Assembly: GCA_003504275.1 (NCBI GenBank) | Contig: DOAO01000014.1 | Coordinates: 8,889 to 72,888 of the forward strand | Reading direction: 5' to 3' | DNA: 64,000 bases | Origin: Patescibacteria group bacterium | GTDB taxonomy: Bacteria; Patescibacteriota; Minisyncoccia; Phycocordibacterales; UBA12445 | Shown here: piece after piece, positions 1-64,000 of the stretch | Position numbering within the stretch: position 1 is the first letter of the stretch | Layout: every line of letters starts with the position of its first letter | Translations under genes and position numbers: made by a program | The notes under the pieces: model-generated | What the model saw: the letters and a program-made list of their open reading frames with translations, nothing else | Databases searched by the model: none | Told to the model about the DNA's origin: nothing

Positions 1-249
1 AAAGAAAAAGGTTCTGAAATAGAAGTCAATGAGGCAAAAAGTTGTTCCGAGAGGTTGATCTGATTTAAAAACGAATCTTTCTTATTTTCTTCATTAGTTA
101 TTCTTGGCAATCTCACAGACAAAAGAACTAAATTTAAAGAATCAAAGTTTTTCTTTTTTCTAAAAATAAAAAAATAAACAGCTATCAAAACCACAACTAT
201 AGCTATAGGCAAAAATATATTCATAAAACTTATATTAAAAACGAACTAT

Positions 250-645
250 TTATTTAACTATTCCTTCAGCTTTCAATTTTTCATATAGCTTATCTGTTAA
301 GGCATCATGGAACATATCTATAACGTATGGTTCATTCAACATCGCATCTTTCATTGCTGATTCCATGCTGGTGGAAAAAACTTTTTCCAAAAGACTGTTG
401 ACAACATTCGTAGTATTTTCATCTGCGCTATCCAAATAGCTCCCCACGGTATCATTTGTTTTTGTACCAGAAGTACTTGGAACATAGGAAGGGGAGGTCT
501 CGCTCATTTTCTCGCCCACAGCTTGTCTGATTATTTCTTTTTCTTCAACAAATCCCTTTTCAGACTCTAAAATATGCCTTTTGTTTTCTATTTGTTTTGT
601 TAATTCGGCTATTTCTGCTTCTATTTTATTTTGATATCCTTCCAT
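250..645 (-). CDS. hypothetical coiled-coil protein
   Basis: 131-aa ORF, heptad-like charged composition; no recognisable catalytic motif. Confidence 0.4.
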   Translation of the reverse strand: MEGYQNKIEAEIAELTKQIENKRHILESEKGFVEEKEIIRQAVGEKMSETSPSYVPSTSGTKTNDTVGSYLDSADENTTNVVNSLLEKVFSTSMESAMKDAMLNEPYVIDMFHDALTDKLYEKLKAEGIVK

Positions 646-649
646 TTTT

Positions 650-1096
650 TTATTTTTCTAATTCGCTGATATCTATCTCTACTTTTTCTAATTCATTCTT
701 TAAAAAATTTATTTCTCCCTCCATAACCTTATTTAAGGAGGAATTATTTTCTTTTTTCAATATACGATTAACCCAATTAACAATTGAGGACTCTCCCTTG
801 GAAGACAATTCATATTCTCTTTCTGCCGTATTTATTCGATTAATAAGTTCCTCTCTTGTTTCTTTAAGTTCACTAAGCTCTTTTTTCTTACTCTCATTAA
901 ATTCGTCTTTTATTTCCGAACGGAGGTTCTCTATTTTAGATGGTGTAACTTCTTCTTTTGGTTTGACGTCTGAAACCGACTCAACCTTCAAGAGGGGAGA
1001 AGATTCTTTCTTACGTTTTTCTTTTTTCTTTGGAGACTCCAATATCTCTAATTTCTCTTTTTTCATCCTGTAGTAGAATTTTAGTTTATTAAACAT
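650..1096 (-). CDS. hypothetical Lys/Glu-rich coiled-coil protein
   Basis: 148-aa ORF immediately upstream of and co-oriented with 250..645; highly charged. Confidence 0.4.
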   Translation of the reverse strand: MFNKLKFYYRMKKEKLEILESPKKKEKRKKESSPLLKVESVSDVKPKEEVTPSKIENLRSEIKDEFNESKKKELSELKETREELINRINTAEREYELSSKGESSIVNWVNRILKKENNSSLNKVMEGEINFLKNELEKVEIDISELEK

Positions 1097-1237
1097 CCCT
1101 TCATCTGGATAAAGTTAGTTTACTACTTCTTAATAATAGCATTTTAAAATTTAACTTTCCAAAAAATATCACCTCAGTTTCATAAGTCGTAAGTTTTTGA
1201 TATTATTCAAATATAAATTATCAATTAAGATAAGAAA

Positions 1238-1504
1238 ATGGACGAAAATATCGAAAAAACAGAAGAACAGAAGGTTTTGGAAGAAAAACAGCTCAGAAAA
1301 AGCACTGATTTAGAGTATTTGGCTGTTGTATTAGGAAGAGTAAGGATTGCCAAAGAAAAACTAGAAACTCTAAATACATATATAGAGAAGTATGAAGATA
1401 CTTTTATGGAGTGGCAAAATGATTATGACAAGAAAGACCTGGAAGATTGCACAAAAAAGCTGGAGGAAATAATCGAGAGAATATCATCGTCAAATAAATT
1501 ATAG
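1238..1504 (+). CDS. hypothetical protein
   Basis: 88-aa ORF followed by an intrinsic terminator. Confidence 0.4.
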   Translation: MDENIEKTEEQKVLEEKQLRKSTDLEYLAVVLGRVRIAKEKLETLNTYIEKYEDTFMEWQNDYDKKDLEDCTKKLEEIIERISSSNKL

Positions 1505-1513
1505 GATTTAAAA

Positions 1514-1541
1514 AACTGGTTTCCGTGGGAACCAGTTTTTT
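1514..1541 (+). terminator. rho-independent terminator
   Basis: hairpin aactggtttccgtgggaaccagtt followed by a T-run. Confidence 0.6.
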
Positions 1542-1551
1542 AAATTAATAT

Positions 1552-1587
1552 CTGGATTGCCACGGGCTTTCGCCCTCGCAATGACAG
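1552..1587. repeat. half copy of palindromic repeat family (ctggattgccacgggctttcgccctcgcaatgac)
   Basis: same module recurs at 3640-3681 (inverted), 40836-40923 and 51190-51327. Confidence 0.6.
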
Positions 1588-1637
1588 CAAGAAAGAAAAT
1601 GTTTTTAAAGTCTCGTTCACTGTGATATATTGTTTTC

Positions 1638-3620
1638 GTGGAAAATAAATTAAACGAGCTTAATGAAAGACAAAAAGAGGCGGCCCAGCATAAAGATGGG
1701 CCTCTTTTAATTATTGCAGGAGCGGGAGCGGGAAAAACAAAAACAATCGCACACAGAATCGCAAACCTCATCAAAGAAGGTGTGGAACCGAGACATATTC
1801 TCGCAGTAACATTCACAAACAAAGCAGCGAAAGAAATGGCGGACAGGGTTCGCATACTTCTACCGATAGATGGGGTAGGAGGAACACCTGTACTTTGCAC
1901 ATTCCACTCTCTCGGAGTGAGAATTCTTAAGGAAAATGCCGAAGCAATTGGCAGAAGTAAATTTTTTTCAATCTTAGACAGCGACGAATCTTTCGCCTTT
2001 TTCAAACGAGCGACAAGAGAGGTGGGAATGGACCCAAAAGAGATAAATATGAAGGGAATCTCAAACATTGTCTCTGCGAACAAAAATAAAATGATAGATA
2101 TGTCCGACTATCAGCGTGAATCCGCGCCCGGATATTTCAAGGACACCGTTTTGAAAATATGGAAAAAATACGAAGAGCTTTTAAAAGAAAATGAAGCGTA
2201 CGATTTTGACGATCTCATTTTAAAAACTGTTCATTTGCTTCAAAATAAAAAAGAGATACTAAATTATTATCAGACGCTCTGGAAATATATACATATAGAT
2301 GAGTATCAAGACACAAATACCTCACAGTACGAGCTTTCACGGTTACTCGCCGAGAAACATGGGAACATTTGCGTAGTCGGAGATAGCGACCAGTCAATAT
2401 ATGGCTGGAGATGCGCCGATTTCAGAAATATCCTTAATTTTGAACAGAATTTCCCCGGCGCCAAGACTGTGCTCCTCGAGCAAAACTACCGCTCGACAGG
2501 TAACATACTCGACTTGGCGAACAGGGTTATTCGCAAAAACAAGTTACGCAAAGAAAAAAACTTATTTACAGAAAATAAAGAGGGAGAAAAAATAACTCTC
2601 TTTGAAGCACTAGATGAAAACGATGAAGCAAACTTCGTCGTGCAAAAATGCCGTGACCTAACAACCAAGAAAGGGGTGCGACCATCGGAGATTGCTGTCT
2701 TGTATCGTGCAAACTTTCAATCACGAGCACTCGAAGAGCATTTCATTCGAGCAGGTCTACCTTACCAAGTCCTCGGCACGAGATTTTATGAGAGAAAAGA
2801 AATAAAAGATATTATTGCTTTCATAAAGTTCGCACTAAATACAAAAGACAATCTTTCTCTCGCGAGAATAATAAATGTTCCGCCTCGCGGTATCGGAAAG
2901 GTGACTCTTGAAAAAATAATTGCAGGGAAGGAAGGGGAGCTTCCCGCAGGAACTAGAGAAAAAATTAAGGACTTCAGAAATAAAGTAGAAAAAATTCGAG
3001 AAGTTTTGTTAAACAGTAAACTTTCCGAATCAATCAAACATATTGTGAAAGTGACAGGACTAGATATGTCTCTCAAGGAAGAGGGGAAAGAGGAGGGAAT
3101 GGAAAGACTTGAGAACATTAGAGAACTCGCGAACATTACGACAAAATATAATTCGCTCACAAACGAAGAGGCGATACAAAAATTCCTCGAAGACACATCA
3201 CTTATGTCAGATCAAGATGCAATAATGGACAGACAGGCGAGAGATGGAGTAAGGCTTATGACCGTCCACTCCGCAAAAGGGCTTGAATTTAAATACGTTT
3301 TTGTGACAGGGTTAGAACAAGATCTCTTCCCACACAGAGGATGGGGAGATGCCGAGGATACAGATACGGAAGAGGAGAGAAGACTATTTTATGTTGCAAT
3401 CACAAGAGCAAAAGAGAAGCTTTTCATCTCCTACGCAGCTTCCCGAATGATTTTCGGCTCAAGGCAAATGAAAATGCCTTCAGAATTCCTGGAAGATATC
3501 GACGATACAATCGCAGATGTAGAAAAAAACGAAAATAATCTCTATGAAGGGCACAGCCGTGGGGGAGGTAGCAGTTGGCAGAAGAAAGAAGATGATATTA
3601 TCTGGGACTGTTTGGTGTAA
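1638..3620 (+). CDS. ATP-dependent DNA helicase, UvrD/PcrA/Rep family
   Basis: Walker A GAGAGKT near N-terminus, DEYQDT motif II, C-terminal VTRAKEKL; 660 aa; GTG start. Confidence 0.85.
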   Translation: MENKLNELNERQKEAAQHKDGPLLIIAGAGAGKTKTIAHRIANLIKEGVEPRHILAVTFTNKAAKEMADRVRILLPIDGVGGTPVLCTFHSLGVRILKENAEAIGRSKFFSILDSDESFAFFKRATREVGMDPKEINMKGISNIVSANKNKMIDMSDYQRESAPGYFKDTVLKIWKKYEELLKENEAYDFDDLILKTVHLLQNKKEILNYYQTLWKYIHIDEYQDTNTSQYELSRLLAEKHGNICVVGDSDQSIYGWRCADFRNILNFEQNFPGAKTVLLEQNYRSTGNILDLANRVIRKNKLRKEKNLFTENKEGEKITLFEALDENDEANFVVQKCRDLTTKKGVRPSEIAVLYRANFQSRALEEHFIRAGLPYQVLGTRFYERKEIKDIIAFIKFALNTKDNLSLARIINVPPRGIGKVTLEKIIAGKEGELPAGTREKIKDFRNKVEKIREVLLNSKLSESIKHIVKVTGLDMSLKEEGKEEGMERLENIRELANITTKYNSLTNEEAIQKFLEDTSLMSDQDAIMDRQARDGVRLMTVHSAKGLEFKYVFVTGLEQDLFPHRGWGDAEDTDTEEERRLFYVAITRAKEKLFISYAASRMIFGSRQMKMPSEFLEDIDDTIADVEKNENNLYEGHSRGGGSSWQKKEDDIIWDCLV

Positions 3621-3639
3621 GGGTACTCTCTACTATTCT

Positions 3640-3681
3640 CCGTCTTTGCGAGGGGCAAAGCCCCGTGGCAACCTACCAATG
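3640..3681. repeat. inverted half copy of the palindromic repeat (ccgtctttgcgaggggcaaagccccgtggcaacc)
   Basis: reverse complement resembles 1552-1587; brackets the helicase gene. Confidence 0.55.
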
Positions 3682-3762
3682 TTGACGGTGAAACGAAGCA
3701 ATCCAGTAATCTAGCACCTCCTCTTCAATATCGAATAGAGCAGACAAGCTCCGCAAAAACAA

Positions 3763-3797
3763 CACGAAAGCCATCTTATTGAGGGCTTTCGTGTTTT
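3763..3797 (+). terminator. rho-independent terminator
   Basis: 10-bp stem cacgaaagcc/ggctttcgtg followed by TTTT. Confidence 0.6.
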
Positions 3798-3894
3798 AAA
3801 TAATTTTATACAACACAATATTCAACATAGAAGCTTGCATTTATTTAAACTGTGAATTATAATACAAAATTATAAATAGAATTCCAGAAATCAA

Positions 3895-4851
3895 ATGAAA
3901 ATTATATCCTTATTTGCAGGTGCTGGTGGCATGGATCTTGGTTTTTTGAAAGCAGGTCATAAGATTATTTGGGTAAACGACAATGACCCGGATTCCTGTT
4001 TAACTTACGAAAAAAATTTTAATCATAAACCAGTATGCAGAGATATCGAAGACGTCTTGTCTTCTGAAATACCGAATGGAGATGTTGTAATAGGGGGCTT
4101 TCCTTGCCAGGGATTCTCGATAGCCAATCCGTACAGAAACACCGAAGATGGTAGAAACAAATTATATCTTGAGCTTTTGAGAGTAATAAGAGATAAAAAA
4201 CCAAAATATTTTATTGCTGAAAATGTTGCCGGAATTTGCTCTATAGGCGGTTATGAAAATAATGAGGATAAGAAAAATCACACGGGCAGAGTTTTTAAAA
4301 CCATTCTACAAGAGCTAAAAAATGCCATACCTAATGGTTATAACGTGGAATTTAAAATATTGAATACCGCAGACTTTGGCGTCCCCCAACAAAGACGTCG
4401 AGTTATTATTTTAGGTACAAGAATGGATATTAAGAAAAAACTTTCTCATCCAGAACCAACACATTCAAAAACCGGAGACAAAAATTTACCTAAATGGAAA
4501 ACAGTAAAAGATGCAATTTTTGATCTTCCAATAACCCCTAATGACAAAATTCCAAATCACATAGGAACAAAACACAAAGTTAAGATAAATGGACATATCG
4601 GCAATAGAGCAACAAAATGGAACGAACCATCGCCCACAATTGTTGGTAGAGGAGGGGGAACAGGTGGCCCTGTTATTATTCCACACCCCAGCCTAAAGAG
4701 ACGCATGACACCGAGAGAAACCGCCAGGATACAATGTTTTCCAGACGATTTTATTTTTGAAGGTTCAATCTCCTCACAATACAGACAAATAGGCAATGCC
4801 GTTCCATATTTACTGGCGTATCACATTGCTAAAAATATACCTAAAAATTAA
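3895..4851 (+). CDS. DNA (cytosine-5)-methyltransferase (type II R-M M subunit)
   Basis: motif I FAGAGG, motif IV GFPCQGFS, motif VI ENV, motif X QIGNAVP. Confidence 0.85.
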   Translation: MKIISLFAGAGGMDLGFLKAGHKIIWVNDNDPDSCLTYEKNFNHKPVCRDIEDVLSSEIPNGDVVIGGFPCQGFSIANPYRNTEDGRNKLYLELLRVIRDKKPKYFIAENVAGICSIGGYENNEDKKNHTGRVFKTILQELKNAIPNGYNVEFKILNTADFGVPQQRRRVIILGTRMDIKKKLSHPEPTHSKTGDKNLPKWKTVKDAIFDLPITPNDKIPNHIGTKHKVKINGHIGNRATKWNEPSPTIVGRGGGTGGPVIIPHPSLKRRMTPRETARIQCFPDDFIFEGSISSQYRQIGNAVPYLLAYHIAKNIPKN

Positions 4852-5453
4852 ATAAATTTTTTCTTTAAGAAATCGTATATATTTCTTTGGGTTTGCTCAT
4901 CAGTATCTTTAACTCGGTCAAACAGGGTTATCGATATTAAATCGTTATTTTTTGCACCTTCATTACAAACGTTACACATGGTTATAAAATCATCCTTGGT
5001 GAGAATCTTGTCTGTAGCTTCTCCTTCTTTTCTCTTGTGCGCTATTTTATGCCCTACATGCAATTTTATTTTATGGCCTGATTTAAAAGGGTCATCATCC
5101 TCAATAGTCCTTCCACATGTTTGGCATGTGAAATTATCCCTAGAGAATACTTCAAACATTATCTTCTTATTAACCCCTCTGGACCTAATTTTCTTGGGGT
5201 CAGGATCTTTATCTAAAAGAACCCATTCGTCCACTTTTAAATTTAATCCTGTCTTATCGTTATCTTTATGATTTACGATATTATAACCAAGCTCATCTCT
5301 CAACTCGAAAATTCTTCTAATATTGTGAGAAATTGGTTTACCGCTTGTTCCGGTCAGCTGTGCTAATTCTTCAGATCTTACAATTTTTCCCAGCTTAGAC
5401 CGAAAAAGATCTAATGCCTTATCAATATAAGATTTTTGTTTTTTATCTTTCAT
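4848..5453 (-). CDS. HNH-motif endonuclease, candidate restriction enzyme
   Basis: CQTCG...HVGHKIAH...CNVCN HNH/zinc-finger signature; N-terminal wHTH-like region; convergent with the MTase with a 4-bp 3' overlap; coupled to upstream C-protein gene. Confidence 0.5.
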   Translation of the reverse strand: MKDKKQKSYIDKALDLFRSKLGKIVRSEELAQLTGTSGKPISHNIRRIFELRDELGYNIVNHKDNDKTGLNLKVDEWVLLDKDPDPKKIRSRGVNKKIMFEVFSRDNFTCQTCGRTIEDDDPFKSGHKIKLHVGHKIAHKRKEGEATDKILTKDDFITMCNVCNEGAKNNDLISITLFDRVKDTDEQTQRNIYDFLKKKFI

Positions 5454-5454
5454 G

Positions 5455-5676
5455 TTACTTTAAAAAATATCCCAAATCTTTATTATAAATTTTTGCAAAT
5501 TCTTTCAGCGAGACAATATCAATGCGACACTGACCGGCTTCGATCTTAGAAAGATAAGATTGAGTTTTTCCTAAAATCTTCACTACTTCAACTTGGCTTA
5601 AGCCTTTATCAATACGAGCCTTTTTAAGTTGCTCTATCATACTCTTATGCTCTTTAGAAAATATTATTTTTCTCAT
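5455..5676 (-). CDS. HTH XRE-family controller (C) protein
   Basis: 73 aa, helix-turn-helix LSQVEVVKILGKTQSYLSKIE; stop 1 bp before the endonuclease start. Confidence 0.6.
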   Translation of the reverse strand: MRKIIFSKEHKSMIEQLKKARIDKGLSQVEVVKILGKTQSYLSKIEAGQCRIDIVSLKEFAKIYNKDLGYFLK

Positions 5677-5940
5677 ATGTTTATATAATAATATTCCATT
5701 GTGTTATATTCCAAATTGTCATATTTAACTACATTTTTTATTTACCCAAAATTAACTACGCTCCTAGAACAGGTAAAAAACGGGAAAGTAATCTCTTTCG
5801 ATAACGATAAAGGTGCCCTAAACCATCTCCACAAAATATCTAAGAAATAATTAACGAGTTTTTAATTTGAATTTTAAGCGATTCCTCGGTAAACTCGGAA
5901 TGACGAGAGATGAATTGGTAAAAAAGATAAAATAAAAAAC

Positions 5941-6741
5941 ATGAACAACCCACACCCTAAAAAATCACTGGGGCAGAACTTTTTAACGTCGCTATCCGCT
6001 CTAAGTAAAATAATAGAGACAGCGGGGCTTTCATCTGACGATATTGTACTAGAGATAGGACCGGGGAAGGGGGCACTCACAGCAGAGATACTTAAAAGCG
6101 GGGCGAAGGTCCTCGCGATAGAAAAAGACAACGAGCTTGTATCTTTTCTTTGCGAAAAATTTCAAAAAGAAGTGGAATTGGGACAACTCATAATCAGAAA
6201 TGAGGATATTTTGGATCTTATTCCTGAGGGTGAGCCGATAATAAAAAATAAATATAAAATAATAGCCAATATTCCGTATTACATCACGGGACAAATAATA
6301 AAAAAGTTTTTAACTGCAACCCATAAGCCGACAAAGATGGTTCTTCTCGTCCAGAAAGAGGTCGCAGAGAGAATTGTGGCTAAGGATGACAAAGAAAGCA
6401 TCCTCTCACTCAGTGTAAAAGCTTATGGCGAACCGAAATATATCCTTAAGGTAAGCCGCGGTTCTTTCTTTCCCGCACCAAATGTTGATTCGGCGATAAT
6501 ACTTATAGACAACATAAAAGAAAACTTTAAAAAGGGGGAAGAAAAAATGTTTTTTGATATCTTGCACGCCGGTTTCGGTCAAAAAAGAAAATTCTTACTT
6601 GGCAATTTGGTAAAAGTGTTTGGGAACAAAGAGAAGTTGACCGAAATATTTAATAAATACAAAATAGATTTAAAGGTGAGGGCGGAAGATTTGAAATTGG
6701 AAGATTGGAGAAAAATAACAGAGGCTATCGGAAATTTATAA
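5941..6741 (+). CDS. rsmA: 16S rRNA (adenine1518/1519-N6)-dimethyltransferase RsmA/KsgA
   Basis: LGQNFL signature, SAM-binding EIGPGKGALT, NIPY motif. Confidence 0.9.
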   Translation: MNNPHPKKSLGQNFLTSLSALSKIIETAGLSSDDIVLEIGPGKGALTAEILKSGAKVLAIEKDNELVSFLCEKFQKEVELGQLIIRNEDILDLIPEGEPIIKNKYKIIANIPYYITGQIIKKFLTATHKPTKMVLLVQKEVAERIVAKDDKESILSLSVKAYGEPKYILKVSRGSFFPAPNVDSAIILIDNIKENFKKGEEKMFFDILHAGFGQKRKFLLGNLVKVFGNKEKLTEIFNKYKIDLKVRAEDLKLEDWRKITEAIGNL

Positions 6742-8273
6742 AACATCAAAAAAAAATGAAAGAGGGAAACAATTTTGAGCAACCAAAAAATAAAGAGGAA
6801 GAAAATAAATTTAAAATTATTGCCTCTAAAAATTTTGAAGAATTATACCAAACGCTAGATAAGGTTGGGGGGTTAAATGGTTCAAAAAAATCTTACGAAG
6901 CTTCCGAGCTAAAAGAGATAATAGATAAAGTCAGGGGAGGTAAGCTTGATATTAGTTATATCACCCGCACAGATGGACTAAGAGACAAGGTTGAAAGTTT
7001 GATAAAAACGAAAGAGAGCGCACCGGAGAATAAGGAGGAAATAAAAAAAGACCCCAATAATTTTAAAATTGAAACGTTAGAAGAAACTGAATCTAAAGAA
7101 ATTCTTGTAAGAACAGAAATACATGGGGATGATTTTAATGGTCAACTTTTAACAAAAGAAATTTTAGAGAAGGAGGACTTAATTCCAAAATACAAAATCG
7201 GAATGGATAATTCCGTAAACTGTTATTTATCTAAAGGATACGATATAGGGCAGGGAAGAATCGCCGTGATTGCTTATGTGGAAAAAGACGGAAAAATAAA
7301 GGCTTGTTCGTATTATCGAAGTAATTCACAGGGTGTTTGGCGTTATTTACCCGACTACACAGTAAACGAAAATGGAAAAATGAAATGGTATGGAAAGGGA
7401 TATGGAGAAGAGAGTTTAACATTACCGATAGTGACACAAAAAGCACTTTCAAAAATTATTAGCAATCTCCCCATAATAAAAACAGAAGAAAGTCCTGAAC
7501 TTATTTTTGCGGGTACAACTAAAAAATTTGGCAAATTTGATGCTGATTATTATGAAGAAACAAAAGAAGAGTCCAAAAAACTGAGTAATTTAAACTATAA
7601 AGAAGAAAGAAAAACTCCACCTGAACAAATTCAGCTCAAAAAAGAAGAAACTCCGGATTTTTCAACGGTTTTAGCGAATTGGGAGGAGGTAACGAGTCTA
7701 TATGGAAAAATTTCTATTGAAGTTTTTCCTTCAAAAGATGGCATATTAAAATTTATGTTTTGCAAAGATTCTGTGGGCAGGGTTTGGATTGGGGGAATTG
7801 AAGATAACAGCGAAATACAGTCAACGGGCTTAAGAAAGACATGGATAGACGGTGGCGACCTGTCTACTCCAGCTTATGAATATCCAATTCAAATAGAAGA
7901 GTATGGTAATCCTGAAGTAATAAAAGTGGTTGGAAGGACTATGTATATTGACGCTTATGAAAATTATCTCAAAAAAATACCAATTATTAAGGAGTATTTG
8001 AAAACAAGAGTAAAAAAGGATGAAGAATCAGCGAATAAAACCGTGGAAAGTAAATTAACGATTGGCAATTCCAAAAACTTTATCGAGCTATATCAGGCAC
8101 TGGAACAAATAGGTGGGGTACAAGGCTCAAAACAATTCTATAGTGCTTCCCAGCTAAAAGACATAATTGAGAGGGTTAGAAAAGGTGAGCTTAATATCAA
8201 TTATGTTACGAATACTCACAGCTTAAGGGATAAGGTAATTGACCTTATTGGAATAGAAGAGTTAAAAAGATAA
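6705..8273 (+). CDS. hypothetical protein with duplicated ~60-aa terminal modules
   Basis: N-terminal SKNFEELYQTLDKVGGLNGSK...LRDKVESLI is paralogous to C-terminal SKNFIELYQALEQIGGVQGSK...LRDKVIDLI; start may be the internal Met at 6756. Confidence 0.5.
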   Translation: MEKNNRGYRKFIKHQKKMKEGNNFEQPKNKEEENKFKIIASKNFEELYQTLDKVGGLNGSKKSYEASELKEIIDKVRGGKLDISYITRTDGLRDKVESLIKTKESAPENKEEIKKDPNNFKIETLEETESKEILVRTEIHGDDFNGQLLTKEILEKEDLIPKYKIGMDNSVNCYLSKGYDIGQGRIAVIAYVEKDGKIKACSYYRSNSQGVWRYLPDYTVNENGKMKWYGKGYGEESLTLPIVTQKALSKIISNLPIIKTEESPELIFAGTTKKFGKFDADYYEETKEESKKLSNLNYKEERKTPPEQIQLKKEETPDFSTVLANWEEVTSLYGKISIEVFPSKDGILKFMFCKDSVGRVWIGGIEDNSEIQSTGLRKTWIDGGDLSTPAYEYPIQIEEYGNPEVIKVVGRTMYIDAYENYLKKIPIIKEYLKTRVKKDEESANKTVESKLTIGNSKNFIELYQALEQIGGVQGSKQFYSASQLKDIIERVRKGELNINYVTNTHSLRDKVIDLIGIEELKR

Positions 8274-8352
8274 ATCTCAAAAGATATCCACAGCTTTTCA
8301 CACTTTATCAACAAATAAAGTGGTATAATAAATTGGGGATTTTTCTAACCTA

Positions 8353-9117
8353 ATGGATTATCTACCAAGTAAAAACTTTATCAAAAAAATTCTTGCGATA
8401 TCCCTTGTAACATTAGGATGGTTTTACTTTTTCGGAGAAAAAAATACCTCAAAACAAGATTTGGTAGAGGATAGTGGGGGAATAATAGTATTTTCTAGGA
8501 CAGGAAACAACTCCTCTTCTAATATGGATAGCGTTAATAGCTGGGGAGATCTTTCAAAAGAAAAAATATTAGAAAATGACTCACTCGCTTCAGTAACGAA
8601 AGGCTTAAATGACAATAATATTTTAAGCGGACTTGAAAGAACTGCGGTTAATGAATTAAATTCTTTTAAAGGAGCGAAGAAATCAGACTACGAAAATTAT
8701 GGTAAGGGCCTGGTGGCCATACTTAAACCATATTCAACGCCTGGCCTTCCAAACGAGAGGGAAATAACGATGGAAGCATTAAGTAGCGGTAACGCAACAG
8801 ATCTTAAAAATGTTGCCATGATGAGCCAACTCCACTTTGTCATTGCAGGAGAACTCAAAAAATTAAAAGTTCCGGAAGAGATAAAATTTAAACACCTTTT
8901 TCTTTTAAATGATATAGAGACACTATCCTATGCCGATCAGCTAATGGTAAATGCTTTTGACGACACAAAAAAAGGAATAGATGCCATTAATTTATACAAA
9001 TCAACGACAAATAGATTTATAAATTCCATTATTGATATAAACAAATTTTTTACAGAACAAAACATTGATTTCAGTAAAAATGAAAAAATAAAGATATACA
9101 TAAACGGAATACAATAA
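8353..9117 (+). CDS. hypothetical membrane-anchored protein
   Basis: N-terminal hydrophobic segment AISLVTLGWFYFF. Confidence 0.4.
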   Translation: MDYLPSKNFIKKILAISLVTLGWFYFFGEKNTSKQDLVEDSGGIIVFSRTGNNSSSNMDSVNSWGDLSKEKILENDSLASVTKGLNDNNILSGLERTAVNELNSFKGAKKSDYENYGKGLVAILKPYSTPGLPNEREITMEALSSGNATDLKNVAMMSQLHFVIAGELKKLKVPEEIKFKHLFLLNDIETLSYADQLMVNAFDDTKKGIDAINLYKSTTNRFINSIIDINKFFTEQNIDFSKNEKIKIYINGIQ

Positions 9118-9121
9118 AAAA

Positions 9122-11731
9122 ATGAGAAAGACGGATGAAAAATTTAAAATAGTTTTCAAAAATATTTCGATACTTTTATTTATCGTCGCTTTTTCAATAT
9201 ATCCGACAAAAATATTTGCACAATCAATTCTTCCTTCCGGAACAGGTCTTGACCAGTTCTTATCGGGAAATTTTAACGCTGATGGCGCTAAACAATTCTT
9301 GGAATTAATTCGAAGACAAGCAGCCGACGCCGTATCAAATATGCCGATCATCTCTAACACTCAAACAAACTTCGAAAATAATCTTGCTAAATATAGATCA
9401 TTCCTTGACCAGCTCGGGGGACAAGGTAAAAACATAGGCGACCTCTTAAATCTTGCACAAAGCATCAGCCCTGCAAACGTAGGCTCTCAAATATCTCAAA
9501 TACAGGGTCTTGTATCTACTATTACTTCCTTCAAAGGAGGTGGAGGGGCCTCTGATATCTTAAACGTCTTCTCTCAATTAGAGTCATTAGGCGTTCCCGG
9601 TTTTAGCCAGGCAAATAATGAAATAACAAAAGGAATAAGCAATCTTGGTAGTATAGATAAAGGAATAACCGATATTGCAAAAGAAGTCACAAACATATCA
9701 AGTGCAGCTTCAGAACTTCAATCTGCACAACAGACTCTCCAAAACTTAAAAACATTTGGTGGTTCAAGTTCTGAAGCAATAAAGAAAGCCGAGGGCGCTG
9801 TTGCTGATGCTCAAAAAAAATTAAATGACATTGTCGGCTCAACTGAACAAAAAGCAGGTGGATTTTTCGACCAGGTCAACAATGTTGCCGACACAGAAGC
9901 TATAAGTGACGAATTCCAAACAGCAGGACTTCCTGGCGAAGGAAAAGAACAATCCGTTTGTGATAAACCATCTCCGGGTGTTACTGGTGGAGGAGGTGGT
10001 AATGGTGTGCCAGTGATAGAACAACCAGGACCATTACTTGACCTTACTGGTAAACTTGTAGACTTTACATCAAATATCAGAACAATAAATAAAGAGACTT
10101 GCAAAAAAATAGAACAGCTCTGGAAGAAAGAGTTTGAGCTAGACAAAAAAGTTAAAGAGAAATCTCAAGAAACACTTGAAAAAATTAAAAAAGAATTAAA
10201 AGAATTCCGTGAAAAAGGAAGAAAAGCCTCAAATGATTTAAAGGCTGAGAAATCTTTTTATCCTACAATTTCTGAGTTCATAAAAGAGGAGACCGAAGCA
10301 GCAAGGAATAAGCACTTAAACCAACTAGAAAAAACAAAAGTTAACGACAAGGTAAAAGAGGTTTTTAAAAAGCAAAATGAACTTGATAAAAATGATTCTG
10401 CAAGTTATCTGGCAAGAGTAAGCCCAACAATCGACACCGAAAAAGTTGTCGAACAGGCTAAGGAGCAAAAGGGTGCAACATACTTTGATAGCCTTAAAAA
10501 AATAGCCGACCCAAGAAACAATATTTCTGGTCAATATTTGATACAACTATCGGAAAAACAGACAATGGAGGCAACTGCGGCAAAAAATGCACAAGATGAA
10601 TATGTTTCCGGACAGGGAATCATCGGAACCAAAAAATGTATAAAAACAATAAAAACTGACAGTGGCGAGATGTGTACAGAATGGGAGATTATAACTCCAG
10701 CAAAATTGTTTGGAGGTCTCCAGGAAGAGGCTTATAAGGACAACTTCAAACAAACGGCTAACGCTGACGACATCTCTCACGAAGCCGAAACAACAACAGC
10801 ATCAGGAGAAAAAAAGAAAATCTCAAATCTTGCAGAAGATTATACTAAAGACATAGCGGAGTCATCTGGGGCAGAAGGAAGTGGCCCAGGAGGTACTGAA
10901 GGTGGCGGAAGTAATTACACCAACAATAATTCTACCGTAAACACAGGCGGGGATACAATAAACGAAATTATTAATGAAGGTGGAGGTGGCGACGGAGGTT
11001 TTGACTTATTAGACCTAATAAGTCAAATAGTAAACATGGGCGACAGCGAAGAGCCTGAGTCAAGCACACCAATATCCATACCGCCACCTACTGTTTCATT
11101 TAATACAACCAATAACGGTATGTTTAGCACAAAACTAAATTGGTCTGCGAATGGCGCTGTTTCCTGCAGAGCAACAAATGATTGGATAACCTATTTAGGT
11201 TTCGGCATAGCGACAACTGCCTCCGAAATATTAATTCAAAAAGATGAAGAAATAGAAACAGATGCTTCTTACAATATAGAACATCCATCTGCCTTCTCTT
11301 TTGCTGTAAATGTAACAGGTGGTAATAGAGTGATTCCTGGCCAGATATTACAACCTGCTACGACAACTGTTACTAAAGAGGCGACGGGATTAAAACAAAC
11401 AATAAACTATATTCCAAACATAACAGGAGTTATTGATGGTGATATTTTTAGTATCTATATAAATAGTGATCAAATAATTACGGTGTCTTACTCTGATGGA
11501 GACACACAAGCCGACTTGGTTGCGAAAATAAAATCAGCAATGGATAGCGTCAATCCGACGACAGAAAAAGGTAAAATCTACAGCGCCATAACAAAAACAA
11601 TCAACCAAAACACCCTTACTCTGACAAAAACAGTTCCAAATATACCCGCTTCTGCAATTTATGAACTCGCATGCAAAAATACAGCGGACAAAGAAACAAC
11701 AAAGAAGGTAACAATAGAATTTTTTAAATAA
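9122..11731 (+). CDS. large secreted Gly-rich protein (T4SS-like cluster)
   Basis: Sec-type signal peptide, GGGGNG runs, coiled-coil middle; 869 aa. Confidence 0.5.
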   Translation: MRKTDEKFKIVFKNISILLFIVAFSIYPTKIFAQSILPSGTGLDQFLSGNFNADGAKQFLELIRRQAADAVSNMPIISNTQTNFENNLAKYRSFLDQLGGQGKNIGDLLNLAQSISPANVGSQISQIQGLVSTITSFKGGGGASDILNVFSQLESLGVPGFSQANNEITKGISNLGSIDKGITDIAKEVTNISSAASELQSAQQTLQNLKTFGGSSSEAIKKAEGAVADAQKKLNDIVGSTEQKAGGFFDQVNNVADTEAISDEFQTAGLPGEGKEQSVCDKPSPGVTGGGGGNGVPVIEQPGPLLDLTGKLVDFTSNIRTINKETCKKIEQLWKKEFELDKKVKEKSQETLEKIKKELKEFREKGRKASNDLKAEKSFYPTISEFIKEETEAARNKHLNQLEKTKVNDKVKEVFKKQNELDKNDSASYLARVSPTIDTEKVVEQAKEQKGATYFDSLKKIADPRNNISGQYLIQLSEKQTMEATAAKNAQDEYVSGQGIIGTKKCIKTIKTDSGEMCTEWEIITPAKLFGGLQEEAYKDNFKQTANADDISHEAETTTASGEKKKISNLAEDYTKDIAESSGAEGSGPGGTEGGGSNYTNNNSTVNTGGDTINEIINEGGGGDGGFDLLDLISQIVNMGDSEEPESSTPISIPPPTVSFNTTNNGMFSTKLNWSANGAVSCRATNDWITYLGFGIATTASEILIQKDEEIETDASYNIEHPSAFSFAVNVTGGNRVIPGQILQPATTTVTKEATGLKQTINYIPNITGVIDGDIFSIYINSDQIITVSYSDGDTQADLVAKIKSAMDSVNPTTEKGKIYSAITKTINQNTLTLTKTVPNIPASAIYELACKNTADKETTKKVTIEFFK

Positions 11732-11734
11732 AAA

Positions 11735-13948
11735 ATGAATTTTTGGATAAAAAATAAAAAAATATTGGCGATAATCTTCGTTTTAATTCTTTGTTTTTTT
11801 AATTTTCCCCAAAAAACAAGTGCCGACACGGGAAGTTTCTTATATAATGCCTACAATAATATATTTGGAGAGACGGACATTGGTGCAAATGAAAAAAATG
11901 ACGACATACTACGAGAGAAATTTTTAAATAAAATAGAAAGTCTTAATGCTAAAAAACAAGCAAAAACTATTACCCACGAAGAAGCCACACAACTAGCAAA
12001 TGCTAAAAAAGCATTTGACGATTTTAATACAAAAAATACAAACAAGGATAGCGATCCATCTGCAGGCGCAACCCCAAATTCGTGTACTTTGTTATCGTGG
12101 AGTGTTGGGGCTTGTCTTGAATATGGAATTGCGTGGATTCTTTCTAAGGTAGTTTGGTTGTTCTCTTTTGTTGTGGAAATATCGGCAATGTTTTTTGAAT
12201 TTAGTGTTGATCAATCAATAAATAGTATTGCAAAATACGCCGATTCTAGCGGTGTCCTGACGGCCTGGAAGGTATTGAGGGACACAACAAACATGCTTTT
12301 CCTTATGATAATGATGTATATAGCCATAGGAACAGTGCTTCAATTAGAGGGTGTGAATTGGAAAAAACAAATCGGGGCAATAATAATGGCTGCTATACTT
12401 ATAAATTTCAGCATGACAATCACAAGAGTTGTAGTTGATGTAACTAACGTTTTTGCTGTTTATTTTTATGAACAAGCCAAGGGTGGCGAAAATGGACCGG
12501 GAGTAGCTACTTTAATGTTCCAAAGCCTTAAACTGGAGGACAAAATTTCAAATAAACAGAGTACAAATGTCAGCGATGCAATTTCTCTCGGTACTATAAC
12601 GATAGGCTCAATTGGTAGCATCGTGCTAATGTTGGCAGGTTCTTATGTTCTTTTCCTCGGTGGATTTTTATTTATCATACGTCTTATTTCGTTAATTTTT
12701 TTGATGATACTGTCACCTCTGCCCTGGATAGGAATCGCGGTACCAAAATATGGGGGTAAAATAAGCGGAAACTACTGGGAAAAATTAATGAATCAAGCTC
12801 TTTTTGCTCCTGCATATACATTTTGTCTATATTTTGTAATGAAATTTATATCCTGCGCAGATATTGTTAGTATAGGGAGGGGTGGTTCTATGGAAATGCT
12901 TATGTTTAACATGATAACCATAAGCTTGATGTTTGGTGCTGTTATCGTAGCCAAAGAACTAGGAGCCTCAGGTATGGGCTTGGCACAGACCGGAGCTAAA
13001 ATGGCAATGGGGACAACCCTCGGAGCTGGTATAGGAGCGCTAAGTTTAGCTAAAGGTACTTTAAGCGGAACTTACAAAGGATTAACCACAACACCAGCAC
13101 CAGGACAAGGAAGAACCGCCGCTGTTTTCTCAAATATTGGAACGGAATGGAGTAAGACTGGGGGAGGACTAAAAACAAAAGTGGGGATGGCGTACGATAC
13201 GGCCAAAGAAAAACTTAAGAGCCCCCTTGAATTAACTGGGGATTTGATCAAGTCGGGTACAGGGTTTGATATTATGCCTGGAGAAAAAGAAAGAAAAGAA
13301 CAGGAAAAAGCCGAAAAAGAATACAAAAAGAAACGGGAAATTGAAGCGGCAAAGACACAGCTTAATAATGATTCTAGCGTTATTTCTCAACTCAATATTG
13401 ATGAATCAAAACTCAATACAGCAGATCCAAACTATGCCAACGATAAGTTGAAAATTGATAATGCCAAGAGGGCTGCGGAAAAACGAATACGAGAGAACCT
13501 TCAATATTTCAAGGGAGACAAAATACTTGAACTCGGAGAAAAAATGCTTACAGCACAAGGAAACGAAATTGCTAAATGGATGGATGAAGCTCAATCTAAG
13601 GCTGTTATAGAAAAGAGTGACTTTGACCCTACAAAAGTAGCCGGCATAAAGAATGCTTTGTTTGATAATGAATTTAATACGAGAGGAAAGAGGGTTGTGG
13701 AAACGGATATAGTTCAAAATAGATGGGCGGGTATTGCAAATGATGCAACAGGTGATGCCTTAAAACAAAAATATATAGGAGAGATGGCTTCTAAGAACAT
13801 AGCCGAATTACCAGAAAACATTCTACTTGAAGATTATTCAATTGAAGCAATGAAAGAAAATGATTTAAAGAAAATTAGAGAGACAAGAGGAAATGTCTTA
13901 GCAGACAAAGTAAAAGCAAAAGGAATAGCCCAAGGGAAAACATGGTAA
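11735..13948 (+). CDS. polytopic membrane protein, VirB6/TrbL-like
   Basis: signal/TM N-terminus, at least 6 hydrophobic helices in the central part, long hydrophilic charged C-terminus; position next to VirB4. Confidence 0.45.
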   Translation: MNFWIKNKKILAIIFVLILCFFNFPQKTSADTGSFLYNAYNNIFGETDIGANEKNDDILREKFLNKIESLNAKKQAKTITHEEATQLANAKKAFDDFNTKNTNKDSDPSAGATPNSCTLLSWSVGACLEYGIAWILSKVVWLFSFVVEISAMFFEFSVDQSINSIAKYADSSGVLTAWKVLRDTTNMLFLMIMMYIAIGTVLQLEGVNWKKQIGAIIMAAILINFSMTITRVVVDVTNVFAVYFYEQAKGGENGPGVATLMFQSLKLEDKISNKQSTNVSDAISLGTITIGSIGSIVLMLAGSYVLFLGGFLFIIRLISLIFLMILSPLPWIGIAVPKYGGKISGNYWEKLMNQALFAPAYTFCLYFVMKFISCADIVSIGRGGSMEMLMFNMITISLMFGAVIVAKELGASGMGLAQTGAKMAMGTTLGAGIGALSLAKGTLSGTYKGLTTTPAPGQGRTAAVFSNIGTEWSKTGGGLKTKVGMAYDTAKEKLKSPLELTGDLIKSGTGFDIMPGEKERKEQEKAEKEYKKKREIEAAKTQLNNDSSVISQLNIDESKLNTADPNYANDKLKIDNAKRAAEKRIRENLQYFKGDKILELGEKMLTAQGNEIAKWMDEAQSKAVIEKSDFDPTKVAGIKNALFDNEFNTRGKRVVETDIVQNRWAGIANDATGDALKQKYIGEMASKNIAELPENILLEDYSIEAMKENDLKKIRETRGNVLADKVKAKGIAQGKTW

Positions 13949-13990
13949 GCCTAAACCCCTGAAGAGAAAAAAGTTAAAAAAGTTAAATTT

Positions 13991-14665
13991 ATGAACCAAG
14001 AACCAACACTACTAGAAATTTTTAAATCGGGACCAATTGCCGCCATAGATAAAAATGGGCCTCAAAATACAGTGCACGACAAAAATAAATTAAATGATAT
14101 ATATGACAACCTTCCCGAAGATATAAAGAATGCTATTGCTTCTGTCGATTCATCTGAATCTATATATGAAATAGGCAACAAATTCAAACTACATATGGAT
14201 CAAATCGCACAACTTGGAGCAGAAACAGGATTTGTATTGCTTGGAGTCACTGATCCGATGGAATTTGTAGCAAATGTAAGCCGTGTCTTAAACATAGACA
14301 AGACACTTGCTAGCCAAATAGTGACCGACATAAATGAAAAAATATTTGTTCCCGTTAAGGAGTCGTTGAGACAAATACACTCACAAACCCCGGTTAATAA
14401 ACCTGTTTTAGCTACAACCCCAAATATCATTAAAAATGTTTCAGCCATGGAATTAAATGTTCCAAAGAAAACTGTTGATATATTAAAAGGGAATATCCCA
14501 ATAGCAGAAAAAAGGCAAAATACAGAGATACTGGGATTTAGTTCAGAAAAAAAAGATACAGACAATCTCAACATTATGGAAGAAAAGATGAATGGAAGTT
14601 TCTCTATTCCAAAGTCTGAAAATGGCATAAGCAAACAATCAGATCCATATAGAGAACAAATATAA
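13991..14665 (+). CDS. hypothetical protein
   Basis: 224-aa ORF in the cluster. Confidence 0.4.
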   Translation: MNQEPTLLEIFKSGPIAAIDKNGPQNTVHDKNKLNDIYDNLPEDIKNAIASVDSSESIYEIGNKFKLHMDQIAQLGAETGFVLLGVTDPMEFVANVSRVLNIDKTLASQIVTDINEKIFVPVKESLRQIHSQTPVNKPVLATTPNIIKNVSAMELNVPKKTVDILKGNIPIAEKRQNTEILGFSSEKKDTDNLNIMEEKMNGSFSIPKSENGISKQSDPYREQI

Positions 14666-14688
14666 AGAAGGAAGGTGATGGTTTTTGT

Positions 14689-14777
14689 GTCATTGCGAGA
14701 TTTGAAAATTTTAAAAAAGAAGATCAATCTCTTTTTTAGGAGGTTGAGCTTCCAAAATTTTAAAATCTCGCAATAAC
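14689..14777. repeat. 89-bp palindromic element, TIR GTCATTGCGAG (copy A1)
   Basis: near-identical copies at 15253-15341 and 34962-35050. Confidence 0.8.
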
Positions 14778-14813
14778 AAAAAGAGGAGGGTAAAAATTCA
14801 TTATTCTTATAAA

Positions 14814-15233
14814 ATGCAATTCCAAGTACCACAATTTATTGAAATAGAAGATAAGGTCATAGGACCGTTTACTTTTAGACAATTCCTTTTTCTTTTAGGA
14901 GCGGGAGGAGGAAGTTTCGCCATATACAGAATTATTCCAGCTCCATTTTCATACCTCCTTATCGCCCCCGTTGCAGGACTGGGCCTGGCCCTCGCTTTCT
15001 ATAAAGTAAATAATCGTCCCTTCACAACAATGGTTGAGTCATGGTTCAAATTCAGTCTTGGAAATAAAAGATATTTATGGAAAAAAGAAGCCACAACAAT
15101 AAAAAAAGAGGCTATGGAAATAGAAGGAATGATAAACAAAACAACTATTCCAAAACCGATAGTACCCAAGTTGACCGCCGGTAAATTAAAAGATATTGCA
15201 TGGAGTTTAGATATTAAGGAAAAGATTAAGTAG
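14814..15233 (+). CDS. small two-TM membrane protein (VirB3-like candidate)
   Basis: 139 aa, two hydrophobic helices; bracketed by two copies of the 89-bp element. Confidence 0.4.
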   Translation: MQFQVPQFIEIEDKVIGPFTFRQFLFLLGAGGGSFAIYRIIPAPFSYLLIAPVAGLGLALAFYKVNNRPFTTMVESWFKFSLGNKRYLWKKEATTIKKEAMEIEGMINKTTIPKPIVPKLTAGKLKDIAWSLDIKEKIK

Positions 15234-15252
15234 GAATTAAGATAAAGGACTC

Positions 15253-15341
15253 GTTGTTGCGAGATTTGAAAATTTTAAAAAAGAAGCTCAACCTCTTTTT
15301 TAGAAGGTTGAGCTTCCAAAATTTTCAAATCTCGCAATGAC
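15253..15341. repeat. 89-bp palindromic element (copy A2)
   Basis: gttgttgcgagatttgaaaatttt...ctcgcaatgac. Confidence 0.8.
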
Positions 15342-15558
15342 AAAAAATAGGAAACGAGGTGCAAGGGTGTTAAAATAATGAAGAGGAACGTAAAGCGAAA
15401 AGCGAAAAATGCAAAATAACAATTTAAAATTAAAAAGAAACAAAAAAAATACCATCAAGGTCGAATATTTTAATAATAAAAAGCGAAAATACAACTTTTT
15501 TACTTTGATTTTTACACTGTTGTTTTTCGCTTTTAGTTTTTAGTTTTACACTTTTAAA

Positions 15559-16212
15559 ATGGCTGAAGCTAAAGCAACACAAGATTTTGTACAAGTTAAG
15601 GAAATAAGAGACGGCATCGTCGTTCTAAAAGACGGAACAATGCTTATGATTTTCATGTGCTCGTCCTTAAACTTCGCTCTAAAATCGGCAGATGAGCAAC
15701 AGGCGATAACCTTACAATATCAAAACTTCTTAAATTCCCTTGATTTTACCTTTCAAATAGTTGTCCAATCCCGACGACTGGACATTAGGCCATATTTAAC
15801 ATCTCTTTCCGAAAGAATGGGACTTCAATCTAATGAACTTCTAAAAATACAATTAAAAGAATATATAAATTTTATAAGAAGCTTTACAGAAGGAGTGAGT
15901 ATAATGGAGAAAAGTTTCTATGCGGTAGTTCCATATCAACCACCAATATTTCAGGCATCTGGCAATGGCGGGGGAGTAGCATCAAAAATATTCAATATCT
16001 TTGGAGGAAAAACCGACAGTCGAGAACAAAAAAAACAAGAACTTTTAACTTTTGAAGAAAACCGAACTCAATTAGAGCAAAGGGCCAGTGTTGTTTCGCA
16101 AGGATTAATGAGATGCGGTGTCAGATCTGTTGCGCTTGGTACAGAAGAATTGATAGAGCTTTTTTATAAAATATTCAATCCGGAAGAATCAGGCGGTGTT
16201 CCAAAGTTTTAA
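15559..16212 (+). CDS. hypothetical protein upstream of VirB4
   Basis: 217 aa; same frame as VirB4 but separated by two in-frame stops. Confidence 0.45.
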   Translation: MAEAKATQDFVQVKEIRDGIVVLKDGTMLMIFMCSSLNFALKSADEQQAITLQYQNFLNSLDFTFQIVVQSRRLDIRPYLTSLSERMGLQSNELLKIQLKEYINFIRSFTEGVSIMEKSFYAVVPYQPPIFQASGNGGGVASKIFNIFGGKTDSREQKKQELLTFEENRTQLEQRASVVSQGLMRCGVRSVALGTEELIELFYKIFNPEESGGVPKF

Positions 16213-16242
16213 TTTGTAATTGATAATTCGTAATTAACTAAT

Positions 16243-18042
16243 ATGGCCATATTTGGTGGAAAAGAAGAAAATAAAATAGAAGCGGTACTTCCTCAAGATA
16301 TTTATTCTAGTGGAACTCTTGAGTTACGTGACGTTATTTCACCGTCAGCTCTTGAAATTGGCTCTAATAGTATGAAAATAGGAGAGAAGGTGGCAAGGAC
16401 TTTCTATGTTATCTCTTACCCTAGGTTTCTAGCGGAAAATTGGTTTTCTCCAATCATAAATTTAGACAAAATATTTGATATTTCACTTATAATACATCCG
16501 ATAGACACATCAATGGTTTTGAGACAGCTTCAAAAGAAGCTTGCCGAAGTGCAAAGTCAAATACACGCCAATGAAACAAAAGGATTAGTTCGAGACCCAA
16601 TGCTTGATACAGCATATCAAGACATAGAGTCACTAAGAGACCAATTACAACAAGCAAGGGAGAGAGTATTTGATGTTGGTCTGTATATGACTATTTATGC
16701 TAGTTCTGAGGAAGAATTAAACAAAGTAGAGGCGGAGGTAAAAACAATAATGGAATCAAGGCTGGTATATGTTAAACCGGCACTTTTCCAGCAAGAAGAA
16801 GGATTTGATAGTGTTATTCCTATTGCTTCGGATAAATTATCGGTCAACACAAAATTAAATTCCTCTCCACTATCTAGTATCTTCCCATTTATCTCTTTTG
16901 ATTTAACCTCCAACAAAGGAATTCTTTATGGAATAAATAGACATAATTCCAGTTTAATAATTTTTGACAGATTTTCTTTGGAAAACTATAACTCTGTCAT
17001 CTTCGCAAAATCAGGTTCAGGAAAATCTTACTTCACAAAACTGGAGATTTTGAGATCGTTAATGTTTGACGTAGATGTTATTATTATCGACCCAGAAAGA
17101 GAGTATGAGTACTTAGCTGAAGCTGTCGGTGGAAGATTTTTCAACATTTCATTGTCTTCAGAACACCATATTAATCCTTTTGACCTGCCTTTTGTGAGAG
17201 ACGATGAAGCTCCTGCGGATGTTTTAAGATCTCATATAATAAATCTAGTCGGGCTTTTCAGAATAATGATGGGAGGAATGACTCCCGAGGAAGACGCTGT
17301 AATGGATAATGCCATTAGGGAGACTTACGCCCTAAAAGATATTACAGCAGAGTCTGATTTCTCATCTGCAACACCGCCACTTCTCTCAGACCTTGAGCTT
17401 GTTCTCGCAGGAATGGATGGAGGAGCTTCACTTGCGCAAAGACTCCTCAAATACACACAAGGAACATGGGCCGGTTTCTTAAATAGACCAACAAACGTCG
17501 ATATAAACAAAAAATTCGTAGTATTTTCTGTCAGAGACATGGAAGATGAACTCAAGCCTGTCGCAATGCATATTGTAATGAACAATATTTGGGGTTCTGT
17601 CAGAAGAGAACTAAAAAAGAGAATGCTTATCGTTGATGAAGCCTGGTGGATGATGAAATCTCCTGATACGGCCTCATTTATGTTGAGCCTAGCCAAAAGA
17701 GGTAGAAAATATTTCCTGGGCCTCACTACTATTACTCAGGACGTGAAAGACTTTTTGGAATCACCGTACGGAGTACCAATCATCACAAACTCTTCAATGC
17801 AAGTACTATTCAAACAGTCAACAGCATCCATAGATATAGTTCAAAAGACATTTAACCTCACGGATGAAGAAAAATATTTATTACTGGAATCCAACGTAGG
17901 GGAGGGGATATTTTTTGCAGGACTCAAGCATGTTGCAATAAAAGTTATTGCTTCATACACAGAAGATCAGATAATCACGTCAGACCCATCACAGCTTTTG
18001 TCCATAAAAAGATCAAAAGAAGAATTGAAGGCAAGCGAATAG
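16243..18042 (+). CDS. virB4: VirB4/TrbE/TraC-family secretion ATPase
   Basis: Walker A AKSGSGKSY, Walker B LIVDEAWWMM (the DEAW signature), CagE/TrbE/VirB4-like N-domain. Confidence 0.7.
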   Translation: MAIFGGKEENKIEAVLPQDIYSSGTLELRDVISPSALEIGSNSMKIGEKVARTFYVISYPRFLAENWFSPIINLDKIFDISLIIHPIDTSMVLRQLQKKLAEVQSQIHANETKGLVRDPMLDTAYQDIESLRDQLQQARERVFDVGLYMTIYASSEEELNKVEAEVKTIMESRLVYVKPALFQQEEGFDSVIPIASDKLSVNTKLNSSPLSSIFPFISFDLTSNKGILYGINRHNSSLIIFDRFSLENYNSVIFAKSGSGKSYFTKLEILRSLMFDVDVIIIDPEREYEYLAEAVGGRFFNISLSSEHHINPFDLPFVRDDEAPADVLRSHIINLVGLFRIMMGGMTPEEDAVMDNAIRETYALKDITAESDFSSATPPLLSDLELVLAGMDGGASLAQRLLKYTQGTWAGFLNRPTNVDINKKFVVFSVRDMEDELKPVAMHIVMNNIWGSVRRELKKRMLIVDEAWWMMKSPDTASFMLSLAKRGRKYFLGLTTITQDVKDFLESPYGVPIITNSSMQVLFKQSTASIDIVQKTFNLTDEEKYLLLESNVGEGIFFAGLKHVAIKVIASYTEDQIITSDPSQLLSIKRSKEELKASE

Positions 18043-18069
18043 TGTGCGGGTAGTTTAATATTTAAAAAA

Positions 18070-18468
18070 ATGAAAGAGAATAAGAACAAAATGACGTCTG
18101 TCCACTGGTTCATACTTTTTCAATTCGCCGTTATTTTTGATGTAATAGGGTGGATATTGGCATTAGGTATAGATGTCGCCACATTTGGTGTTGCTGGTGT
18201 TATTTTAAACCTAACTGCCGTAATGGTATTTTTAACCTTTGCTCTCGTATGGAGAAATAAAGGAATCGGCGACTTTAAATTTCTAACTTCTATGGGGAAA
18301 AACTTTCTAGTGGAGGGGATTCCTTTTGCCGGCACCATATTACCAATGTGGATTTCATTTATTTATAGAGCGAGAAAAAGTTATATAAAATCATCCGGAA
18401 CATCGTTGGCTGGAATTGTAGCAGGAGCTTCTGGACAAAAAATAGAAAACAAAATGGCACAAGCATAA
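18070..18468 (+). CDS. small polytopic membrane protein
   Basis: 132 aa, 3-4 hydrophobic helices. Confidence 0.45.
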   Translation: MKENKNKMTSVHWFILFQFAVIFDVIGWILALGIDVATFGVAGVILNLTAVMVFLTFALVWRNKGIGDFKFLTSMGKNFLVEGIPFAGTILPMWISFIYRARKSYIKSSGTSLAGIVAGASGQKIENKMAQA

Positions 18469-18471
18469 AAT

Positions 18472-19476
18472 ATGAGAAAAAAAATACTTAAGACAATAAT
18501 AGCGTTCATTTTATTCTCTCCACTAATTGGATTGACAGCAACGGTTTACCCAAGTATCGGAGGTAACGTTATGTTTACCCTTGAACCAAAAAATCCAGGC
18601 CCCAACTCTCAAGCAACGATAAAGGTTTCTAGTTATGTAATAGACACGACCGAGGCAAATATTTCATGGTATTTGGGAGACAAATTAGAAATGGAAGGCA
18701 TTGGAAAAGATATTTTCTCTTTTAAAACAGGGTCCATAGGAAAACCTATTATAATAAAAATGATAGCTGATATTAATGGTCAAAGAATGGGCCGAGCGAT
18801 TTCAATAATTCCAGCCGAAGTTGATATCGTATGGGAAGCTAATACATACGTACACCCCTCTTATAAAGGAAAGGCGATGGCCTCCCCAAAAAGCTCCATA
18901 AAAATAATAGCAATACCTCAATTCAAAACAGAAAACGGAACAACAATTCCAACAAACGAGCTTAAATATGAATGGAAAAAAGGAACAGCGATTATTCTTT
19001 CTGGGCTCGGAAAAAATATTTTTAACACAGACATTGGTAGCCCACTAGCAGAGGAGGAGATAAAACTTTTGGTTTCTGACAGAAACGGGCAAATAACGAC
19101 GGAAAAAATAATAACCATTATTCCGGAAGACCCTGAAATTATTTTTTACAAAGAAAACCCAACGGAAGGGACTGAATATAATAATTCACTGACTGGATAT
19201 GTAAATTTAGAAGAAAAAGAAATTAGCGTAAGAGCAGAACCGTTTTTCTTCTCTTATCCAAGTTCAGCAAAAGAAGCCAACCTTATGTTTAGCTGGAATA
19301 TAAATGAAAAAGGAGTCCTACCAAATGATGGAACGCCAAAAATAATTACATTAAGAAATGAATCGGGGCAAGGATTAACGTCTAGTATTTCTCTGTCTAT
19401 CAAGAACGCCTACAAAGTATTTCAAGAGGCAACAAACGATTTTATATTGGAATCAACAGCGGGATTTAAATTTTAA
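18472..19476 (+). CDS. secreted protein
   Basis: signal peptide-like N-terminus. Confidence 0.45.
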   Translation: MRKKILKTIIAFILFSPLIGLTATVYPSIGGNVMFTLEPKNPGPNSQATIKVSSYVIDTTEANISWYLGDKLEMEGIGKDIFSFKTGSIGKPIIIKMIADINGQRMGRAISIIPAEVDIVWEANTYVHPSYKGKAMASPKSSIKIIAIPQFKTENGTTIPTNELKYEWKKGTAIILSGLGKNIFNTDIGSPLAEEEIKLLVSDRNGQITTEKIITIIPEDPEIIFYKENPTEGTEYNNSLTGYVNLEEKEISVRAEPFFFSYPSSAKEANLMFSWNINEKGVLPNDGTPKIITLRNESGQGLTSSISLSIKNAYKVFQEATNDFILESTAGFKF

Positions 19477-19479
19477 AAT

Positions 19480-19965
19480 ATGATTAGAAAAAATACAAAA
19501 AAAATAATTATTCTAATATTTGTTTTATCGTTGCCTATAATTTCTTTTGCCGCAAAATATACACTCCTTGAAACATTCAGTGACACACAACAAAAAGTTG
19601 TTACAAATCCTATGGAATATATAACAAGCTTATATTGGTATGTTCTGGGGCTAACGGTGGCACTTTCTATATTGATGATGATTGTTGGAGGTCTTGAATA
19701 CACGCTTACTTGGGCCAGCGAAAGCAAAAAAGGTGAAGCAAAAAATAGAATAGAAAACGCAATAATTGGACTTTTAATAGCTTTAACTGCCTATTTATTA
19801 CTTAATACAATAAATCCAAAATTAGTTGCCTTCAACCTAAATGAAGCTGGGATAAGTTGTGAAACAGCACCGGCAGGAGGAGTTACTACTGGAATTACCG
19901 CGGGAGTCAATGCGGGATTTGTTCAGGGAAAAGCCACAGGAGGGGGGGGTTATAGTGAATTTTAA
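19480..19965 (+). CDS. VirB2/TrbC-like pilin candidate
   Basis: signal peptide plus two hydrophobic segments, the topology typical of T4SS pilins; G8 tract near the 3' end. Confidence 0.4.
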   Translation: MIRKNTKKIIILIFVLSLPIISFAAKYTLLETFSDTQQKVVTNPMEYITSLYWYVLGLTVALSILMMIVGGLEYTLTWASESKKGEAKNRIENAIIGLLIALTAYLLLNTINPKLVAFNLNEAGISCETAPAGGVTTGITAGVNAGFVQGKATGGGGYSEF

Positions 19966-19971
19966 ATAAAT

Positions 19972-21300
19972 ATGAACAATCAAAACTATCGCACACTAAT
20001 AATTGTAATATCACTGGTCATAATATTAGTCGTTGTACTAACCGTATTTCTCCTTTCTAGGCAAGAAACTGTTCCAGAACCAACGGTGACACAAAGTGCA
20101 CCATCTTCCACAGAAACAAAAAGTAATACGAGTTCCTTTCCAACATCAGAAAATGTAACTTCAACAGAGAAAGAAACCGCCCCAACCACACAAAATATTA
20201 TTCCGGAAATAAACCCCACCGAACAAGAAGTGGCGGTAACAGAAGAAGGGACAATCGTTGGAGAGATAAAAAATACAGCAGATATTGCCACCGGAGGAAT
20301 GACTTTTATTGAAAAAGATAGAAATGGAACTAAAACAACCTTTGTTAGATATATAGAAAAAGGAACAGGTCACATAAAAGAAATCGCTTTTGATGAAAAT
20401 ATTCCTACAAAAGTTTCAAATTACACAATACTAGGAATAGTCAATTCCTTATGGAGCAAAGACGGATCTTCTGTTGTTATAAGAAGATTAGATGGTGTAG
20501 ATAATAATATTCAAACAGTTTATGGAATAATAGAAACAGGTTCAAGTACTTCAACTATGCCGGAAGGGGAGGTAGGTACGCTAAACGGAACGATTCTTCC
20601 TTCAAATACTATTGATGTAGCAGTGTCACCTCAGGGAGATAGGCTATTTTATTTAATTAAAAATGGCGATTCAGTGACGGGAGCTGTTTCTGATTTTAAA
20701 GGAACTGACCCTTTCAACAAAAAAATAAATATTTGGAATTCACCTATATCAGAGTGGCAAATAACCTGGCCAAAACAAGACCAAATAATGTTATTAACCA
20801 AACCCGCCTATAATGTTTCCGGTATTCTTTATTCCCTCCTCGTTCCAAAAGACAACAAACAAGAGAAGTTACTCGGTGATATTACAGGATTAACTGCAAT
20901 TGTAAGCAATAGTGGTAAAAAAATAATATATTCAGAAACCACAGGTTCTGGTTTTATGACTTATATCTTAGACAAACAAAATAATGAATTAAAAGTATTT
21001 CCTGCAAAGACCCTACCAGAAAAATGTGTCTGGAGTAAAACAAACGAGAACGTTGTTTATTGTGGGGTTCCAAAAAATATAATTGGCTCAAAATATCCCG
21101 ATTCTTGGTATAAGGGGATAATATCATTTAATGACGATATCTACAGAATAGACCTGGACGTTAACTCAAAAAGAAAGATAGTGGTAACAGGTCAACCTGA
21201 TGGATTGGATGCAACAGGGCTCATATTAAGCACTAATGAAGACTACTTATCGCTCATCAACAAGAAAGATGGAAAGATTTGGACAATTAAATTAAAGTAA
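19972..21300 (+). CDS. membrane-anchored protein with Ser/Thr-rich linker and probable beta-propeller domain
   Basis: N-terminal TM helix, low-complexity S/T/E/P linker, repeated beta-strand-like blocks. Confidence 0.45.
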   Translation: MNNQNYRTLIIVISLVIILVVVLTVFLLSRQETVPEPTVTQSAPSSTETKSNTSSFPTSENVTSTEKETAPTTQNIIPEINPTEQEVAVTEEGTIVGEIKNTADIATGGMTFIEKDRNGTKTTFVRYIEKGTGHIKEIAFDENIPTKVSNYTILGIVNSLWSKDGSSVVIRRLDGVDNNIQTVYGIIETGSSTSTMPEGEVGTLNGTILPSNTIDVAVSPQGDRLFYLIKNGDSVTGAVSDFKGTDPFNKKINIWNSPISEWQITWPKQDQIMLLTKPAYNVSGILYSLLVPKDNKQEKLLGDITGLTAIVSNSGKKIIYSETTGSGFMTYILDKQNNELKVFPAKTLPEKCVWSKTNENVVYCGVPKNIIGSKYPDSWYKGIISFNDDIYRIDLDVNSKRKIVVTGQPDGLDATGLILSTNEDYLSLINKKDGKIWTIKLK

Positions 21301-21304
21301 ACAG

Positions 21305-21336
21305 AAACCGCCCCACTTGTTGGGGCGGTTTTTTAA
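21305..21336 (+). terminator. intrinsic terminator between the convergent cluster and yidC
   Basis: accgcccca-cttgt-tggggcggt hairpin followed by TTTTTT. Confidence 0.7.
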
Positions 21337-21360
21337 TTCATGATTCTTTATTCCTGCTTC

Positions 21361-22080
21361 TTATCTAATTTTCTCAGCCTTTCTTTTTACCATGACTTCA
21401 TGAGCAATACTAAAAGCATTGCTTGTTATCCAAAAAACGGAAACCGCTGCATTAAGCTTAGCGGCTATAAAGATTATAAAAATAGGCAAAAAATACTTAA
21501 TTTGCCAATTCATACTTTTGGCAAAATCATCAGCAAAAGAGGGGTTCTTGTCTTTTATTTTTGGCAATTCTGGAACGGAAAGTTTTGTTTGAATAAATTG
21601 TGTTAAACCAACTAAAATAGCTAAATAGATATTAGATTCGGAAAGATCAATTAGGCCTAAAAACATTGTGTTTATGGTTGATGGTATTAAATTAAAAGAA
21701 AAAATTACAGGGGAAGTAAGGTCTATGTTGTTGCTAAATATATAATAGAGAGCAATAAACATCGGGAGTTGAATAAAAAGCAAAAAAATACTGGCAAAAG
21801 GATTAACTCCATGTTCCTTGTATAAATTCATTATTTTAACAGCCTGCTCTTCTTGTTTACCTTTATATAATTCTTTTATTCTTCTGATTTCCGGATCTAT
21901 TTCTTTAAGTTTTCTTTGAGCCTTTATAGAAATATGAGAAAGAGGCAAAATTAAAATTTTTATTAAAACAGTAAGAACAACAACGGCCAAACCGAAGTCA
22001 TTGCTAGGGGAGAGTGCGCTTAGAAGCACAATAGCGTTATAAAGAGGGTAATAAAAAATATCAAAAATAAAAGAAAACAT
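21361..22080 (-). CDS. yidC: membrane protein insertase YidC/Oxa1 (short form)
   Basis: multi-TM protein with conserved YidC core; classic rpmH-rnpA-yidC synteny. Confidence 0.8.
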   Translation of the reverse strand: MFSFIFDIFYYPLYNAIVLLSALSPSNDFGLAVVVLTVLIKILILPLSHISIKAQRKLKEIDPEIRRIKELYKGKQEEQAVKIMNLYKEHGVNPFASIFLLFIQLPMFIALYYIFSNNIDLTSPVIFSFNLIPSTINTMFLGLIDLSESNIYLAILVGLTQFIQTKLSVPELPKIKDKNPSFADDFAKSMNWQIKYFLPIFIIFIAAKLNAAVSVFWITSNAFSIAHEVMVKRKAEKIR

Positions 22081-22143
22081 TTTTAGAAAGAATTAAGAGT
22101 TATGAATAAAGAATTAAGCCCACTCAAAAAAATAACAACTTTT

Positions 22144-22479
22144 TTATAGTAACACTTTAGCCACATTTAACAAAGAAATAATCTCCTTTTCAAGATCCGC
22201 AAAAGATACTTTGTTTGCTCCTTCTTTAGCAAAGAAAGCTCCCATAAAACCTGGATTAATTTTGTCCTTCAGTTTTCTTACAATATGACGGCCTCTTCTT
22301 TTAAATAAATTTCTTTCTATTGCTTTCTTTGCAATCTTTCCAGACACAACAAAAGAAAAACAGCTTGGAAGCATCTCTTCTTTAGAAAGGACGACGTACT
22401 TGAAAGACAAAAGAGGGGAATAGATATTCTTACCCTTTTTAAGAATTGTTTCAAAATTTTCTCTGCTCACTTTTAACAT
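22144..22479 (-). CDS. rnpA: ribonuclease P protein component
   Basis: 111-aa basic protein with KRRGRHIVRK; position between rpmH and yidC. Confidence 0.7.
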   Translation of the reverse strand: MLKVSRENFETILKKGKNIYSPLLSFKYVVLSKEEMLPSCFSFVVSGKIAKKAIERNLFKRRGRHIVRKLKDKINPGFMGAFFAKEGANKVSFADLEKEIISLLNVAKVLL

Positions 22480-22566
22480 TATATTTAAAGAATAGAATAA
22501 AAAAGAAAAAATTACGAATTAAGCATTCGTAATTTTTATTATTTTTAAAAAATCATTTAGACAGGA

Positions 22567-22701
22567 TTAGACAGTCAATTTACTCCTACCTTTTCTTCTT
22601 CTTCTTTGGACAACTTTCTTGCCCCCAGGAGTTCCTTGTCTAACCAAAAAACCGTGTGTTTTGGCTCTCTTTCTCTTTTTAGGATTATATGTCTTTGACA
22701 T
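22567..22701 (-). CDS. rpmH: 50S ribosomal protein L34
   Basis: 44-aa ORF absent from the track (<60 aa); translates to [44 protein letters not shown], a clear L34. Confidence 0.85.
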
Positions 22702-22832
22702 TCCTCGATATTATCTTGTTTTTATTAAAAATGCAAGTAAATGTCTTTATCAAAAGACATTTACGCCGTCCCGTAGGAAATTTCTAATCAAAAACAAACA
22801 AAGAAAGAACTGGGCCGTTAGACCGTCTACAG

Positions 22833-22933
22833 GTGTCTGCCTATATTTGGCAGACCTGTCTACAAGCCTGCCTGTCCGGTAGGCAGGTGCCGATGTTAAT
22901 CCCCATCGGCTGTCGATGTAAGTTCCATCGACC
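22833..22933. repeat. repeat module C (ccgtctacaggtgtctgcc...cctgtccggtaggcaggtg...catcgac)
   Basis: related copies inside 51190-51327, 31684-31772 and 43735-43790. Confidence 0.6.
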
Positions 22934-22939
22934 GCTATC

Positions 22940-23331
22940 GTGAAAAACAATAAAAATAACCAAAATAATTTATTCGAATTTTCCTACAGGGACAAGAGAT
23001 TTACCTTTTTTCACAATTTTTCTCTTATTTCACTGGGATTTACCTCGCTAAATTAAAGGTGGTAAATAAAAAATAAAAATCAGACAACCTTTCTTCCTAT
23101 TATTTTAATATATAATAAAATCTTTCCTATAAAAAAATCTATTTTTATCGTTCAAAACACAAATAATAAACAAATAAACAATTTAAGAAGAAGCGTCAAT
23201 AATAAAGTAAACAAAGAAGAAAAACTTCCTCTAAAGTTATCCACACATAATCCACCTATTATAAACAAAAAAGTCTAGTTCCATTTTCAAAGTCCAGGCA
23301 TATAATTATCTTTGTAGGATCTAAATTAAAC
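22940..23331. promoter_or_regulatory. oriC candidate (AT-rich DUE plus DnaA boxes) upstream of dnaA
   Basis: perfect DnaA box TTATCCACA at 23237-23245, near-box TAATCCACC at 23248-23256, long AT-rich tract 23040-23230. Confidence 0.6.
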
Positions 23332-24717
23332 ATGACTGATTATAAAAAAATTTGGGATGAGGCTCTTCTAGAAATAGAAATAGGTGTCTCAAAAGCAAAC
23401 TTCAGTACGTGGTTTAAAAACACTTATATATCAAAACAAGAAGAGGGGACTATATATATAAATGTTCCGAGTGCTTTTGTAAAAGACTGGCTTCAAAACA
23501 AATACCACAAATTAATATTAAAAGCTCTCCGCGAAATAATACCTGATATTAGAGGAGTAGAATATATTATTCAAAAAGATCCTCAGGCTCCAAAGGAAAT
23601 TACATTAGAAACAGAGAACAAATCAGTCTCGGCTCAATTAAAATTTAACGAACCTTATGTAAATAGAGAAGACAATCTTAATCCAAGGTATGTTTTTGAT
23701 GGTTTTATTGTTGGTCCATTCAACGAACTAGCTTATGCAGCAGCTCAAGCTGTTATAAAAAACCCTGGCTCTACATATAACCCTCTTTATATATATGGTG
23801 GTACCGGTTTAGGAAAAACTCACCTTATTCAAGCAATAGGAAATCATATAAAAAAGAGTAAACCAAACTCAAAAGTTTTTTACTTAGCCTCTGAAAGATA
23901 TGTAACTGAGATTATTAACTCAATTACAAATAACACAATAAATATTACCAAAGAAAAGTATAAAAAATACGATGCCCTTATTATTGACGATGTTCAGTTC
24001 TTCTCTAAAAAAGATAAAGTTCAAGAGGAAATGTTCCATTTGTTCAACGATTTTTATAATAACAATAAACAAATAATCTTTTCTTCAGATAAACCCCCTA
24101 AATATATTCAAGACCTTGAAGAAAGACTGCGATCTAGATTTGAAGGAGGAATGATAGTTGATATATCAAAACCGGAATATGAGTCAAAAATGGCCATTCT
24201 TAACAATAAACTGAAAGCCTTAAATTGTTCGCTTCCGTCTGAAATATTGGATTTTATTGCTTCTAGTGTTCAAGAGAGCATTAGAGAGTTAGAAGGTATC
24301 CTAAATGCCGTTATTTGTCAGTCTCAACTTAAAAATAGAGAATTAACGGTGAGTGATGTTAAAACTCTTCTTAAAAATAATTCCAGACAACAGAAAAGCT
24401 TATCAATAAAAGATATCGTTAGAATTATAGCTGAATTTTATAATGTTGAGGAAAAACATTTGTACGAAAAAACTAGAAAAAGAGAAGTTGTTAAACCGAG
24501 ACAGATAGCAATGTATATTCTGAGAGAGAATTATAATTCTTCTTACCCTCAAATAGGGGAGAAACTAGGGGGAAGAGACCATACTACTGTTATGCATGCT
24601 TGTGAAAAAATTAAAGAGGACATTAAAAAGAGTGATAATTTAATGAGAGAGATTGATCAAATAAAAACATTACTCTTTGGCCCGGAAAGCAGGATGTCTT
24701 CGGCTGTCTCTATATAG
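23332..24717 (+). CDS. dnaA: chromosomal replication initiator DnaA
   Basis: Walker A GGTGLGKTHL, AAA+ core, C-terminal DnaA-box binding domain. Confidence 0.9.
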   Translation: MTDYKKIWDEALLEIEIGVSKANFSTWFKNTYISKQEEGTIYINVPSAFVKDWLQNKYHKLILKALREIIPDIRGVEYIIQKDPQAPKEITLETENKSVSAQLKFNEPYVNREDNLNPRYVFDGFIVGPFNELAYAAAQAVIKNPGSTYNPLYIYGGTGLGKTHLIQAIGNHIKKSKPNSKVFYLASERYVTEIINSITNNTINITKEKYKKYDALIIDDVQFFSKKDKVQEEMFHLFNDFYNNNKQIIFSSDKPPKYIQDLEERLRSRFEGGMIVDISKPEYESKMAILNNKLKALNCSLPSEILDFIASSVQESIRELEGILNAVICQSQLKNRELTVSDVKTLLKNNSRQQKSLSIKDIVRIIAEFYNVEEKHLYEKTRKREVVKPRQIAMYILRENYNSSYPQIGEKLGGRDHTTVMHACEKIKEDIKKSDNLMREIDQIKTLLFGPESRMSSAVSI

Positions 24718-25001
24718 TTTTCCACAATGATGGTCATAAATATATATTAAGACTGTTAAAAACGTGGGGATAAAGATGAGGAAAGTTGTGTGAATAATGG
24801 GAAGAACTATTCATCCTTTTTTACAACAGGAATTAATCCCAAATTAATAATTTTAGAGTCACAAAGTATTACACAGGGGCACTTCAAAAATTACATTAAC
24901 AGTAAAAGATAAATTGAAGTTATTAACATATCAACAGAGCTAATAGTAGTAATAATTTTTTTATATAAATATATTTACACAACTAAAAAGAAAAAAAATT
25001 T
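24718..25001. promoter_or_regulatory. dnaA-dnaN intergenic DnaA-box cluster (second oriC module)
   Basis: TTTTCCACA at 24718-24726; TGTGAATAA (reverse complement TTATTCACA) at 24791-24799; TGGGGATAA about 24753-24761. Confidence 0.5.
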
Positions 25002-26105
25002 ATGAAAGCAGAGTGTATAAAAGAAAAATTAAAAGAAGCTGTATTTCAAGTAGGAAAGATCTCTGCTAAAAATTTATCTTTGCCGATTTTGGAATCTATT
25101 CTTATTGAAGCAAAAGGCTCAGAGATAGTTCTTAAGGCTACCAATCTAGATATCGGTTTAGAAGTTAGAATACCTGCAAAAGTTGAAAAACCTGGAGCGG
25201 TGGCTGTGCCAGGTTATTTATTGGGTGGTTTTATACAGATGTTAGAAGGAGATAATGTTGTTCGTTTGGAGGCCATAAATAACAATCTTTCGGTTTCTAC
25301 AAAAAAGAATTCCACTCTTATTAAAAGTTATTCTGCTGACGAATTCCCTAATATTCCAAGAGTTGAAGAAAAAGAAGAATCTCTCAGTATTGAAGCATTT
25401 AAAATAGTTTCTGGTATTAAAGCTGTTTCTTTTTCTGCTTTAGCTTCAGATATAAAGCCGGAAATTTCCAGTGTGTATATCTATGTGGATAACGGTAAAC
25501 TATATTTTGTATCTACAGATTCATCCAGATTAGCTGAAAAAAAGTTTGATATTAAAAGCGAATCAAATTTCTCTTCCTCTATTATCCCTATAAAGAATGC
25601 TAATGAACTGGTTAGAATAATGGAAAATATAACAGGGGATGTCATTCTTGATTTTAATAAGAATCAAATGTCCGTTTCAAATCCCCAAATATATTTTACT
25701 TCTAGGGTTGTTGGAGGGATTTTTCCTGACTACAGACAAATAATACCTAAAGAAAAGAAAACCGAAGTTGTTGTTTTAAAACAGGAAATGGTTGATTCTA
25801 TAAAATTATCTTCTATTTTTTCTGATAAATTCAATCAAGTAACATTTAAAATAATTCCCTCCGATAGTTTTTTCGAAATTAGTTCAAGAAATCAGGACAA
25901 AGGAGAAAGTGTTACAAAAATAGATGCCACTCTAGAAGGGGAAGATATTGATATGAGCTTTAATTCGAGATTTTTTCTTGATTGTCTTAATTCTATTAAA
26001 GAAGATAGTATAAGTATTTCTTTTAATGGTCACCAGAGACCCGTAATAATAAAGGGGATTGGCGATGAATCATTCACATACCTTTTGATGCCGATGATTA
26101 AGTAG
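25002..26105 (+). CDS. dnaN: DNA polymerase III beta subunit (sliding clamp)
   Basis: 367 aa, three-domain clamp pattern; position after dnaA. Confidence 0.85.
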   Translation: MKAECIKEKLKEAVFQVGKISAKNLSLPILESILIEAKGSEIVLKATNLDIGLEVRIPAKVEKPGAVAVPGYLLGGFIQMLEGDNVVRLEAINNNLSVSTKKNSTLIKSYSADEFPNIPRVEEKEESLSIEAFKIVSGIKAVSFSALASDIKPEISSVYIYVDNGKLYFVSTDSSRLAEKKFDIKSESNFSSSIIPIKNANELVRIMENITGDVILDFNKNQMSVSNPQIYFTSRVVGGIFPDYRQIIPKEKKTEVVVLKQEMVDSIKLSSIFSDKFNQVTFKIIPSDSFFEISSRNQDKGESVTKIDATLEGEDIDMSFNSRFFLDCLNSIKEDSISISFNGHQRPVIIKGIGDESFTYLLMPMIK

Positions 26106-26109
26106 ATAT

Positions 26110-26370
26110 ATGCAAAGCATCTCTTTCTTTCTCGATAGGTTTAAAAAATTTTCCAGACCGGATATTCAAATAAGAGAATCCGTTTCTAAAGCTATAAAAA
26201 GTGAAATAGGCGCAGATGTTCCTGAAAAAGATATCTCGGTAAAAGAGGGAGTGGTGTATATAAAAACTCACAATTCTATTCTCAAGAATGAGCTTTTTCT
26301 CAAAAAGAAAAACATTCTGGATACTATCCAGAATGTTTGCGGAATAAAGAATATAAGGGATATTAAATAG
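26110..26370 (+). CDS. small hypothetical protein after dnaN (DUF721/DciA-like position)
   Basis: 86 aa; position only. Confidence 0.3.
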   Translation: MQSISFFLDRFKKFSRPDIQIRESVSKAIKSEIGADVPEKDISVKEGVVYIKTHNSILKNELFLKKKNILDTIQNVCGIKNIRDIK

Positions 26371-28900
26371 AAACCTTAAATATAGAATTACTTTCTCCTG
26401 AATTTCTTACAGTATCGTAAATGACCACTTTTAGTTCATTTATGACTTTTATTTGTGGTAATTCGGATGGAACAAAATAAAATGAGAAAGGAGCTGTTCT
26501 TGAAGAACCTATAAAAGTATTATTTATAAAGAAATCGGCCTGCGTAATGGGATATTTTGATTGTCCCACCGCTGTAAAAAATACTCCTATTTTTTCATTT
26601 AAAGAATATTCTTTATTTTGATCCGGAGAAACGATATTTATTTTTGGTGCAAAATCAGGCCCATGAATATTATCTGTGGCGGTCGGTATTACATTTACTG
26701 ATTCTTCCATTATTCCTTGAGAAGATACCCACTTCCTAATAGAAGTTTCCCAAGCGGTAAACTGTGGGTCTTGCTGTGGATATATTGGCGCAGGGCCCAT
26801 AGGATCTCTTTTATTCAACCAATAAAGAATAGTATGGACTTGTGTAACAGTTTTTTTCTCTTTCATTTCAGGAGGGGTATATTCAGTAGCCAGTTTTCCG
26901 GACGCCTTATCTATAATATATTCAAATCCTCCTTTCCAATCGCCCCTTAGTACTGGTTTTATACCTTCTTCGTTTAAGGGTGCCGGTTTTGTGAATTTTT
27001 CTACAGGAAGAGTTGGTAAAACTTTATCCATAAAAGCCCTCCACATTGGAGCTGTTATCATTCCGGCCACTTTTTTAACCATAGGAGTGTTGTCGTTGTT
27101 TCCAACCCATACTCCTAGTGCGAAGTTTGGTGTGTATCCTACAACCCAAGCGTCTTTTGTATCATTTGTTGTTCCTGTTTTTGAAGCAACTTCTCTGTCA
27201 TAGAATCGAAGCGGAGAGTTTTCTCCATAAGCCGGTAATTTGGCAGTAAAATCAGACAAAACATCATTTATTTGTCTGGCAACATTCTCATCCAAAACCC
27301 TTACCCCGTTTTGTGAATACTCTTCGAGAGTAAATCCTTCAGAATCAACAACTTTTAATATTGGAGTTGATGGGTTTCTTATTCCATCATTAGCAAAAAC
27401 AGAATAAGCGTTAGTCATATCAAGTGGAGTTACTTCTCCACCACCGAGGACGAGTGTTAAACCATATTGATTTGCGTCTGTGAGCCCCGTAATACCGAGT
27501 TCACGAGCAGTTTGGATAGCATCCTCAATACCTACTAAATAAAGCAATTTGATTGAAGGGATGTTGATAGATTGTGCCAGTGCATTTTTTAAATTAATAG
27601 GTCCTCTGTATATTTCATCATAGTTTTGTGGCATATAACAATCGGCAGGATCAACCTCAGAAGATATTGGAAAACCTTCAGGAGTACAAGTCGTTTGAAA
27701 TTCTGTAGGAAGATCAAAAAGAACGGTTTCTGGTGTGTACCCTTTTTTGAAGGCTGTTGCATAAACAAATGGTTTAAAAGAGGATCCTGGCTGTCTGTGT
27801 GCTAAGGTTACATTGAAATTACCGTCATTTGTGGTATCGAAATAGTCTCGAGAACCAATCATTACTAATATTTGTCCTGTTTTTGGGTCAATTCCTACCA
27901 TTCCCGCATTTTTAGCATTGAAATTGGTTTCGTTTATTTTTCCATATTCGGTAACTACATTTTCAGCCTCTTTTTGAAGCTCCCAATCAAGCGTTGTTGT
28001 TACATTTAGTCCGCCTGTTTCCAGTGCTTCTTTTCCATATTTATTTTCAAGATAACTTCTCACATATTCCACAAAGTGTGGCGCTTTTATTCCTCCTTTT
28101 TCTTCTCTCGGAATAAACACAACCTGTTCCTTTTTTGCTTTCTCAGCTTCTTCTGCTGTTATAAAATTTAATTCAACCATTCTGTTCAATACAACATTTT
28201 TTCTTTCATCCAATTTTTCCTTGTTTTGTCCGTAAGGGGAGTAGAAAGTAGGGGCTTGTGGGAGTGCTGCCAAATAAGCAGATTCTGCTAAAGTCACGTC
28301 TTTCGCTGACTTGTTAAAAAATCTTTGAGAGGCTTCCTCAACACCATAGACAGTTCCTCCATAAGGAGATTCGTTTAAATAAAGAGAGAGAATTTCTTCT
28401 TTGCCCATAGCTCTTTCAAGTTTTATCGCCAAAATCCACTCTTTTATTTTTCTTGTATAGCTTTTTTCCTGAGTTAAAATAGAGTTTTTTATTACCTGCT
28501 GAGTGATAGTGGAACCTCCTTGAACTTTGCTCCCGGATGTAAGGTTAACAAAAACCGCTCTAACAATAGCCATTGGTTTTATTCCGTAATGGTTGTAAAA
28601 ATCAGAGTCCTCAATAGCAACCGCTGCGTTTTTTATATCCTTAGAGATGTCTTCGTAGGGGATAACTTTTCTTTTTATATCTTGATGTATATCGTAAAGA
28701 AGTATTTTTCCTGTTTTGTCGAATATTTTTGTTGATTGAGCAACTTTTCTGGCTTCGAATGATCCGAAATCAGGAATTTTTAGGTTCGCAACCCAGATTA
28801 TTCCTGCGCCCATTGCTAAAAATACTAAAATTACCCCTATTATTAAAATTCTTTCAATTTCCTTCTTTATAAACCTAAATACTTTAGTGCTTTTTTTCAT
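26363..28900 (-). CDS. class A penicillin-binding protein (transglycosylase/transpeptidase)
   Basis: N-terminal TM, glycosyltransferase motif GGSTITQQ, transpeptidase SSFKP (SxxK). Confidence 0.85.
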   Translation of the reverse strand: MKKSTKVFRFIKKEIERILIIGVILVFLAMGAGIIWVANLKIPDFGSFEARKVAQSTKIFDKTGKILLYDIHQDIKRKVIPYEDISKDIKNAAVAIEDSDFYNHYGIKPMAIVRAVFVNLTSGSKVQGGSTITQQVIKNSILTQEKSYTRKIKEWILAIKLERAMGKEEILSLYLNESPYGGTVYGVEEASQRFFNKSAKDVTLAESAYLAALPQAPTFYSPYGQNKEKLDERKNVVLNRMVELNFITAEEAEKAKKEQVVFIPREEKGGIKAPHFVEYVRSYLENKYGKEALETGGLNVTTTLDWELQKEAENVVTEYGKINETNFNAKNAGMVGIDPKTGQILVMIGSRDYFDTTNDGNFNVTLAHRQPGSSFKPFVYATAFKKGYTPETVLFDLPTEFQTTCTPEGFPISSEVDPADCYMPQNYDEIYRGPINLKNALAQSINIPSIKLLYLVGIEDAIQTARELGITGLTDANQYGLTLVLGGGEVTPLDMTNAYSVFANDGIRNPSTPILKVVDSEGFTLEEYSQNGVRVLDENVARQINDVLSDFTAKLPAYGENSPLRFYDREVASKTGTTNDTKDAWVVGYTPNFALGVWVGNNDNTPMVKKVAGMITAPMWRAFMDKVLPTLPVEKFTKPAPLNEEGIKPVLRGDWKGGFEYIIDKASGKLATEYTPPEMKEKKTVTQVHTILYWLNKRDPMGPAPIYPQQDPQFTAWETSIRKWVSSQGIMEESVNVIPTATDNIHGPDFAPKINIVSPDQNKEYSLNEKIGVFFTAVGQSKYPITQADFFINNTFIGSSRTAPFSFYFVPSELPQIKVINELKVVIYDTVRNSGESNSIFKVSI

Positions 28901-28971
28901 TATATTGAAACAATAACACGTTTTTATGTCATTGGCGAATTTTTCTTGTAATTTAAATGTGCTAAATTAAT

Positions 28972-30165
28972 GTGATGGAAAATAAAGAAAAAATTAATCA
29001 ATTATTAACACGCGGGGTGGAAAATATATATCCCTCGGTTGATTTTTTAAAGGCTAAGTTAGAAAGGGGAGAGAAACCGGTTATTTATCTAGGTATTGAT
29101 CCGACGGGGCCGACACTCCACCTGGGACATGCTATAGCTTTAAAGAAGCTAGGCGAATTTCAAGCTCTTGGATGTAAAATAATTCTTCTTATTGGTGATT
29201 TTACTGCAATGATAGGCGATCCGACAGACAAGAAAGCGACAAGAAAACAACTAACTCGCGAAGAGGTTTTAAATAACTGTAAATTATACAAAAAACAAGC
29301 ATCAGTTTTTTTGAATTTTAAAGGAAGCAATCCTGCCGAACTTAAATATAATTCAAAATGGCTCGCAAAAATGAATTTTGAAGAAGTGCTTAGTTTGGCC
29401 TCAAAGATGACAGTAAGCCAGATGCTAGAACGAGATATGTTCGAAAATAGGATGAAAGAGGGGAGGCCGATATTCCTTCATGAATTTATGTATCCTCTTA
29501 TGCAGGGATATGACAGCGTTGCTATGGATGTTGATGGCGAATTGTGCGGAAACGATCAGACTTTCAATGCTCTTGTGGGAAGGAATTTGATGAAAGAGCT
29601 TAAGAATAAGGAAAAATTTGTAATTACGATGAAGCTTTTGACTGACAATGCCGGTACAAAGATGGGAAAGACTGAGGGCAATATGTTGGCACTCATAGAT
29701 GATTCGAATATGATGTTTGGAAAAGTGATGAGCTGGGAAGATTCTTTGATGTGGAATGCTTTTTTGCTTTGTACGAATGTTAGCGAACAAGAAATTGAAA
29801 AGATGAAAGAGGAGATTGTCGGTGGTAAAAATCCGAGAGATATAAAGATGAGGTTGGCTTATGAAATTGTGAGAATTTATTACGGCGACGATAAGGCTGA
29901 AAAGGCTGCAAAAGATTTTGTTAATACTTTTCAAAAAAAAGAAATACCGGATGAGATAGAGGAGGTTAATGTGACGGTAGGGGAAATGCTCGTTGATATT
30001 TTGAGCGCAAAAGAGCTAGTAAAGTCAAAGTCTGATTTTAGAAGACTTGTCGAAGAGGGGGCGGTGTCTATTGATGGAGAAAAGATTTCTGATTTTCAGA
30101 TAAAAATAGAAAAAATTCCGGTTGTTATAAAAATTGGTAAAAAGAGATTTATTAAGCTTGTTTAA
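28972..30165 (+). CDS. tyrS: tyrosine--tRNA ligase
   Basis: HIGH-type motif HLGH, KMSKS-type motif KMGKT, C-terminal S4 domain. Confidence 0.9.
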   Translation: MMENKEKINQLLTRGVENIYPSVDFLKAKLERGEKPVIYLGIDPTGPTLHLGHAIALKKLGEFQALGCKIILLIGDFTAMIGDPTDKKATRKQLTREEVLNNCKLYKKQASVFLNFKGSNPAELKYNSKWLAKMNFEEVLSLASKMTVSQMLERDMFENRMKEGRPIFLHEFMYPLMQGYDSVAMDVDGELCGNDQTFNALVGRNLMKELKNKEKFVITMKLLTDNAGTKMGKTEGNMLALIDDSNMMFGKVMSWEDSLMWNAFLLCTNVSEQEIEKMKEEIVGGKNPRDIKMRLAYEIVRIYYGDDKAEKAAKDFVNTFQKKEIPDEIEEVNVTVGEMLVDILSAKELVKSKSDFRRLVEEGAVSIDGEKISDFQIKIEKIPVVIKIGKKRFIKLV

Positions 30166-30174
30166 GCTACTAAA

Positions 30175-30792
30175 ATGGCTAAATCATTTGAGGGAGGAGG
30201 AAGTGGATATACAGGAGGAGTTCTCGAATGGGAGCTTTTTGGAGATGTTAACAAAATGAAAGTTGAAGAAGCTGTGGAGGAAATGAATCTCACCATTAAA
30301 GAAAAGGAAGAATTTAAAAATAATGGCTATCTTACATATGATAGGTCCATTGAATTAGCTAAAAAAATTCAAAAACAGGAAGGAGGATCTAGCCCCTCTG
30401 ATCCAAAGAATAAGTTTGCAAACGATCTTCATGCTACTTTGGCTGAAAAATTAGACCTTGAAGATATGGAAGACCTTAATTTTTACAGTGCGCTAAAAAC
30501 CCCATTGGATATAAAACATGGCATTGATTCTTTTTTTGAAATAAATTATGAAGTTGAAAAGGATGATAAGAAAGAAGAAAAGTCTGCTTTAGTAACTCTT
30601 GATGTAACAATGAGGGGAGAGCTATCAAAGAATCAAAAGGCAAATGTAATAATAAGAATGCAAGGTGGTGCACCTGATCCTGATGAGGCTGACTATGAAC
30701 AAAAACTTGAACAAATTGCTGAAGCAATAAAAAAAGCTTTTGAAAACATAAAAAATGGTAATAAATTTTTTAAAACCGATGTTACTGTTTAG
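30175..30792 (+). CDS. hypothetical acidic protein
   Basis: 205-aa ORF 10 bp after tyrS. Confidence 0.4.
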   Translation: MAKSFEGGGSGYTGGVLEWELFGDVNKMKVEEAVEEMNLTIKEKEEFKNNGYLTYDRSIELAKKIQKQEGGSSPSDPKNKFANDLHATLAEKLDLEDMEDLNFYSALKTPLDIKHGIDSFFEINYEVEKDDKKEEKSALVTLDVTMRGELSKNQKANVIIRMQGGAPDPDEADYEQKLEQIAEAIKKAFENIKNGNKFFKTDVTV

Positions 30793-30820
30793 GTTAGGTG
30801 TTGATTATAAAATTTTTTAG

Positions 30821-30859
30821 CAACAAAAAACGCTCTAAAAATTAGAGCGTTTTTTGTTG
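30821..30859. terminator. bidirectional intrinsic terminator
   Basis: caacaaaaaacgctctaa-aaat-tagagcgttttttgttg extended palindrome with A-run and T-run. Confidence 0.7.
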
Positions 30860-30867
30860 CTAATCTT

Positions 30868-31053
30868 TTATATACCGTCACTCCCAACCCCAAGGTCTAG
30901 TCCAAGCACGGCTTCTGGATTGAAATCGTCATCGCTTCCGACAATCCCATCGAGGGCGTCTTCGCTAAGAGCGGTATCCATATCCTCATCAAAGCTTTCG
31001 TAAATTTCTGTGGACTCACCTTCTTCTTTTTGTGGTTTTTTTAGTTTAGGCAT
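30868..31053 (-). CDS. small acidic hypothetical protein
   Basis: 61-aa ORF upstream of ruvC. Confidence 0.3.
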   Translation of the reverse strand: MPKLKKPQKEEGESTEIYESFDEDMDTALSEDALDGIVGSDDDFNPEAVLGLDLGVGSDGI

Positions 31054-31151
31054 TTCTTTTATGCTAAAACTCTATAAAAACTTATAATCTTCTACTATAT
31101 AACAGTTAGATAAACATTATTAGCAAAGTCTGAATTATTTTGCAAGGATTT

Positions 31152-31688
31152 TTATTTGCCCACCGTTTGCCTTTCTATAGCAAGACAGGTTATCGCTACC
31201 GCACAGGCATCAAACTCATCATCCTCCATCTTTTTTTTCTCCCCCTTACTGAAGTTTTTGATAAGCAAAGGGACCATTTTTGAAACTTGATTTTTATCTG
31301 CTTTACCGTATCCCACAATGGCCATCTTTACTTGAAGCGGTGTATATTCATGGGTGTTCAGTCCGTTATTTTTGGCTATATATGTGGCTACGCCCTTTAT
31401 TTCAGATACTCCCATAGCTGTTTTCTGGTTTGTTGTAAAAAAAAGTTTTTCAATTGCCAGTGTATCTGGTTTATATTTTTTAATAATTCTATCAAACTCA
31501 GAACCTATTATGAACATTCTTTCAGAGAGGGGGAGTTTGGCTGAAGATCTTAGACAGTCGGAAAAAATTAGTTCATCAAAACCACCCCTTTTTTCTAGGA
31601 TGGCGACACCGAATTTATCATAGCCTGGGTCGACACCGATTACTTTCATAAAAGATGATTTAAGATTAATTCTTTGATTTTTCGTCAT
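31152..31688 (-). CDS. ruvC: crossover junction endodeoxyribonuclease RuvC
   Basis: N-terminal VIGVDPGYDKFGVAIL RNase H-fold motif. Confidence 0.8.
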   Translation of the reverse strand: MTKNQRINLKSSFMKVIGVDPGYDKFGVAILEKRGGFDELIFSDCLRSSAKLPLSERMFIIGSEFDRIIKKYKPDTLAIEKLFFTTNQKTAMGVSEIKGVATYIAKNNGLNTHEYTPLQVKMAIVGYGKADKNQVSKMVPLLIKNFSKGEKKKMEDDEFDACAVAITCLAIERQTVGK

Positions 31689-31772
31689 TGCGAGAGTAAC
31701 AATAACGAGAGGGATTGCTTCGTTCCACCGTCTACGGGTGTCGACGTTAATCTCCGTCGACCTCGCAATGAT
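31684..31772. repeat. palindromic element with GTCATTGCGAG TIRs carrying module C
   Basis: gtcattgcgagagtaac...ccgtctacgggtgtcgacgttaatctccgtcgacctcgcaatgatgac. Confidence 0.7.
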
Positions 31773-31786
31773 GACCCATCTCCTAT

Positions 31787-32326
31787 TTATCCTAAATTGG
31801 AAACGTTGGTGTATATGTTCTCCACATCCTCATGATTGTCTATTTTTTCTAGGAGTTTTTCTAGCGCCACTTTATCGGTCTCGCTTACTTCCATAGGCAT
31901 CTTGGCTACCCATTCTCCTTCAACTTTATCGAACGCCCAAATAACTGAGCCCTCTGCTCCGAATGTTCCTCCTGCATCTGATATTATGTGTTTCATCTCT
32001 GGGCTCATCCTGTTTTTATTATCAGTGATGCCTTCTACAATTATTGCAGCTCCGCCTGGACCATATGCTTCGTATCTGACTTCTGTCATTTCAGCTCCTC
32101 CTACACCTGTACCCTTGGCCACGGCTCCATCTATCTTGTCGTTTGGCATATTTGCCTCCCTTGCTTTTTCAATAGCTTTTCTAAGGGAAGGATTGTTTTT
32201 GTCTCCCTTTGCGAGTTTGGATTCAACTGTTATTTTTTTTGAGAGCATCGCGAAGACCTTGCTCTTTTTTGCATCATCCGCACCTTTTTGATTCTTTATT
32301 TTTGACCACTTATTGTGTCCTGACAT
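31787..32326 (-). CDS. yebC: YebC/PmpR-family protein (shortened)
   Basis: N-terminal MSGHNKWSKIK, GAVAKGTG, YEAYGPGGAAIIVE; 179 aa versus the usual ~240. Confidence 0.75.
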   Translation of the reverse strand: MSGHNKWSKIKNQKGADDAKKSKVFAMLSKKITVESKLAKGDKNNPSLRKAIEKAREANMPNDKIDGAVAKGTGVGGAEMTEVRYEAYGPGGAAIIVEGITDNKNRMSPEMKHIISDAGGTFGAEGSVIWAFDKVEGEWVAKMPMEVSETDKVALEKLLEKIDNHEDVENIYTNVSNLG

Positions 32327-32524
32327 ACGAAGTAAATTTAAAATTTAAAAATAAAAATGCAAAATTGAAGTTTAAAATTCAAAAATTGCAAAATAACCAT
32401 TAATAATCTTATATACCCACTATATGAGATTAAAAAAGTGTTGTAAAGCGTGGCTTGGAATTGAATGGATGAAAATAATCAATAATAAAAAAACCAACAC
32501 ACTTTGTGTTGGTTGTTCTTGTTT

Positions 32525-33043
32525 CTATTTTTCGGCCTCTTTTAAAAGGCAGTTAGATAAAATTTCTACCAATCCTTCTTCGTGCTCGGTTTTATCCTTA
32601 AGTCTTTTTGGAGAAAATCTTAAAGGGACCACCTTAGGAAGTTCAAATCTGCATGTTAGGGGTTGTTCTTTGTCGGCTTCTAATAGATGTAGAGCTTTTA
32701 TATTGTTACGTGGTCGCCTGATTGCTTCTTGCAAATCTTTAAAAGATTCATATTCCGTAGTTTTATAAAGAAAAAGCCTTATTCTTTTTGGTTCTCTACC
32801 GCAACCTCTTCCCGACACTGTTCGGTATCCTAAAGCGAAATAGGCGACTATTTTATTGTTTTTTATTATTCGGATAGATTTATTTATTTCATATCCGCAA
32901 ATACAAGATTCATTACAATCGCTACACCTATCGTACCCAACGTAATAATTAGTTCCAGATACCATTAAGCCACCGGCTTTTTGATGAATTCTTTCAAAAG
33001 TTTTTTCAACCAATTCAACTGATTTAAGTATTTTTCCGCTCAT
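32525..33043 (-). CDS. Cys-rich hypothetical protein (metal-cluster-like)
   Basis: CSDCNESCICG cysteine cluster. Confidence 0.35.
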   Translation of the reverse strand: MSGKILKSVELVEKTFERIHQKAGGLMVSGTNYYVGYDRCSDCNESCICGYEINKSIRIIKNNKIVAYFALGYRTVSGRGCGREPKRIRLFLYKTTEYESFKDLQEAIRRPRNNIKALHLLEADKEQPLTCRFELPKVVPLRFSPKRLKDKTEHEEGLVEILSNCLLKEAEK

Positions 33044-33495
33044 TCAAATCCCTCCTTGTTTTTATTTTATTTAAGATTTGGCAAACAAACAAGAGCAAAT
33101 ATAAAAGCACGGTAAGAAGGCTAGAATCATGAGAAAGATTCCTAGCAGGGAGAATGGGTCTATGTCCTTTGGTTCTGAAAAATAACCTGCTGAGTATTGA
33201 TATGGTAAATTTAAGTCCTTAGGTCGATGGTCAATCTTTTTTGGATTTGGAATCATAAGCTCCCTCCTTTTTTTACCCTCCTAAATTTTTTACCAAACAA
33301 ACTGTAATCATGGGACATATTATTACGTCATTTAATTACATTTATCCGTGACTTATTTTATATCCGAAAATTTTGGCGGGTTAATTTTACCCCATCAAGT
33401 AAAATTTTGATTGCTTAATCAAAATTTAGAATTTTTAAAAAATTCTTACTTGACGGGGTGAATTTTCAAACAACTTATTGGGTACAAGTAAAGCA

Positions 33496-33534
33496 CAAAA
33501 AAGGTTGATGGTCAATAATTTTGACCATCAACCT
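33496..33534 (-). terminator. intrinsic terminator downstream of ruvB
   Basis: 14-bp perfect stem aggttgatggtcaa/ttgaccatcaacct followed by a T-run on the minus strand. Confidence 0.7.
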
Positions 33535-33552
33535 TTGATTTATAACCATAGA

Positions 33553-34584
33553 TTAAAACAATTTATCTTTCGGTATCTCAATATTCAGGTGTTCGTAAGC
33601 TTTTGGTGTTGCCGATCTGCCTCTTGGGGTTCTTTCTAGGAAGCCGAGCTGTATGAGATAAGGCTCATTGACCTCTTCTATCGTGTCCATTTCTTCTGAA
33701 ATAGCAGCTCCGATTGTACCAAGACCGACGGGTCCACCACCGAATTTATTTATTATTGTCTCGATTATCTTTCTGTCTATTATTGTTAGTCCCGCGTGAT
33801 CAATGCCGAGGAGCTCGAGCGCTTCTCCCACAGTCTCTTTGTTTAGATCTTGCTGTTTGACCTGAGCATAGTCGCGACACCTCTTCAGGAGATGGTTTGC
33901 GATTCTTGGAGTAAATCGACTTCTTCTGGAAATTTCTTTTGCCGCTTCTTCTTCCAAAGAGACGCCGAGAATTTTTGATGATCTGTTTATAATTCTTTCT
34001 ATTTCTTCGTCAGTGTAAAATTCTAAACGGAAAGTTCCTCCCGAGAAACGTGAGCGCAGGGGAGAGGAGAGGAGCGCTATTTTGGTAGTAGCAGCGATCA
34101 TGGTAAACGGAGGAAGCTCGAGTTGTATTGTTCTTGCTGATGGACCCTTGCCGATAATAATATTTAACATTCCAGATTCCATTGCAGGATAAAGTACCTC
34201 TTCAATGAGTTTATTCAGTCTGTGTATTTCGTCTATAAATAAGATATCTCCTGCAGAAAGATTTGTGAGAAGTGACGCAAGGTCGCCAACTTTTTCAATC
34301 GCAGGTCCCGATGTTATTTTTATTTGAGAATTGTTTTCTTTGGAAATAAGGTGGGCGAGTGTAGTCTTTCCGAGCCCTGGCGGACCATAAAAAAGGAGGT
34401 GCTCAGGAGGCTGTTGTCTCTCTTTTGCGGCACCCAATAATATCTTTAAATTCTCTTTAATTTTCTCTTGCCCGACGTAGTCATCCCATCGGTCCGGACG
34501 GAGTGTTTTATCAAGAAAAACCTCGCTTTTTTGCGAGGAAGTATCCTCAAGTTCCATCTCGTTTTCCAGGGGAGTGCTTGACAT
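33553..34584 (-). CDS. ruvB: Holliday junction branch migration ATPase RuvB
   Basis: Walker A GPPGLGKTT, AAA+ core, C-terminal winged helix. Confidence 0.9.
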   Translation of the reverse strand: MSSTPLENEMELEDTSSQKSEVFLDKTLRPDRWDDYVGQEKIKENLKILLGAAKERQQPPEHLLFYGPPGLGKTTLAHLISKENNSQIKITSGPAIEKVGDLASLLTNLSAGDILFIDEIHRLNKLIEEVLYPAMESGMLNIIIGKGPSARTIQLELPPFTMIAATTKIALLSSPLRSRFSGGTFRLEFYTDEEIERIINRSSKILGVSLEEEAAKEISRRSRFTPRIANHLLKRCRDYAQVKQQDLNKETVGEALELLGIDHAGLTIIDRKIIETIINKFGGGPVGLGTIGAAISEEMDTIEEVNEPYLIQLGFLERTPRGRSATPKAYEHLNIEIPKDKLF

Positions 34585-34961
34585 TTTTTTTCTTTTATGC
34601 TAACCTTGTTTTCATCCGACGATATTTGTTTACAAAGACAGTCTTACGTGTTATCAATTGTCTTTGGCAATAATAATATAATTTATTTATTTTTGCCTTG
34701 TTTGTTGATAAATCTATTCGGATAAAGATAGAGAATTTGGCTCTCTAAGCAATAAAACTTACGGGTTTAAATGGTTTTTTACGGAGGACGCTCTGGTCTT
34801 CACCTTAGAGTGAAATCGCTGGAACTATCCTACAAAAAAATCTAACTTTTGATGCATCATCAAAAGAATTGCTTAGAGAATCAAATGCTCTATACATAAC
34901 TGCTTAGTTTACACTGGGCAGTTATTTTTTTATTTTCCTTTTAAAGAACTAAACCCTCTCC

Positions 34962-35050
34962 GTCATTGCGAGATTTAAAAATTTTGGAAGCTCAACCTCC
35001 TAAAAAAGAGGTTGAGCTTCTTTTTTAAAATTTTCAAATCTCGCAATGAC
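34962..35050. repeat. 89-bp palindromic element (copy A3, inner hairpin flipped)
   Basis: gtcattgcgagatttaaaaattttggaagctcaacctcc...ctcgcaatgac. Confidence 0.8.
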
Positions 35051-35062
35051 GAAACACTCCTT

Positions 35063-36760
35063 TTAATACTCTTCCTCTGCCATCTTCAACTCAACAACTC
35101 TTTCCAGCTCTTCAATCGATGTCATTCCTTGTAAAACTTTCAGTATTCCGTGCTCCCTCATATCTAATATCCCTTGTTTGTTTGATGCGATCTTAATATC
35201 TCTGGCGTTTACTTGATCTGTAATAACCCTACTTACATCCGCATCAACAATTATTGCTTCAAAAACTCCCGTTCTTCCTTTATAACCGACACCATTACAT
35301 ACTTCACACCCTTCTCCAGCGACCCATACTTGCTTTCCATCCGGGACAACAATATCTGGTCTCTTTTCTTTAATTAATTTTGAAACTAATTCAATCATTT
35401 TTGCATCCTCTTCCTTTGGTAAAGCCTGTTTCTTACAGGTGTCGCACAGTTTCCTGACAAGTCTTTGGGCAATAGTTAAAGTAAGGGCTGAGCTTATAAT
35501 CTTCGGATTAACCCCAAGGTCTACAAGTCTTGGGATAGCACCAGCGGCGTCATTGGTGTGCAGGGTGGAGAAGACGAGGTGTCCTGTAAGAGCAGAATTG
35601 ATGGCAATCTTGGCTGTTTCTGTATCTCGGATTTCTCCGACCATTATAATATCCGGGTCTTGTCTAAGAGCCGATCTGAGTCCCTCTAGGAATGTATAAC
35701 CAGCATCTTCGTTGACCTGTGTCTGAGAAAGCCCTTTCATGTGATACTCAACAGGGTCTTCTATAGTGATTATCTTTGTTTCGGAATCATTTACTTTTCT
35801 AAGGAAGGCATAAAGAGTGGTTGTTTTACCGGAGCCTGTCGGACCTGTCGTAAGAATTAGGCCGTTTGGTTTTTTAATTTCATCTAAGAATATTTTGAGT
35901 AGTTTTTCCTCGATGCCCATATCTTCAAGATTTACGGAAATAGAATTCGGATCAAGTAATCTCATAACTATCGTTTCTCCATAAACACCCGGAAGAACTG
36001 ATGTTCTAACTTCTATATCTCTATCTTTTGCTGATATCGTAAATCTTCCATCCTGAGAACTCTTTTTTACGTTAAGTTTAAGGGCGGAAATGAGTTTGAT
36101 TCTTGAGACGATGAGCTTATAGATATGATGATCAAAGAAATCTATATCATGAAGCATACCGTCTAGTCGGTATCTTAATCTTACAAATTCTTCTTGAGGT
36201 TCAAGATGGATGTCTGAAGCCTTTGTTGCAAGTGCTCCAGCGATAACGATTTCTAATATTCTTGAAACACCCTGACTTTTGTTTCCTGTTGTTAGTTCTT
36301 TTATTTGGTCTTTAACGTCTCCAACGGTCTTTGTTTTTAAAATTACAGATGCTAAGAGTTCTGGTGATATGTCTACAAGTCCGGCTTTAGTCTCTGCCGC
36401 TAGTGATATCTCTTTGTATCGTCCCCAGGCCCTCTCAAGACTTACCTGTGAGCCCATAAATAGTGTAGGAATATATCCCCGATTCTTAAGGTCGTTCAAA
36501 ACTTCATTTAGGGTTGGGTTATTTGGAGAAAAGATTATGACGCTAATTTTTTTTCCGGTCATTTGGAATCCTGCTATTTGCGCATCCCTGGCCACTTTTT
36601 CTTCAATAAGTCTTAAGGCGTCAGTGTTTATTGAAATGGTACTGAGATCTACATAAGGAATACCGTATTTTCCCGACAATATCTGCGCGAGGTCTTCCGC
36701 CTCTCGGATTTTAGTTTCTTCTAGTTTTTTTAAGCTTTGTGTGTCGTCAAAAATTGGCAT
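35063..36760 (-). CDS. pilB: type IV pilus / type II secretion assembly ATPase PilB/GspE family
   Basis: Walker A GPTGSGKTTT, tetracysteine CDTC...CEVC motif. Confidence 0.8.
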   Translation of the reverse strand: MPIFDDTQSLKKLEETKIREAEDLAQILSGKYGIPYVDLSTISINTDALRLIEEKVARDAQIAGFQMTGKKISVIIFSPNNPTLNEVLNDLKNRGYIPTLFMGSQVSLERAWGRYKEISLAAETKAGLVDISPELLASVILKTKTVGDVKDQIKELTTGNKSQGVSRILEIVIAGALATKASDIHLEPQEEFVRLRYRLDGMLHDIDFFDHHIYKLIVSRIKLISALKLNVKKSSQDGRFTISAKDRDIEVRTSVLPGVYGETIVMRLLDPNSISVNLEDMGIEEKLLKIFLDEIKKPNGLILTTGPTGSGKTTTLYAFLRKVNDSETKIITIEDPVEYHMKGLSQTQVNEDAGYTFLEGLRSALRQDPDIIMVGEIRDTETAKIAINSALTGHLVFSTLHTNDAAGAIPRLVDLGVNPKIISSALTLTIAQRLVRKLCDTCKKQALPKEEDAKMIELVSKLIKEKRPDIVVPDGKQVWVAGEGCEVCNGVGYKGRTGVFEAIIVDADVSRVITDQVNARDIKIASNKQGILDMREHGILKVLQGMTSIEELERVVELKMAEEEY

Positions 36761-36894
36761 TTGTTTGTTCTTATATGCTTATTCTACTTTTTTTCTTTTT
36801 ATAGACAAACTTTTTATCAACAGGATATGTTTTTTAATTTTGCGCAAATTCACCCTGTTATGTAAAATTTTAAATTATTTGTTAATATTTTCTA

Positions 36895-37152
36895 ATGTTT
36901 CACTATATTTATGTTTTAAAATCGAGGAAAGATGGTAAGAAATATGTTGGTTATACAAATAATTTAAAGTTTAGATTTGAGCAACATCAGAAGGGAAAAG
37001 TTGAATCAACGAGAAATAGGGGACCCTTTGAATTAATTTATTCCGAAGCATGTCTTAATCAACAGGATGCAATAAGGCGTGAAAAATATTTAAAAACTAT
37101 TTATGGCAAGAGGTTTATCAAGAGTAGGCTCAAATCTTACTTAACAGGGTAA
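36895..37152 (+). CDS. GIY-YIG nuclease-family protein
   Basis: N-terminal YIYVL...GKKYVGYTNNL GIY-YIG motif. Confidence 0.6.
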   Translation: MFHYIYVLKSRKDGKKYVGYTNNLKFRFEQHQKGKVESTRNRGPFELIYSEACLNQQDAIRREKYLKTIYGKRFIKSRLKSYLTG

Positions 37153-37176
37153 AATTTTAGTGCTAATATCCTTTTT

Positions 37177-37632
37177 GTGAAGATAACAACAAAAAATTTA
37201 GAAGAAACGCATGATGTCGCAAAAGATTTTGTGGCTTCTTTGAATGCGATAATGAAGAATGACCAAATGCACGAAGGTGCTATCGTTATTGGCCTTTCTG
37301 GTGACCTTGGTTCGGGAAAAACATCATTTGTTCAGGGGGTCGCAAAACATTTCGATATAGATGACAAAATAATCAGTCCGACTTTTGTTATTCAGAAAAG
37401 ATATGAGATGAAGAATCATAAAAATTTTAAAAATCTGGTACACATAGATGCATATCGTTTGGAGAGGCCGGAAGAAATAATTCGCATTGGTTGGCACGAT
37501 CTTATCAAAGAGAAGGGGAATGTTATTTTTGTTGAATGGCCTGAGAAAATAGCCCCGCTTTTGCCTGAAGGTTCTAAAAAGATAGTTTTTGAATTTATTG
37601 ACCCTGAAACCAGAAAACTAGAGATTATTTAG
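37177..37632 (+). CDS. tsaE: tRNA threonylcarbamoyladenosine biosynthesis protein TsaE
   Basis: P-loop GLSGDLGSGKTSF typical of YjeE/TsaE; GTG start. Confidence 0.75.
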   Translation: MKITTKNLEETHDVAKDFVASLNAIMKNDQMHEGAIVIGLSGDLGSGKTSFVQGVAKHFDIDDKIISPTFVIQKRYEMKNHKNFKNLVHIDAYRLERPEEIIRIGWHDLIKEKGNVIFVEWPEKIAPLLPEGSKKIVFEFIDPETRKLEII

Positions 37633-37661
37633 AAAAAAGCCATATTTTACCACCTTTTGGG

Positions 37662-37700
37662 GATAAAACATTGATAAATACCTATATTTATCAATGTTTT
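37662..37700 (+). terminator. intrinsic terminator
   Basis: aaaacattgataaata...tatttatcaatgtttttt. Confidence 0.65.
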
Positions 37701-37715
37701 TTAACGTTTAGGGTT

Positions 37716-37744
37716 GACAAATAGGACGATTGGGTGTATAATGC
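37716..37744 (+). promoter_or_regulatory. sigma70-like promoter
   Basis: TTGACA-17nt-TATAAT consensus match, followed by RBS aaaggagg and ATG at 37807. Confidence 0.6.
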
Positions 37745-37806
37745 AAAGAGAAAGATTAACAAAGTTTTCAACAATGTTCTTTTAAAATGTAAAAGGAGGA
37801 GTTTAA

Positions 37807-38232
37807 ATGAAGAATTTTATTATCTCGGCTTTCATTGTAACTTTTTTGACTACTACGGCACTGTATCTTTCAAAGGTTTTATTAAACAATTCTTGTTTCA
37901 GTTACACCAGCCAGTTTGTACTCGGTTTTGTACAGATCGCTATCATGTCGGTATCTGTCAAATACTTTTTTGATTCAACTTTAAAAATTTTGGTTGCTAC
38001 CTCGGTCGCGCTGACCGCATATACCTTTTCCTTCAGTTTTGTTTATTTAAATACTCTCTGGTTGACAGTAGCGTTATTGCCAGCAATTATATCCCTGTTC
38101 CTTCTTGCTGACATAAGAGATAGTCTTGAGGTGGAAGAAAAAGAAAAAATGAAATACGTCAAACAGGCAGTCACGTTAATGCTCACAGAGTTCATTATTC
38201 TTTCTGTCGCAATAATTCATCTCGCAAAATAA
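37807..38232 (+). CDS. hypothetical 4-TM membrane protein
   Basis: 141 aa hydrophobic. Confidence 0.45.
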   Translation: MKNFIISAFIVTFLTTTALYLSKVLLNNSCFSYTSQFVLGFVQIAIMSVSVKYFFDSTLKILVATSVALTAYTFSFSFVYLNTLWLTVALLPAIISLFLLADIRDSLEVEEKEKMKYVKQAVTLMLTEFIILSVAIIHLAK

Positions 38233-38414
38233 ACTCCTTTTTAAATCGTTTAAGCCCTCGTTAATTCGGGGGTTTTTTAATGCTTTTTTGGACGTTCTAT
38301 GTCTAAAAATGGGAAAAGAAAACTTCATATTCTACTCTTTACAAAAAGACATAAACTCTCGGAGACTTCTAACTGGGTGTTTGAATTTTATAGTTTACAG
38401 TACATAATATACGG

Positions 38415-40823
38415 ATGAAAACAGCTTCAGATAAACACGAATTTAAGAGAAGAATTGTACTTCTTGATGTACACGCGATACTTCATCGCGCTTATCACGC
38501 GCTTCCAGATTTTACAACATCAAAAGGTGAGCCTACGGGTGGTCTATATGGACTCTCTTCGATGCTTATAAAAATAATTGGCGAACTGAAGCCCGATTAT
38601 ATTGCTGCTTGTTATGATTTGCCAGAGCCGACTTTTAGGAAGAAACTTTATGATGCATACAAGGCGGGGAGGAAGGAGACCGATACTGCTCTTATTGACC
38701 AGATAATACGCTCACGTGATGTGTTTACCGCTTTTAACATACCTATTTATGAAAAGGCTGGTTTTGAAGCTGACGATATGATTGGCACAATAGCCGAAAT
38801 GGCGAAGAAAGAAAAAGATTTACAGATTGTCATTGCCTCAGGAGACTTGGATACAACTCAGCTTATAGAAGACGAGAAAGTTGTCGTCTACACTCTTCAC
38901 AAAGGAATAAAAGATACAATTATTTATGATGAGAAAGGAATAGAAGAAAGATACGGTTTTGGTCCGAAATTTATGGCGGACTTCAAGGGGCTTCGTGGAG
39001 ATCCTTCAGATAATATAATTGGCATAAAGGGAATCGGCGAGAAGACTGCCGAGACACTTATAAAAAACTTTGGAACGATAGAGGGAATTTATGAGGCCCT
39101 AAAGAAAGATGAAAATATTTTACTCAAGGCCGGTATAAAGGCGCGAATGATAGAGCTTCTGAAAGAAGGGGAGGAAGAGGCACTTTTCTCAAAAAATCTG
39201 GCGACGATCAGACGTGATGCGCCAATTGATTTTTCTTTACCAAAAAAGACATGGCAAGGCGGTCTTGATATGGAGAAGGTTAAAAATTTGTTTTCCGTTT
39301 TAGAATTCAGGACATTATTTGGAAGAATGGAACAGCAGTTGGGAATTTTTGCTCCTACTCCCAACTTGGAAGCTTCGCTTCCAAGTGAAAATATAGATGG
39401 GGTGAATGAGGAGATAGACCCACTACGTCTTAAAAAGCTTTTTATTGCTCTTTGGCTTATAAATTCAGAACTAACGAATCCCAAACTTGAGGATATTTAC
39501 GCTTTTGGAGAGACAAAAGATATTAATGTTGCCGAGAAAAAAATATTAGAAAGAATAAAAGAGGATGGGCTTGAGAGGGTTTATTACGAAATTGAATTAC
39601 CCATTATTCCTATAATAGAAGATGCTGAAAAACGAGGAATACTTCTGGATGTTGATTATCTAAAGAAACTTTCAGAGGATTATCATAAAAAGCATAAAGC
39701 TCTCGAAAATAAAATATATGAACTAGCGGGAACCGAATTTAATATAAATTCGCCAAAGCAGATGGGTGAAATACTTTTTGAAAAAATGGCACTTTCAAAG
39801 AAGGGGATAAGGAAAACCGCCGGTGGCGCGATTTCTACAAAAGAATCCGAACTGGAAAAATTAAAAGATGCGAGTCCTATCGTTGCAGAAATATTGGAAT
39901 ATAGAGGTATTCAGAAACTACTTTCTACATATATAGACAATCTTCCTTTGTTGGTAGATGAGAAAAATCGTTTACACACACATTTAAATCAGACAGGTAC
40001 TACAACAGGTAGAATGTCGTCCACAGATCCAAATATGCAGAATATTCCGGCGAGAGGAGAGGAAGGTTCTGAGATAAGACGTGCGATACTAGCATCCCCC
40101 GGATACAAACTTGCAGCTTTTGATTATTCTCAGATAGAGATGAGGGTACTGGCTTATCTGACCGACGACGAGACACTTATACAGACCTTCAGAGATGGTA
40201 AAGATATTCATTCCTCGGTGGCGTCAAAAGTGTTTGGCGTTCCGGAAGATAAAGTTACAAAAGAAATGAGGCGTCAGGCTAAAGTTATAAATTTCGGAAT
40301 AATATACGGAATGGGAATTAAGGCTCTCAAGAAAAACCTCGGTTCCACGATGGAGGAGGCGGAAACATTTCACAATAATTATTTTGAGAAGTTCCCGAAA
40401 GTAAAAGAATATTTTGAAAGAATAAAACAAGAGGCTCACGACAAAGGATACACAACTACTTATTTTGGAAGGCGCAGATATTTCCCCGAGATAAATTCTC
40501 ATTTGCCATATATTCGCTCAGAGTCAGAGAGGATGGCTATGAATGCGCCAATACAGGGCACAGCTACGGCTGATATTATAAAACTCGCTATGGCGCACGT
40601 TGACGGTAAGCTTCGCGAGGAAAAGCTTCCAAGCGATAAAATACATCTTCTTCTACAAGTTCACGATGAGCTTGTTTATGAGGTAAAGGACGATGAGGAT
40701 ATCGCGAATATTGTCGGTCTCATAAAACACGCGATGGAAAATGTTGTTTCCATAAATTTACCGCTACTTGTGAATGCATATACGGGAGATAATTGGAGCG
40801 AATTGAAAGAAGTTAAAAGTTGA
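38415..40823 (+). CDS. polA: DNA polymerase I (5'-3' exonuclease plus polymerase; reduced/absent 3'-5' exo)
   Basis: motif B RRQAKVINFGIIYG, motif C LLQVHDELVYE; 802 aa. Confidence 0.85.
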   Translation: MKTASDKHEFKRRIVLLDVHAILHRAYHALPDFTTSKGEPTGGLYGLSSMLIKIIGELKPDYIAACYDLPEPTFRKKLYDAYKAGRKETDTALIDQIIRSRDVFTAFNIPIYEKAGFEADDMIGTIAEMAKKEKDLQIVIASGDLDTTQLIEDEKVVVYTLHKGIKDTIIYDEKGIEERYGFGPKFMADFKGLRGDPSDNIIGIKGIGEKTAETLIKNFGTIEGIYEALKKDENILLKAGIKARMIELLKEGEEEALFSKNLATIRRDAPIDFSLPKKTWQGGLDMEKVKNLFSVLEFRTLFGRMEQQLGIFAPTPNLEASLPSENIDGVNEEIDPLRLKKLFIALWLINSELTNPKLEDIYAFGETKDINVAEKKILERIKEDGLERVYYEIELPIIPIIEDAEKRGILLDVDYLKKLSEDYHKKHKALENKIYELAGTEFNINSPKQMGEILFEKMALSKKGIRKTAGGAISTKESELEKLKDASPIVAEILEYRGIQKLLSTYIDNLPLLVDEKNRLHTHLNQTGTTTGRMSSTDPNMQNIPARGEEGSEIRRAILASPGYKLAAFDYSQIEMRVLAYLTDDETLIQTFRDGKDIHSSVASKVFGVPEDKVTKEMRRQAKVINFGIIYGMGIKALKKNLGSTMEEAETFHNNYFEKFPKVKEYFERIKQEAHDKGYTTTYFGRRRYFPEINSHLPYIRSESERMAMNAPIQGTATADIIKLAMAHVDGKLREEKLPSDKIHLLLQVHDELVYEVKDDEDIANIVGLIKHAMENVVSINLPLLVNAYTGDNWSELKEVKS

Positions 40824-40835
40824 AGGTTCTTTAGC

Positions 40836-40923
40836 GTCATTGCGAGCCGAAGGTGTGGCAATCCAGATTTTGTTCCGTATTATTTCCTGGATTGCCACGG
40901 TCTAAAGACCTCGCAATGACAGC
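40836..40923. repeat. full palindromic element (TIR GTCATTGCGAG, inner ctggattgccac modules)
   Basis: gtcattgcgagccgaaggtgtggcaatccag...cctggattgccacggtctaaagacctcgcaatgacagc. Confidence 0.75.
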
Positions 40924-40973
40924 AAAATTTATTTTTTGACTTTATAACCTGATAACATTAAAACATTATAACT

Positions 40974-41708
40974 ATGTACTACCTCCTACACGGAAAAGAC
41001 ACCGCCAATAGCAGAAAAAAGATGAGCGACACTATCGCGTCTTTTCAAAAAAAGAACCCCCATTCAAATATTTTTCGTATGGGTACGGACGATTTTAGCT
41101 CCAGTGCTTTTTTGGAACACATAGGGGGGCAAAGTTTGTTTGCCGACAAGTTCCTTATAATTTTAGATGGAGTATGTAAAAACGAAGAAGCCAAGGAATT
41201 TATTTTTGATAATCTCAAAACGACAGCATCTTCTCATAATGTTTTTATATTTATTGAAGAGGATTTGAAAAAGCCTGAAACTACAAAGTTTGAGAAGTAT
41301 GCTGAAAAAGTTTTTAAATTTGATATTCCGGAAGACAAAAAGGGAGAGAAGGGATTTAATATTTTTTCTATATGTGACGCACTAGGTGAGAAGGACAAGA
41401 AAAAGCTCTGGGTTGTTATGAACAAAGCAGAGAGAGCTGGAATCAGTGCGGAAGAAATATTTTGGAAGCTTTCTTGGCAGATAAAGAACATGCTTTTGGC
41501 GAAGGTGGCTATTGAAAAGGGGGATAGAGCTGTAGAGAAATTAAAAATAAGCCCCTTCGTGCTTTCAAAGGCAAAAAGATATGCCAATAATTTTACAGAA
41601 TCTGAACTCAGGGGTCTTTTTGGAAAGACAGTGACGCTTTATCATGAATCCAGACGAGGATTCTCTGATTTTGATACGGCACTAGAGGCTTTTATATTGG
41701 GGCTTTAG
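40974..41708 (+). CDS. hypothetical protein (possibly clamp-loader delta-like)
   Basis: 244 aa; location after polA only. Confidence 0.3.
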   Translation: MYYLLHGKDTANSRKKMSDTIASFQKKNPHSNIFRMGTDDFSSSAFLEHIGGQSLFADKFLIILDGVCKNEEAKEFIFDNLKTTASSHNVFIFIEEDLKKPETTKFEKYAEKVFKFDIPEDKKGEKGFNIFSICDALGEKDKKKLWVVMNKAERAGISAEEIFWKLSWQIKNMLLAKVAIEKGDRAVEKLKISPFVLSKAKRYANNFTESELRGLFGKTVTLYHESRRGFSDFDTALEAFILGL

Positions 41709-41764
41709 AAAAATGCTTGTTTTTAAGACTTTTTTGACTATCTGCTTAATTGATATCAAATTAC

Positions 41765-41793
41765 TTGACAAAATTATTATAATTTGATATACT
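41765..41793 (+). promoter_or_regulatory. sigma70-like promoter driving candidate ncRNA
   Basis: TTGACA-17nt-TATACT. Confidence 0.5.
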
Positions 41794-41799
41794 CAAAGA

Positions 41800-42112
41800 A
41801 GATAAAAAATGAATATGCGTCAATTTGAATCCTTGTTAAGTTTCGCCTTGAGCAAACTTAGTCAGGAAGGAACCCTCCGTTAAGCGCATCTTCATTTGTT
41901 CGTTGAAAATCGAGGCCTCCGTTTGCGTTAGTTGTGAAAAGCTTACCCTGACAGTGGGTAGGGATAAGCACCTTGATATATCAAGGAAGTCTCTTGAAGG
42001 ATCTATCTTTCTCACGAAAGACGATTTCTTCTCATTGATTGAGTGTTTGGGTTAAAAACTGCAGCTTTACGCGCGGAAAACAAACTGGTCGTCTAATAAC
42101 GACCAGTTTTTT
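41800..42112 (+). ncRNA. candidate structured ncRNA of unknown family
   Basis: own promoter and own intrinsic terminator (42082-42112), multiple internal hairpins, no long ORF (only a 24-codon ORF). Confidence 0.3.
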
Positions 42113-42222
42113 ATTTTTTGTATAGTTATTAATAAGATTGACTCAGTACTTCTTTATTGTAATAATGACCCAAAATAGTTGTTTGAAATAATAAATAGCT
42201 AAAAGCAAAAAGGAGGGTACTT

Positions 42223-42525
42223 ATGCTCGATAATTTTCTGGAGGCTTTGGATAAATATACACAAAATATCTTGGAACATCTTAGGTTTAAGAAAGAGATA
42301 GAGGAAAAATACCATATTACTCATTATTATATGGAAACTTTTATTTATCCTGGCTGGATAACGGTTACCAAATTTGGAATAAGCGATAACGATTGGAATA
42401 AATTGTTCCGTCAAAAAAGAGATATAAAAAATCTTGAAAATTTTCTTGAACTAACAGAAGAAGAACGTCTTACATGCCAGGAAGCTGCAGGAGAAATTTT
42501 CTTGGCTGAATGTCAGAAAAAATGA
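42223..42525 (+). CDS. small protein, tandem paralog 1
   Basis: strong RBS aaaggaggg; shares KxxQxxLxxHLxF...YY and LELT(E/Q)EE motifs with the next two ORFs. Confidence 0.5.
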   Translation: MLDNFLEALDKYTQNILEHLRFKKEIEEKYHITHYYMETFIYPGWITVTKFGISDNDWNKLFRQKRDIKNLENFLELTEEERLTCQEAAGEIFLAECQKK

Positions 42526-42827
42526 GGGAGGAAGTTTCTATGATTAAAAACATCTCGGAGGTTCTCAAAAAGTATAAGCAAAAACTTCGGGAACACCTGA
42601 GTTTCCTTGAAAGCATAAAGAGTTATTACAGTCTTCAGTGTTTTGACGAACACATCTATTATTGGGGCCAAAAACTCGGAATTGGAAATGCGGACTGTGA
42701 AAAAATAGCATATCAGCGTCATGAATTGAGTGGTATCAGTGAAGTTCTTGAATTGACACAAGATGAGATTGATCAATACTACGATGAAGCAAAAGCTTTA
42801 ATCGCGACTGAATATCAGAAAAAATAG
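42510..42827 (+). CDS. small protein, tandem paralog 2
   Basis: RBS gagggagg; paralogous motifs. Confidence 0.5.
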   Translation: MSEKMREEVSMIKNISEVLKKYKQKLREHLSFLESIKSYYSLQCFDEHIYYWGQKLGIGNADCEKIAYQRHELSGISEVLELTQDEIDQYYDEAKALIATEYQKK

Positions 42828-42839
42828 AGGAGGTGGGTT

Positions 42840-43103
42840 ATGGTTTTGGATATATCTAAGGCTGTTTCTGTTTATAAACAAAAGCTACTCGCTTATTTAA
42901 AGCTTTGCGAGGAAATGGAGAAAAAATACAACATCAAGGAGACCAACAGCGTTCTTCCATATTTCTATAAATTAAGTGATTATGACTGGAAGGAGCTTGA
43001 TACTAAGAGTAAAGAGCTTATCGCAATAGAAGAAGTTCTGCATTTTACAAAGGAAGAGATTGACTCTTTTTTAAAAGAAGAAAGAGAGTCGCTAGAGAAA
43101 TGA
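42840..43103 (+). CDS. small protein, tandem paralog 3
   Basis: RBS agaggaggtggg; paralogous motifs. Confidence 0.5.
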   Translation: MVLDISKAVSVYKQKLLAYLKLCEEMEKKYNIKETNSVLPYFYKLSDYDWKELDTKSKELIAIEEVLHFTKEEIDSFLKEERESLEK

Positions 43104-43196
43104 TAAAAATACAACCGTCGGATATTCCGGCGGTTTTTTATTAAATAAAATACCTCCCTGGCAGGGGAGGTAAAGATTTTAGGTAGCGATAAGAGT

Positions 43197-43604
43197 TTAA
43201 CTTTTAATGGTAATTATCGCAGGTTTGGCGTGGTTTGTTCGAGGAAATGTTGTAATCTCTTCAAGTCGTACACAAACAACAAATTCTCCTTCTACTCCGC
43301 CCATGGAAACTGTTACTGGTAGTAGTTTACCTCCGACGTTAAATCCGATGATTATGGCGATTCCCTCTCCTGTGTATTTGCTTGAAATGCGTACAATCAT
43401 TCCTCTTTTTAATTTTCTATCGTCTCGCGTAATTACGCTATCGATTTCTCCGTCTCTAAAATTTATTATTTGGAAATCGGTATTATTGGTGGGAAGTGCA
43501 ATTGAAACTTTTTTTCCATGGAAACTGGCAATCCTTGCCTGGGTTATTGCCTGAGATAGACCTAAAGGATTAATTTTCATAAGTATTCCTCCTTTAATTT
43601 TCAA
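43197..43604 (-). CDS. hypothetical protein
   Basis: 135-aa ORF convergent with the paralog trio. Confidence 0.4.
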   Translation of the reverse strand: MKIKGGILMKINPLGLSQAITQARIASFHGKKVSIALPTNNTDFQIINFRDGEIDSVITRDDRKLKRGMIVRISSKYTGEGIAIIIGFNVGGKLLPVTVSMGGVEGEFVVCVRLEEITTFPRTNHAKPAIITIKS

Positions 43605-43993
43605 AATAACTATTTATTTAACAAAAAACTACCATTTATCTGAATGAAAGTAAAGATAAAAAAATTTGGACATGGAACGTCCAAATTGATAAAGAAGGTT
43701 ACTTATTCTGTTGCAAGGAATCTTTAGTCGCCGAGATATAGGCGACACCTGTAGACGGGCTACGCGAACAGTATCCCGATTGGAGGAATCTTCGCCTACG
43801 TTTAGAAAAGACAGGAATCGGTCACAAATCACTAAGCTTTTTATTTCGCTATGCTCATAAAAATCAAAGTGTTCGCGACCCCGCCTCAGCTCCCATTCTT
43901 GCAGAATGGGTCCCACTTCCAGCTTTCGATTCCTGCTGGGCGCTACAAAACAAAAAACACCCAAATGCTTTCGCATTTGAGGTGTTTGTTTTG

Positions 43994-44066
43994 TGCGCCC
44001 AGCAGGAATCGAACCTGCGACCATTTGCTTAAAAGGCAACTGCTCTACCAGCTGAGCTATGGGCGC
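43994..44066 (-). tRNA. tRNA-Lys (anticodon TTT)
   Basis: reverse complement GCGCCCATAGCTCAGCTGGTAGAGCAGTTGCCTTTTAAGCAAATGGTCGCAGGTTCGATTCCTGCTGGGCGCA; anticodon loop CTTTTAA; no encoded CCA. Confidence 0.85.
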
Positions 44067-44316
44067 AAAATATTATCTATTTTTCGAAATTAACAAAATT
44101 CGTTTTACTGATATAAACACTACCAATTCTTGCCCCGTAACGAAGTTACCTTGGGGAGCTATGGGCGCTTATATGTAAAAAGACAATAACAAAAAATATT
44201 AATATTGTCTATATTATATAACTAATTTTCATTATTTTATACCACTTAAGGAATAATTAGCTAAAATTTTTACGGACAAAGAAAACCGCCACAGGTGTCT
44301 GTGGCGGGGATGCGAG

Positions 44317-45786
44317 TTAGTCTTCTTTTCTAGGCTCCGAAGTTTTTTCGGGAATTTCTAATATTGGATTGGGAGAAAATTTTTTAATAACAACCTTTTC
44401 TTTTTTCTTTCCGTTTGAGTCCACGGTCTTAATATCAATGCTTATTCTGTCTCCGGCAATTATACCGCCGTTCTCGGCTTTGATGACAAGGTTTATTAGA
44501 GCTGAAGCAATCTTTGCCGAGATGACATTCTCTATTGGACGAGCACCCAAGGATCTGTTCATGGGGTCTCTTGTTTCCTTGAATATATAATTGCGGATAG
44601 CCTTAGTGAACTCTATTTTGAGATTAGGTATTGTTTTCTTGAAGCGGGTCATAAGTATGAACAGTTGGTTGTCAATTATTTTTTTGATGTCGTTATCCTC
44701 AAGTGGATGGAAAACAATAAAATTTTCTTTACCGATCCTGCCTATGAGTTCGGTGGGGAAGTGAGGAGAATTTTCAACTTTTTTAATGACAACGTCATAT
44801 ATTGAGTCTTTAGAATCTCTCTCCTCTTCCTTTTCTTCTTTGGTGTTGTATCCGATTTGTCCGCCTCTACCCGAAAGTTTTTTGGCTATTTCTTCCGAGC
44901 CTATGTTTGAGGTCATAAAAACGAAGCAATTTCTGAAGTTGATACGATTTCCGTTTGCAAGCGGAACTATACCATTATCAAACATCGGAAGAAGCGCCCT
45001 CGTTATTTTGGGGTGCATCTTTTCTATTTCGTCAAAAAGAACGATACTGACAGGGAGAGTTTCTTGGCTCTCTTTTTTGTTTTTGTTACTACTGTGGATT
45101 ATGTCTTTGATCTTTTGGTCAAGCTCTTCGATCTTTAATTCGTTCCATTCTTTTTCGCGCGTGAGCCTACCTGTTTCTTCAAAATAAGTTATCTCCTCTT
45201 CAAGAGTTACTTCTTTTTTATCTATCGCTAGGTCGAGTTTATCCAAATCTTCCTGAATTTTTTTGTTTCTGTCTTTGAGTTTTTGTATTTCTACAACGAT
45301 AAGAAGCATTTCAAATCTGTCTTTTTCGTTAATCTCAAAATTAGGTTTTTCTTCTTCAAGTCTTTGTTTTTCTTTTCTTAACTCTTCTTCAAGCTTTATT
45401 CCCCAAAAATTTAATTTATCTTGAGAGAGTTCTGGTTCGCCATTGAAGCCTACATAACCCGGCGGTGAACCGATAAGTCTGGATATGGAATGTTCTTCCT
45501 GGTAAGTGGAGCAATCAATCCTAATAAAGGCGTCAGGATTATTTAAAAGCATATGAGCAAACATTCTTGCGAGGTATGTTTTTCCTACACCGGACGGTCC
45601 GAGAAAGCAAAGCACCCCTGCGGGTTTCATTTTGTCTCTTAAGCCGTGTTTGTACGCGGCTAATTTGCTGGCTAATTTTTCTTTGGCTCGCATTTGTCCT
45701 ATTACATTGCGATCAAAAAAATCAAAATACCCTAACTCTTCCTGACTGAGAGATTCATGGTCAAGCGGCGTCCACATAGCAATCAT
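44317..45786 (-). CDS. ClpA/ClpB D2-like AAA+ ATPase with coiled-coil insertion
   Basis: Walker A GPSGVGKTYLA, Walker B VLFDEIEKMHP, sensor-1 FVFMTSN, sensor-2 GARPIEN; ~120-aa charged coiled-coil between GYVG and Walker B. Confidence 0.65.
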   Translation of the reverse strand: MIAMWTPLDHESLSQEELGYFDFFDRNVIGQMRAKEKLASKLAAYKHGLRDKMKPAGVLCFLGPSGVGKTYLARMFAHMLLNNPDAFIRIDCSTYQEEHSISRLIGSPPGYVGFNGEPELSQDKLNFWGIKLEEELRKEKQRLEEEKPNFEINEKDRFEMLLIVVEIQKLKDRNKKIQEDLDKLDLAIDKKEVTLEEEITYFEETGRLTREKEWNELKIEELDQKIKDIIHSSNKNKKESQETLPVSIVLFDEIEKMHPKITRALLPMFDNGIVPLANGNRINFRNCFVFMTSNIGSEEIAKKLSGRGGQIGYNTKEEKEEERDSKDSIYDVVIKKVENSPHFPTELIGRIGKENFIVFHPLEDNDIKKIIDNQLFILMTRFKKTIPNLKIEFTKAIRNYIFKETRDPMNRSLGARPIENVISAKIASALINLVIKAENGGIIAGDRISIDIKTVDSNGKKKEKVVIKKFSPNPILEIPEKTSEPRKED

Positions 45787-45944
45787 CTCCTTTTTAACCC
45801 AAATTTATTTATATTCTGTTTTAATGACAAGGAACTGTATCTATTTTATCCTACTTGGCTATACGGCGTTGTCAAACCCCCACTACAATTAAGCCAATTT
45901 TCTGTATACAGAAAATTGGCTTAATTGTAGTAGTGGGGAGGGGT

Positions 45945-46343
45945 TTATAAAGGGAGGTCTATCGCATATAGGCCAGGACCGGAAAAAAGAAGAGAGAGGG
46001 TAATTATTAGCATAAGGAGGTCGTATTTAAGTTTTTGCCAGTCTCCATCTCTGAGAGAGACTGCCATATTAAAGAGTGATAACAAACCGGCAACCAATGC
46101 CCACAGCTGAGTGTAAATTCCAAAAACAAGAGCAAGTCCTGAAATTATTTTTAGAGAACCTGTGGATGTGTTTAATAATTTTATACCGTTCTTTTTTTTA
46201 ATATCTTGCCACCCATCACCTAGAAATATTAAACCAACAGACAATCTCAATATGAGTGGAGCGTACTGCTGGTAGTTGTATAATTCCGGGAAAATGCTTA
46301 GTATCTTCTTGAAACCAAAATATTTTATGAGTATGTTTTCCAT
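45945..46343 (-). CDS. DoxX-family membrane protein
   Basis: 132 aa, 3-4 TM. Confidence 0.5.
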   Translation of the reverse strand: MENILIKYFGFKKILSIFPELYNYQQYAPLILRLSVGLIFLGDGWQDIKKKNGIKLLNTSTGSLKIISGLALVFGIYTQLWALVAGLLSLFNMAVSLRDGDWQKLKYDLLMLIITLSLLFSGPGLYAIDLPL

Positions 46344-46394
46344 ATTTATACCGTTAAGTAAGATTCAAATAATATTTAAATATTAGCATAATTT

Positions 46395-46883
46395 ATGAAA
46401 GCCAAAAATAAAACAAAAGAATTGTATTTAATACTAGACGATATCAGAAGCAATTTTAATGTCGGTTCTATTTTTCGTATTGCTGACTGTGCTGGTGTAA
46501 GGAAAATATTTTTGGGTGGTATAACTCCGACGCCTGTTGATCGATTTGGTAGGGACAACAGCGAACTCAAAAAAGTTTCTCTAGGAGCAGAAGACACTGT
46601 GTTCTGGGAAAAAGTTTCATCTGTTTCTCGTTTGATAAATAAACTAAAGAAAGACGGATTTGAAATTGTTTCTCTAGAGCAATCAAATAATTCTATTGAT
46701 TATAAAAAATTTAAATTAAAACAAAATACCGCTCTTATACTCGGCAATGAAGTTGCTGGTGTTAAAAAAAATATATTAAAATCTTCCGATAAAATAATCG
46801 AGATCAAAATGAAAGGGAAGAAGGAATCGCTCAATGTAGCTGTGGCTACCGGAATCACTGTCTTCAGGTTATTGAACGTTTGA
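46395..46883 (+). CDS. SpoU/TrmH-family RNA 2'-O-methyltransferase
   Basis: LILDDIRSNFNVGSIFRIADCAGV SPOUT motifs. Confidence 0.7.
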   Translation: MKAKNKTKELYLILDDIRSNFNVGSIFRIADCAGVRKIFLGGITPTPVDRFGRDNSELKKVSLGAEDTVFWEKVSSVSRLINKLKKDGFEIVSLEQSNNSIDYKKFKLKQNTALILGNEVAGVKKNILKSSDKIIEIKMKGKKESLNVAVATGITVFRLLNV

Positions 46884-46898
46884 CAGTTTAATCGTTTT

Positions 46899-47840
46899 TT
46901 ATTTTTTTAGCGCCTGATGTGTTTCACAGAAGTGCGCACTCCTGCCTCCGACTTTAGTGCGAAGGATGACACCTTTGCATCCTTTCTTTTTACATACCTT
47001 GCCCGTTTGCCTATATACGAGATGGCAATTTTGATATTTACCCCTTTCTCCTTCTATGTTTCTAAAGTCAGACATTGAATCTCCTCCCATCTTTATGGAC
47101 CTATCGAGAATATTTCTTGTAGCTTTAAAAATATTTTTGAAATCTTGCTCCGAAATGTTTTTCAGACGTTCTTTTGGATTTATTCCAGATTGCCAAAGTA
47201 TCTCGTCGGAGTAGATATTGCCGATGCCGGAAATTATTTCTTGCGTCATAAGTATCTGTTTTATCGCTCCATCTTTTTTCTTCATCAGAGCCTTTTTAAA
47301 ATCCGTGAAACTAAAATTTTCTTTCATTGGGTCGGGGCCGAGGTGTTTAAGGTCTTTTGATTCAAATTCTTTTCCTTTATCAAGGAGAACAACTTTTCCA
47401 AATTTTCTCACATCAGAAAAAGCGAGTTCGTAACCGTTAGAAAGATAAAAAATAATATGTAGAAATTTGTTATATGGATCAGAAAGGGGAGTACCTTCTT
47501 TTATGGGTTTCCAAATTAATTTATTATTTTCTTTTTCTTGTTTCCACTTTCCGTACAGAAGATGCCCTGTCATTTTCATATGGAAAAGAAGAGTTTTGTT
47601 TCCTGAAAGATGAGTTAAAACATTTTTGCCGACTCTCTCTGATTTTAATATTTTTTTTCCGATAACTTCTTTTTTGAATTGTTTGTAATACTCAGGATTT
47701 TTTAATGATCTAATATCTTGCTTACGCAGACCAGTCTGTCTGCCGGTAGGCAGATCGGTCCAAACGTCTTTTATGGTAAGACCTTTTACTTTTTTATTTA
47801 ATCCAAAAACAATAGTTGTTACCTCTGGTAACTCAGGCAT
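46899..47840 (-). CDS. formamidopyrimidine-DNA glycosylase / endonuclease VIII family
   Basis: N-terminal MPELPEV catalytic Pro, H2TH region, C-terminal zinc finger CKKKGCKG...CETHQ. Confidence 0.75.
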   Translation of the reverse strand: MPELPEVTTIVFGLNKKVKGLTIKDVWTDLPTGRQTGLRKQDIRSLKNPEYYKQFKKEVIGKKILKSERVGKNVLTHLSGNKTLLFHMKMTGHLLYGKWKQEKENNKLIWKPIKEGTPLSDPYNKFLHIIFYLSNGYELAFSDVRKFGKVVLLDKGKEFESKDLKHLGPDPMKENFSFTDFKKALMKKKDGAIKQILMTQEIISGIGNIYSDEILWQSGINPKERLKNISEQDFKNIFKATRNILDRSIKMGGDSMSDFRNIEGERGKYQNCHLVYRQTGKVCKKKGCKGVILRTKVGGRSAHFCETHQALKK

Positions 47841-47883
47841 GGTAGTTTCAAAAACGATTTAAGATTTATAATTTATTCTTTCG

Positions 47884-47924
47884 TCATTGCGAGGTCGACG
47901 GAATAGTCGTCGACCTCGCAATGA
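47884..47924. repeat. minimal palindromic element with the family TIR
   Basis: gtcattgcgaggtcgacggaatagtcgtcgacctcgcaatgac. Confidence 0.75.
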
Positions 47925-47950
47925 CGGCAAACCCAAAGAGATGGCTAATT

Positions 47951-49282
47951 TTATTTTTTAAATTTCTCAAGAGCTAGTGCGAGAATCTCTTCTTCCGCCA
48001 CCCTCTTATCACTCCAAGGAATTTTATTTCCTTTTGCTTTCATTATGAATGGGTCAGTTCCTTTACCTGTGATTATTACAGCATCTCCAGCTTTTGCAGA
48101 TCTGATTGCCTCTCTGATTGCCTCTCTTCTATCCAAGATAATTTTTGGTTTATGATCTTTCATTCCTCCCGCTACGCATTTTATGATTTCCTCTGAGTCA
48201 TCGTCGTATGGGTCTTCGTCTGTGAGAATTATTTCGTCGCAATTTTTGTCGGCGACTTCTCCCATGAGTGGTCTCTTCCATTTATCTCTTCCTCCACCAC
48301 AGCTTCCGAGAACGCAAATTTTTCTGTCGTCTTTAAAAATTTTATAAACTTTTTCTAAAGAATCTGCAGTGTGTGCGTAGTCGACTATAACTGAAAAGTC
48401 AGGAAAAATTCCGTTACCTAAAGTTTTATTATTATCTTCTGTTTTGAATTTGCTTAAATCTATTTCTACTTTTTCCAATCTTCCGGGAATGAATTTTAAT
48501 TTTTCGATTGCTTTTTTAATTGTTTCTGTTTTTATTCCCTGGCTTTGTGCGAATTTTGCAGCAGCCAAAATATTATAAATATTGAATTCTCCCGGTAAAT
48601 AAGTTTGAACTCTTGTTCCGAACAAATTTATCACAGAACCTTCTTTGGCTAGAGTGAACGGCTCCGCTTCTTTTATGGAGTAGGTGATTTTGTTTGGTAC
48701 ATTTATTGCCATAAACTTCTCGGCTTTTTCATCATCTTTGTTTGCGATAATTATCTTGCTTGACTTCTGCGAATGTTCGAGCCTTTTTGCTATCTGAAGT
48801 TTTGCCCCTAAATATTTTTCAAAAGAACCATGAGACTCGATGTGCTCGGGGGAGATGTTCGTGAATATTAGCGCATTCATGTCGACAAACCTGTGCCTAT
48901 AATTTTTTGCACCTTCTGACGTCATCTCTATTATCGCGTAATCGCATTTTTTAATGACGGCATCACGTAGGAATTTTTGAACAAAGAATCTTCCCGGCAT
49001 TGTCATCTTCAGCATATTCGGACGCGATTCGTTTCCAATTTTAAATCTGACGGTCGATAATATCGCTGTTTTGTATCCGGCCTCCTCCAGGATGGCGTTT
49101 AGTATTTCCGCTGTAGATGATTTTCCTTTTGTGCCGGTTATCCCGATAACAAATATTTCTCTAGAAGGTTTGCTGTATACTATATTTCCTGTAAGGGATA
49201 GTAAGAAGTGGTAAATAGGTACTAATTTATCAAAGGCAGATCTGGGAATTATGCTTTTTATTTTGTTTAGTGTTTTTTCCAT
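47951..49282 (-). CDS. Mur ligase family protein (MurE-like)
   Basis: ATP-binding GITGTKGKSST, DYAHTADSLEKV, GGGRDKWKR. Confidence 0.6.
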   Translation of the reverse strand: MEKTLNKIKSIIPRSAFDKLVPIYHFLLSLTGNIVYSKPSREIFVIGITGTKGKSSTAEILNAILEEAGYKTAILSTVRFKIGNESRPNMLKMTMPGRFFVQKFLRDAVIKKCDYAIIEMTSEGAKNYRHRFVDMNALIFTNISPEHIESHGSFEKYLGAKLQIAKRLEHSQKSSKIIIANKDDEKAEKFMAINVPNKITYSIKEAEPFTLAKEGSVINLFGTRVQTYLPGEFNIYNILAAAKFAQSQGIKTETIKKAIEKLKFIPGRLEKVEIDLSKFKTEDNNKTLGNGIFPDFSVIVDYAHTADSLEKVYKIFKDDRKICVLGSCGGGRDKWKRPLMGEVADKNCDEIILTDEDPYDDDSEEIIKCVAGGMKDHKPKIILDRREAIREAIRSAKAGDAVIITGKGTDPFIMKAKGNKIPWSDKRVAEEEILALALEKFKK

Positions 49283-49333
49283 AATATATATTTACTGAAT
49301 CCTCGATCTGGTCGGGGATGACATTAAAAAATG

Positions 49334-49909
49334 TTACTTTCCTAATTCCTTTAACGCCCACTTCACTCTCTGTGATAATCCTTTTAATTCCGTCGGCATA
49401 TTTTTAATTGCCTTTCTCGCATCATTTGCAGTGTAGCCAAGAGACTTGATAGCCATAATAATATCAGATTCTTCTTTAAGGAATTCTCCGTCGCCGTCTT
49501 CTCCTTCTCTCATTTTATCTTTAAGTTCCAAAACAATTTTCTCAGCATTTTTAGCTCCAATACCCGAGACCTGTGTTAGATAAGAAATATCTTTCGAGGC
49601 GATAGCTTTTTTGAGGGTTTGGGTGGGGGCGATGGACATTATTCCAAGAGCTTTCTTCGGCCCGATACCAGAGACGGAAATAATTTTCTCGAAGAAATCT
49701 AGGTCATTTCTGTCCTCGAAGCCATAAAGGTCGAGTGCGTCCTCTTTAACCGAAAGATAAGTAAAAAGTGAAACCGTTTTGGTTTCTTCTTTCTCAAACT
49801 GGAAAAGCAGGTCTTTTGTAACCGCCACCTTAAAGCCAATGCCCGAAACGTTTATTATTACGAATTTGTCGCCAATATGAGATAATTTACCTTCAATTTG
49901 AGATATCAT
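49334..49909 (-). CDS. ruvA: Holliday junction DNA helicase RuvA
   Basis: N-terminal OB fold (IEGKL..VIINVSGIGF), HhH motifs, C-terminal domain. Confidence 0.8.
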   Translation of the reverse strand: MISQIEGKLSHIGDKFVIINVSGIGFKVAVTKDLLFQFEKEETKTVSLFTYLSVKEDALDLYGFEDRNDLDFFEKIISVSGIGPKKALGIMSIAPTQTLKKAIASKDISYLTQVSGIGAKNAEKIVLELKDKMREGEDGDGEFLKEESDIIMAIKSLGYTANDARKAIKNMPTELKGLSQRVKWALKELGK

Positions 49910-50074
49910 TTGAAAAAGAATTATGAATTAAGAATTATGAGTTAAGAATACCAAAGCTAGGCTAATATTGCGAGTGGTTACAAAGTCTTGCTTTTTTAGA
50001 TATATTGATGTAGTATTTATCTCGCAGTAAATTTTTGGCGTAATTCTTTATTCATAATTCATTATTCTTAAAGT

Positions 50075-50344
50075 ATGGCAATAACAAAGTCAGCAAAGAA
50101 AGCAGCAAGAGGATCTCTAAGAAAGAGAGTCTTCAACCTAAGGAGAGCGGGAGCCATGAGATCTTCTATAAAGGATGTCAGAAAGTTAGTTGTGGCTAAA
50201 AATATTGACGAAGCCAAAAAGAACTTGTCAGAGGCTTACAAAGCAATAGACAAGGCTATGAAGAAGGGGGTTATAAAGAAAAATACAGCTGCCAGAAAGA
50301 AATCAAGACTTGCACAGCTCGTCAAGAAGGCTTCAGTAAAATAA
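50075..50344 (+). CDS. rpsT: 30S ribosomal protein S20
   Basis: 89-aa basic helical protein with KSAKKA...RKRV and TAARKKSRL. Confidence 0.85.
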   Translation: MAITKSAKKAARGSLRKRVFNLRRAGAMRSSIKDVRKLVVAKNIDEAKKNLSEAYKAIDKAMKKGVIKKNTAARKKSRLAQLVKKASVK

Positions 50345-50352
50345 CAAATTTA

Positions 50353-50385
50353 AAAACACCTTATCAAACGATAAGGTGTTTTTTA
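50353..50385. terminator. bidirectional intrinsic terminator
   Basis: aacaccttatc-aaac-gataaggtgtt with flanking A-run and T-run. Confidence 0.7.
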
Positions 50386-50841
50386 TTTGGTAATCTCCCA
50401 GCTTATGTCTCTTTCATCCCGACTGATCTCTCTGAAACCTACGGATTTGTTTAATTTTATAACAGGCTCATTTCTAGGATCGGTAGAGGCCGTCATTCTC
50501 TTGAGGCCGAGTTCTTTGAATCCATAATCTATTAAATATTTTAGAGATATTTTTCCTATACCTTTACCGCGATAGTCATCTTCGCCAATCATAATAAATG
50601 CAACCGCTTCTTTATCTATGTCGGAGAGCCCCATGAAACCTATCGGTTTTTCATCGTCGAAAATTGTAAAGAATTTTTTGTAAGGATTTTGTTCGTATCT
50701 ATCATACCAAACGGTTTGCTCTTCAGTAGTCGTTTCGTGTTCTGGATTTTCAATAGCGTATTTGTTTGCTTCGCGATTGTTAAGCCACTTAACTCTAAGC
50801 GGTATTTCTTCTCTTGAGTGTGGTTTGAACGAAATTATCAT
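50383..50841 (-). CDS. GNAT-family N-acetyltransferase
   Basis: acetyl-CoA motif RGKGIGKISL; start trimmed to the Met at 50841 because the track's N-terminal extension translates across a tRNA gene. Confidence 0.6.
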   Translation of the reverse strand: MIISFKPHSREEIPLRVKWLNNREANKYAIENPEHETTTEEQTVWYDRYEQNPYKKFFTIFDDEKPIGFMGLSDIDKEAVAFIMIGEDDYRGKGIGKISLKYLIDYGFKELGLKRMTASTDPRNEPVIKLNKSVGFREISRDERDISWEITK

Positions 50842-50923
50842 TATTGAGAGCGTTGTGGTGTTTAGGGTAGGGAATCTCGCCCGAACACATTTTTTATATA
50901 AACTCTTGTTTAATATCCCTTCG

Positions 50924-50997
50924 GCAGGAATCGAACCTGCATCAGAAGCTCCGCAAGCTCCTATTCTATCCATTAAACTACGAAGGGACTTGGTTTT
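50924..50997 (-). tRNA. tRNA-Arg (anticodon GCG, probable)
   Basis: reverse complement TCCCTTCGTAGTTTAATGGATAGAATAGGAGCTTGCGGAGCTTCTGATGCAGGTTCGATTCCTGCCGAAGGGAT; perfect acceptor and T-arm, anticodon loop TTGCGGA; D-stem has one mismatch. Confidence 0.6.
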
Positions 50998-51044
50998 ACT
51001 ACACAATAGGATTCTCTCTTTTTCTATCTTGATCAAAAAATGTG

Positions 51045-51135
51045 AGTGGGCAAACCTACATCAGGAGATTATAAGTCTTCTGTTCCCCGCCCGACTGAAT
51101 GGCTTCAGCCGTTCGGGCGGGTATCCATTAAACTA
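51045..51135 (-). pseudogene. degenerate tRNA-like sequence with embedded GC-rich hairpin
   Basis: shares 5' half CTCGTAGTTTAATGGATA and TGATG.AGGTT with the adjacent tRNA-Arg but lacks a T-arm; carries the cccgcccgactgaatggcttcagccgttcgggcggg palindrome. Confidence 0.35.
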
Positions 51136-51189
51136 CGAGAGGTGTTTTGAAAATAGCACAAAAGGGGAAAAATAAAAAGTTTATTGTTT

Positions 51190-51327
51190 GTCTTTGCGAG
51201 TGAAACTAAGCCGTCTACAGGTCTGCCTGTCCGGTAGGCAGGTGTCGATGTGAATTCCATCGACCAACCCAGAGACCACTTCAAGTAAATCCTGGATTGC
51301 CACGGGCTTCGCCCTCGCAAAGACGGT
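51190..51327. repeat. composite palindromic element (TIR GTCTTTGCGAG...CTCGCAAAGAC enclosing module C and the ctggattgccacggg module)
   Basis: gtctttgcgagtgaaactaagccgtctacaggtctgcctgtccggtaggcaggtgtcgatgtgaattccatcgac...cctggattgccacgggcttcgccctcgcaaagacgg. Confidence 0.75.
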
Positions 51328-51368
51328 AGCGAATGGATGACGGAAATTAGGAAATATGTAGATTATGA

Positions 51369-51878
51369 TTAAAAGCCAATATACTCAGAAATAATATCCG
51401 ACATGGCCTTCTCGTGATATTCTTCTTGAATATATCTTGATAGATAATCTTTAACTAATTCCACATCAACATCTCCTAGTGGAATTATTATTTGTGGCAA
51501 AAAGGCGCGGTCTGATTTTATTGAGAGTTCGTTGATTTGAGTTATCTCTCCATCTGCTTCGTATATCCAAAAAGATTCAATTCTTCCATAAGGATAAATT
51601 GTGTTCTTAATGATTACTCCTCTCGGGGTTAACCTCACGCGGACATGACTAGGACCTTTTATTTTGAACATTATCATTGTGATTCCTGCCATGAGGGAGA
51701 ATGCTCCAAAAACAACGTTGTTATAATAAAAAGAAGTAGCAGAGGCGATTATCGCAATGAGTCCAACTGCCCAATACCAATCGTTGCTGACCGGCTTGTG
51801 CTCATACTCAAAAGTTTCCCATGATATTTCCGTGGTGCCTCTTATAGGATTTAAAATTTCTGTTTCATTATTATTCAT
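51369..51878 (-). CDS. membrane protein (two TM plus PH-like C-terminal domain?)
   Basis: 169 aa with two adjacent hydrophobic helices. Confidence 0.4.
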   Translation of the reverse strand: MNNNETEILNPIRGTTEISWETFEYEHKPVSNDWYWAVGLIAIIASATSFYYNNVVFGAFSLMAGITMIMFKIKGPSHVRVRLTPRGVIIKNTIYPYGRIESFWIYEADGEITQINELSIKSDRAFLPQIIIPLGDVDVELVKDYLSRYIQEEYHEKAMSDIISEYIGF

Positions 51879-52177
51879 CCCATTAGAAGCAGGTCGCGTT
51901 CGCGCCTACTAAAATTAATTTATTAAAAATATTGAGACCTTTTTTCATAATTAACCATACTTAAGAAAATTAACAGCGAACACGGCTTCTAGCGGGACAG
52001 GTTATTAAATTATAACATCCCATTAAAAGTTCCACAAAATTATGTGGTCTGTTTTTGTTTATCCGCGAAGCGCCTTCGGCTCCTGTAGTGAGTATGTTGT
52101 CTTTAATTTACAAACTTTTAACGGGACAGGCACCCCCTTTAACTTTTGTATCGTTTTTGCTAGTATCCTTAAATGTT

Positions 52178-52267
52178 GGAAGGGTGGCAGAGCGGTCGAT
52201 TGCACCAGTCTTGAAAACTGGAGTCTCCGCAAGGGGACCGTGAGTTCGAATCTCACCCCTTCCGCCA
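52178..52267 (+). tRNA. tRNA-Ser (anticodon TGA), CCA encoded
   Basis: GGAAGGGTGGCAGAGCGGTCGATTGCACCAGTCTTGAAAACTGGAGTCTCCGCAAGGGGACCGTGAGTTCGAATCTCACCCCTTCCGCCA; long variable arm, perfect acceptor. Confidence 0.9.
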
Positions 52268-52356
52268 AGACAATTTATTATCGGAGTCAACTCATTTGTC
52301 TATGACGAATGTGCGACCCGAGTGCCTAAGTTGGACGAGTTTAACCTATCATTAAT

Positions 52357-53025
52357 ATGAATTCCAGAATTCGTGAAGCAATATATAGCATAGGCGAAAG
52401 ACTAACAACAGATAGTTCATATTCAAAATATGATGATTTGGAATGTAATTTATCTGAGGGCATTATTCCAAGAGGATTAATGTATGAAGAGGATAATCGA
52501 AATGTTGATGCAGTAGGATGTGTTATGGTTGGCCTTAACCCAGGCAAGGCAACTAAAAAAGAGCAAGATTTTTTTAAATCCGAACCACTTTCTTACGAAA
52601 GATTTTTGTTGTATTGGAAAGAAAACGTACTTCAACATCCTTACTACAAACGACTTAGAAAACTTGCTGATGAGCTAGAGTTCGACGGTCCTATCCTATG
52701 GACTGAACTTGTGAAATGCCAAGGCAAAGAAAATGGACAATTGACCGTGCAGACAATTAGAGATGATATCAATAAATATCTTTTTCCCGAGTTAGAGAAT
52801 ATTCCTGCTAATTGGCCATTATTCGGAATTGGCAACCAAGCTTTTGAAATATTGAGTTATCGTTTCCCCGATAGATTAGTTTTAGGAATTCCGCATCCGA
52901 CAGGGTCATATGGACTATTTCCAAAATTATTTGAAGGTCAAAAAATAAGACAGGATATTTTTAACCATACCAAGAAGATTTTAACATCTAAAGAAAAAAT
53001 TGCCGTAAAATTAGGTAAGTTTTAA
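52357..53025 (+). CDS. hypothetical protein with faint UDG-superfamily-like motifs
   Basis: GLNPGKATKKEQ (resembles UDG motif A GxxPGxxE) and GIPHPTGSYG (resembles motif B HPSP) at appropriate spacing. Confidence 0.3.
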   Translation: MNSRIREAIYSIGERLTTDSSYSKYDDLECNLSEGIIPRGLMYEEDNRNVDAVGCVMVGLNPGKATKKEQDFFKSEPLSYERFLLYWKENVLQHPYYKRLRKLADELEFDGPILWTELVKCQGKENGQLTVQTIRDDINKYLFPELENIPANWPLFGIGNQAFEILSYRFPDRLVLGIPHPTGSYGLFPKLFEGQKIRQDIFNHTKKILTSKEKIAVKLGKF

Positions 53026-53076
53026 TTAGTATCGCTATAAAAATAATAAATAAAAACGACAACTTTGCTGTTGTTT

Positions 53077-54075
53077 TTATTTTGTCCAAAGAACCTCGTA
53101 TTTAAACCCTACATGTTTTTCAGATTCCTGTCTTCTGTCTTCTGGTACCGACACTACAATTCTTTTATCTCCTGCAAACGGCTCAGCATGCAGGTTGCAT
53201 AGATAAACCATCAATAGTTCAAAAATTGTTAACAAACTTAGAGTTGTTGATTCCATAAAGACAGCAATCTGCATTTTAGATAGATTATATTCCTTACCCT
53301 TGTACGATATGGAGGGTAGATCAATGTTGTTCGTAAGATTTAATTTATAATTTTCTACCGTAAAAACATCGTCCCGCAATTCACCGTATGGATGTTCTAT
53401 TTTGTTTCGTATTGTGCGAGTTTTTTCCGTAAATTTTTTAAATGTTTGAATGAAAATAGTAAAAGGATCATCATCGCCCAATTCGGTTTTGATTGTTTTA
53501 CACAAAAGTTCTTCCCACCCTTTCCCTTTAACGTCTGGATAAAATAAGTTGGTAATTTCCATGATTGATCTCATTGCATGATCGGTATTTGAGATGAACC
53601 CCTTTACCTTTTGTTCCAAGTTTGGAAGCGCTGGTATTTGAAGACTCTTTCCTTGCGAAGAGATACTAGAGGTTATGCTTTCTTCTTCAGCTATATATTC
53701 GTCCTTTAGTTTATCTAGCGCAGTAATTTCTCTCAAGAAAGAAAGTGAAATACTTATGCCTTTATTATGATCTACACTTTTGGGTAGGGTATGTTCTTTA
53801 AATAGAAAACTAGCTTGTTGAAATGTTCTGCCAACAAATTCATTATCCGAACCATATGGAAGTATGTGCTGTACATTGTGGTCTATATTTGGGTTTGTTC
53901 TCTGTGGGTCAACTGAATCAGCCATTAAAACCATGCGGATATTCTTTCTGGTAATACACATAAGTTGGTCATCTACTCCCACAAGAGCAGATAAGTTGTC
54001 GCCAACTTCTGATCCAACATTAAAAGCACCCCCTTGGGAACGGTATGCAAATGGATCGTTATTACCTGAGTTCAT
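53077..54075 (-). CDS. hypothetical protein (island cargo)
   Basis: 332-aa ORF co-oriented downstream of the recombinase. Confidence 0.4.
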   Translation of the reverse strand: MNSGNNDPFAYRSQGGAFNVGSEVGDNLSALVGVDDQLMCITRKNIRMVLMADSVDPQRTNPNIDHNVQHILPYGSDNEFVGRTFQQASFLFKEHTLPKSVDHNKGISISLSFLREITALDKLKDEYIAEEESITSSISSQGKSLQIPALPNLEQKVKGFISNTDHAMRSIMEITNLFYPDVKGKGWEELLCKTIKTELGDDDPFTIFIQTFKKFTEKTRTIRNKIEHPYGELRDDVFTVENYKLNLTNNIDLPSISYKGKEYNLSKMQIAVFMESTTLSLLTIFELLMVYLCNLHAEPFAGDKRIVVSVPEDRRQESEKHVGFKYEVLWTK

Positions 54076-54099
54076 AAACTTATTATAACAATTTTTTAT

Positions 54100-55422
54100 C
54101 TAATCCATGAAGGTTAATCCTTTATCTTTGTAAATTATTCTCGATCTTAGATTCGCCAGTAATTCTCTTTTTTCGCCAACCGTACCCTCTTTGAGGATAT
54201 ACTTGGCGAAATTTCTTATATCAGTATCCTGATTGTTTTTAATCTTTTCTGTTGCACCAAGCACTGATCTTTGGAAGATGTTAAATCTCGCAATTTCATC
54301 CTCCAGTTTCTGTCTCATACCCAACTCATTGATATTTACCTTGTCCAATATCTTGAGTAGTTCAGTTATCAAATCTTCTTCGCGTATATAATGATTCTTG
54401 CAGTTTCTATCTCTCGCTCTGCTACATGAATAGTAGATGTATTTAGCGTGCGTTCCATCCTTGAGCTGTTTCCACTTTTCCTCGGCAGATATTCCGCTTC
54501 CACAATATCCGCAAGTAAATAATTTAGTAAATGCGAATTCTCTATTTTCTCTTTGTATATTATCTCGTTTCAGTTGCGCCTGAGCTTTTTCAAATAGTTC
54601 TTGTGTAATTAATGGCTCGTGTTTCCCTTGATACCAATTACCGCTACCTTTCGGTGATTCAAATGTTCCGTAGTAAAAATGGCTTTCCAGTATCCGATAC
54701 ACACCAGCAAGTGTTAGTGGTTTGTTTCCTCTTGTGTAAAAATTGGCTTCAAATCGAAGCCAATTGTATATCTTTCTACCACTTAGTTTTTCGTATGCCA
54801 CTTTTTCAAATATCTTTTTAATCACTGGCGCTCTTTGCGGATCAACTATTACTTGGCATTTCTTATCCATGTGTTTTTGATTCAGGTATCCAAGCGGTGC
54901 TACGCCCGGCCATAATCCCATTTCAACTCTCGTTCGTAGTCCACGCTTCACGTTTACACCCCTGTTATCATTCTCAAGTTTTGCTTGTGATCCGAGAATC
55001 ATCAGCAAGAATTTTTCGTTTGGATTGTTTGAAAACTTTTGACCGAATGTTCTTATTTCTTGGAGAAGTCCTGCATCCATTAAGTCCACGATCTTGCCGA
55101 GGTCACCAGCATTTCTACTGATACGATCGGGTGCCCATGTGAGAATAGCGTTATACTTTTTGGCTCGTATTTCATCTACAATTTCGTTAAAGACTGGTCT
55201 TTGCCCAGTTTCCTTAGCTGAATGACTTTCTCGCTTCATACAAACTACCTCTAAACATTCTCGCTCGGCAAGCTGAAGCATCTCTTTTATCTGCGAATCT
55301 ATGGAAAGTATCTGTCTTTCCTCGGATTCTGTTGATTTACGGGCATATAGGCAATACCTGACTTTGACCGCTTGAGGCTGTATTTGGGGCACCTCATAAC
55401 CTTTTGGGGCTGTTATTTTCAT
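54100..55422 (-). CDS. large serine recombinase (resolvase/integrase family)
   Basis: N-terminal resolvase motif YARKSTESEERQILSIDSQ (catalytic Ser), recombinase domain, Cys-rich zinc ribbon (CGYCGS...CSRARDRNC). Confidence 0.8.
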   Translation of the reverse strand: MKITAPKGYEVPQIQPQAVKVRYCLYARKSTESEERQILSIDSQIKEMLQLAERECLEVVCMKRESHSAKETGQRPVFNEIVDEIRAKKYNAILTWAPDRISRNAGDLGKIVDLMDAGLLQEIRTFGQKFSNNPNEKFLLMILGSQAKLENDNRGVNVKRGLRTRVEMGLWPGVAPLGYLNQKHMDKKCQVIVDPQRAPVIKKIFEKVAYEKLSGRKIYNWLRFEANFYTRGNKPLTLAGVYRILESHFYYGTFESPKGSGNWYQGKHEPLITQELFEKAQAQLKRDNIQRENREFAFTKLFTCGYCGSGISAEEKWKQLKDGTHAKYIYYSCSRARDRNCKNHYIREEDLITELLKILDKVNINELGMRQKLEDEIARFNIFQRSVLGATEKIKNNQDTDIRNFAKYILKEGTVGEKRELLANLRSRIIYKDKGLTFMD

Positions 55423-55532
55423 ATATCTAATGAATGACGCAACTCGCCTCAGGAGTCCAGAGCGTCCCGAGTAGATAAGCTGTAGATAAGTAAATTACCC
55501 ATATTATACGGCTTAAGCTACTATACAGACCT

Positions 55533-57278
55533 ATGAAAACCTATGAACATTTGACATTATATTTGGAGTCTGATAGACTTGTATTAAACAATATGAGAAA
55601 AGACATACAAGAAAAACTAAAAGGAATGCTGGAGTTACTCTCTATCGGTCAGGTAGCAGAGATTTTTAGCATTCACCAAGACACTTTAAGAAACTGGGAG
55701 AAAGACGGCACCCTCGTTCCCCTTAGAGTTGGCCCACGCAAAGATCGCAAATATCGTCCGCAAGATATTCAAGCGATCGTGGACAAAATGGGTAGCAAAT
55801 TAACCCTGCCCCAACTTGAAGCTTTCCTTTGGAAGAGTGCAGATATTCTTCGAGGGAAAATTGATAGTTCGGATTATAAAAAATATATCTTCGGTCTTTT
55901 GTTTTATAAACGAATGAGTGATGTGTGGGATGAAGAATACGAATCAGTAATGAAAGGATATAACGATAAGATAATCGCTGGCGCCGACTATAATCACCGT
56001 TTTCAAGTTCCAAAGGATTGCAAATGGGCAGTTGTTACTGAACAAGCAGAAAGTATCGGTCAAAAGTTAAATGATATTTTTGAAAAACTCGCCAATGCCA
56101 ATAGTCCAAAGTTGGACAGAATCTTTGATGATCTTGATTTTTCAAATAGAGATCGTTTTCCAAATGAAACACTCCAAAGACTTATTAACCACTTTTCTCA
56201 ATATAATTTTGGTAATACCTATATCAGCTCCGATCTCTTGGGTGATGCTTACGAATATCTCATCAAACAATTCGCGGCAGATGCAGGGAAAAAAGGTGGG
56301 GAGTTCTACACGCCTCGTGAAGTTGAAAAAGTTATTATCGGAATTTTAAAACCCCACCAGAAAGATCATATATATGATCCAACTGCTGGATCAGGGGGCT
56401 TCCTGCTTGAAGCATATGATTACTTAAAACATAAATCTGGTGAAAAGATTGCCAAAACACTCTATCTTTATGGGCAAGAATTAAATATCAGTACTTTTGC
56501 CATCGCAAAAATTAATATGTTTTTACATGGTCTTGATAGTGCTGACATTCGCCGTGGCGACACACTCGCTAATCCGCAGTTTCTAACACAAAATGGCAAT
56601 CTACAAACATTCGACATCGCGGTCGCAAATCCTCCCTACTCAATTAAAGATTGGGAGTCAGAAATTTTCAGAACAAACAAATATGGACGACTTGAGGGAT
56701 ACGATATGCCTCCTGAAAAAAATGCGGATTACGCTTTTGTTTTGCATATCATTAAATCAATGAACGTAAACGGCAGGGCTGGTATTGTACTTCCTCATGG
56801 GGTTCTATTCCGAGGCGGTGCTGAGGGGCGTATTCGTGAGCAGATTCTTAAAAACGATCTTATTGAAGCCGTTATCGCTTTGCCAGCTAAACTTTTCTAT
56901 GGCACAGGCATTCCAGCCGCGGTTTTGATTCTTAATAAAAATAAACCAGAAAATAAGAAAAATAAGGTTTTGATTATTGATGCTGAGAAAGACTTCCTTG
57001 AGGGTAAAAATCAAAACTCTCTTAGGTCACAGGATATAAATAAAATTGTAAAAGCATATGATGTTTATTCTGATATCGAAAAATATGCACGGGTAGTTGA
57101 TATAAAAGAAATTACTGAGAATAACTATGATTTAAATATTAATCGATACATTGACACTTCTGAACAGGAAGAGGTAATCGATGTTAAATCTGCGTGGGAT
57201 GATTTAAAGAAACTAGAAAAAGAGCGTGAGACAATAAATAAAAAAGTCGACGGATTTCTTAAGGAATTAAATTATTAA
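55533..57278 (+). CDS. hsdM: type I restriction-modification N6-adenine DNA methyltransferase HsdM with N-terminal MerR/excisionase-like HTH extension
   Basis: HsdM_N pattern LEAFLWKSADILRGKID from residue ~86, SAM motif DPTAGSGGFL, catalytic NPPYS; residues 1-85 form an HTH (IGQVAEIFSIHQDTLRNWEKDGTL). Confidence 0.85.
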   Translation: MKTYEHLTLYLESDRLVLNNMRKDIQEKLKGMLELLSIGQVAEIFSIHQDTLRNWEKDGTLVPLRVGPRKDRKYRPQDIQAIVDKMGSKLTLPQLEAFLWKSADILRGKIDSSDYKKYIFGLLFYKRMSDVWDEEYESVMKGYNDKIIAGADYNHRFQVPKDCKWAVVTEQAESIGQKLNDIFEKLANANSPKLDRIFDDLDFSNRDRFPNETLQRLINHFSQYNFGNTYISSDLLGDAYEYLIKQFAADAGKKGGEFYTPREVEKVIIGILKPHQKDHIYDPTAGSGGFLLEAYDYLKHKSGEKIAKTLYLYGQELNISTFAIAKINMFLHGLDSADIRRGDTLANPQFLTQNGNLQTFDIAVANPPYSIKDWESEIFRTNKYGRLEGYDMPPEKNADYAFVLHIIKSMNVNGRAGIVLPHGVLFRGGAEGRIREQILKNDLIEAVIALPAKLFYGTGIPAAVLILNKNKPENKKNKVLIIDAEKDFLEGKNQNSLRSQDINKIVKAYDVYSDIEKYARVVDIKEITENNYDLNINRYIDTSEQEEVIDVKSAWDDLKKLEKERETINKKVDGFLKELNY

Positions 57279-57279
57279 T

Positions 57280-58437
57280 ATGACCATATCTCAAAATACA
57301 ATTCCAAAAGGATGGTCTGTAAAACAAATTGGTGATCTGTTGAATTTTGAACGGCCTGATAATTATATTGTCGAGAGCGAAAGCTATAATCAAAAAAACA
57401 ATATTCCAGTTCTCACGGCTAACAAATCTTTTATTTTAGGTTATACAAACGAGGATTTTGGTATATACAAAAATATTCCAGCTATCATTTTTGATGATTT
57501 TACTACTGATAGTAAGTTCGTGGATTTTCCATTTAAAGTTAAGTCTTCTGCTATTAAAATTTTGAAATCTAAAGAAGAGAATTATGATTTAAGATTTGTT
57601 TATGAATTGATGAAGTCGATTAATTTTCAAATCGCTAATCATAAACGACACTATATCTCTCAGTATCAATATTTAGAAGTAAAAATGCCACCGATTGCGG
57701 AACAAAAAAAGATCGCAGAAATTTTGTCTACCGTTGATGAAGAAATTCATAAGACCAGTGAAATAATTGCTCAAACTGAAAATTTAAAAAATGGGATTTC
57801 GAAACACCTTTTCACAAGAGGTGTTGGACACGATAAATTTCAGAAGACGAAGATCGGAGACATTCCAAAAGAATGGAATTTTTTGAAAATGAAAGATATT
57901 TGTACGGTAAGCCAAGGATTACAGATCCCTATCTCTAAAAGATTTAAGGATCCAGGAGAAAACAGATATAAATATATTACTCTTAAAAATATCAAAGAAG
58001 ATACTTATGAATACATAGAATCACCCAAAGAAAGCGTGATTTGTAAAAAAGATGATGTTCTCATGACAAGAACTGGTAATACTGGTGTAGTTGTTACTGA
58101 TGTGGAAGGTGTCTTTCATAATAATTTTTTTCTTATTGATTTTGACCGAAAGAGAATAGATAGAAACTACCTAGTTTATTATTTGAGAGGCGAGCCAATC
58201 AAAAAACTTTTGTTGGAGCGAGCAGGCACAACAACTATACCAGACCTTAATCACGGCGCTTTTTACGGAATACATTTTTTATTACCAGATTTAACCGAAC
58301 AAAGAAAGATTTCAGACATTTTATCCTCAATCGACAACAAAATACTGTTTAATAAAGAAATGAGAGCCAAACTTACTGATCTTAAAAAGGGATTAATGCA
58401 GGATTTGTTAAGTGGAAACAAAAGAGTAAAGGTATGA
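57280..58437 (+). CDS. hsdS: type I R-M specificity subunit HsdS
   Basis: two TRDs separated by conserved MPPIAEQKKIAEIL and C-terminal LLPDLTEQRKISDIL repeats. Confidence 0.75.
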   Translation: MTISQNTIPKGWSVKQIGDLLNFERPDNYIVESESYNQKNNIPVLTANKSFILGYTNEDFGIYKNIPAIIFDDFTTDSKFVDFPFKVKSSAIKILKSKEENYDLRFVYELMKSINFQIANHKRHYISQYQYLEVKMPPIAEQKKIAEILSTVDEEIHKTSEIIAQTENLKNGISKHLFTRGVGHDKFQKTKIGDIPKEWNFLKMKDICTVSQGLQIPISKRFKDPGENRYKYITLKNIKEDTYEYIESPKESVICKKDDVLMTRTGNTGVVVTDVEGVFHNNFFLIDFDRKRIDRNYLVYYLRGEPIKKLLLERAGTTTIPDLNHGAFYGIHFLLPDLTEQRKISDILSSIDNKILFNKEMRAKLTDLKKGLMQDLLSGNKRVKV

Positions 58438-59240
58438 GCCAAATTCAACAAACAACAGAAGACTTGCAAAAACAACTTGATTCACAGTTGGAGCTTTTAA
58501 GTGTACTGTCTGATTTATATGATCAAGGACAAACCGTGGTTGCAAAATCAATCGCATCCTCAATAAGGGTTCTATTACATAAAACTCAGCAGTCTCACTC
58601 CTTACTGTCCCAACTTAAGTTAGAAGATACGGATTTTTTTGATTCATGCCTTGTTGATGGCATCCCTGAAGATTATGAGAAAGTAAAAAGGTTAGGTAGC
58701 TACGCCGGACTTTTTGGAATTGGTATCAGCAGTGAGGAAACCACTTATGTGCCATATCTGGATGATATCCCTGGCAAGAACCCAAAGCACGCTAAGTACG
58801 AGGATTATTGGAATAGAATTGTTTTTTACGACAAAAATAACGGTACTTTTACACGTAAAGAGATTGTTCTTGCCGTAGCGAATAAAGATGGTGGTTCGCA
58901 TGTCGATCCATTTTTGGATAAGAAGTATGTTGATTTAGCTAAAAATAATTCTCTTGGATGGGAAGGGTCGGCAAACAACCAACAACATAAACCGCCAGAA
59001 GGTGCCGAGCTGGCGGCAATGAGACAAATAGCCCACGAAGTTTTACGTACTTTTGTAAAAAATTATCCTCAAAAGAAAATGTCTTACGGAGGTAAAAAAC
59101 CATTTGCTGTAATGGCTGGAACAGGACCAATAATTGGTATTAAAAAAAGAAACCCGAAAGATTTAGTACCAAAGGTTGGCAGAAACGATAAATGCCCGTG
59201 CGGAAGTGAAATAAAGTATAAAAAGTGTCATGGTAAATAA
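58434..59240 (+). CDS. SEC-C-motif protein embedded in the type I R-M operon
   Basis: 268 aa; ATGA overlap with hsdS stop; N-terminal coiled coil; C-terminal CPCGSEIKYKKCHG zinc-binding SEC-C motif. Confidence 0.5.
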   Translation: MSQIQQTTEDLQKQLDSQLELLSVLSDLYDQGQTVVAKSIASSIRVLLHKTQQSHSLLSQLKLEDTDFFDSCLVDGIPEDYEKVKRLGSYAGLFGIGISSEETTYVPYLDDIPGKNPKHAKYEDYWNRIVFYDKNNGTFTRKEIVLAVANKDGGSHVDPFLDKKYVDLAKNNSLGWEGSANNQQHKPPEGAELAAMRQIAHEVLRTFVKNYPQKKMSYGGKKPFAVMAGTGPIIGIKKRNPKDLVPKVGRNDKCPCGSEIKYKKCHGK

Positions 59241-59241
59241 T

Positions 59242-59952
59242 ATGAAATTTAACGAACAAATTATTTATAAGCAATACCCCTTAAGGAGTAATTTTGATTT
59301 TCAACATGCCACTCCATTTGATTGGGCGACCATTGGTACTTTTTCAGCCATTATTGTTGCTTTATTGATAGCATTATTTCAGGATCGGATTAGAGAATTG
59401 TGGAATCGGGCAGAACTAGAAATAAAGATTTCTATGACTCCTCCTGATTGTCATAAAATAGGACTTCATGGACAGAACGGAAATTTTATTCAGAATTGTA
59501 TTTATTTACGAGCACGAGTTACAAACGTTGGTAGAAAACCTGCGGAAAATACAGAGATTATGATTTCTAAATTATGGGAAATAGATGAATTAGGAAATGA
59601 AAAAATTGTGGAAACTTTTTTGCCAATGAATTTAGCATGGAGCCATTACAGAACTAACAATATTCGTATTCCTGCCGGCGTATTTAGACATTGTGACATT
59701 GGTGATATTCGAGATCTTATTCACCACACAGAAACACAAATGAGATTTGATATTATTGTGCAACCATACAGAGTTGACGGAGATAAATATCCAAACATAG
59801 TTAGTTCTGGAAAATATAAATTTGAGCTCATCACATCGGCAGATAATGCCATTTCCAGTCAATCTTTATGGGAACTAGAATTTGATAAAGTGTGGGTGGA
59901 AGATGAAAAAGAAATGTTGGAAAAACATATACACATAAAGAAAATAATATGA
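59242..59952 (+). CDS. single-TM membrane protein embedded in the type I R-M operon
   Basis: track ORF 59230..59952; likely start at 59242 (MKFNEQ, identical initiation context to hsdR); TM helix TIGTFSAIIVALLIALF; TGA overlaps the hsdR ATG. Confidence 0.45.
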   Translation: MKFNEQIIYKQYPLRSNFDFQHATPFDWATIGTFSAIIVALLIALFQDRIRELWNRAELEIKISMTPPDCHKIGLHGQNGNFIQNCIYLRARVTNVGRKPAENTEIMISKLWEIDELGNEKIVETFLPMNLAWSHYRTNNIRIPAGVFRHCDIGDIRDLIHHTETQMRFDIIVQPYRVDGDKYPNIVSSGKYKFELITSADNAISSQSLWELEFDKVWVEDEKEMLEKHIHIKKII

Positions 59953-62861
59953 AATTTAACGAACAATATACAATTGAATACCACATCATAAAATTCATAC
60001 GAGAAAAACTCGGTTATGAATATATTCCTGCGGAAGAATTTTCTAAACTCCGCTCTTTTGAAACCGAGTATGTTATTACTTCCCATCTTTTAGAAGCGGT
60101 AAAGAAAATCAACAATATTGACGATGTTGTCGCGCAAAGCATTGTAAGAGAAGTTAAAAAGTCAGACACGAACGAAGCGTTTCTACTTGCCATGCGAAAC
60201 GGTATCAATTTGAAAGATCCAAACACCGGCAATTTTCGTGACTATAAGATAGTTGATTTTGATAATCCAGAAAACAATCACTTCGTTATTACTAATCAAT
60301 TCTATTTTGAAGGAGTAACCGAAAATATCCGACCCGATGTATTAATTTTTCTTAATGGTTTACCGATTTGCGATATTGAAGCCAAAAGCCCCACTGCTTC
60401 CAGTAGTGTTAACTTTGAAAACGCGATTGACCAACTAAAGCGATACGAGAAAGTCGCACCAAAGCTTTTCTTGCCTAACTGCCTTAATATCGCTACCGAT
60501 GGCCTCAAAACCGTTTATGGAGCGACTTATTCCCCAAAGCAGTACTTCCTTGCTTGGCGCGAAGACCCACAGGTAGAAAAGAAAGTTTTTGAAGAAGAAC
60601 TTGATTCCACGCTTTTCTTTTTGCTTGATCAAAAACAGATTCTTGATCTTATTAAAAACTTTATTGTCTTTGAGAAAAAGAAAGACGGGATTACTAAAAA
60701 GATTACCAGATATCAGCAATTTTACGCGGCCAATAAAATCGTTGCTCGTGTTCAAGACGGCGAGAGAAAGAAGGGTTTGATTTGGCATACACAAGGGTCC
60801 GGCAAAACACTCACGATGTTTTTCACGGCGTGGAAGCTTCGCTATAACCCTGAATTGAAAAATCCCAAGGTATTTATTTTGATTGACCGTATTGATCTTG
60901 ATGATCAAGTTTACGAAGAATTTGAAAGCTGGGGTGGACAAAACCTCGTCAGAGTGGAGTCACGCAAAGACCTTGAGAAGAAAATCAAAGGAGCCGACCG
61001 AGGTATCTTTATTTCAACTATTCAGAAATTCAGCGAGTTGGAAGAGATAGAAAATATCGATGGTAACGTTATTGTGCTTTCTGACGAAGCCCACCGAGAC
61101 AACGAGGGTGTTTCAGCAATTAAAATGCGTAATGCTTTTAAGGATGCTTTCTTTTTTGGATTTACTGGAACACCAATTGATAAGCTAACTCTCAATACTC
61201 ACAGAAACTTCGGCGAAGAAGGAGAACGTTATCTTGATTATTATTCCATTCAGCAAGCCATTGATGATGGCGCTACTTTGCCAGTTACTTATGAAGCCCG
61301 TCTTTCCAAATTCTTTATTGATGAGGAAAAAGTGGATCAACAATTTAATGAACTTACTGTCGACTTGAATGATAAGCAAAAAGAATTGCTCACTAAAAAA
61401 TACGGCAAAAAGGAGGCTCTGGTTAAGTTAGACAAAAGGATGGAAGCGGTTGCTCAAGATATTATTGAGCATTACAAACTTTACGTTTTGCCAAATGGAT
61501 TTAAAGCTCAGGTCGTTTGTTATGACCGCGAAGCCACAGCAAAATACAAACAACTTTTTGATAAGTTAGTCCCAGCTGAATGGTCTGAGGTTGTCTATTC
61601 CCCAGGAGATCCCAATAGCGAAAGTGATGATTTAAAGAAATACAATACCAATAAACAGAAGCGAGAGAAAATAATTGAACAATTCAAGGATCCAAGTCAT
61701 CCACTTAAATTTTTACTTGTCTGCGACATGCTTTTGACTGGCTTTGACGCTCCAGTTGAACAGGTAATGTATTTGGACAAACCACTTCGTGATCACAACC
61801 TACTTCAAGCAATCGCCCGTACAAACCGAGTGTTTCCAAACAAAGGATGCGGAAAGATTATTGATTACTACGGCGTGACTAAAAACCTTTACGACGCACT
61901 TAATTTTGACGAGAGTGTGGTTGATAGCGCCATGGTGGATATCAACCGTCTCAAAGAAGAATTTTCAAAAGTTATCGGCGAAATAATGGAATTGTTTGTA
62001 GGAGTAAATATTGAAGATCCATCCATAGACAACTTGCGCCGATGCCTGAAGATATTTATTGAAAATCAAAGTAAACAGCAATATTTCAAAGATAAATACA
62101 GCCGACTCAAAATGTTGTTTGAGATTCTTTCGCCTGATCCATTCTTAATGGAGTACCTCCGCAAGTTTGAATGGATTACCAGTTTTTATTTGGCATTCGT
62201 AAAAGAATTCCAAATTGATGATGTGGATGCTTTTTCACTTGCCGAATACGGAGAGAAAATAAAAAGCTTGATTCAACAGAAGATTGACTACGAGGGCATC
62301 ACTAAAAACTTCCGAGAATTAAATATCCACGATTTAGCTACCCTAAACAAATTGGATAAACTTCCCGAAGAAGAGAAAGCTCTTAATCTTGAAAAAATGT
62401 TAAAGCGTGAGATTTCAATTAACATTGATACTCATCCGGCATTCAAAAAATTCAGCGAGCGACTTATTGCTATTCGTGTTGAGTTTGAAAAACATCAGAT
62501 TGATTTGGCGGAAAGAATAAAACGCTACTACGAACTTCTAAACGATATCAAAACAAAGACAGAAGAAGCAAAGGAGTTGGGTTACACCCTCCGCGAATAT
62601 GGCCTGTTTGTAATCTCCGATGAGTTTATTAGCGAATCTGACAAGGATGTTGTTAAGGAGTTTGTAAAAGAAATGGCCGCACGACTTGAAGATGTTCTTG
62701 ATGAGAATTGGCAAGATTCATCAAAAAGAGAAGAGTTTCTCAAAGAAGCAAAACGAACTCTGCAAGAATTGATTCTTAAGGATTACAAAGACAAAATAAA
62801 AGTTTCTGATTTCCACAAATATCTCAATAGGCTAGTGGATGTTGTAATAAAGCGATTTTAA
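59949..62861 (+). CDS. hsdR: type I restriction enzyme R subunit HsdR
   Basis: helicase motif I GSGKT, DEAH box LSDEAHRD, motif III TGTP, motif VI QAIARTNR. Confidence 0.85.
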   Translation: MKFNEQYTIEYHIIKFIREKLGYEYIPAEEFSKLRSFETEYVITSHLLEAVKKINNIDDVVAQSIVREVKKSDTNEAFLLAMRNGINLKDPNTGNFRDYKIVDFDNPENNHFVITNQFYFEGVTENIRPDVLIFLNGLPICDIEAKSPTASSSVNFENAIDQLKRYEKVAPKLFLPNCLNIATDGLKTVYGATYSPKQYFLAWREDPQVEKKVFEEELDSTLFFLLDQKQILDLIKNFIVFEKKKDGITKKITRYQQFYAANKIVARVQDGERKKGLIWHTQGSGKTLTMFFTAWKLRYNPELKNPKVFILIDRIDLDDQVYEEFESWGGQNLVRVESRKDLEKKIKGADRGIFISTIQKFSELEEIENIDGNVIVLSDEAHRDNEGVSAIKMRNAFKDAFFFGFTGTPIDKLTLNTHRNFGEEGERYLDYYSIQQAIDDGATLPVTYEARLSKFFIDEEKVDQQFNELTVDLNDKQKELLTKKYGKKEALVKLDKRMEAVAQDIIEHYKLYVLPNGFKAQVVCYDREATAKYKQLFDKLVPAEWSEVVYSPGDPNSESDDLKKYNTNKQKREKIIEQFKDPSHPLKFLLVCDMLLTGFDAPVEQVMYLDKPLRDHNLLQAIARTNRVFPNKGCGKIIDYYGVTKNLYDALNFDESVVDSAMVDINRLKEEFSKVIGEIMELFVGVNIEDPSIDNLRRCLKIFIENQSKQQYFKDKYSRLKMLFEILSPDPFLMEYLRKFEWITSFYLAFVKEFQIDDVDAFSLAEYGEKIKSLIQQKIDYEGITKNFRELNIHDLATLNKLDKLPEEEKALNLEKMLKREISINIDTHPAFKKFSERLIAIRVEFEKHQIDLAERIKRYYELLNDIKTKTEEAKELGYTLREYGLFVISDEFISESDKDVVKEFVKEMAARLEDVLDENWQDSSKREEFLKEAKRTLQELILKDYKDKIKVSDFHKYLNRLVDVVIKRF

Positions 62862-62863
62862 TT

Positions 62864-63433
62864 ATGAAGAAAAAAATCGAGCTACACAAAAAGAAAGTCG
62901 AATACACCCTCAAGGTGAGCAAGCGAGCCAGGCGGATGAGACTGGCTATCTATTGTGATGGCAATTTTGTGGTTACTGCTCCGCGAAATATGAGCGATAA
63001 TATCATCGAGCAATTCATAATTAGAAAATCGCAGTGGATACTTGATAAGTTGGATTATTTCAAAAGCATTTCTGGGCAAGTATTCGCTAAAGGCACTAAA
63101 AAGGATTATACGGAATACAAAGACCATGCAATGGCTTTAGCTGAAAAGCGAATTGAATATTTTAATAAAACTTACGGTTTTAGATTCAACAAGATAAATA
63201 TAAAAAACCAGAAAACTCGTTGGGGTAGCTGTTCAAGAAAAGGTAATCTGAATTTTAATTACAAAATCGCTCTACTCCCCGAGAAATTGGCTGACTATAT
63301 TATAGTTCACGAGCTATGTCACCTAAAAGAATTTAACCACTCACAAAAATTTTGGAATCTGGTTGCCAAAATGATGCCTGATTATCTTGAGATCAGGAAT
63401 GAGCTGAAAAGGAGCGGAATTAAGTCTGTCTAA
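62864..63433 (+). CDS. DUF45/YgjP-family zinc metallohydrolase
   Basis: HELCHLKEFNH HExxH motif; common accessory of type I R-M loci. Confidence 0.65.
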   Translation: MKKKIELHKKKVEYTLKVSKRARRMRLAIYCDGNFVVTAPRNMSDNIIEQFIIRKSQWILDKLDYFKSISGQVFAKGTKKDYTEYKDHAMALAEKRIEYFNKTYGFRFNKINIKNQKTRWGSCSRKGNLNFNYKIALLPEKLADYIIVHELCHLKEFNHSQKFWNLVAKMMPDYLEIRNELKRSGIKSV

Positions 63434-63462
63434 AAACAGGAAAAAATGATAAAATAGTAAAT

Positions 63463-64000
63463 ATGGAGAAGCATTTATTGAACAGTAAAGTTCAAAAATT
63501 AAAGGCTATTGATTTCTTCTGCTCAGGTGGTGGGATGAGTTTTGGTATGCAACAAGCTGGAATTGATGTTATTGCTGGAATAGATTTTGATCCAGACTGC
63601 AAAGAAACATATGAATCTAATATAAAAGGGGCAAAATACATACTCGCGGATGTTTCTAAACTAAAAGAAGCAGACCTTTCGAAAGAAATCGACATTAAAA
63701 AGAATGATGATAATTTAATTTTGATCGGATGTAGTCCTTGCCAGTATTGGACGATTATTCGTACAAGTAAAAATAAATCAGAAAAATCAAAGGATTTACT
63801 CCACGAATTTCATCGCTTTGTAAAATACTATAATCCTGGATATGTCGTTGTTGAAAATGTGCCAGGTATTTTAAATAAACAAAAAGAAAGTGGACTCAAT
63901 CTGTTTGTAGACGATTTGAAAAAAAGAGGATACGCTGTCCATTACAAGGTTGTACACCTTAATGAGTATGGTGTTCCAGAAACAAGGAAAAGATTTTCTT
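63463..64000 (+). CDS. DNA (cytosine-5)-methyltransferase (5' part; continues beyond the window)
   Basis: motif I FFCSGGGMSFG, motif IV GCSPCQYWT, motif VI ENVPG; not in the ORF track because it is truncated by the window end. Confidence 0.75.
   Translation, partial: MEKHLLNSKVQKLKAIDFFCSGGGMSFGMQQAGIDVIAGIDFDPDCKETYESNIKGAKYILADVSKLKEADLSKEIDIKKNDDNLILIGCSPCQYWTIIRTSKNKSEKSKDLLHEFHRFVKYYNPGYVVVENVPGILNKQKESGLNLFVDDLKKRGYAVHYKVVHLNEYGVPETRKRFS

What the first reader, a model, noticed from the sequence alone, without database searches (positions are those of the whole stretch)
52178..64000. Defence/mobile island downstream of tRNA-Ser: serine recombinase, type I R-M, DUF45, second C5 methyltransferase
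Directly 3' of tRNA-Ser(TGA) lie two unknown ORFs, a large serine recombinase (54100-55422), the divergently oriented HTH-hsdM-hsdS-X-Y-hsdR-DUF45 operon, and a further C5 MTase that runs off the window. tRNA-adjacent placement plus a recombinase and stacked defence genes is typical of an integrative element or defence island. The island boundary is not inside the window. The 332-aa ORF downstream of the recombinase and the 222-aa ORF with UDG-like GxxPG/HPxG blocks are candidate additional cargo (anti-restriction or DNA-modification-related?).
Basis: partly seen in the sequence, partly recalled or inferred. Interest (0 to 1): 0.55.

Follow-up and report, generated by a model that had tools for sequence, protein, structure and literature searches.

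The report
tRNA-Ser-targeting serine-integrase defence element
The region is the left half of a roughly 22-kb mobile element that a large serine recombinase inserted at the end of a tRNA-Ser gene in a groundwater Parcubacteria (CPR) genome. It carries stacked anti-phage systems and has recently moved between very distantly related hosts.

Summary
tRNA-Ser(UGA) lies at 52178-52267. It is followed by a UDG-fold ORF, an unknown 332-aa ORF and a large serine recombinase (LSR). Next comes a tight MerR-HsdM/HsdS/268-aa/240-aa/HsdR/DUF45 operon, then a C5 methyltransferase cut by the window end.

The source contig continues with a BbrUII/HgiDII-type restriction enzyme, an SNase, a TerS-like HTH protein, a ParB-methyltransferase, an S24 repressor, PDC-S16 and an E2-type CBASS.

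This LSR is 83-100% identical in more than 120 protein clusters across Parcubacteria. In every context I read, a tRNA gene lies beyond its 3' end on the opposite strand. Both ends of the element were defined by comparison. The left junction (attL) is tRNA-Ser ...CCGC followed by a conserved arm at 52270-52331. The right junction (attR), outside the window, is a 22-nt arm ...GTACTTAACCCGACTACACCGC followed by a different flank in each of about 20 genomes.

Element proteins are 82-98% identical between two hosts whose core proteins are only 32-56% identical. None of 80 relatives shares the cargo.

Relatives of the element are full phages with a large terminase. This copy has no structural genes, so it is a phage-derived island or possibly a satellite.

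No long tRNA repeat exists and none is expected, because the integrase is a serine type.

The parts
52178..52267 (+). tRNA-Ser(UGA). This is the host half (B) of attL. Its acceptor 3' strand pairs with its own 5' strand, so the gene is intact.
   Evidence: ARAGORN; Rfam tRNA 59 bits. It occupies the same position next to the 169-aa ORF and tRNA-Arg(gcg) in relatives.
52262..52331 (+). attL junction. CCGC (52262-52265) is followed by the element-derived P' arm, CAAGACAATTTATTATCGGAGTCAAC...GTGCGACCCGAGTGCCTAAGT.
   Evidence: 62 nt are 95% identical in L094. The core (A)ATTTAKTATCGG is present after every tRNA-Ser that adjoins an LSR of at least 70% identity. It is absent after 19 tRNA-Ser(tga) genes of relatives with no such LSR nearby.
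52314..52326 (+). Subterminal 13-nt motif CGACCCGAGTGCC. A variant recurs about 90 nt inside the right end of related elements.
   Evidence: Its role is unknown.
52357..53025 (+). 222-aa UDG-superfamily protein. It is cargo in the slot between attL and the integrase.
   Evidence: No homologue lies at this position in other elements.
53077..54075 (-). 332-aa ORF of unknown function. It starts 24 nt downstream of the integrase gene on the same strand and is variable cargo.
   Evidence: No Pfam, PHROG, NCBIfam, PADLOC or PDB match. The single-sequence AlphaFold model is unusable (pLDDT 41).
54100..55422 (-). Large serine recombinase, 440 aa; the element's integrase. Its 3' end faces the tRNA.
   Evidence: Pfam; phrog_95 integrase, E 2e-60; CcrB-like in NCBIfam. 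More than 120 clusters are 83-100% identical. It is always paired with a tRNA.
55533..57278 (+). HsdM with an N-terminal MerR-type HTH.
57280..58437 (+). HsdS, the type I specificity subunit.
58434..59240 (+). 268-aa ORF embedded in the type I operon. It matches phrog_7805 (function unknown) and has a C-terminal SEC-C zinc motif.
   Evidence: The gene is split in L094 and absent from L106.
59230..59952 (+). 240-aa ORF embedded in the type I operon. It has a predicted N-terminal transmembrane helix and belongs to a family of about 917 representative clusters of unknown function.
   Evidence: No library match.
59235..59259 (+). First copy of a perfect 25-nt direct repeat (AAATAATATGAAATTTAACGAACAA). 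It supplies the start of the 240-aa ORF.
59942..59966 (+). Second copy of the 25-nt repeat; it forms the start of hsdR.
   Evidence: Both copies are also present in L094, with one mismatch.
59949..62861 (+). HsdR.
62864..63433 (+). YgjP/DUF45 metallopeptidase-like protein. It is always placed directly after hsdR in this module.
   Evidence: The same placement is seen in L088, L094, L102, L106 and L137.
63463..64000 (+). 5' part of a C5 DNA methyltransferase (360 aa in full). It is the methylase of a type II restriction-modification pair whose restriction enzyme lies just beyond the window.
   Evidence: The partner is a BbrUII/HgiDII-family restriction enzyme (NF050001 E 7e-69, which is below NCBI's curated cut-off; PADLOC REase_II 9e-42).

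Best explanation
Window 52262-64000 is the integrase-proximal half of a roughly 22-kb integrative mobile element. It sits in a Parcubacteria (Paceibacteria, CPR) genome; the source record is named GW2011_GWF2_38_76.

**Integration (inferred from junctions).** A 440-aa large serine recombinase inserted the element at the 3' end of tRNA-Ser(UGA). Strand exchange took place within a few bases of the ...CCGC end of the tRNA. This left an intact tRNA joined to the element's P' arm (attL, 52262-52331). The element's P arm ...GTACTTAACCCGACTACACCGC is joined to host DNA about 10 kb beyond the window (attR, inferred from close relatives).

**Backbone (shown).** The backbone is phage-derived: integrase, SNase, a TerS-like HTH protein, a ParB-N6/N4 methyltransferase, an S24/LexA-like repressor and DUF2188. 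Full-size relatives have a large terminase next to the TerS-like gene. This copy has no terminase or structural genes in the 21 kb that I read.

**Cargo slots (shown by comparison).**
- Slot 1, between the tRNA and the integrase: the UDG-fold protein and the 332-aa ORF.
- Slot 2, between the integrase and the SNase: the type I restriction-modification operon with two embedded ORFs and DUF45, then the C5-methyltransferase/GHKL type II pair.
- Slot 3, between the repressor and the right end: CBASS with an HNH-SAVED effector, a CD-NTase and an E2.

**What it does (inferred).** The element spreads horizontally among very divergent CPR hosts, using conserved tRNA genes as landing sites, and supplies them with ready-made anti-phage defence.
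For: **Source and downstream content**
- The source contig and the genes beyond the window.

**Integrase and tRNA pairing**
- The integrase has LSR domains.
- More than 120 clusters are 83-100% identical, under Parcubacteria, Nomurabacteria, Colwellbacteria and Pacebacteria names. For comparison, the Mur ligase is 80% identical in the closest GTDB representative genome and 56% or less in the next.
- In the window, L008, L016, L094, L095, L099, L140 and 12 IMG/VR loci, the first tRNA beyond the LSR 3' end is always on the opposite strand: 19 of 19.
- Close homologues pair with tRNA-Ser. More distant clades pair with tRNA-Arg, Asp, Glu, Gln, Asn or Trp, sometimes only 116-146 nt away.

**Left end**
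- The P' arm is conserved after the tRNA only where the LSR is present.

**Right end**
- L089-L093 are identical up to ...ACACCGC and then diverge into two flanks, one 49% GC and one 33% GC.
- A metagenome scan for the 22-mer gave 21 loci with conserved upstream sequence and about 20 different downstream flanks.
- L140 holds a complete 14.2-kb element, from the P arm to tRNA-Ser(cga).
- The flank after the P arm in L154 and L138 (CTTCGCTTCGCCGTAGC...) is the same sequence that directly follows an unoccupied tRNA-Ser in L151 and L155. This reconstructs attB.

**Horizontal transfer**
- Between the window and L094, the core proteins S20, RuvA and Fpg are 56, 38 and 32% identical.
- HsdR, SerRec and DUF45 are 98, 94 and 94% identical, with 88% nucleotide identity over 5.6 kb.

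**Modularity**
- The slot beside the integrase is empty in L148.
- It holds HigB + M78/HTH + Beta_protein in L140, and a zinc-ribbon/HNH ORF with a weak Cas12f1-type TNB match + an 882-aa methyltransferase in L089.
- It holds the type I system without the type II pair in L137.
- It holds type III-like genes or a diversity-generating retroelement (DGR) in L095 and L099.

**Phage link**
- 33 IMG/VR contigs carry homologues.
- TerL (phrog_38, E 1e-69 to 1e-80) follows ParB-MT + the TerS-like gene in L099, L107, L122 and L128. L099 also has an endolysin.

**Composition**
- GC content equals that of the core, but tetranucleotide distance is 0.17-0.25 against 0.134 ± 0.021 for core windows.
Against: - The right end of this particular copy was not read. 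L001 stops inside the E2 gene. Its position (window-equivalent about 73.9-74.4 kb) is extrapolated from L088, L135, L137 and L140, which are 81-92% identical at nucleotide level.
- No empty site and no excised circle were seen in this population. All 10 contigs carrying the identical flanking 169-aa protein have the island wherever they extend far enough.
- The two P|P' junctions that I found (L139, L109) look like tandem arrays or scars rather than clean attP sites.
- No recombination directionality factor was identified.
- The crossover is placed only to within about 6 nt, and recombinase activity is untested.
- The TerS-like assignment is weak (E 2e-4).
Confidence: 0.82

Rival explanations
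1. Decayed, immobile prophage remnant. A temperate phage once integrated here and lost its terminase and structural genes. The remainder is now a fixed defence island in this lineage, and the recombinase is a relic.
For: - No TerL, portal, capsid or tail genes occur in the 21 kb that I read.
- Full-size relatives do have TerL.
- No empty site or circle was seen in the population.
- Recombinase-less mini-elements and remnants of tRNA 3' ends show that decay happens at these loci.
Against: - The same short backbone, without TerL, recurs with intact ends in many genomes and with different cargo (L088, L089, L137, L140, L148).
- Identical copies sit in two different flanks.
- The element is 88-98% identical between hosts with 32-56% core identity.
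- The integrase ORF is intact and under strong conservation.
Confidence: 0.12
2. Phage satellite. The short elements are parasites of the full-size phages of the same family. They keep the integrase, att sites, repressor, ParB-methyltransferase and a TerS-like protein so as to be packaged by a helper phage, and they pay their host with defence cargo.
For: - The elements share the integrase, the tRNA target, the ParB-MT and the TerS-like gene with TerL-bearing phages, but lack TerL and structural genes.
- Their size, 9-22 kb, is well below the contig lengths of 24-56 kb seen for related IMG/VR records.
Against: - No replication or primase module, capsid-remodelling gene or packaging site was recognised.
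- The TerS call is weak.
- No helper phage, and no co-occurrence with one, has been demonstrated.
- No packaged form was found in IMG/VR with the P arm.
Confidence: 0.15
3. Static chromosomal defence island whose serine recombinase is a regulatory invertase, for example for phase variation of the type I system. The tRNA adjacency would be coincidental.
For: - Serine invertases do occur next to defence genes (abstract of PMC12529663, listed).
- The recombinase is divergently transcribed from hsdM.
Against: - There is only one hsdS and no inverted hsdS fragments or inverted repeats.
- The enzyme has the full large-serine-recombinase architecture, not that of a small invertase.
- It is linked to a tRNA in 19 of 19 contexts whatever the cargo, including elements with no restriction-modification system.
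Confidence: 0.02

Closest known systems
Staphylococcal cassette chromosome elements (SCCmec and related) moved by the CcrA/CcrB/CcrC large serine recombinases
   Same: - An LSR inserts a cargo-carrying cassette at the 3' end of one conserved housekeeping gene without destroying it.
- The att sites share only a short core.
- Cargo regions are highly variable.
- Tandem or composite arrays, and recombinase-less pseudo-elements bounded by att-like ends, occur at the same site. Compare L109 and L139 for arrays and L136, L138, L149, L151, L154 and L155 for mini-elements.
- CcrB is the best NCBIfam match of this recombinase (E 6e-34, far below the family cut-off).
   Different: - The target is a tRNA gene, not rlmH.
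- There is one recombinase gene, not a pair.
- The backbone is phage-derived (ParB-MT, TerS-like protein, S24 repressor).
- The cargo is anti-phage defence, not antibiotic resistance.
- The hosts are CPR bacteria.
- Sequence identity to Ccr proteins is low, so it is not a member of that family.
Serine-integrase temperate phages (phiC31, Bxb1, A118, TP901-1 and similar)
   Same: - The domain architecture is Resolvase + Recombinase + zinc ribbon.
- The integrase gene lies next to one attachment junction.
- Identity between the att sites is short.
- Relatives of this element are TerL-bearing phages.
   Different: - Phages with serine integrases are described as usually integrating within ORFs, whereas tRNA targets are the hallmark of tyrosine integrases (PMC9303363).
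- This family is consistently paired with tRNA 3' ends.
- The best identity to any GenBank phage record is only 24-27%.
tRNA-linked genomic islands and prophages with tyrosine integrases; defence hotspots of P2/P4-like elements and PICI satellites (the latter from my own knowledge)
   Same: - The position is 3' of a tRNA and the tRNA is kept intact.
- Presence among relatives is variable.
- Defence systems are concentrated in discrete cargo slots next to the integrase.
   Different: - The integrase is a serine recombinase, not a tyrosine recombinase.
- No 15-45-bp direct repeat of the tRNA end exists; only about CCGC(C) is shared.
Brig1 and other antiviral DNA glycosylases of the UDG superfamily (relevant to the 222-aa ORF only)
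   Same: - The protein has a UDG fold.
- The S. tokodaii family-4 UDG, which was the best structural match of Brig1 in the paper, is also among the top matches here (PMC11078745).
- It lies among defence genes on a mobile element.
   Different: I did not test sequence relationship to Brig1. Substrate and activity are unknown, and it could equally be a repair or phage-replication enzyme.

Membership tests
Large serine recombinase / serine integrase | N-terminal resolvase catalytic domain, followed by a recombinase domain and a zinc-ribbon domain | tested here: met
   PF00239 (E 6e-17), PF07508 (E 9e-14) and PF13408 (E 7e-10), in that order. phrog_95 integrase, E 2e-60.
Large serine recombinase / serine integrase | The element is bounded by attL and attR that share only a short core, and integration is site-specific | tested here: met
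   attL has tRNA...CCGC followed by the P' arm. attR has the P arm ...CCGC followed by a variable host flank in about 20 genomes. The attB reconstructed from occupied sites matches unoccupied ones. The right end of this particular copy is extrapolated, not read.
Large serine recombinase / serine integrase | Catalysis of attP x attB recombination, with excision that depends on a directionality factor | not testable with these tools
tRNA-integrated genomic island or prophage (classical, tyrosine-integrase type) | Direct repeat of the tRNA 3' end (about 15-45 bp) at the far boundary | tested here: not met
   No such repeat exists in 50000-64000. In complete relatives the two ends share only CCGC(C). 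The integrase is not a tyrosine recombinase.
tRNA-integrated genomic island or prophage (classical, tyrosine-integrase type) | Insertion directly 3' of an intact tRNA, variable among relatives | tested here: met
Type I restriction-modification system | hsdM, hsdS and hsdR all present in one operon | tested here: met
   Pfam and PADLOC MTase_I (2e-143), Specificity_I (1e-54) and REase_I (6e-135). Two extra ORFs lie between hsdS and hsdR.
Complete temperate prophage | Large terminase, portal, capsid and tail genes | tested here: not met
   None is present among the 21 genes from 52357 to the end of L001. Relatives have TerL. The last 0.5-1 kb of the element was not read.
Phage satellite (PICI-like) | Integrase + repressor + replication module + packaging-hijack genes, no structural genes, and dependence on a helper phage | tested here: inconclusive
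   An integrase and an S24 repressor are present. TerS-like similarity is weak (E 2e-4). No replication module was recognised. Helper dependence is not testable.
CBASS (outside the window, same element) | CD-NTase plus a cyclic-nucleotide-sensing effector | tested here: met
   PADLOC Cyclase PDLC00803 (3e-71), HNH-SAVED effector PDLC00746 (2e-168) and E2 PDLC00872 (1e-71). The E2 score was obtained on the L089 homologue, because L001 is cut inside this gene.
Uracil-DNA glycosylase superfamily (222-aa ORF) | UDG alpha/beta fold with motif A and motif B loops | tested here: met
   pLDDT 95.4. Foldseek finds 1ui0, 4zbx and 1vk2 at E 6e-6 to 2e-4, with TM-scores of only 0.46-0.59. 28 of 45 homologues hit PF03167. 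G59, N61, P62, G63 and H180 are invariant. The ORF itself is below the Pfam threshold. Its activity is untested.

The most novel reading that the evidence does not exclude
This is a large-serine-recombinase family that uses tRNA 3' ends as attB. Different clades are retargeted to at least seven tRNA identities: Ser, Arg, Asp, Glu, Gln, Asn and Trp. In CPR bacteria it would run an SCC-like cassette system for defence genes. In that system, full phages, 9-22-kb phage-derived islands or satellites, and 0.45-3-kb recombinase-less cassettes all share the same P and P' ends. All would be integrated, stacked and exchanged at tRNA-Ser by the same enzyme acting in trans.
Probability: 0.3. Interest if true: 0.75.

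Novelty: new variant of a known kind. Interest (0 to 1): 0.6.

Why it matters
CPR/Patescibacteria have tiny genomes and rarely carry CRISPR. How they acquire and exchange anti-phage defence is poorly known. Here one element family with a near-identical integrase is spread across hosts whose core proteins are only about 30-55% identical. It delivers type I and type II restriction-modification, CBASS, toxin-antitoxin genes, diversity-generating retroelements (DGRs) and a UDG-fold protein into defined slots.

Mechanistically, the element pairs a serine integrase with tRNA-gene targets. The literature I read treats tRNA targeting as the tyrosine-integrase habit (PMC9303363). In four searches of the held paper library I found no description of such a family.

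Serine integrases with natural landing sites in conserved tRNA genes, and with clades retargeted to different tRNAs, would also be of practical interest as broad-host-range integration tools.

Tried and rejected
- **tRNA 3'-end repeat.** Searching for a direct repeat of the tRNA-Ser 3' end, or of the P' arm, inside the window and L001 found nothing. This is explained by the serine-integrase mechanism.
- **Rfam.** A scan of 51900-52500 found only the tRNA.
- **Walking to the right end.** I could not reach the right end of the source contig. The right end therefore comes from relatives.
- **P arm in IMG/VR.** No matches.
- **Free attP.** The two P|P' junctions that I found (L139, L109) have contexts pointing to tandem arrays or scars, so I do not claim excision.
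- **Empty site.** A look-up of the identical flanking 169-aa protein showed only island-bearing contigs.
- **T-arm mimic.** I considered that the P arm might be a conserved T-arm-like hairpin. I dropped the idea because the 5' strand of the putative stem is not conserved among loci that share the 22-mer.
- **GC content.** It does not discriminate (35.8% against 36.3%). Only tetranucleotide usage does, and modestly.
- **Promoter and terminator scan.** Uninformative.
- **Unknown ORFs.** The 332-aa ORF gave no hit in any library, and its single-sequence AlphaFold model failed (pLDDT 41). PDB sequence searches for the four unknown ORFs were uninformative apart from the SEC-C tail.
- **HtrA::240-aa junction (L002, L003).** I could not decide between a real variant and an assembly artefact.


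Full report
**1. What is in the window**

ARAGORN places tRNA-Ser(tga) at 52178-52267 on the + strand.

Pfam and PADLOC give the following:
- 54100-55422(-): a large serine recombinase (Resolvase + Recombinase + Zn_ribbon_recom).
- 55533-57278: a MerR-HTH::HsdM fusion.
- 57280-58437: HsdS.
- 59949-62861: HsdR.
- 62864-63433: YgjP/DUF45.
- From 63463: the first 179 codons of a C5 methyltransferase.

Two ORFs sit inside the type I operon. One is 268 aa, matching phrog_7805 (function unknown) and carrying a C-terminal SEC-C zinc motif. The other is 240 aa. It is a predicted membrane protein from a family of about 917 representative clusters, with no match in any library.

The 222-aa ORF belongs to the UDG superfamily:
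- 28 of 45 aligned homologues hit PF03167.
- The model built on an alignment has pLDDT 95.4.
- Its best PDB matches are family-4 uracil-DNA glycosylases.

The 332-aa ORF stays unknown.

**2. Source and continuation**

Exact-protein look-ups show that the window comes from a 102-kb groundwater (Rifle) metagenome contig. The same sequence is deposited as Parcubacteria group bacterium GW2011_GWF2_38_76, LBVI01000003.1.

Ten kilobases beyond DUF45 were readable as L001. They hold, in order:
- the complete C5 methyltransferase;
- a GHKL-ATPase/Ymh protein that is a BbrUII/HgiDII-type type II restriction enzyme;
- a membrane-anchored SNase;
- a 220-aa HTH protein with weak similarity to small terminases;
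- a ParB-N6/N4 methyltransferase;
- an S24/LexA-like repressor;
- DUF2188 (PADLOC candidate PDC-S16);
- a CBASS made of an HNH-SAVED effector, a CD-NTase and an E2.

**3. Core or accessory**

The left flank is ordinary core: PolA, holA, a Clp-type AAA ATPase, SpoU, Fpg, Mur ligase, RuvA, S20 and tRNA-Arg.

A scan of GTDB species representatives with the Mur ligase returned 80 Patescibacteria loci. The closest is 80% identical and the next about 56%. Many keep tRNA-Arg(gcg), the 169-aa ORF and tRNA-Ser(tga) in the same neighbourhood.

None of the island proteins is found there, with one exception: homologues of the recombinase in L008, L016, L041 and L015. In L008 and L016 the recombinase's 3' end faces a tRNA (Ser(tga), Arg(tct)); in L016 methyltransferase and DUF262/HNH genes follow on its other side, and L008 ends inside the recombinase.

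**4. The recombinase family**

The 440-aa protein has more than 120 cluster representatives at 83-100% identity and at least 8000 hits at E < 1e-20. Their source names span Parcubacteria, Nomurabacteria, Colwellbacteria and Pacebacteria. It is thus far more conserved than the core genes.

Every context that I read has tRNA-Ser(tga) 0.7-3.9 kb beyond the recombinase's 3' end, on the opposite strand. One to three unrelated ORFs lie in between. The host genes beyond the tRNA differ from genome to genome.

IMG/VR holds 33 contigs with homologues at 43-87% identity. In 12 of them, the first tRNA downstream is again on the opposite strand. The tRNA is Ser for the closer homologues. For more distant ones it is Asp, Glu, Trp, Asn or Gln, and it is only 128-146 nt away in three cases. 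L016 adds tRNA-Arg(tct) at 118 nt.

In total the orientation holds in 19 of 19 contexts.

Against GenBank phage records, the best identity is only 24-27%.

**5. The two ends**

*Left end.* The 62 nt after the tRNA (52270-52331) are 95% identical in L094. Their core, (A)ATTTAKTATCGG, follows every tRNA-Ser that adjoins a close recombinase homologue. It follows none of the 19 tRNA-Ser(tga) genes in relatives that lack a close recombinase homologue nearby. The acceptor 3' strands co-vary with their own 5' strands, so the exchange point lies after ...CCGC.

*Right end.*
- Five Logan contigs carrying one identical CD-NTase are identical through a 219-aa ORF plus 128 nt, ending ...GGGTACTTAACCCGACTACACCGC. 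They then split into two unrelated flanks.
- A single scan of JGI metagenomes for the last 22 nt returned 21 loci. Upstream sequence is conserved and about 20 different sequences follow.
- L140 contains a whole 14.2-kb element, from this arm to tRNA-Ser(cga) followed by the P' arm.
- The flank after the arm in L154 and L138 (CTTCGCTTCGCCGTAGC...) is the sequence that directly follows a tRNA-Ser in L151 and L155. This reconstructs the unoccupied site.

The two junctions share only CCGC(C). That fits a serine integrase (PMC9303363) and explains why there is no tRNA-end repeat.

For the window's own copy, the right end is extrapolated from L088 and L135. L088 is 86-90% identical to L001 at nucleotide level and L135 is 92% identical. 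The estimate is about 73.9-74.4 kb in window coordinates, giving an element of about 22 kb.

**6. Mobility**

Between the window's genome and that of L094, the core proteins are distant: S20, RuvA and Fpg are 56%, 38% and 32% identical.

The element proteins are close:
- HsdR 98%.
- SerRec and DUF45 94% each.
- The 268-aa and 240-aa ORFs 87% and 82%.
- 88% nucleotide identity over 5.6 kb.

Both copies lie beside tRNA-Ser(tga).

GC content does not differ from the core. Tetranucleotide usage does, modestly.

Within this population I saw no empty site and no clean attP. The two P|P' junctions (L139, L109) look like tandem arrays or scars.

**7. Architecture**

Comparison of L088, L089-L093, L094, L137, L140 and L148 shows a conserved backbone: integrase, SNase, TerS-like HTH protein, ParB-methyltransferase, S24 repressor and DUF2188.

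Around this backbone there are three variable slots. The slot beside the integrase is the most variable:
- It is empty in L148.
- It holds HigB + M78/HTH + Beta_protein in L140.
- It holds a zinc-ribbon/HNH ORF with a weak Cas12f1-type TNB match + an 882-aa methyltransferase in L089.
- It holds the type I system + DUF45 in L137.
- It holds type I + DUF45 + the type II pair in the window, L088 and L094.

In L099, L107, L122 and L128, a large terminase (phrog_38, E 1e-69 to 1e-80) follows ParB-MT and the TerS-like gene. L099 also has an endolysin and a DGR. The family therefore includes real phages.

The window's element has no terminase or structural genes. It is a phage-derived island. Whether it is a satellite remains open.

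**8. Comparison with known systems**

In its working, the element most resembles SCC elements. A serine recombinase places variable cargo at the 3' end of a conserved gene. Composite arrays and recombinase-less pseudo-elements occur at the same site. Compare the 0.45-3-kb mini-elements bounded by tRNA-Ser+P' and the P arm in L136, L138, L149, L151, L154 and L155.

It is not a member of the Ccr families: the NCBIfam scores are far below their cut-offs. It is also not a classical tyrosine-integrase tRNA island.

The 222-aa UDG-fold protein in a cargo slot recalls the antiviral glycosylase Brig1 (PMC11078745). This is a lead only.

**9. Verdict**

The new points are:
- a serine integrase with a tRNA target;
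- the defined P and P' ends;
- the cargo-slot architecture;
- very recent spread of the element across deeply divergent CPR hosts.

In four searches of the held library I found no paper describing this.

I rate it a new variant of a known kind, with interest 0.6.

Noticed in passing
window 59235-59259 and 59942-59966: A perfect 25-nt direct repeat brackets the 240-aa ORF. As a result, this ORF and hsdR share the same ribosome-binding region and their first six codons (MKFNEQ). Both copies are also present in L094, with one mismatch, so the duplication is old. In L106, hsdS abuts hsdR with neither embedded ORF. It looks like the footprint of a gene insertion that copied the hsdR start.
   Followed up: partly
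L002 1-98 and L003 1-462, joined to window 59241: Two short contigs from other assemblies are 100% identical to window 59241-64000. To the left of that point they carry the protease domain of an HtrA/DegP-like gene, fused in frame exactly at the 18-mer ATGAAATTTAACGAACAA. The HtrA piece is not in the window. The 240-aa family shows no such fusions among its 150 best representatives. In the same ANAN16-1 assembly, scaffold_2178 (L158) breaks about 45 nt before the repeat. I could not decide whether this is a real minority rearrangement or an assembly artefact.
   Followed up: partly
window 52314-52326; right ends of L089, L151, L152 and L155: The 13-nt motif CGACCCGAGTGCC lies 48 nt inside the left end. 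A variant lies about 90 nt inside the right end, in direct orientation. The P arm itself contains the related GGGTACTTAAC. These may be sites for an accessory factor.
   Followed up: partly
L136, L138, L149, L151, L154, L155: These are recombinase-less mini-elements of 0.45-3 kb. Each is bounded by a tRNA-Ser (gga, cga, tga or gct) and the P arm, and carries one to a few small ORFs (transmembrane proteins, an Xre HTH, a protein I read by eye as GIY-YIG-like). The P' arm after the tRNA is clear in L138 and L149, degenerate in L136 and L154, and absent in L151 and L155. They may be deletion scars or cassettes mobilised in trans.
   Followed up: partly
L109 position 7340 (- strand) with L111; L139 731-810 in P-arm orientation (reverse complement of the locus): A P arm is directly followed by a P'-like arm. 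The IMG/VR contig 3300000970_000154 carries two recombinase copies. L139 has a 39-aa remnant of the recombinase C-terminus next to the junction. Both point to tandem accretion at tRNA-Ser.
   Followed up: partly
L088 11884-12005: Beyond the right junction there are two inverted remnants of a tRNA-Ser 3' end and a 15-nt repeat (AATGACGAAATCCGA). The contig ends inside the repeat.
   Followed up: no
L095-L097, L099, L122: Diversity-generating retroelement modules (bAvd + reverse transcriptase) lie immediately beside the same recombinase in other elements of the family.
   Followed up: no
L089 and L091, beyond position 12361 of L089: The host flank is 49% GC while the element is 34% GC. The identical element lies in a 33% GC flank in L090, L092 and L093. 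Either the host range is wide or one of the joins is chimeric.
   Followed up: no
window about 20000-27500: This is a second compositional outlier in the window (GC 0.30-0.33; tetranucleotide distance 0.166-0.188 against a core mean of 0.134). I did not examine it.
   Followed up: no
L094 6771-7559: The homologue of the 268-aa SEC-C ORF is split into 178-aa and 67-aa pieces in L094, although hsdR next to it is 98% identical. The embedded ORF therefore appears dispensable for the type I system.
   Followed up: no

What the first reader, a model, noticed from the sequence alone, without database searches (positions are those of the whole stretch)
58434..59966. Two uncharacterised genes embedded between hsdS and hsdR of a type I R-M operon (PrrC-like position), one framed by a 25-bp direct repeat duplicating the hsdR start
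Seen in sequence: the order is hsdM-hsdS-[268-aa SEC-C protein]-[~237-aa single-TM protein]-hsdR-DUF45. The SEC-C gene is translationally coupled to hsdS (ATGA overlap at 58434-58437). The membrane-protein gene's stop overlaps the hsdR ATG at 59949-59952. A perfect 25-bp direct repeat aaataatatgaaatttaacgaacaa occurs at 59235-59259 and 59942-59966, so both the inserted gene and hsdR begin MKFNEQ with identical ribosome-binding context. This is the signature of a gene inserted at the hsdR start with duplication of the initiation region. Established knowledge: the hsdS-hsdR junction is where E. coli hosts the latent anticodon nuclease PrrC, which is masked by the EcoprrI complex. Inference: this pair may be a new R-M-gated abortive-infection or toxin module (zinc-binding SEC-C sensor/adaptor plus membrane effector). 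It has no P-loop, so it is not a PrrC/RloC homolog.
Basis: partly seen in the sequence, partly recalled or inferred. Interest (0 to 1): 0.85.

Follow-up and report, generated by a model that had tools for sequence, protein, structure and literature searches.

The report
Accessory genes inside a restriction operon
Two uncharacterised genes sit inside a type I restriction-modification operon of a Parcubacteria genome; one encodes a membrane-anchored protein whose closest relatives almost always lie right after hsdS in such operons and which was spliced in with a duplicated copy of the hsdR start, so it is a good but untested candidate for a new restriction-linked defence component.

Summary
The operon reads hsdM-hsdS-[268-aa SEC-C protein]-[236-aa single-TM protein]-hsdR-YgjP. 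Its genes overlap or abut. A perfect 25-bp repeat (59235-59259 and 59942-59966) gives the TM gene and hsdR the same start, MKFNEQ.

Related loci support the insertion reading. L004 and L241 have SEC-C directly followed by hsdR, which is the empty site. L180 keeps a decayed copy of the hsdR start upstream of its TM gene. In L167 the TM gene is flanked by a 63-nt duplication of the hsdS 3' end.

Both genes are under purifying selection (dN/dS 0.06-0.21), but they are not an obligate pair, since each occurs without the other.

The SEC-C protein belongs to a widespread family (core = phrog_7805) with no matching solved fold. It is mostly a solo gene on prophages, plasmids and islands, and only occasionally embedded in R-M operons.

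The TM protein belongs to a large family with no Pfam match (2,812 clusters). Its topology is N-out/C-in, with a cytoplasmic beta-sandwich. In its own subclade, 15 of 19 loci are type I operons, usually directly after hsdS.

Neither protein's core matches any PADLOC model, and neither is a PrrC homolog. Function is untested. I read them as new embedded accessory defence candidates, with the TM protein probably R-M-dependent.

The parts
52178..52267 (+). tRNA-Ser(tga), the likely integration flank of the island that carries the operon
   Evidence: ARAGORN. It lies immediately upstream of the recombinase and R-M block.
54100..55422 (-). Large serine recombinase, co-conserved with this type I operon lineage
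   Evidence: Pfam Resolvase + Recombinase + Zn_ribbon_recom. It is 49-94% identical and in the same position in L001-L004, L161, L171 and L180.
55533..57278 (+). hsdM, with an N-terminal MerR-type HTH
   Evidence: Pfam N6_Mtase E 1.9e-110, HsdM_N, and MerR_1 at aa 37-81.
57280..58437 (+). hsdS
   Evidence: Pfam Methylase_S, two stretches.
58434..59240 (+). 268-aa protein: conserved core domain of unknown fold (aa 2-210, phrog_7805) plus a C-terminal SEC-C zinc knuckle. Its start overlaps the hsdS stop (ATGA).
   Evidence: The family alignment A1 has invariant D30, G32, R45, W126, R141, G153, G154, H156, R197, E202. AF2 pLDDT is 89. dN/dS is 0.06-0.10.
59181..59237 (+). SEC-C motif (aa 250-268; CPCGSEIKYKKCH)
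   Evidence: Pfam PF02810, E 9.5e-9. The profile matches the SecA and YchJ zinc-binding tails in the PDB. Regex check.
59235..59259 (+). Repeat copy 1: a duplicated hsdR translation-initiation region, now used as the start of the TM gene (MKFNEQ)
59242..59952 (+). 236-aa membrane-anchored protein: disordered N-tail, one TM helix, then a beta-sandwich predicted to be cytoplasmic
   Evidence: AF2 pLDDT 85. Alignment A2 has invariant D69, C70, E105, FLPMNL.WS, C151, D152, D170. Topology. dN/dS is 0.14-0.21.
59323..59379 (+). The single transmembrane segment (aa 28-46, WATIGTFSAIIVALLIALF)
   Evidence: Kyte-Doolittle maximum of 2.26. AF2 helix at aa 28-54.
59942..59966 (+). Repeat copy 2: the resident hsdR initiation region. 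The TM stop overlaps the hsdR ATG (ATGA at 59949-59952).
59949..62861 (+). hsdR
   Evidence: Pfam HSDR_N, SWI2_SNF2, ResIII, T1R_D3-like. dN/dS is 0.01.
62864..63433 (+). YgjP-like (DUF45) metallopeptidase, the last gene of the operon
   Evidence: Pfam PF01863, E 2.8e-47. Conserved after hsdR in L001-L004 and L171.

Best explanation
The region is the variable accessory slot between hsdS and hsdR of a six-gene type I R-M operon. The operon is carried on a serine-recombinase island in a Parcubacteria genome. Two unrelated genes of independent origin occupy the slot.

(1) The 268-aa protein belongs to a widespread, mostly stand-alone family. It has a conserved core (phrog_7805) with no matching solved fold and a polar His/Asp/Glu/Arg signature, followed by a variable C-terminal module, here a SEC-C zinc knuckle. 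The family lives on prophages, small plasmids and genomic islands. I read it as an autonomous single-gene defence or abortive-infection-type module that has occasionally been embedded in R-M operons.

(2) The 236-aa protein belongs to a subfamily that is almost confined to type I R-M operons, usually directly after hsdS. It is anchored in the membrane by one N-terminal helix, with its beta-sandwich domain in the cytoplasm. I read it as an accessory factor that depends on the R-M system. My preferred mechanism is PrrC-like guard logic with a membrane effector. The protein would be held inactive by the Hsd complex and would oligomerise and compromise the membrane when restriction is blocked. I put this at roughly 0.3. 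A membrane tether or regulator of the Hsd complex is about equally likely.

The 25-bp repeat is the scar of the insertion. The TM ORF was spliced in after codon 6 of hsdR and the hsdR initiation region was duplicated. Both genes therefore keep the same ribosome-binding context and translational coupling.

Shown: the anatomy, the purifying selection, the empty-site loci, the recurrent embedding and the topology prediction. Inferred: the defence function, the dependence on R-M, and the effector or tether mechanism. The confidence given applies to the core statement (two independent embedded accessory genes, the TM gene functionally tied to type I R-M, the repeat an insertion scar), not to the specific guard mechanism.
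For: Operon continuity: the genes overlap or lie 1-2 nt apart, and no convincing internal terminator was found.

Insertion scar: L004 and L241 lack TM, and in L004 the SEC-C stop is followed directly by the hsdR MKFNEQ start. L001-L003 carry both repeat copies, slightly diverged, so the event is old (dS 0.13-0.70 for TM and 0.7-1.0 for hsdR). L180 has a 23/26 copy of the hsdR start upstream of its TM gene. In L167 the TM gene is flanked by a 63-nt, 84%-identical duplication of the hsdS 3' end.

TM association: of 19 non-redundant loci in the window's subclade, 15 have hsdS within 6 kb. Two of the other four have less than 1 kb of upstream flank. None of the 51 loci in the distant clade has hsdS or hsdM. 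Across 70 non-redundant loci, the most frequent immediate neighbours are Methylase_S (10 of 42 upstream) and HsdR domains (6-7 of 47 downstream). Other neighbours include EcoRV, D12 and N6_N4 methyltransferases, an AAA_21 ATPase and an AbiH-like protein. TM follows hsdS even when hsdR lies upstream (L162, L163).

Topology: flanking K+R counts are 2.64 on the C side against 0.41 on the N side, with C greater than N in 113 of 120 proteins.

SEC-C family: 368 loci in GTDB species representatives and 67 viral contigs. There is no conserved neighbour. Neighbours include integrases, prophage genes, RloB, Abi_alpha and NERD. Members occur on lactic-acid-bacteria plasmids, including one right after hsdR-M-S on pNCDO184J, and in the lysogeny module of phage PL-1.

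Precedents: embedded defence genes in type I operons (PrrC, TgvAB, PDC candidates), and Rugutis, a SEC-C-bearing single-gene abortive-infection protein.
Confidence: 0.6

Rival explanations
1. The SEC-C protein and the TM protein form one obligate two-gene toxin or abortive-infection module, with a zinc-binding sensor or adaptor and a membrane effector, gated by the R-M complex.
For: Both genes lie in the same slot and are translationally coupled. They also co-occur in a second, independent arrangement with the order swapped (hsdS-TM-SEC-C-hsdR) in L167, whose HsdR is only 35% identical.
Against: Each gene occurs without the other in closely related operons. SEC-C is alone in L004, L241 and L242/243. 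TM is alone in L161 (HsdR 88% identical to the window), L171, L180-L182, L189, L152 and L162-L165. Profile searches find both genes in only 6 of about 235 loci, and those 6 represent two lineages. More than 140 SEC-C-family loci have no TM gene.
Confidence: 0.1
2. The TM protein is a non-toxic structural accessory of the type I enzyme. It would act as a membrane tether or assembly regulator that places the HsdM2S or HsdR complex at the inner face of the membrane where foreign DNA enters, or that controls HsdR loading.
For: The protein is almost always directly downstream of hsdS and translationally coupled to it, in operons of different gene order. The globular domain is predicted to be cytoplasmic and held by a single N-terminal anchor. 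From my own recollection, not checked here, EcoKI was reported to associate with the cytoplasmic membrane (Holubova et al., 2000 and 2004).
Against: The invariant polar residues (D69, C70, E105, N130, S134, C151, D152, D170) suggest more than a passive anchor. Closely related operons do without the gene (L004, L241). The TM protein evolves much faster than HsdR or HsdM (dN/dS 0.14-0.21 against 0.01-0.14; 41% identical where HsdR is 88%), which is unusual for a core structural partner.
Confidence: 0.3
3. Both ORFs are passengers. They would be mobile or selfish cassettes that land in the hsdS-hsdR junction because insertions there are tolerated, with no functional relation to restriction or defence.
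For: The slot is highly variable and holds other unrelated ORFs (132, 229 and 277 aa, AAA_15/21, AbiH-like). Junction duplications indicate recombination activity. Most members of both families lie outside R-M operons.
Against: Purifying selection has been maintained over dS of about 0.13-0.9. Orientation and coupling are strictly conserved. Enrichment within the subclade is strong (15 of 19). The other neighbours are also R-M or defence genes. According to Payne et al., genes embedded in type I, BREX and DISARM systems are mostly defence genes.
Confidence: 0.15
4. The 25-bp repeat is maintained for function, as a shared translation-initiation or regulatory element that sets the TM:HsdR ratio, and is not merely an insertion scar.
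For: The match is a perfect 25/25 in the window, although the arrangement is old (dS up to about 0.7-1.0 against L001-L003, where the copies differ at 2-4 positions). L180 keeps its copy as a 12-codon mini-ORF that is stop-start coupled to TM.
Against: The hsdR copy is constrained anyway by the HsdR N-terminus. The copies drift apart in sister loci. L161 and L171 have a TM gene without any such repeat. This rival is compatible with the scar reading and does not exclude it.
Confidence: 0.2

Closest known systems
PrrC / EcoprrI (E. coli anticodon nuclease embedded in a type Ic R-M locus) and RloC
   Same: The gene sits inside a type I hsd operon in the same orientation. Like PrrC, the TM subfamily is found almost only embedded (15 of 19 loci; Payne et al. 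describe PrrC as almost exclusively embedded in type I R-M). The guard logic is a plausible analogy.
   Different: There is no ABC-ATPase or P-loop, no anticodon-nuclease domain, and no PADLOC or Pfam match. The TM protein is a membrane-anchored beta-sandwich. No evidence exists for masking by the Hsd complex.
Embedded defence candidates from 'guilt-by-embedding' (Payne et al. 2024, HEC/PDC models in PADLOC) and TgvAB in the V. cholerae VPI-2 type I operon
   Same: Uncharacterised genes nested in the same orientation inside a type I R-M operon. The SEC-C family shows the pattern typical of autonomous systems, mostly non-embedded and occasionally embedded.
   Different: Neither core domain matches any PADLOC v2.0.0 model. 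Only the 20-aa SEC-C tail hits PDC-S12 and the E2 models. There is no GmrSD, ATPase or nuclease domain.
Rugutis (lactococcal single-gene abortive-infection system with a SEC-C motif, activated by the phage c2 large terminase)
   Same: A single protein with a SEC-C zinc knuckle joined to a domain whose fold has no PDB match. It is plasmid-borne, and pUCCL633A also carries a SEC-C-less homolog of the window protein.
   Different: hhalign aligns only the 24-residue SEC-C motif. In Rugutis the motif is N-terminal and the rest of the protein is unrelated. They are not the same family.
phrog_7805 (phage protein family of unknown function)
   Same: The core of the 268-aa protein (aa 2-210) matches the profile almost end to end, at E 1.2e-47. 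A structural match to an uncharacterised Gordonia phage Bowser protein agrees.
   Different: The PHROG family has no annotation, and most phage members lack the SEC-C tail.
Single-TM or few-TM abortive-infection effectors with a cytoplasmic sensor domain (Cam1, Cap15; recalled from memory) and the Kir/KirBac arrangement of a TM helix plus a cytoplasmic Ig-like domain

Membership tests
PrrC/RloC anticodon nucleases | N-terminal ABC-type ATPase with a Walker A P-loop | tested here: not met
   No [AG]xxxxGK[ST] motif in either protein. No ATPase family in Pfam, NCBIfam or PADLOC.
PrrC/RloC anticodon nucleases | C-terminal HEPN-like nuclease domain (Rx4-6H motif in a helical domain) | tested here: not met
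   The SEC-C protein has no Rx4-6H motif. The conserved RQIAHE is Rx3H. The two Rx4-6H strings in the TM protein fall in non-conserved positions. No HEPN hit in Pfam.
PrrC/RloC anticodon nucleases | Gene embedded in a type I R-M operon | tested here: met
   Both genes lie between hsdS and hsdR with overlapping or abutting codons.
SEC-C motif proteins (PF02810) | C-x-C-x(8-9)-C-[HC] zinc knuckle scoring above the Pfam gathering threshold | tested here: met
   35.4 bits against a cut-off of 20.4, at aa 250-268. CPCGSEIKYKKCH. The profile matches the SecA and YchJ metal-binding tails.
phrog_7805 | Full-length match to the family profile | tested here: met
   E 1.2e-47; protein aa 2-210 against profile positions 5-213 of 218.
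Rugutis antiphage system | Homology over the main (non-SEC-C) domain | tested here: not met
   hhalign of A1 against the 359-aa Rugutis protein aligns 24 columns only, which are the SEC-C motif.
PADLOC known or candidate defence families (including the PDC/HEC embedded candidates) | HMM match to the core domain | tested here: not met
   The SEC-C protein hits only through aa 241-268. The TM protein has no hit at E up to 1.
Type I R-M system (host operon) | HsdM, HsdS and HsdR all present, intact and co-oriented | tested here: met
   Pfam N6_Mtase + HsdM_N, Methylase_S x2, and HSDR_N + SWI2_SNF2 + ResIII. HsdR dN/dS is 0.01.
Type IV pilin / archaellin-like proteins | Class III signal peptide with a prepilin peptidase site directly before the hydrophobic helix, and an extracytoplasmic globular domain | tested here: not met
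Membrane-disrupting abortive-infection effectors (Cam1/Cap15 type) | Ligand- or partner-triggered oligomerisation and membrane depolarisation | not testable with these tools
   Only the architecture (one N-terminal TM helix plus a cytoplasmic beta domain) could be inferred.

The most novel reading that the evidence does not exclude
The TM subfamily is an obligate partner of type I R-M systems and a previously unrecognised fourth component. It would act either as a membrane-anchored guardian that kills or arrests the cell through the membrane when restriction is inhibited (PrrC logic with a membrane effector), or as a tether that positions the enzyme at the DNA-entry site. It would spread between operons as a promoterless cassette that integrates at the hsdS-3'/hsdR-5' junction by duplicating that junction, so that translational coupling is preserved.
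Probability: 0.3. Interest if true: 0.8.

Novelty: new member of a known kind. Interest (0 to 1): 0.6.

Why it matters
Type I R-M systems are among the commonest bacterial defences. In the reduced genomes of Patescibacteria they are a principal one. PrrC and TgvAB are the embedded genes with worked-out functions that I found in the literature read here.

This work identifies a large family with no annotation (about 2,800 clusters at 50% identity). One clade of it is nearly confined to the position after hsdS in type I operons. It encodes a membrane-anchored cytoplasmic domain, an architecture not described for any R-M accessory protein in the papers and databases I searched. That yields a concrete, clonable candidate for asking how R-M systems are coupled to the membrane or to abortive infection.

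It also flags a second widespread family (phrog_7805 core with a variable tail) with no matching solved fold, carried on phages, plasmids and islands, as a single-gene defence candidate.

The junction duplications in three loci show how new ORFs are threaded into tightly coupled operons without breaking translation.

Tried and rejected
- Profile against PDB sequences. Only the SEC-C tail matched (SecA, YchJ). A weak RelE match for the TM profile (E 0.02-0.05) covers the helix region, and I regard it as noise.
- Rugutis as a homolog. Rejected: only the SEC-C motif is shared.
- A conserved partner gene for the SEC-C family. None was found among about 140 loci.
- A conserved partner gene for the distant TM clade. 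None was found, apart from D12 methyltransferases in 3 loci.
- Homology between the other slot ORFs (L152 229 aa and 350 aa, L180 277 aa, L242 277 aa) and either family. None was found.
- Promoter and terminator scan. It was uninformative, with fewer hits than in shuffled sequence.
- GC content. It does not mark the island or the two genes.
- Literature on membrane localisation of type I enzymes. The search did not retrieve a usable paper, so that point rests on memory only.
- Supplementary tables of the lactococcal plasmidome paper. They were not available, so I could not tell whether the pUCCL633A or pNCDO184J homologs were tested.

Full report
**Observation**

- ORF listing and sequence with Pfam give hsdM (55533-57278), hsdS (57280-58437), a 268-aa ORF (58434-59240), a 236-aa ORF (59242-59952), hsdR (59949-62861) and a YgjP-like/DUF45 gene (62864-63433).
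- The only Pfam match of the 268-aa ORF is a C-terminal SEC-C motif. The 236-aa ORF has no family match.
- The hsdS stop and the SEC-C start share ATGA at 58434-58437. The SEC-C stop and the next ATG are 1 nt apart. The TM stop and the hsdR start share ATGA at 59949-59952.
- The 25-mer AAATAATATGAAATTTAACGAACAA occurs exactly twice, at 59235-59259 and 59942-59966. No further matches appear with up to 3 mismatches, and shuffled sequence gave none.
- An upstream ATG at 59230 lies inside the conserved His-Gly codons of the SEC-C tail and is probably incidental. The start shared with hsdR (MKFNEQ) is the better call.
- Neither protein has a P-loop.
- The exact TM protein is on record from 'Parcubacteria group bacterium GW2011_GWF2_38_76'.

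**Are they genes?**

Four diverged copies of the same island are available: the window, L001, L002 and L003.
- Synonymous divergence is 0.3-0.9 for SEC-C and 0.13-0.70 for TM.
- dN/dS is 0.06-0.10 for the SEC-C gene and 0.14-0.21 for the TM gene. It is 0.01 for hsdR and 0.03-0.14 for hsdM.
- Both are therefore maintained coding genes, and the arrangement is old rather than a recent accident.

**The repeat**

Related loci show what happened.
- L004 is from another Parcubacteria genome (SEC-C 82% identical, HsdR 72%). There the SEC-C stop codon is followed after 3 nt by hsdR, which starts MKFNEQY, and there is no TM gene.
- The L004 junction equals the left flank of window copy 1 joined to the right flank of copy 2. 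The two blastn alignments overlap by 29 bp in L004.
- L241 shows the same TM-less order in an independent context.
- L001-L003 and L158 have the TM gene and both copies. In L001-L003 the copies differ at 2-4 positions.
- Distant TM homologs begin M-x-x-x-I-I-x-Q-x-P. The window protein reads MKFNEQ followed by IIYKQYP. The ORF was therefore joined in frame after codon 6 of hsdR, and its own first codons were lost.
- AF2 predicts residues 1-23 to be disordered, so the borrowed N-terminus costs nothing.

Two further loci show the same kind of junction duplication.
- In L180 a 23/26 copy of the hsdR start lies upstream of the TM gene. It survives as a 12-codon mini-ORF whose ATG overlaps the stop of the preceding gene and whose stop overlaps the TM ATG.
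- In L167 the TM gene is flanked by a 63-nt, 84%-identical direct repeat that duplicates the 3' end of hsdS, so the TM protein ends in an HsdS-like tail. The related L152 TM protein has a decayed version of that tail.

In each case the duplication preserves the stop-start coupling on both sides of the inserted ORF. I could not decide the route. It could be Campbell-type integration of a circle through a short homology, or one illegitimate plus one homologous crossover between two operons.

**The SEC-C protein**

- Its core (aa 2-210) matches phrog_7805, a phage family of unknown function, at E 1.2e-47.
- The homolog search found 112 relatives.
- A motif scan found 368 loci among GTDB species representatives, across many bacterial phyla and some archaea, and 67 IMG/VR viral contigs.
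- The alignment has a strongly conserved polar signature: D30, G32, R45, H49, W126, R141, N-K/Q-D/E-G-G-A/S-H-V/I-D at 150-158, and R-Q-I-A/G-H-E at 197-202.
- The SEC-C tail is one of several alternative C-termini. Many homologs stop at about residue 210 or carry other extensions.
- By tblastn, only the closest relatives (73-93% identity: L001-L005, L241-L243), L167 (45%) and one Lactococcus plasmid (pNCDO184J, after hsdR-M-S) are in or beside type I operons. More than 140 other loci are not.
- There is no conserved neighbour. The genes next door are integrases, prophage tail, terminase and lysis genes, RloB, Abi_alpha and NERD.
- The gene sits in the lysogeny module of phage PL-1 beside the integrase, and on 6-kb lactic-acid-bacteria plasmids.
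- This is the distribution of an autonomous accessory or defence-type gene that is sometimes embedded.
- Rugutis, a lactococcal single-gene abortive-infection protein with a SEC-C motif and a fold with no PDB match, is a functional precedent but not a relative. hhalign aligns only the 24-residue motif.

**The TM protein**

- The first search gave 12 relatives. A profile search gave at least 557.
- An exhaustive profile search gave 2,812 clusters at E up to 1e-3, and 435 at E up to 1e-30. Nearly all of the 150 listed are single-domain proteins of about 205-265 aa, apart from three fragments of 164-186 aa and some with N-terminal extensions up to 325 aa. None of the 120 proteins listed has a Pfam hit.
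- AF2 (pLDDT 85) predicts an N-terminal helix followed by a beta-sandwich.
- Across 120 members the hydrophobic helix is usually at the very N-terminus. The 15 residues after it carry 2.64 Lys+Arg on average, against 0.41 before it, and the C side is higher in 113 of 120. The sandwich is therefore predicted to be cytoplasmic, and the protein is neither secreted nor a pilin.
- Invariant residues are D69, C70, E105, FLPMNL.WS (126-134), C151, D152, D170, G190, Y192, N202, W218 and E222.

**Context of the TM family**

Eighty metagenomic loci plus six from exact look-ups reduce to 70 non-redundant loci.
- Of the 19 loci with the highest profile scores (the window's subclade, 35-99% identity), 15 have hsdS within 6 kb. 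Two of the other four have less than 1 kb of upstream sequence.
- None of the 51 lower-scoring loci has hsdS or hsdM, including about a dozen with at least 3 kb on both sides.
- Pfam scans of the immediate neighbours give Methylase_S in 10 of 42 upstream genes and HsdR domains in 6-7 of 47 downstream genes.
- Other single neighbours are EcoRV, N6_N4 and D12 methyltransferases, an AAA_21 ATPase and an AbiH-like protein.

The architectures differ:

| Order | Loci |
|---|---|
| hsdS-TM-hsdR | L161, L181, L182, L189 |
| hsdS-x-TM-hsdR | L171, L180 |
| hsdS-TM-x-hsdR | L152 |
| hsdS-TM-SEC-C-hsdR | L167 |
| hsdR-hsdM-hsdS-TM | L162, L163 |
| hsdM-S-R-TM | L169 |

The TM gene therefore tracks hsdS more closely than hsdR. 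In L161 the backbone is very close to the window (HsdR 88%, HsdM 84%), but the TM protein is 41% identical and HsdS 29%. Nucleotide homology resumes 74 bp before the hsdR ATG. This suggests that the hsdS-TM segment is exchanged as a unit.

**Pair or not**

Profile searches find both genes together only in the window lineage and in L167. Each occurs alone in closely related operons. They are independent occupants of a variable slot. The same slot also holds unrelated ORFs: 132, 229 and 277 aa, AAA_15/21 ATPases, and an AbiH-like protein.

**Comparison with what is known**

- Genes nested in type I operons are an established phenomenon. Examples are PrrC, the Campylobacter rlo genes, TgvAB in V. 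cholerae, and the 'guilt-by-embedding' survey that produced the PADLOC PDC models.
- Neither core domain matches any PADLOC v2.0.0 model, so both families appear to be undescribed as defence candidates.
- The survey notes that PrrC is almost exclusively embedded, whereas autonomous systems are embedded only now and then. By that yardstick the TM subclade behaves like an R-M-dependent factor and the SEC-C family like an autonomous module. This is inference from distribution, not a test.

**Mechanism**

What I commit to is this. The TM protein is an R-M-dependent accessory factor anchored at the inner face of the membrane. My preferred reading, at about 0.3, is a guardian or effector in the PrrC sense that acts on the membrane. 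A tether or regulator of the Hsd complex is about as likely. I read the SEC-C protein as a self-contained defence or abortive-infection-type protein. Its conserved core would be a putative metal-dependent catalytic domain, and the zinc knuckle would be a targeting tail of the kind that binds SecB and ribosomes in SecA (established knowledge, not tested here). None of these activities is shown.

**Verdict**

The insertion-scar reading is supported by empty-site and sister loci. The two-gene-module reading is not supported. The finding is a new member of a known kind, namely embedded accessory genes of type I R-M systems. It adds a PrrC-like degree of confinement for one membrane-anchored subfamily and a recurrent junction-duplication footprint.

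Noticed in passing
window 52178-55422: tRNA-Ser(tga) is followed by two ORFs with no family match (52357-53025 on +, 53077-54075 on -) and a large serine recombinase (54100-55422 on -). The recombinase is co-conserved with this type I operon in L001-L004, L161, L171 and L180. The R-M operon looks like cargo of a serine-recombinase island. The far end of the island is beyond the window.
   Followed up: partly
window 55533-57278 (aa 37-81 of HsdM): HsdM carries an N-terminal MerR-type helix-turn-helix (PF13411, E 5e-8). The HsdM proteins of L241 and L242 have it too. This may allow autoregulation of the operon.
   Followed up: no
window 62864-63433: A YgjP-like/DUF45 metallopeptidase gene follows hsdR after a 2-nt spacer. 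It is conserved in that position in L001-L004 and L171. It is another unexplained operon member.
   Followed up: no
L180:9947-9992: The decayed duplicate of the hsdR start is kept as a 12-codon mini-ORF (MKFIKKGEIKNV). Its ATG overlaps the stop of the preceding 277-aa gene and its stop overlaps the TM ATG, forming a translational-coupling relay.
   Followed up: partly
L167:5510-5572 and 6262-6324: A 63-nt direct repeat (84% identical) duplicates the hsdS 3' end on both sides of the TM gene, and the TM protein ends in an HsdS-like tail. In this locus the order is hsdS-TM-SEC-C-hsdR.
   Followed up: partly
L156:4001-4885 and L157:42084-43163 (Lactococcus plasmid pUCCL633A): One plasmid carries both the Rugutis gene and a SEC-C-less homolog of the window's 268-aa protein. 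I could not establish whether that homolog was tested in the plasmidome screen, because no supplements were held.
   Followed up: partly
L238:3483-5505 (phage PL-1); L240:470-1944 (L. plantarum 6.3-kb plasmid): Members of the SEC-C-protein family lie directly upstream of a tyrosine integrase in the same orientation. This holds in a phage lysogeny module and on small plasmids. Five of 99 downstream neighbours in the survey were integrases.
   Followed up: no
L001:3079-5406 and L002:1666-3993: In these sister loci the HsdM ORF is 775 aa and there is no separate hsdS, which suggests an apparent M-S fusion. L003 instead has an extra 493-aa ORF between hsdM and hsdS.
   Followed up: no
window 59875-59948 vs L161:5941-6014: Nucleotide homology to L161 resumes 74 bp upstream of the hsdR ATG, inside the TM 3' end. 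The rest of the TM protein is only 41% identical at the amino-acid level. This points to a recombination breakpoint within the TM gene.
   Followed up: partly
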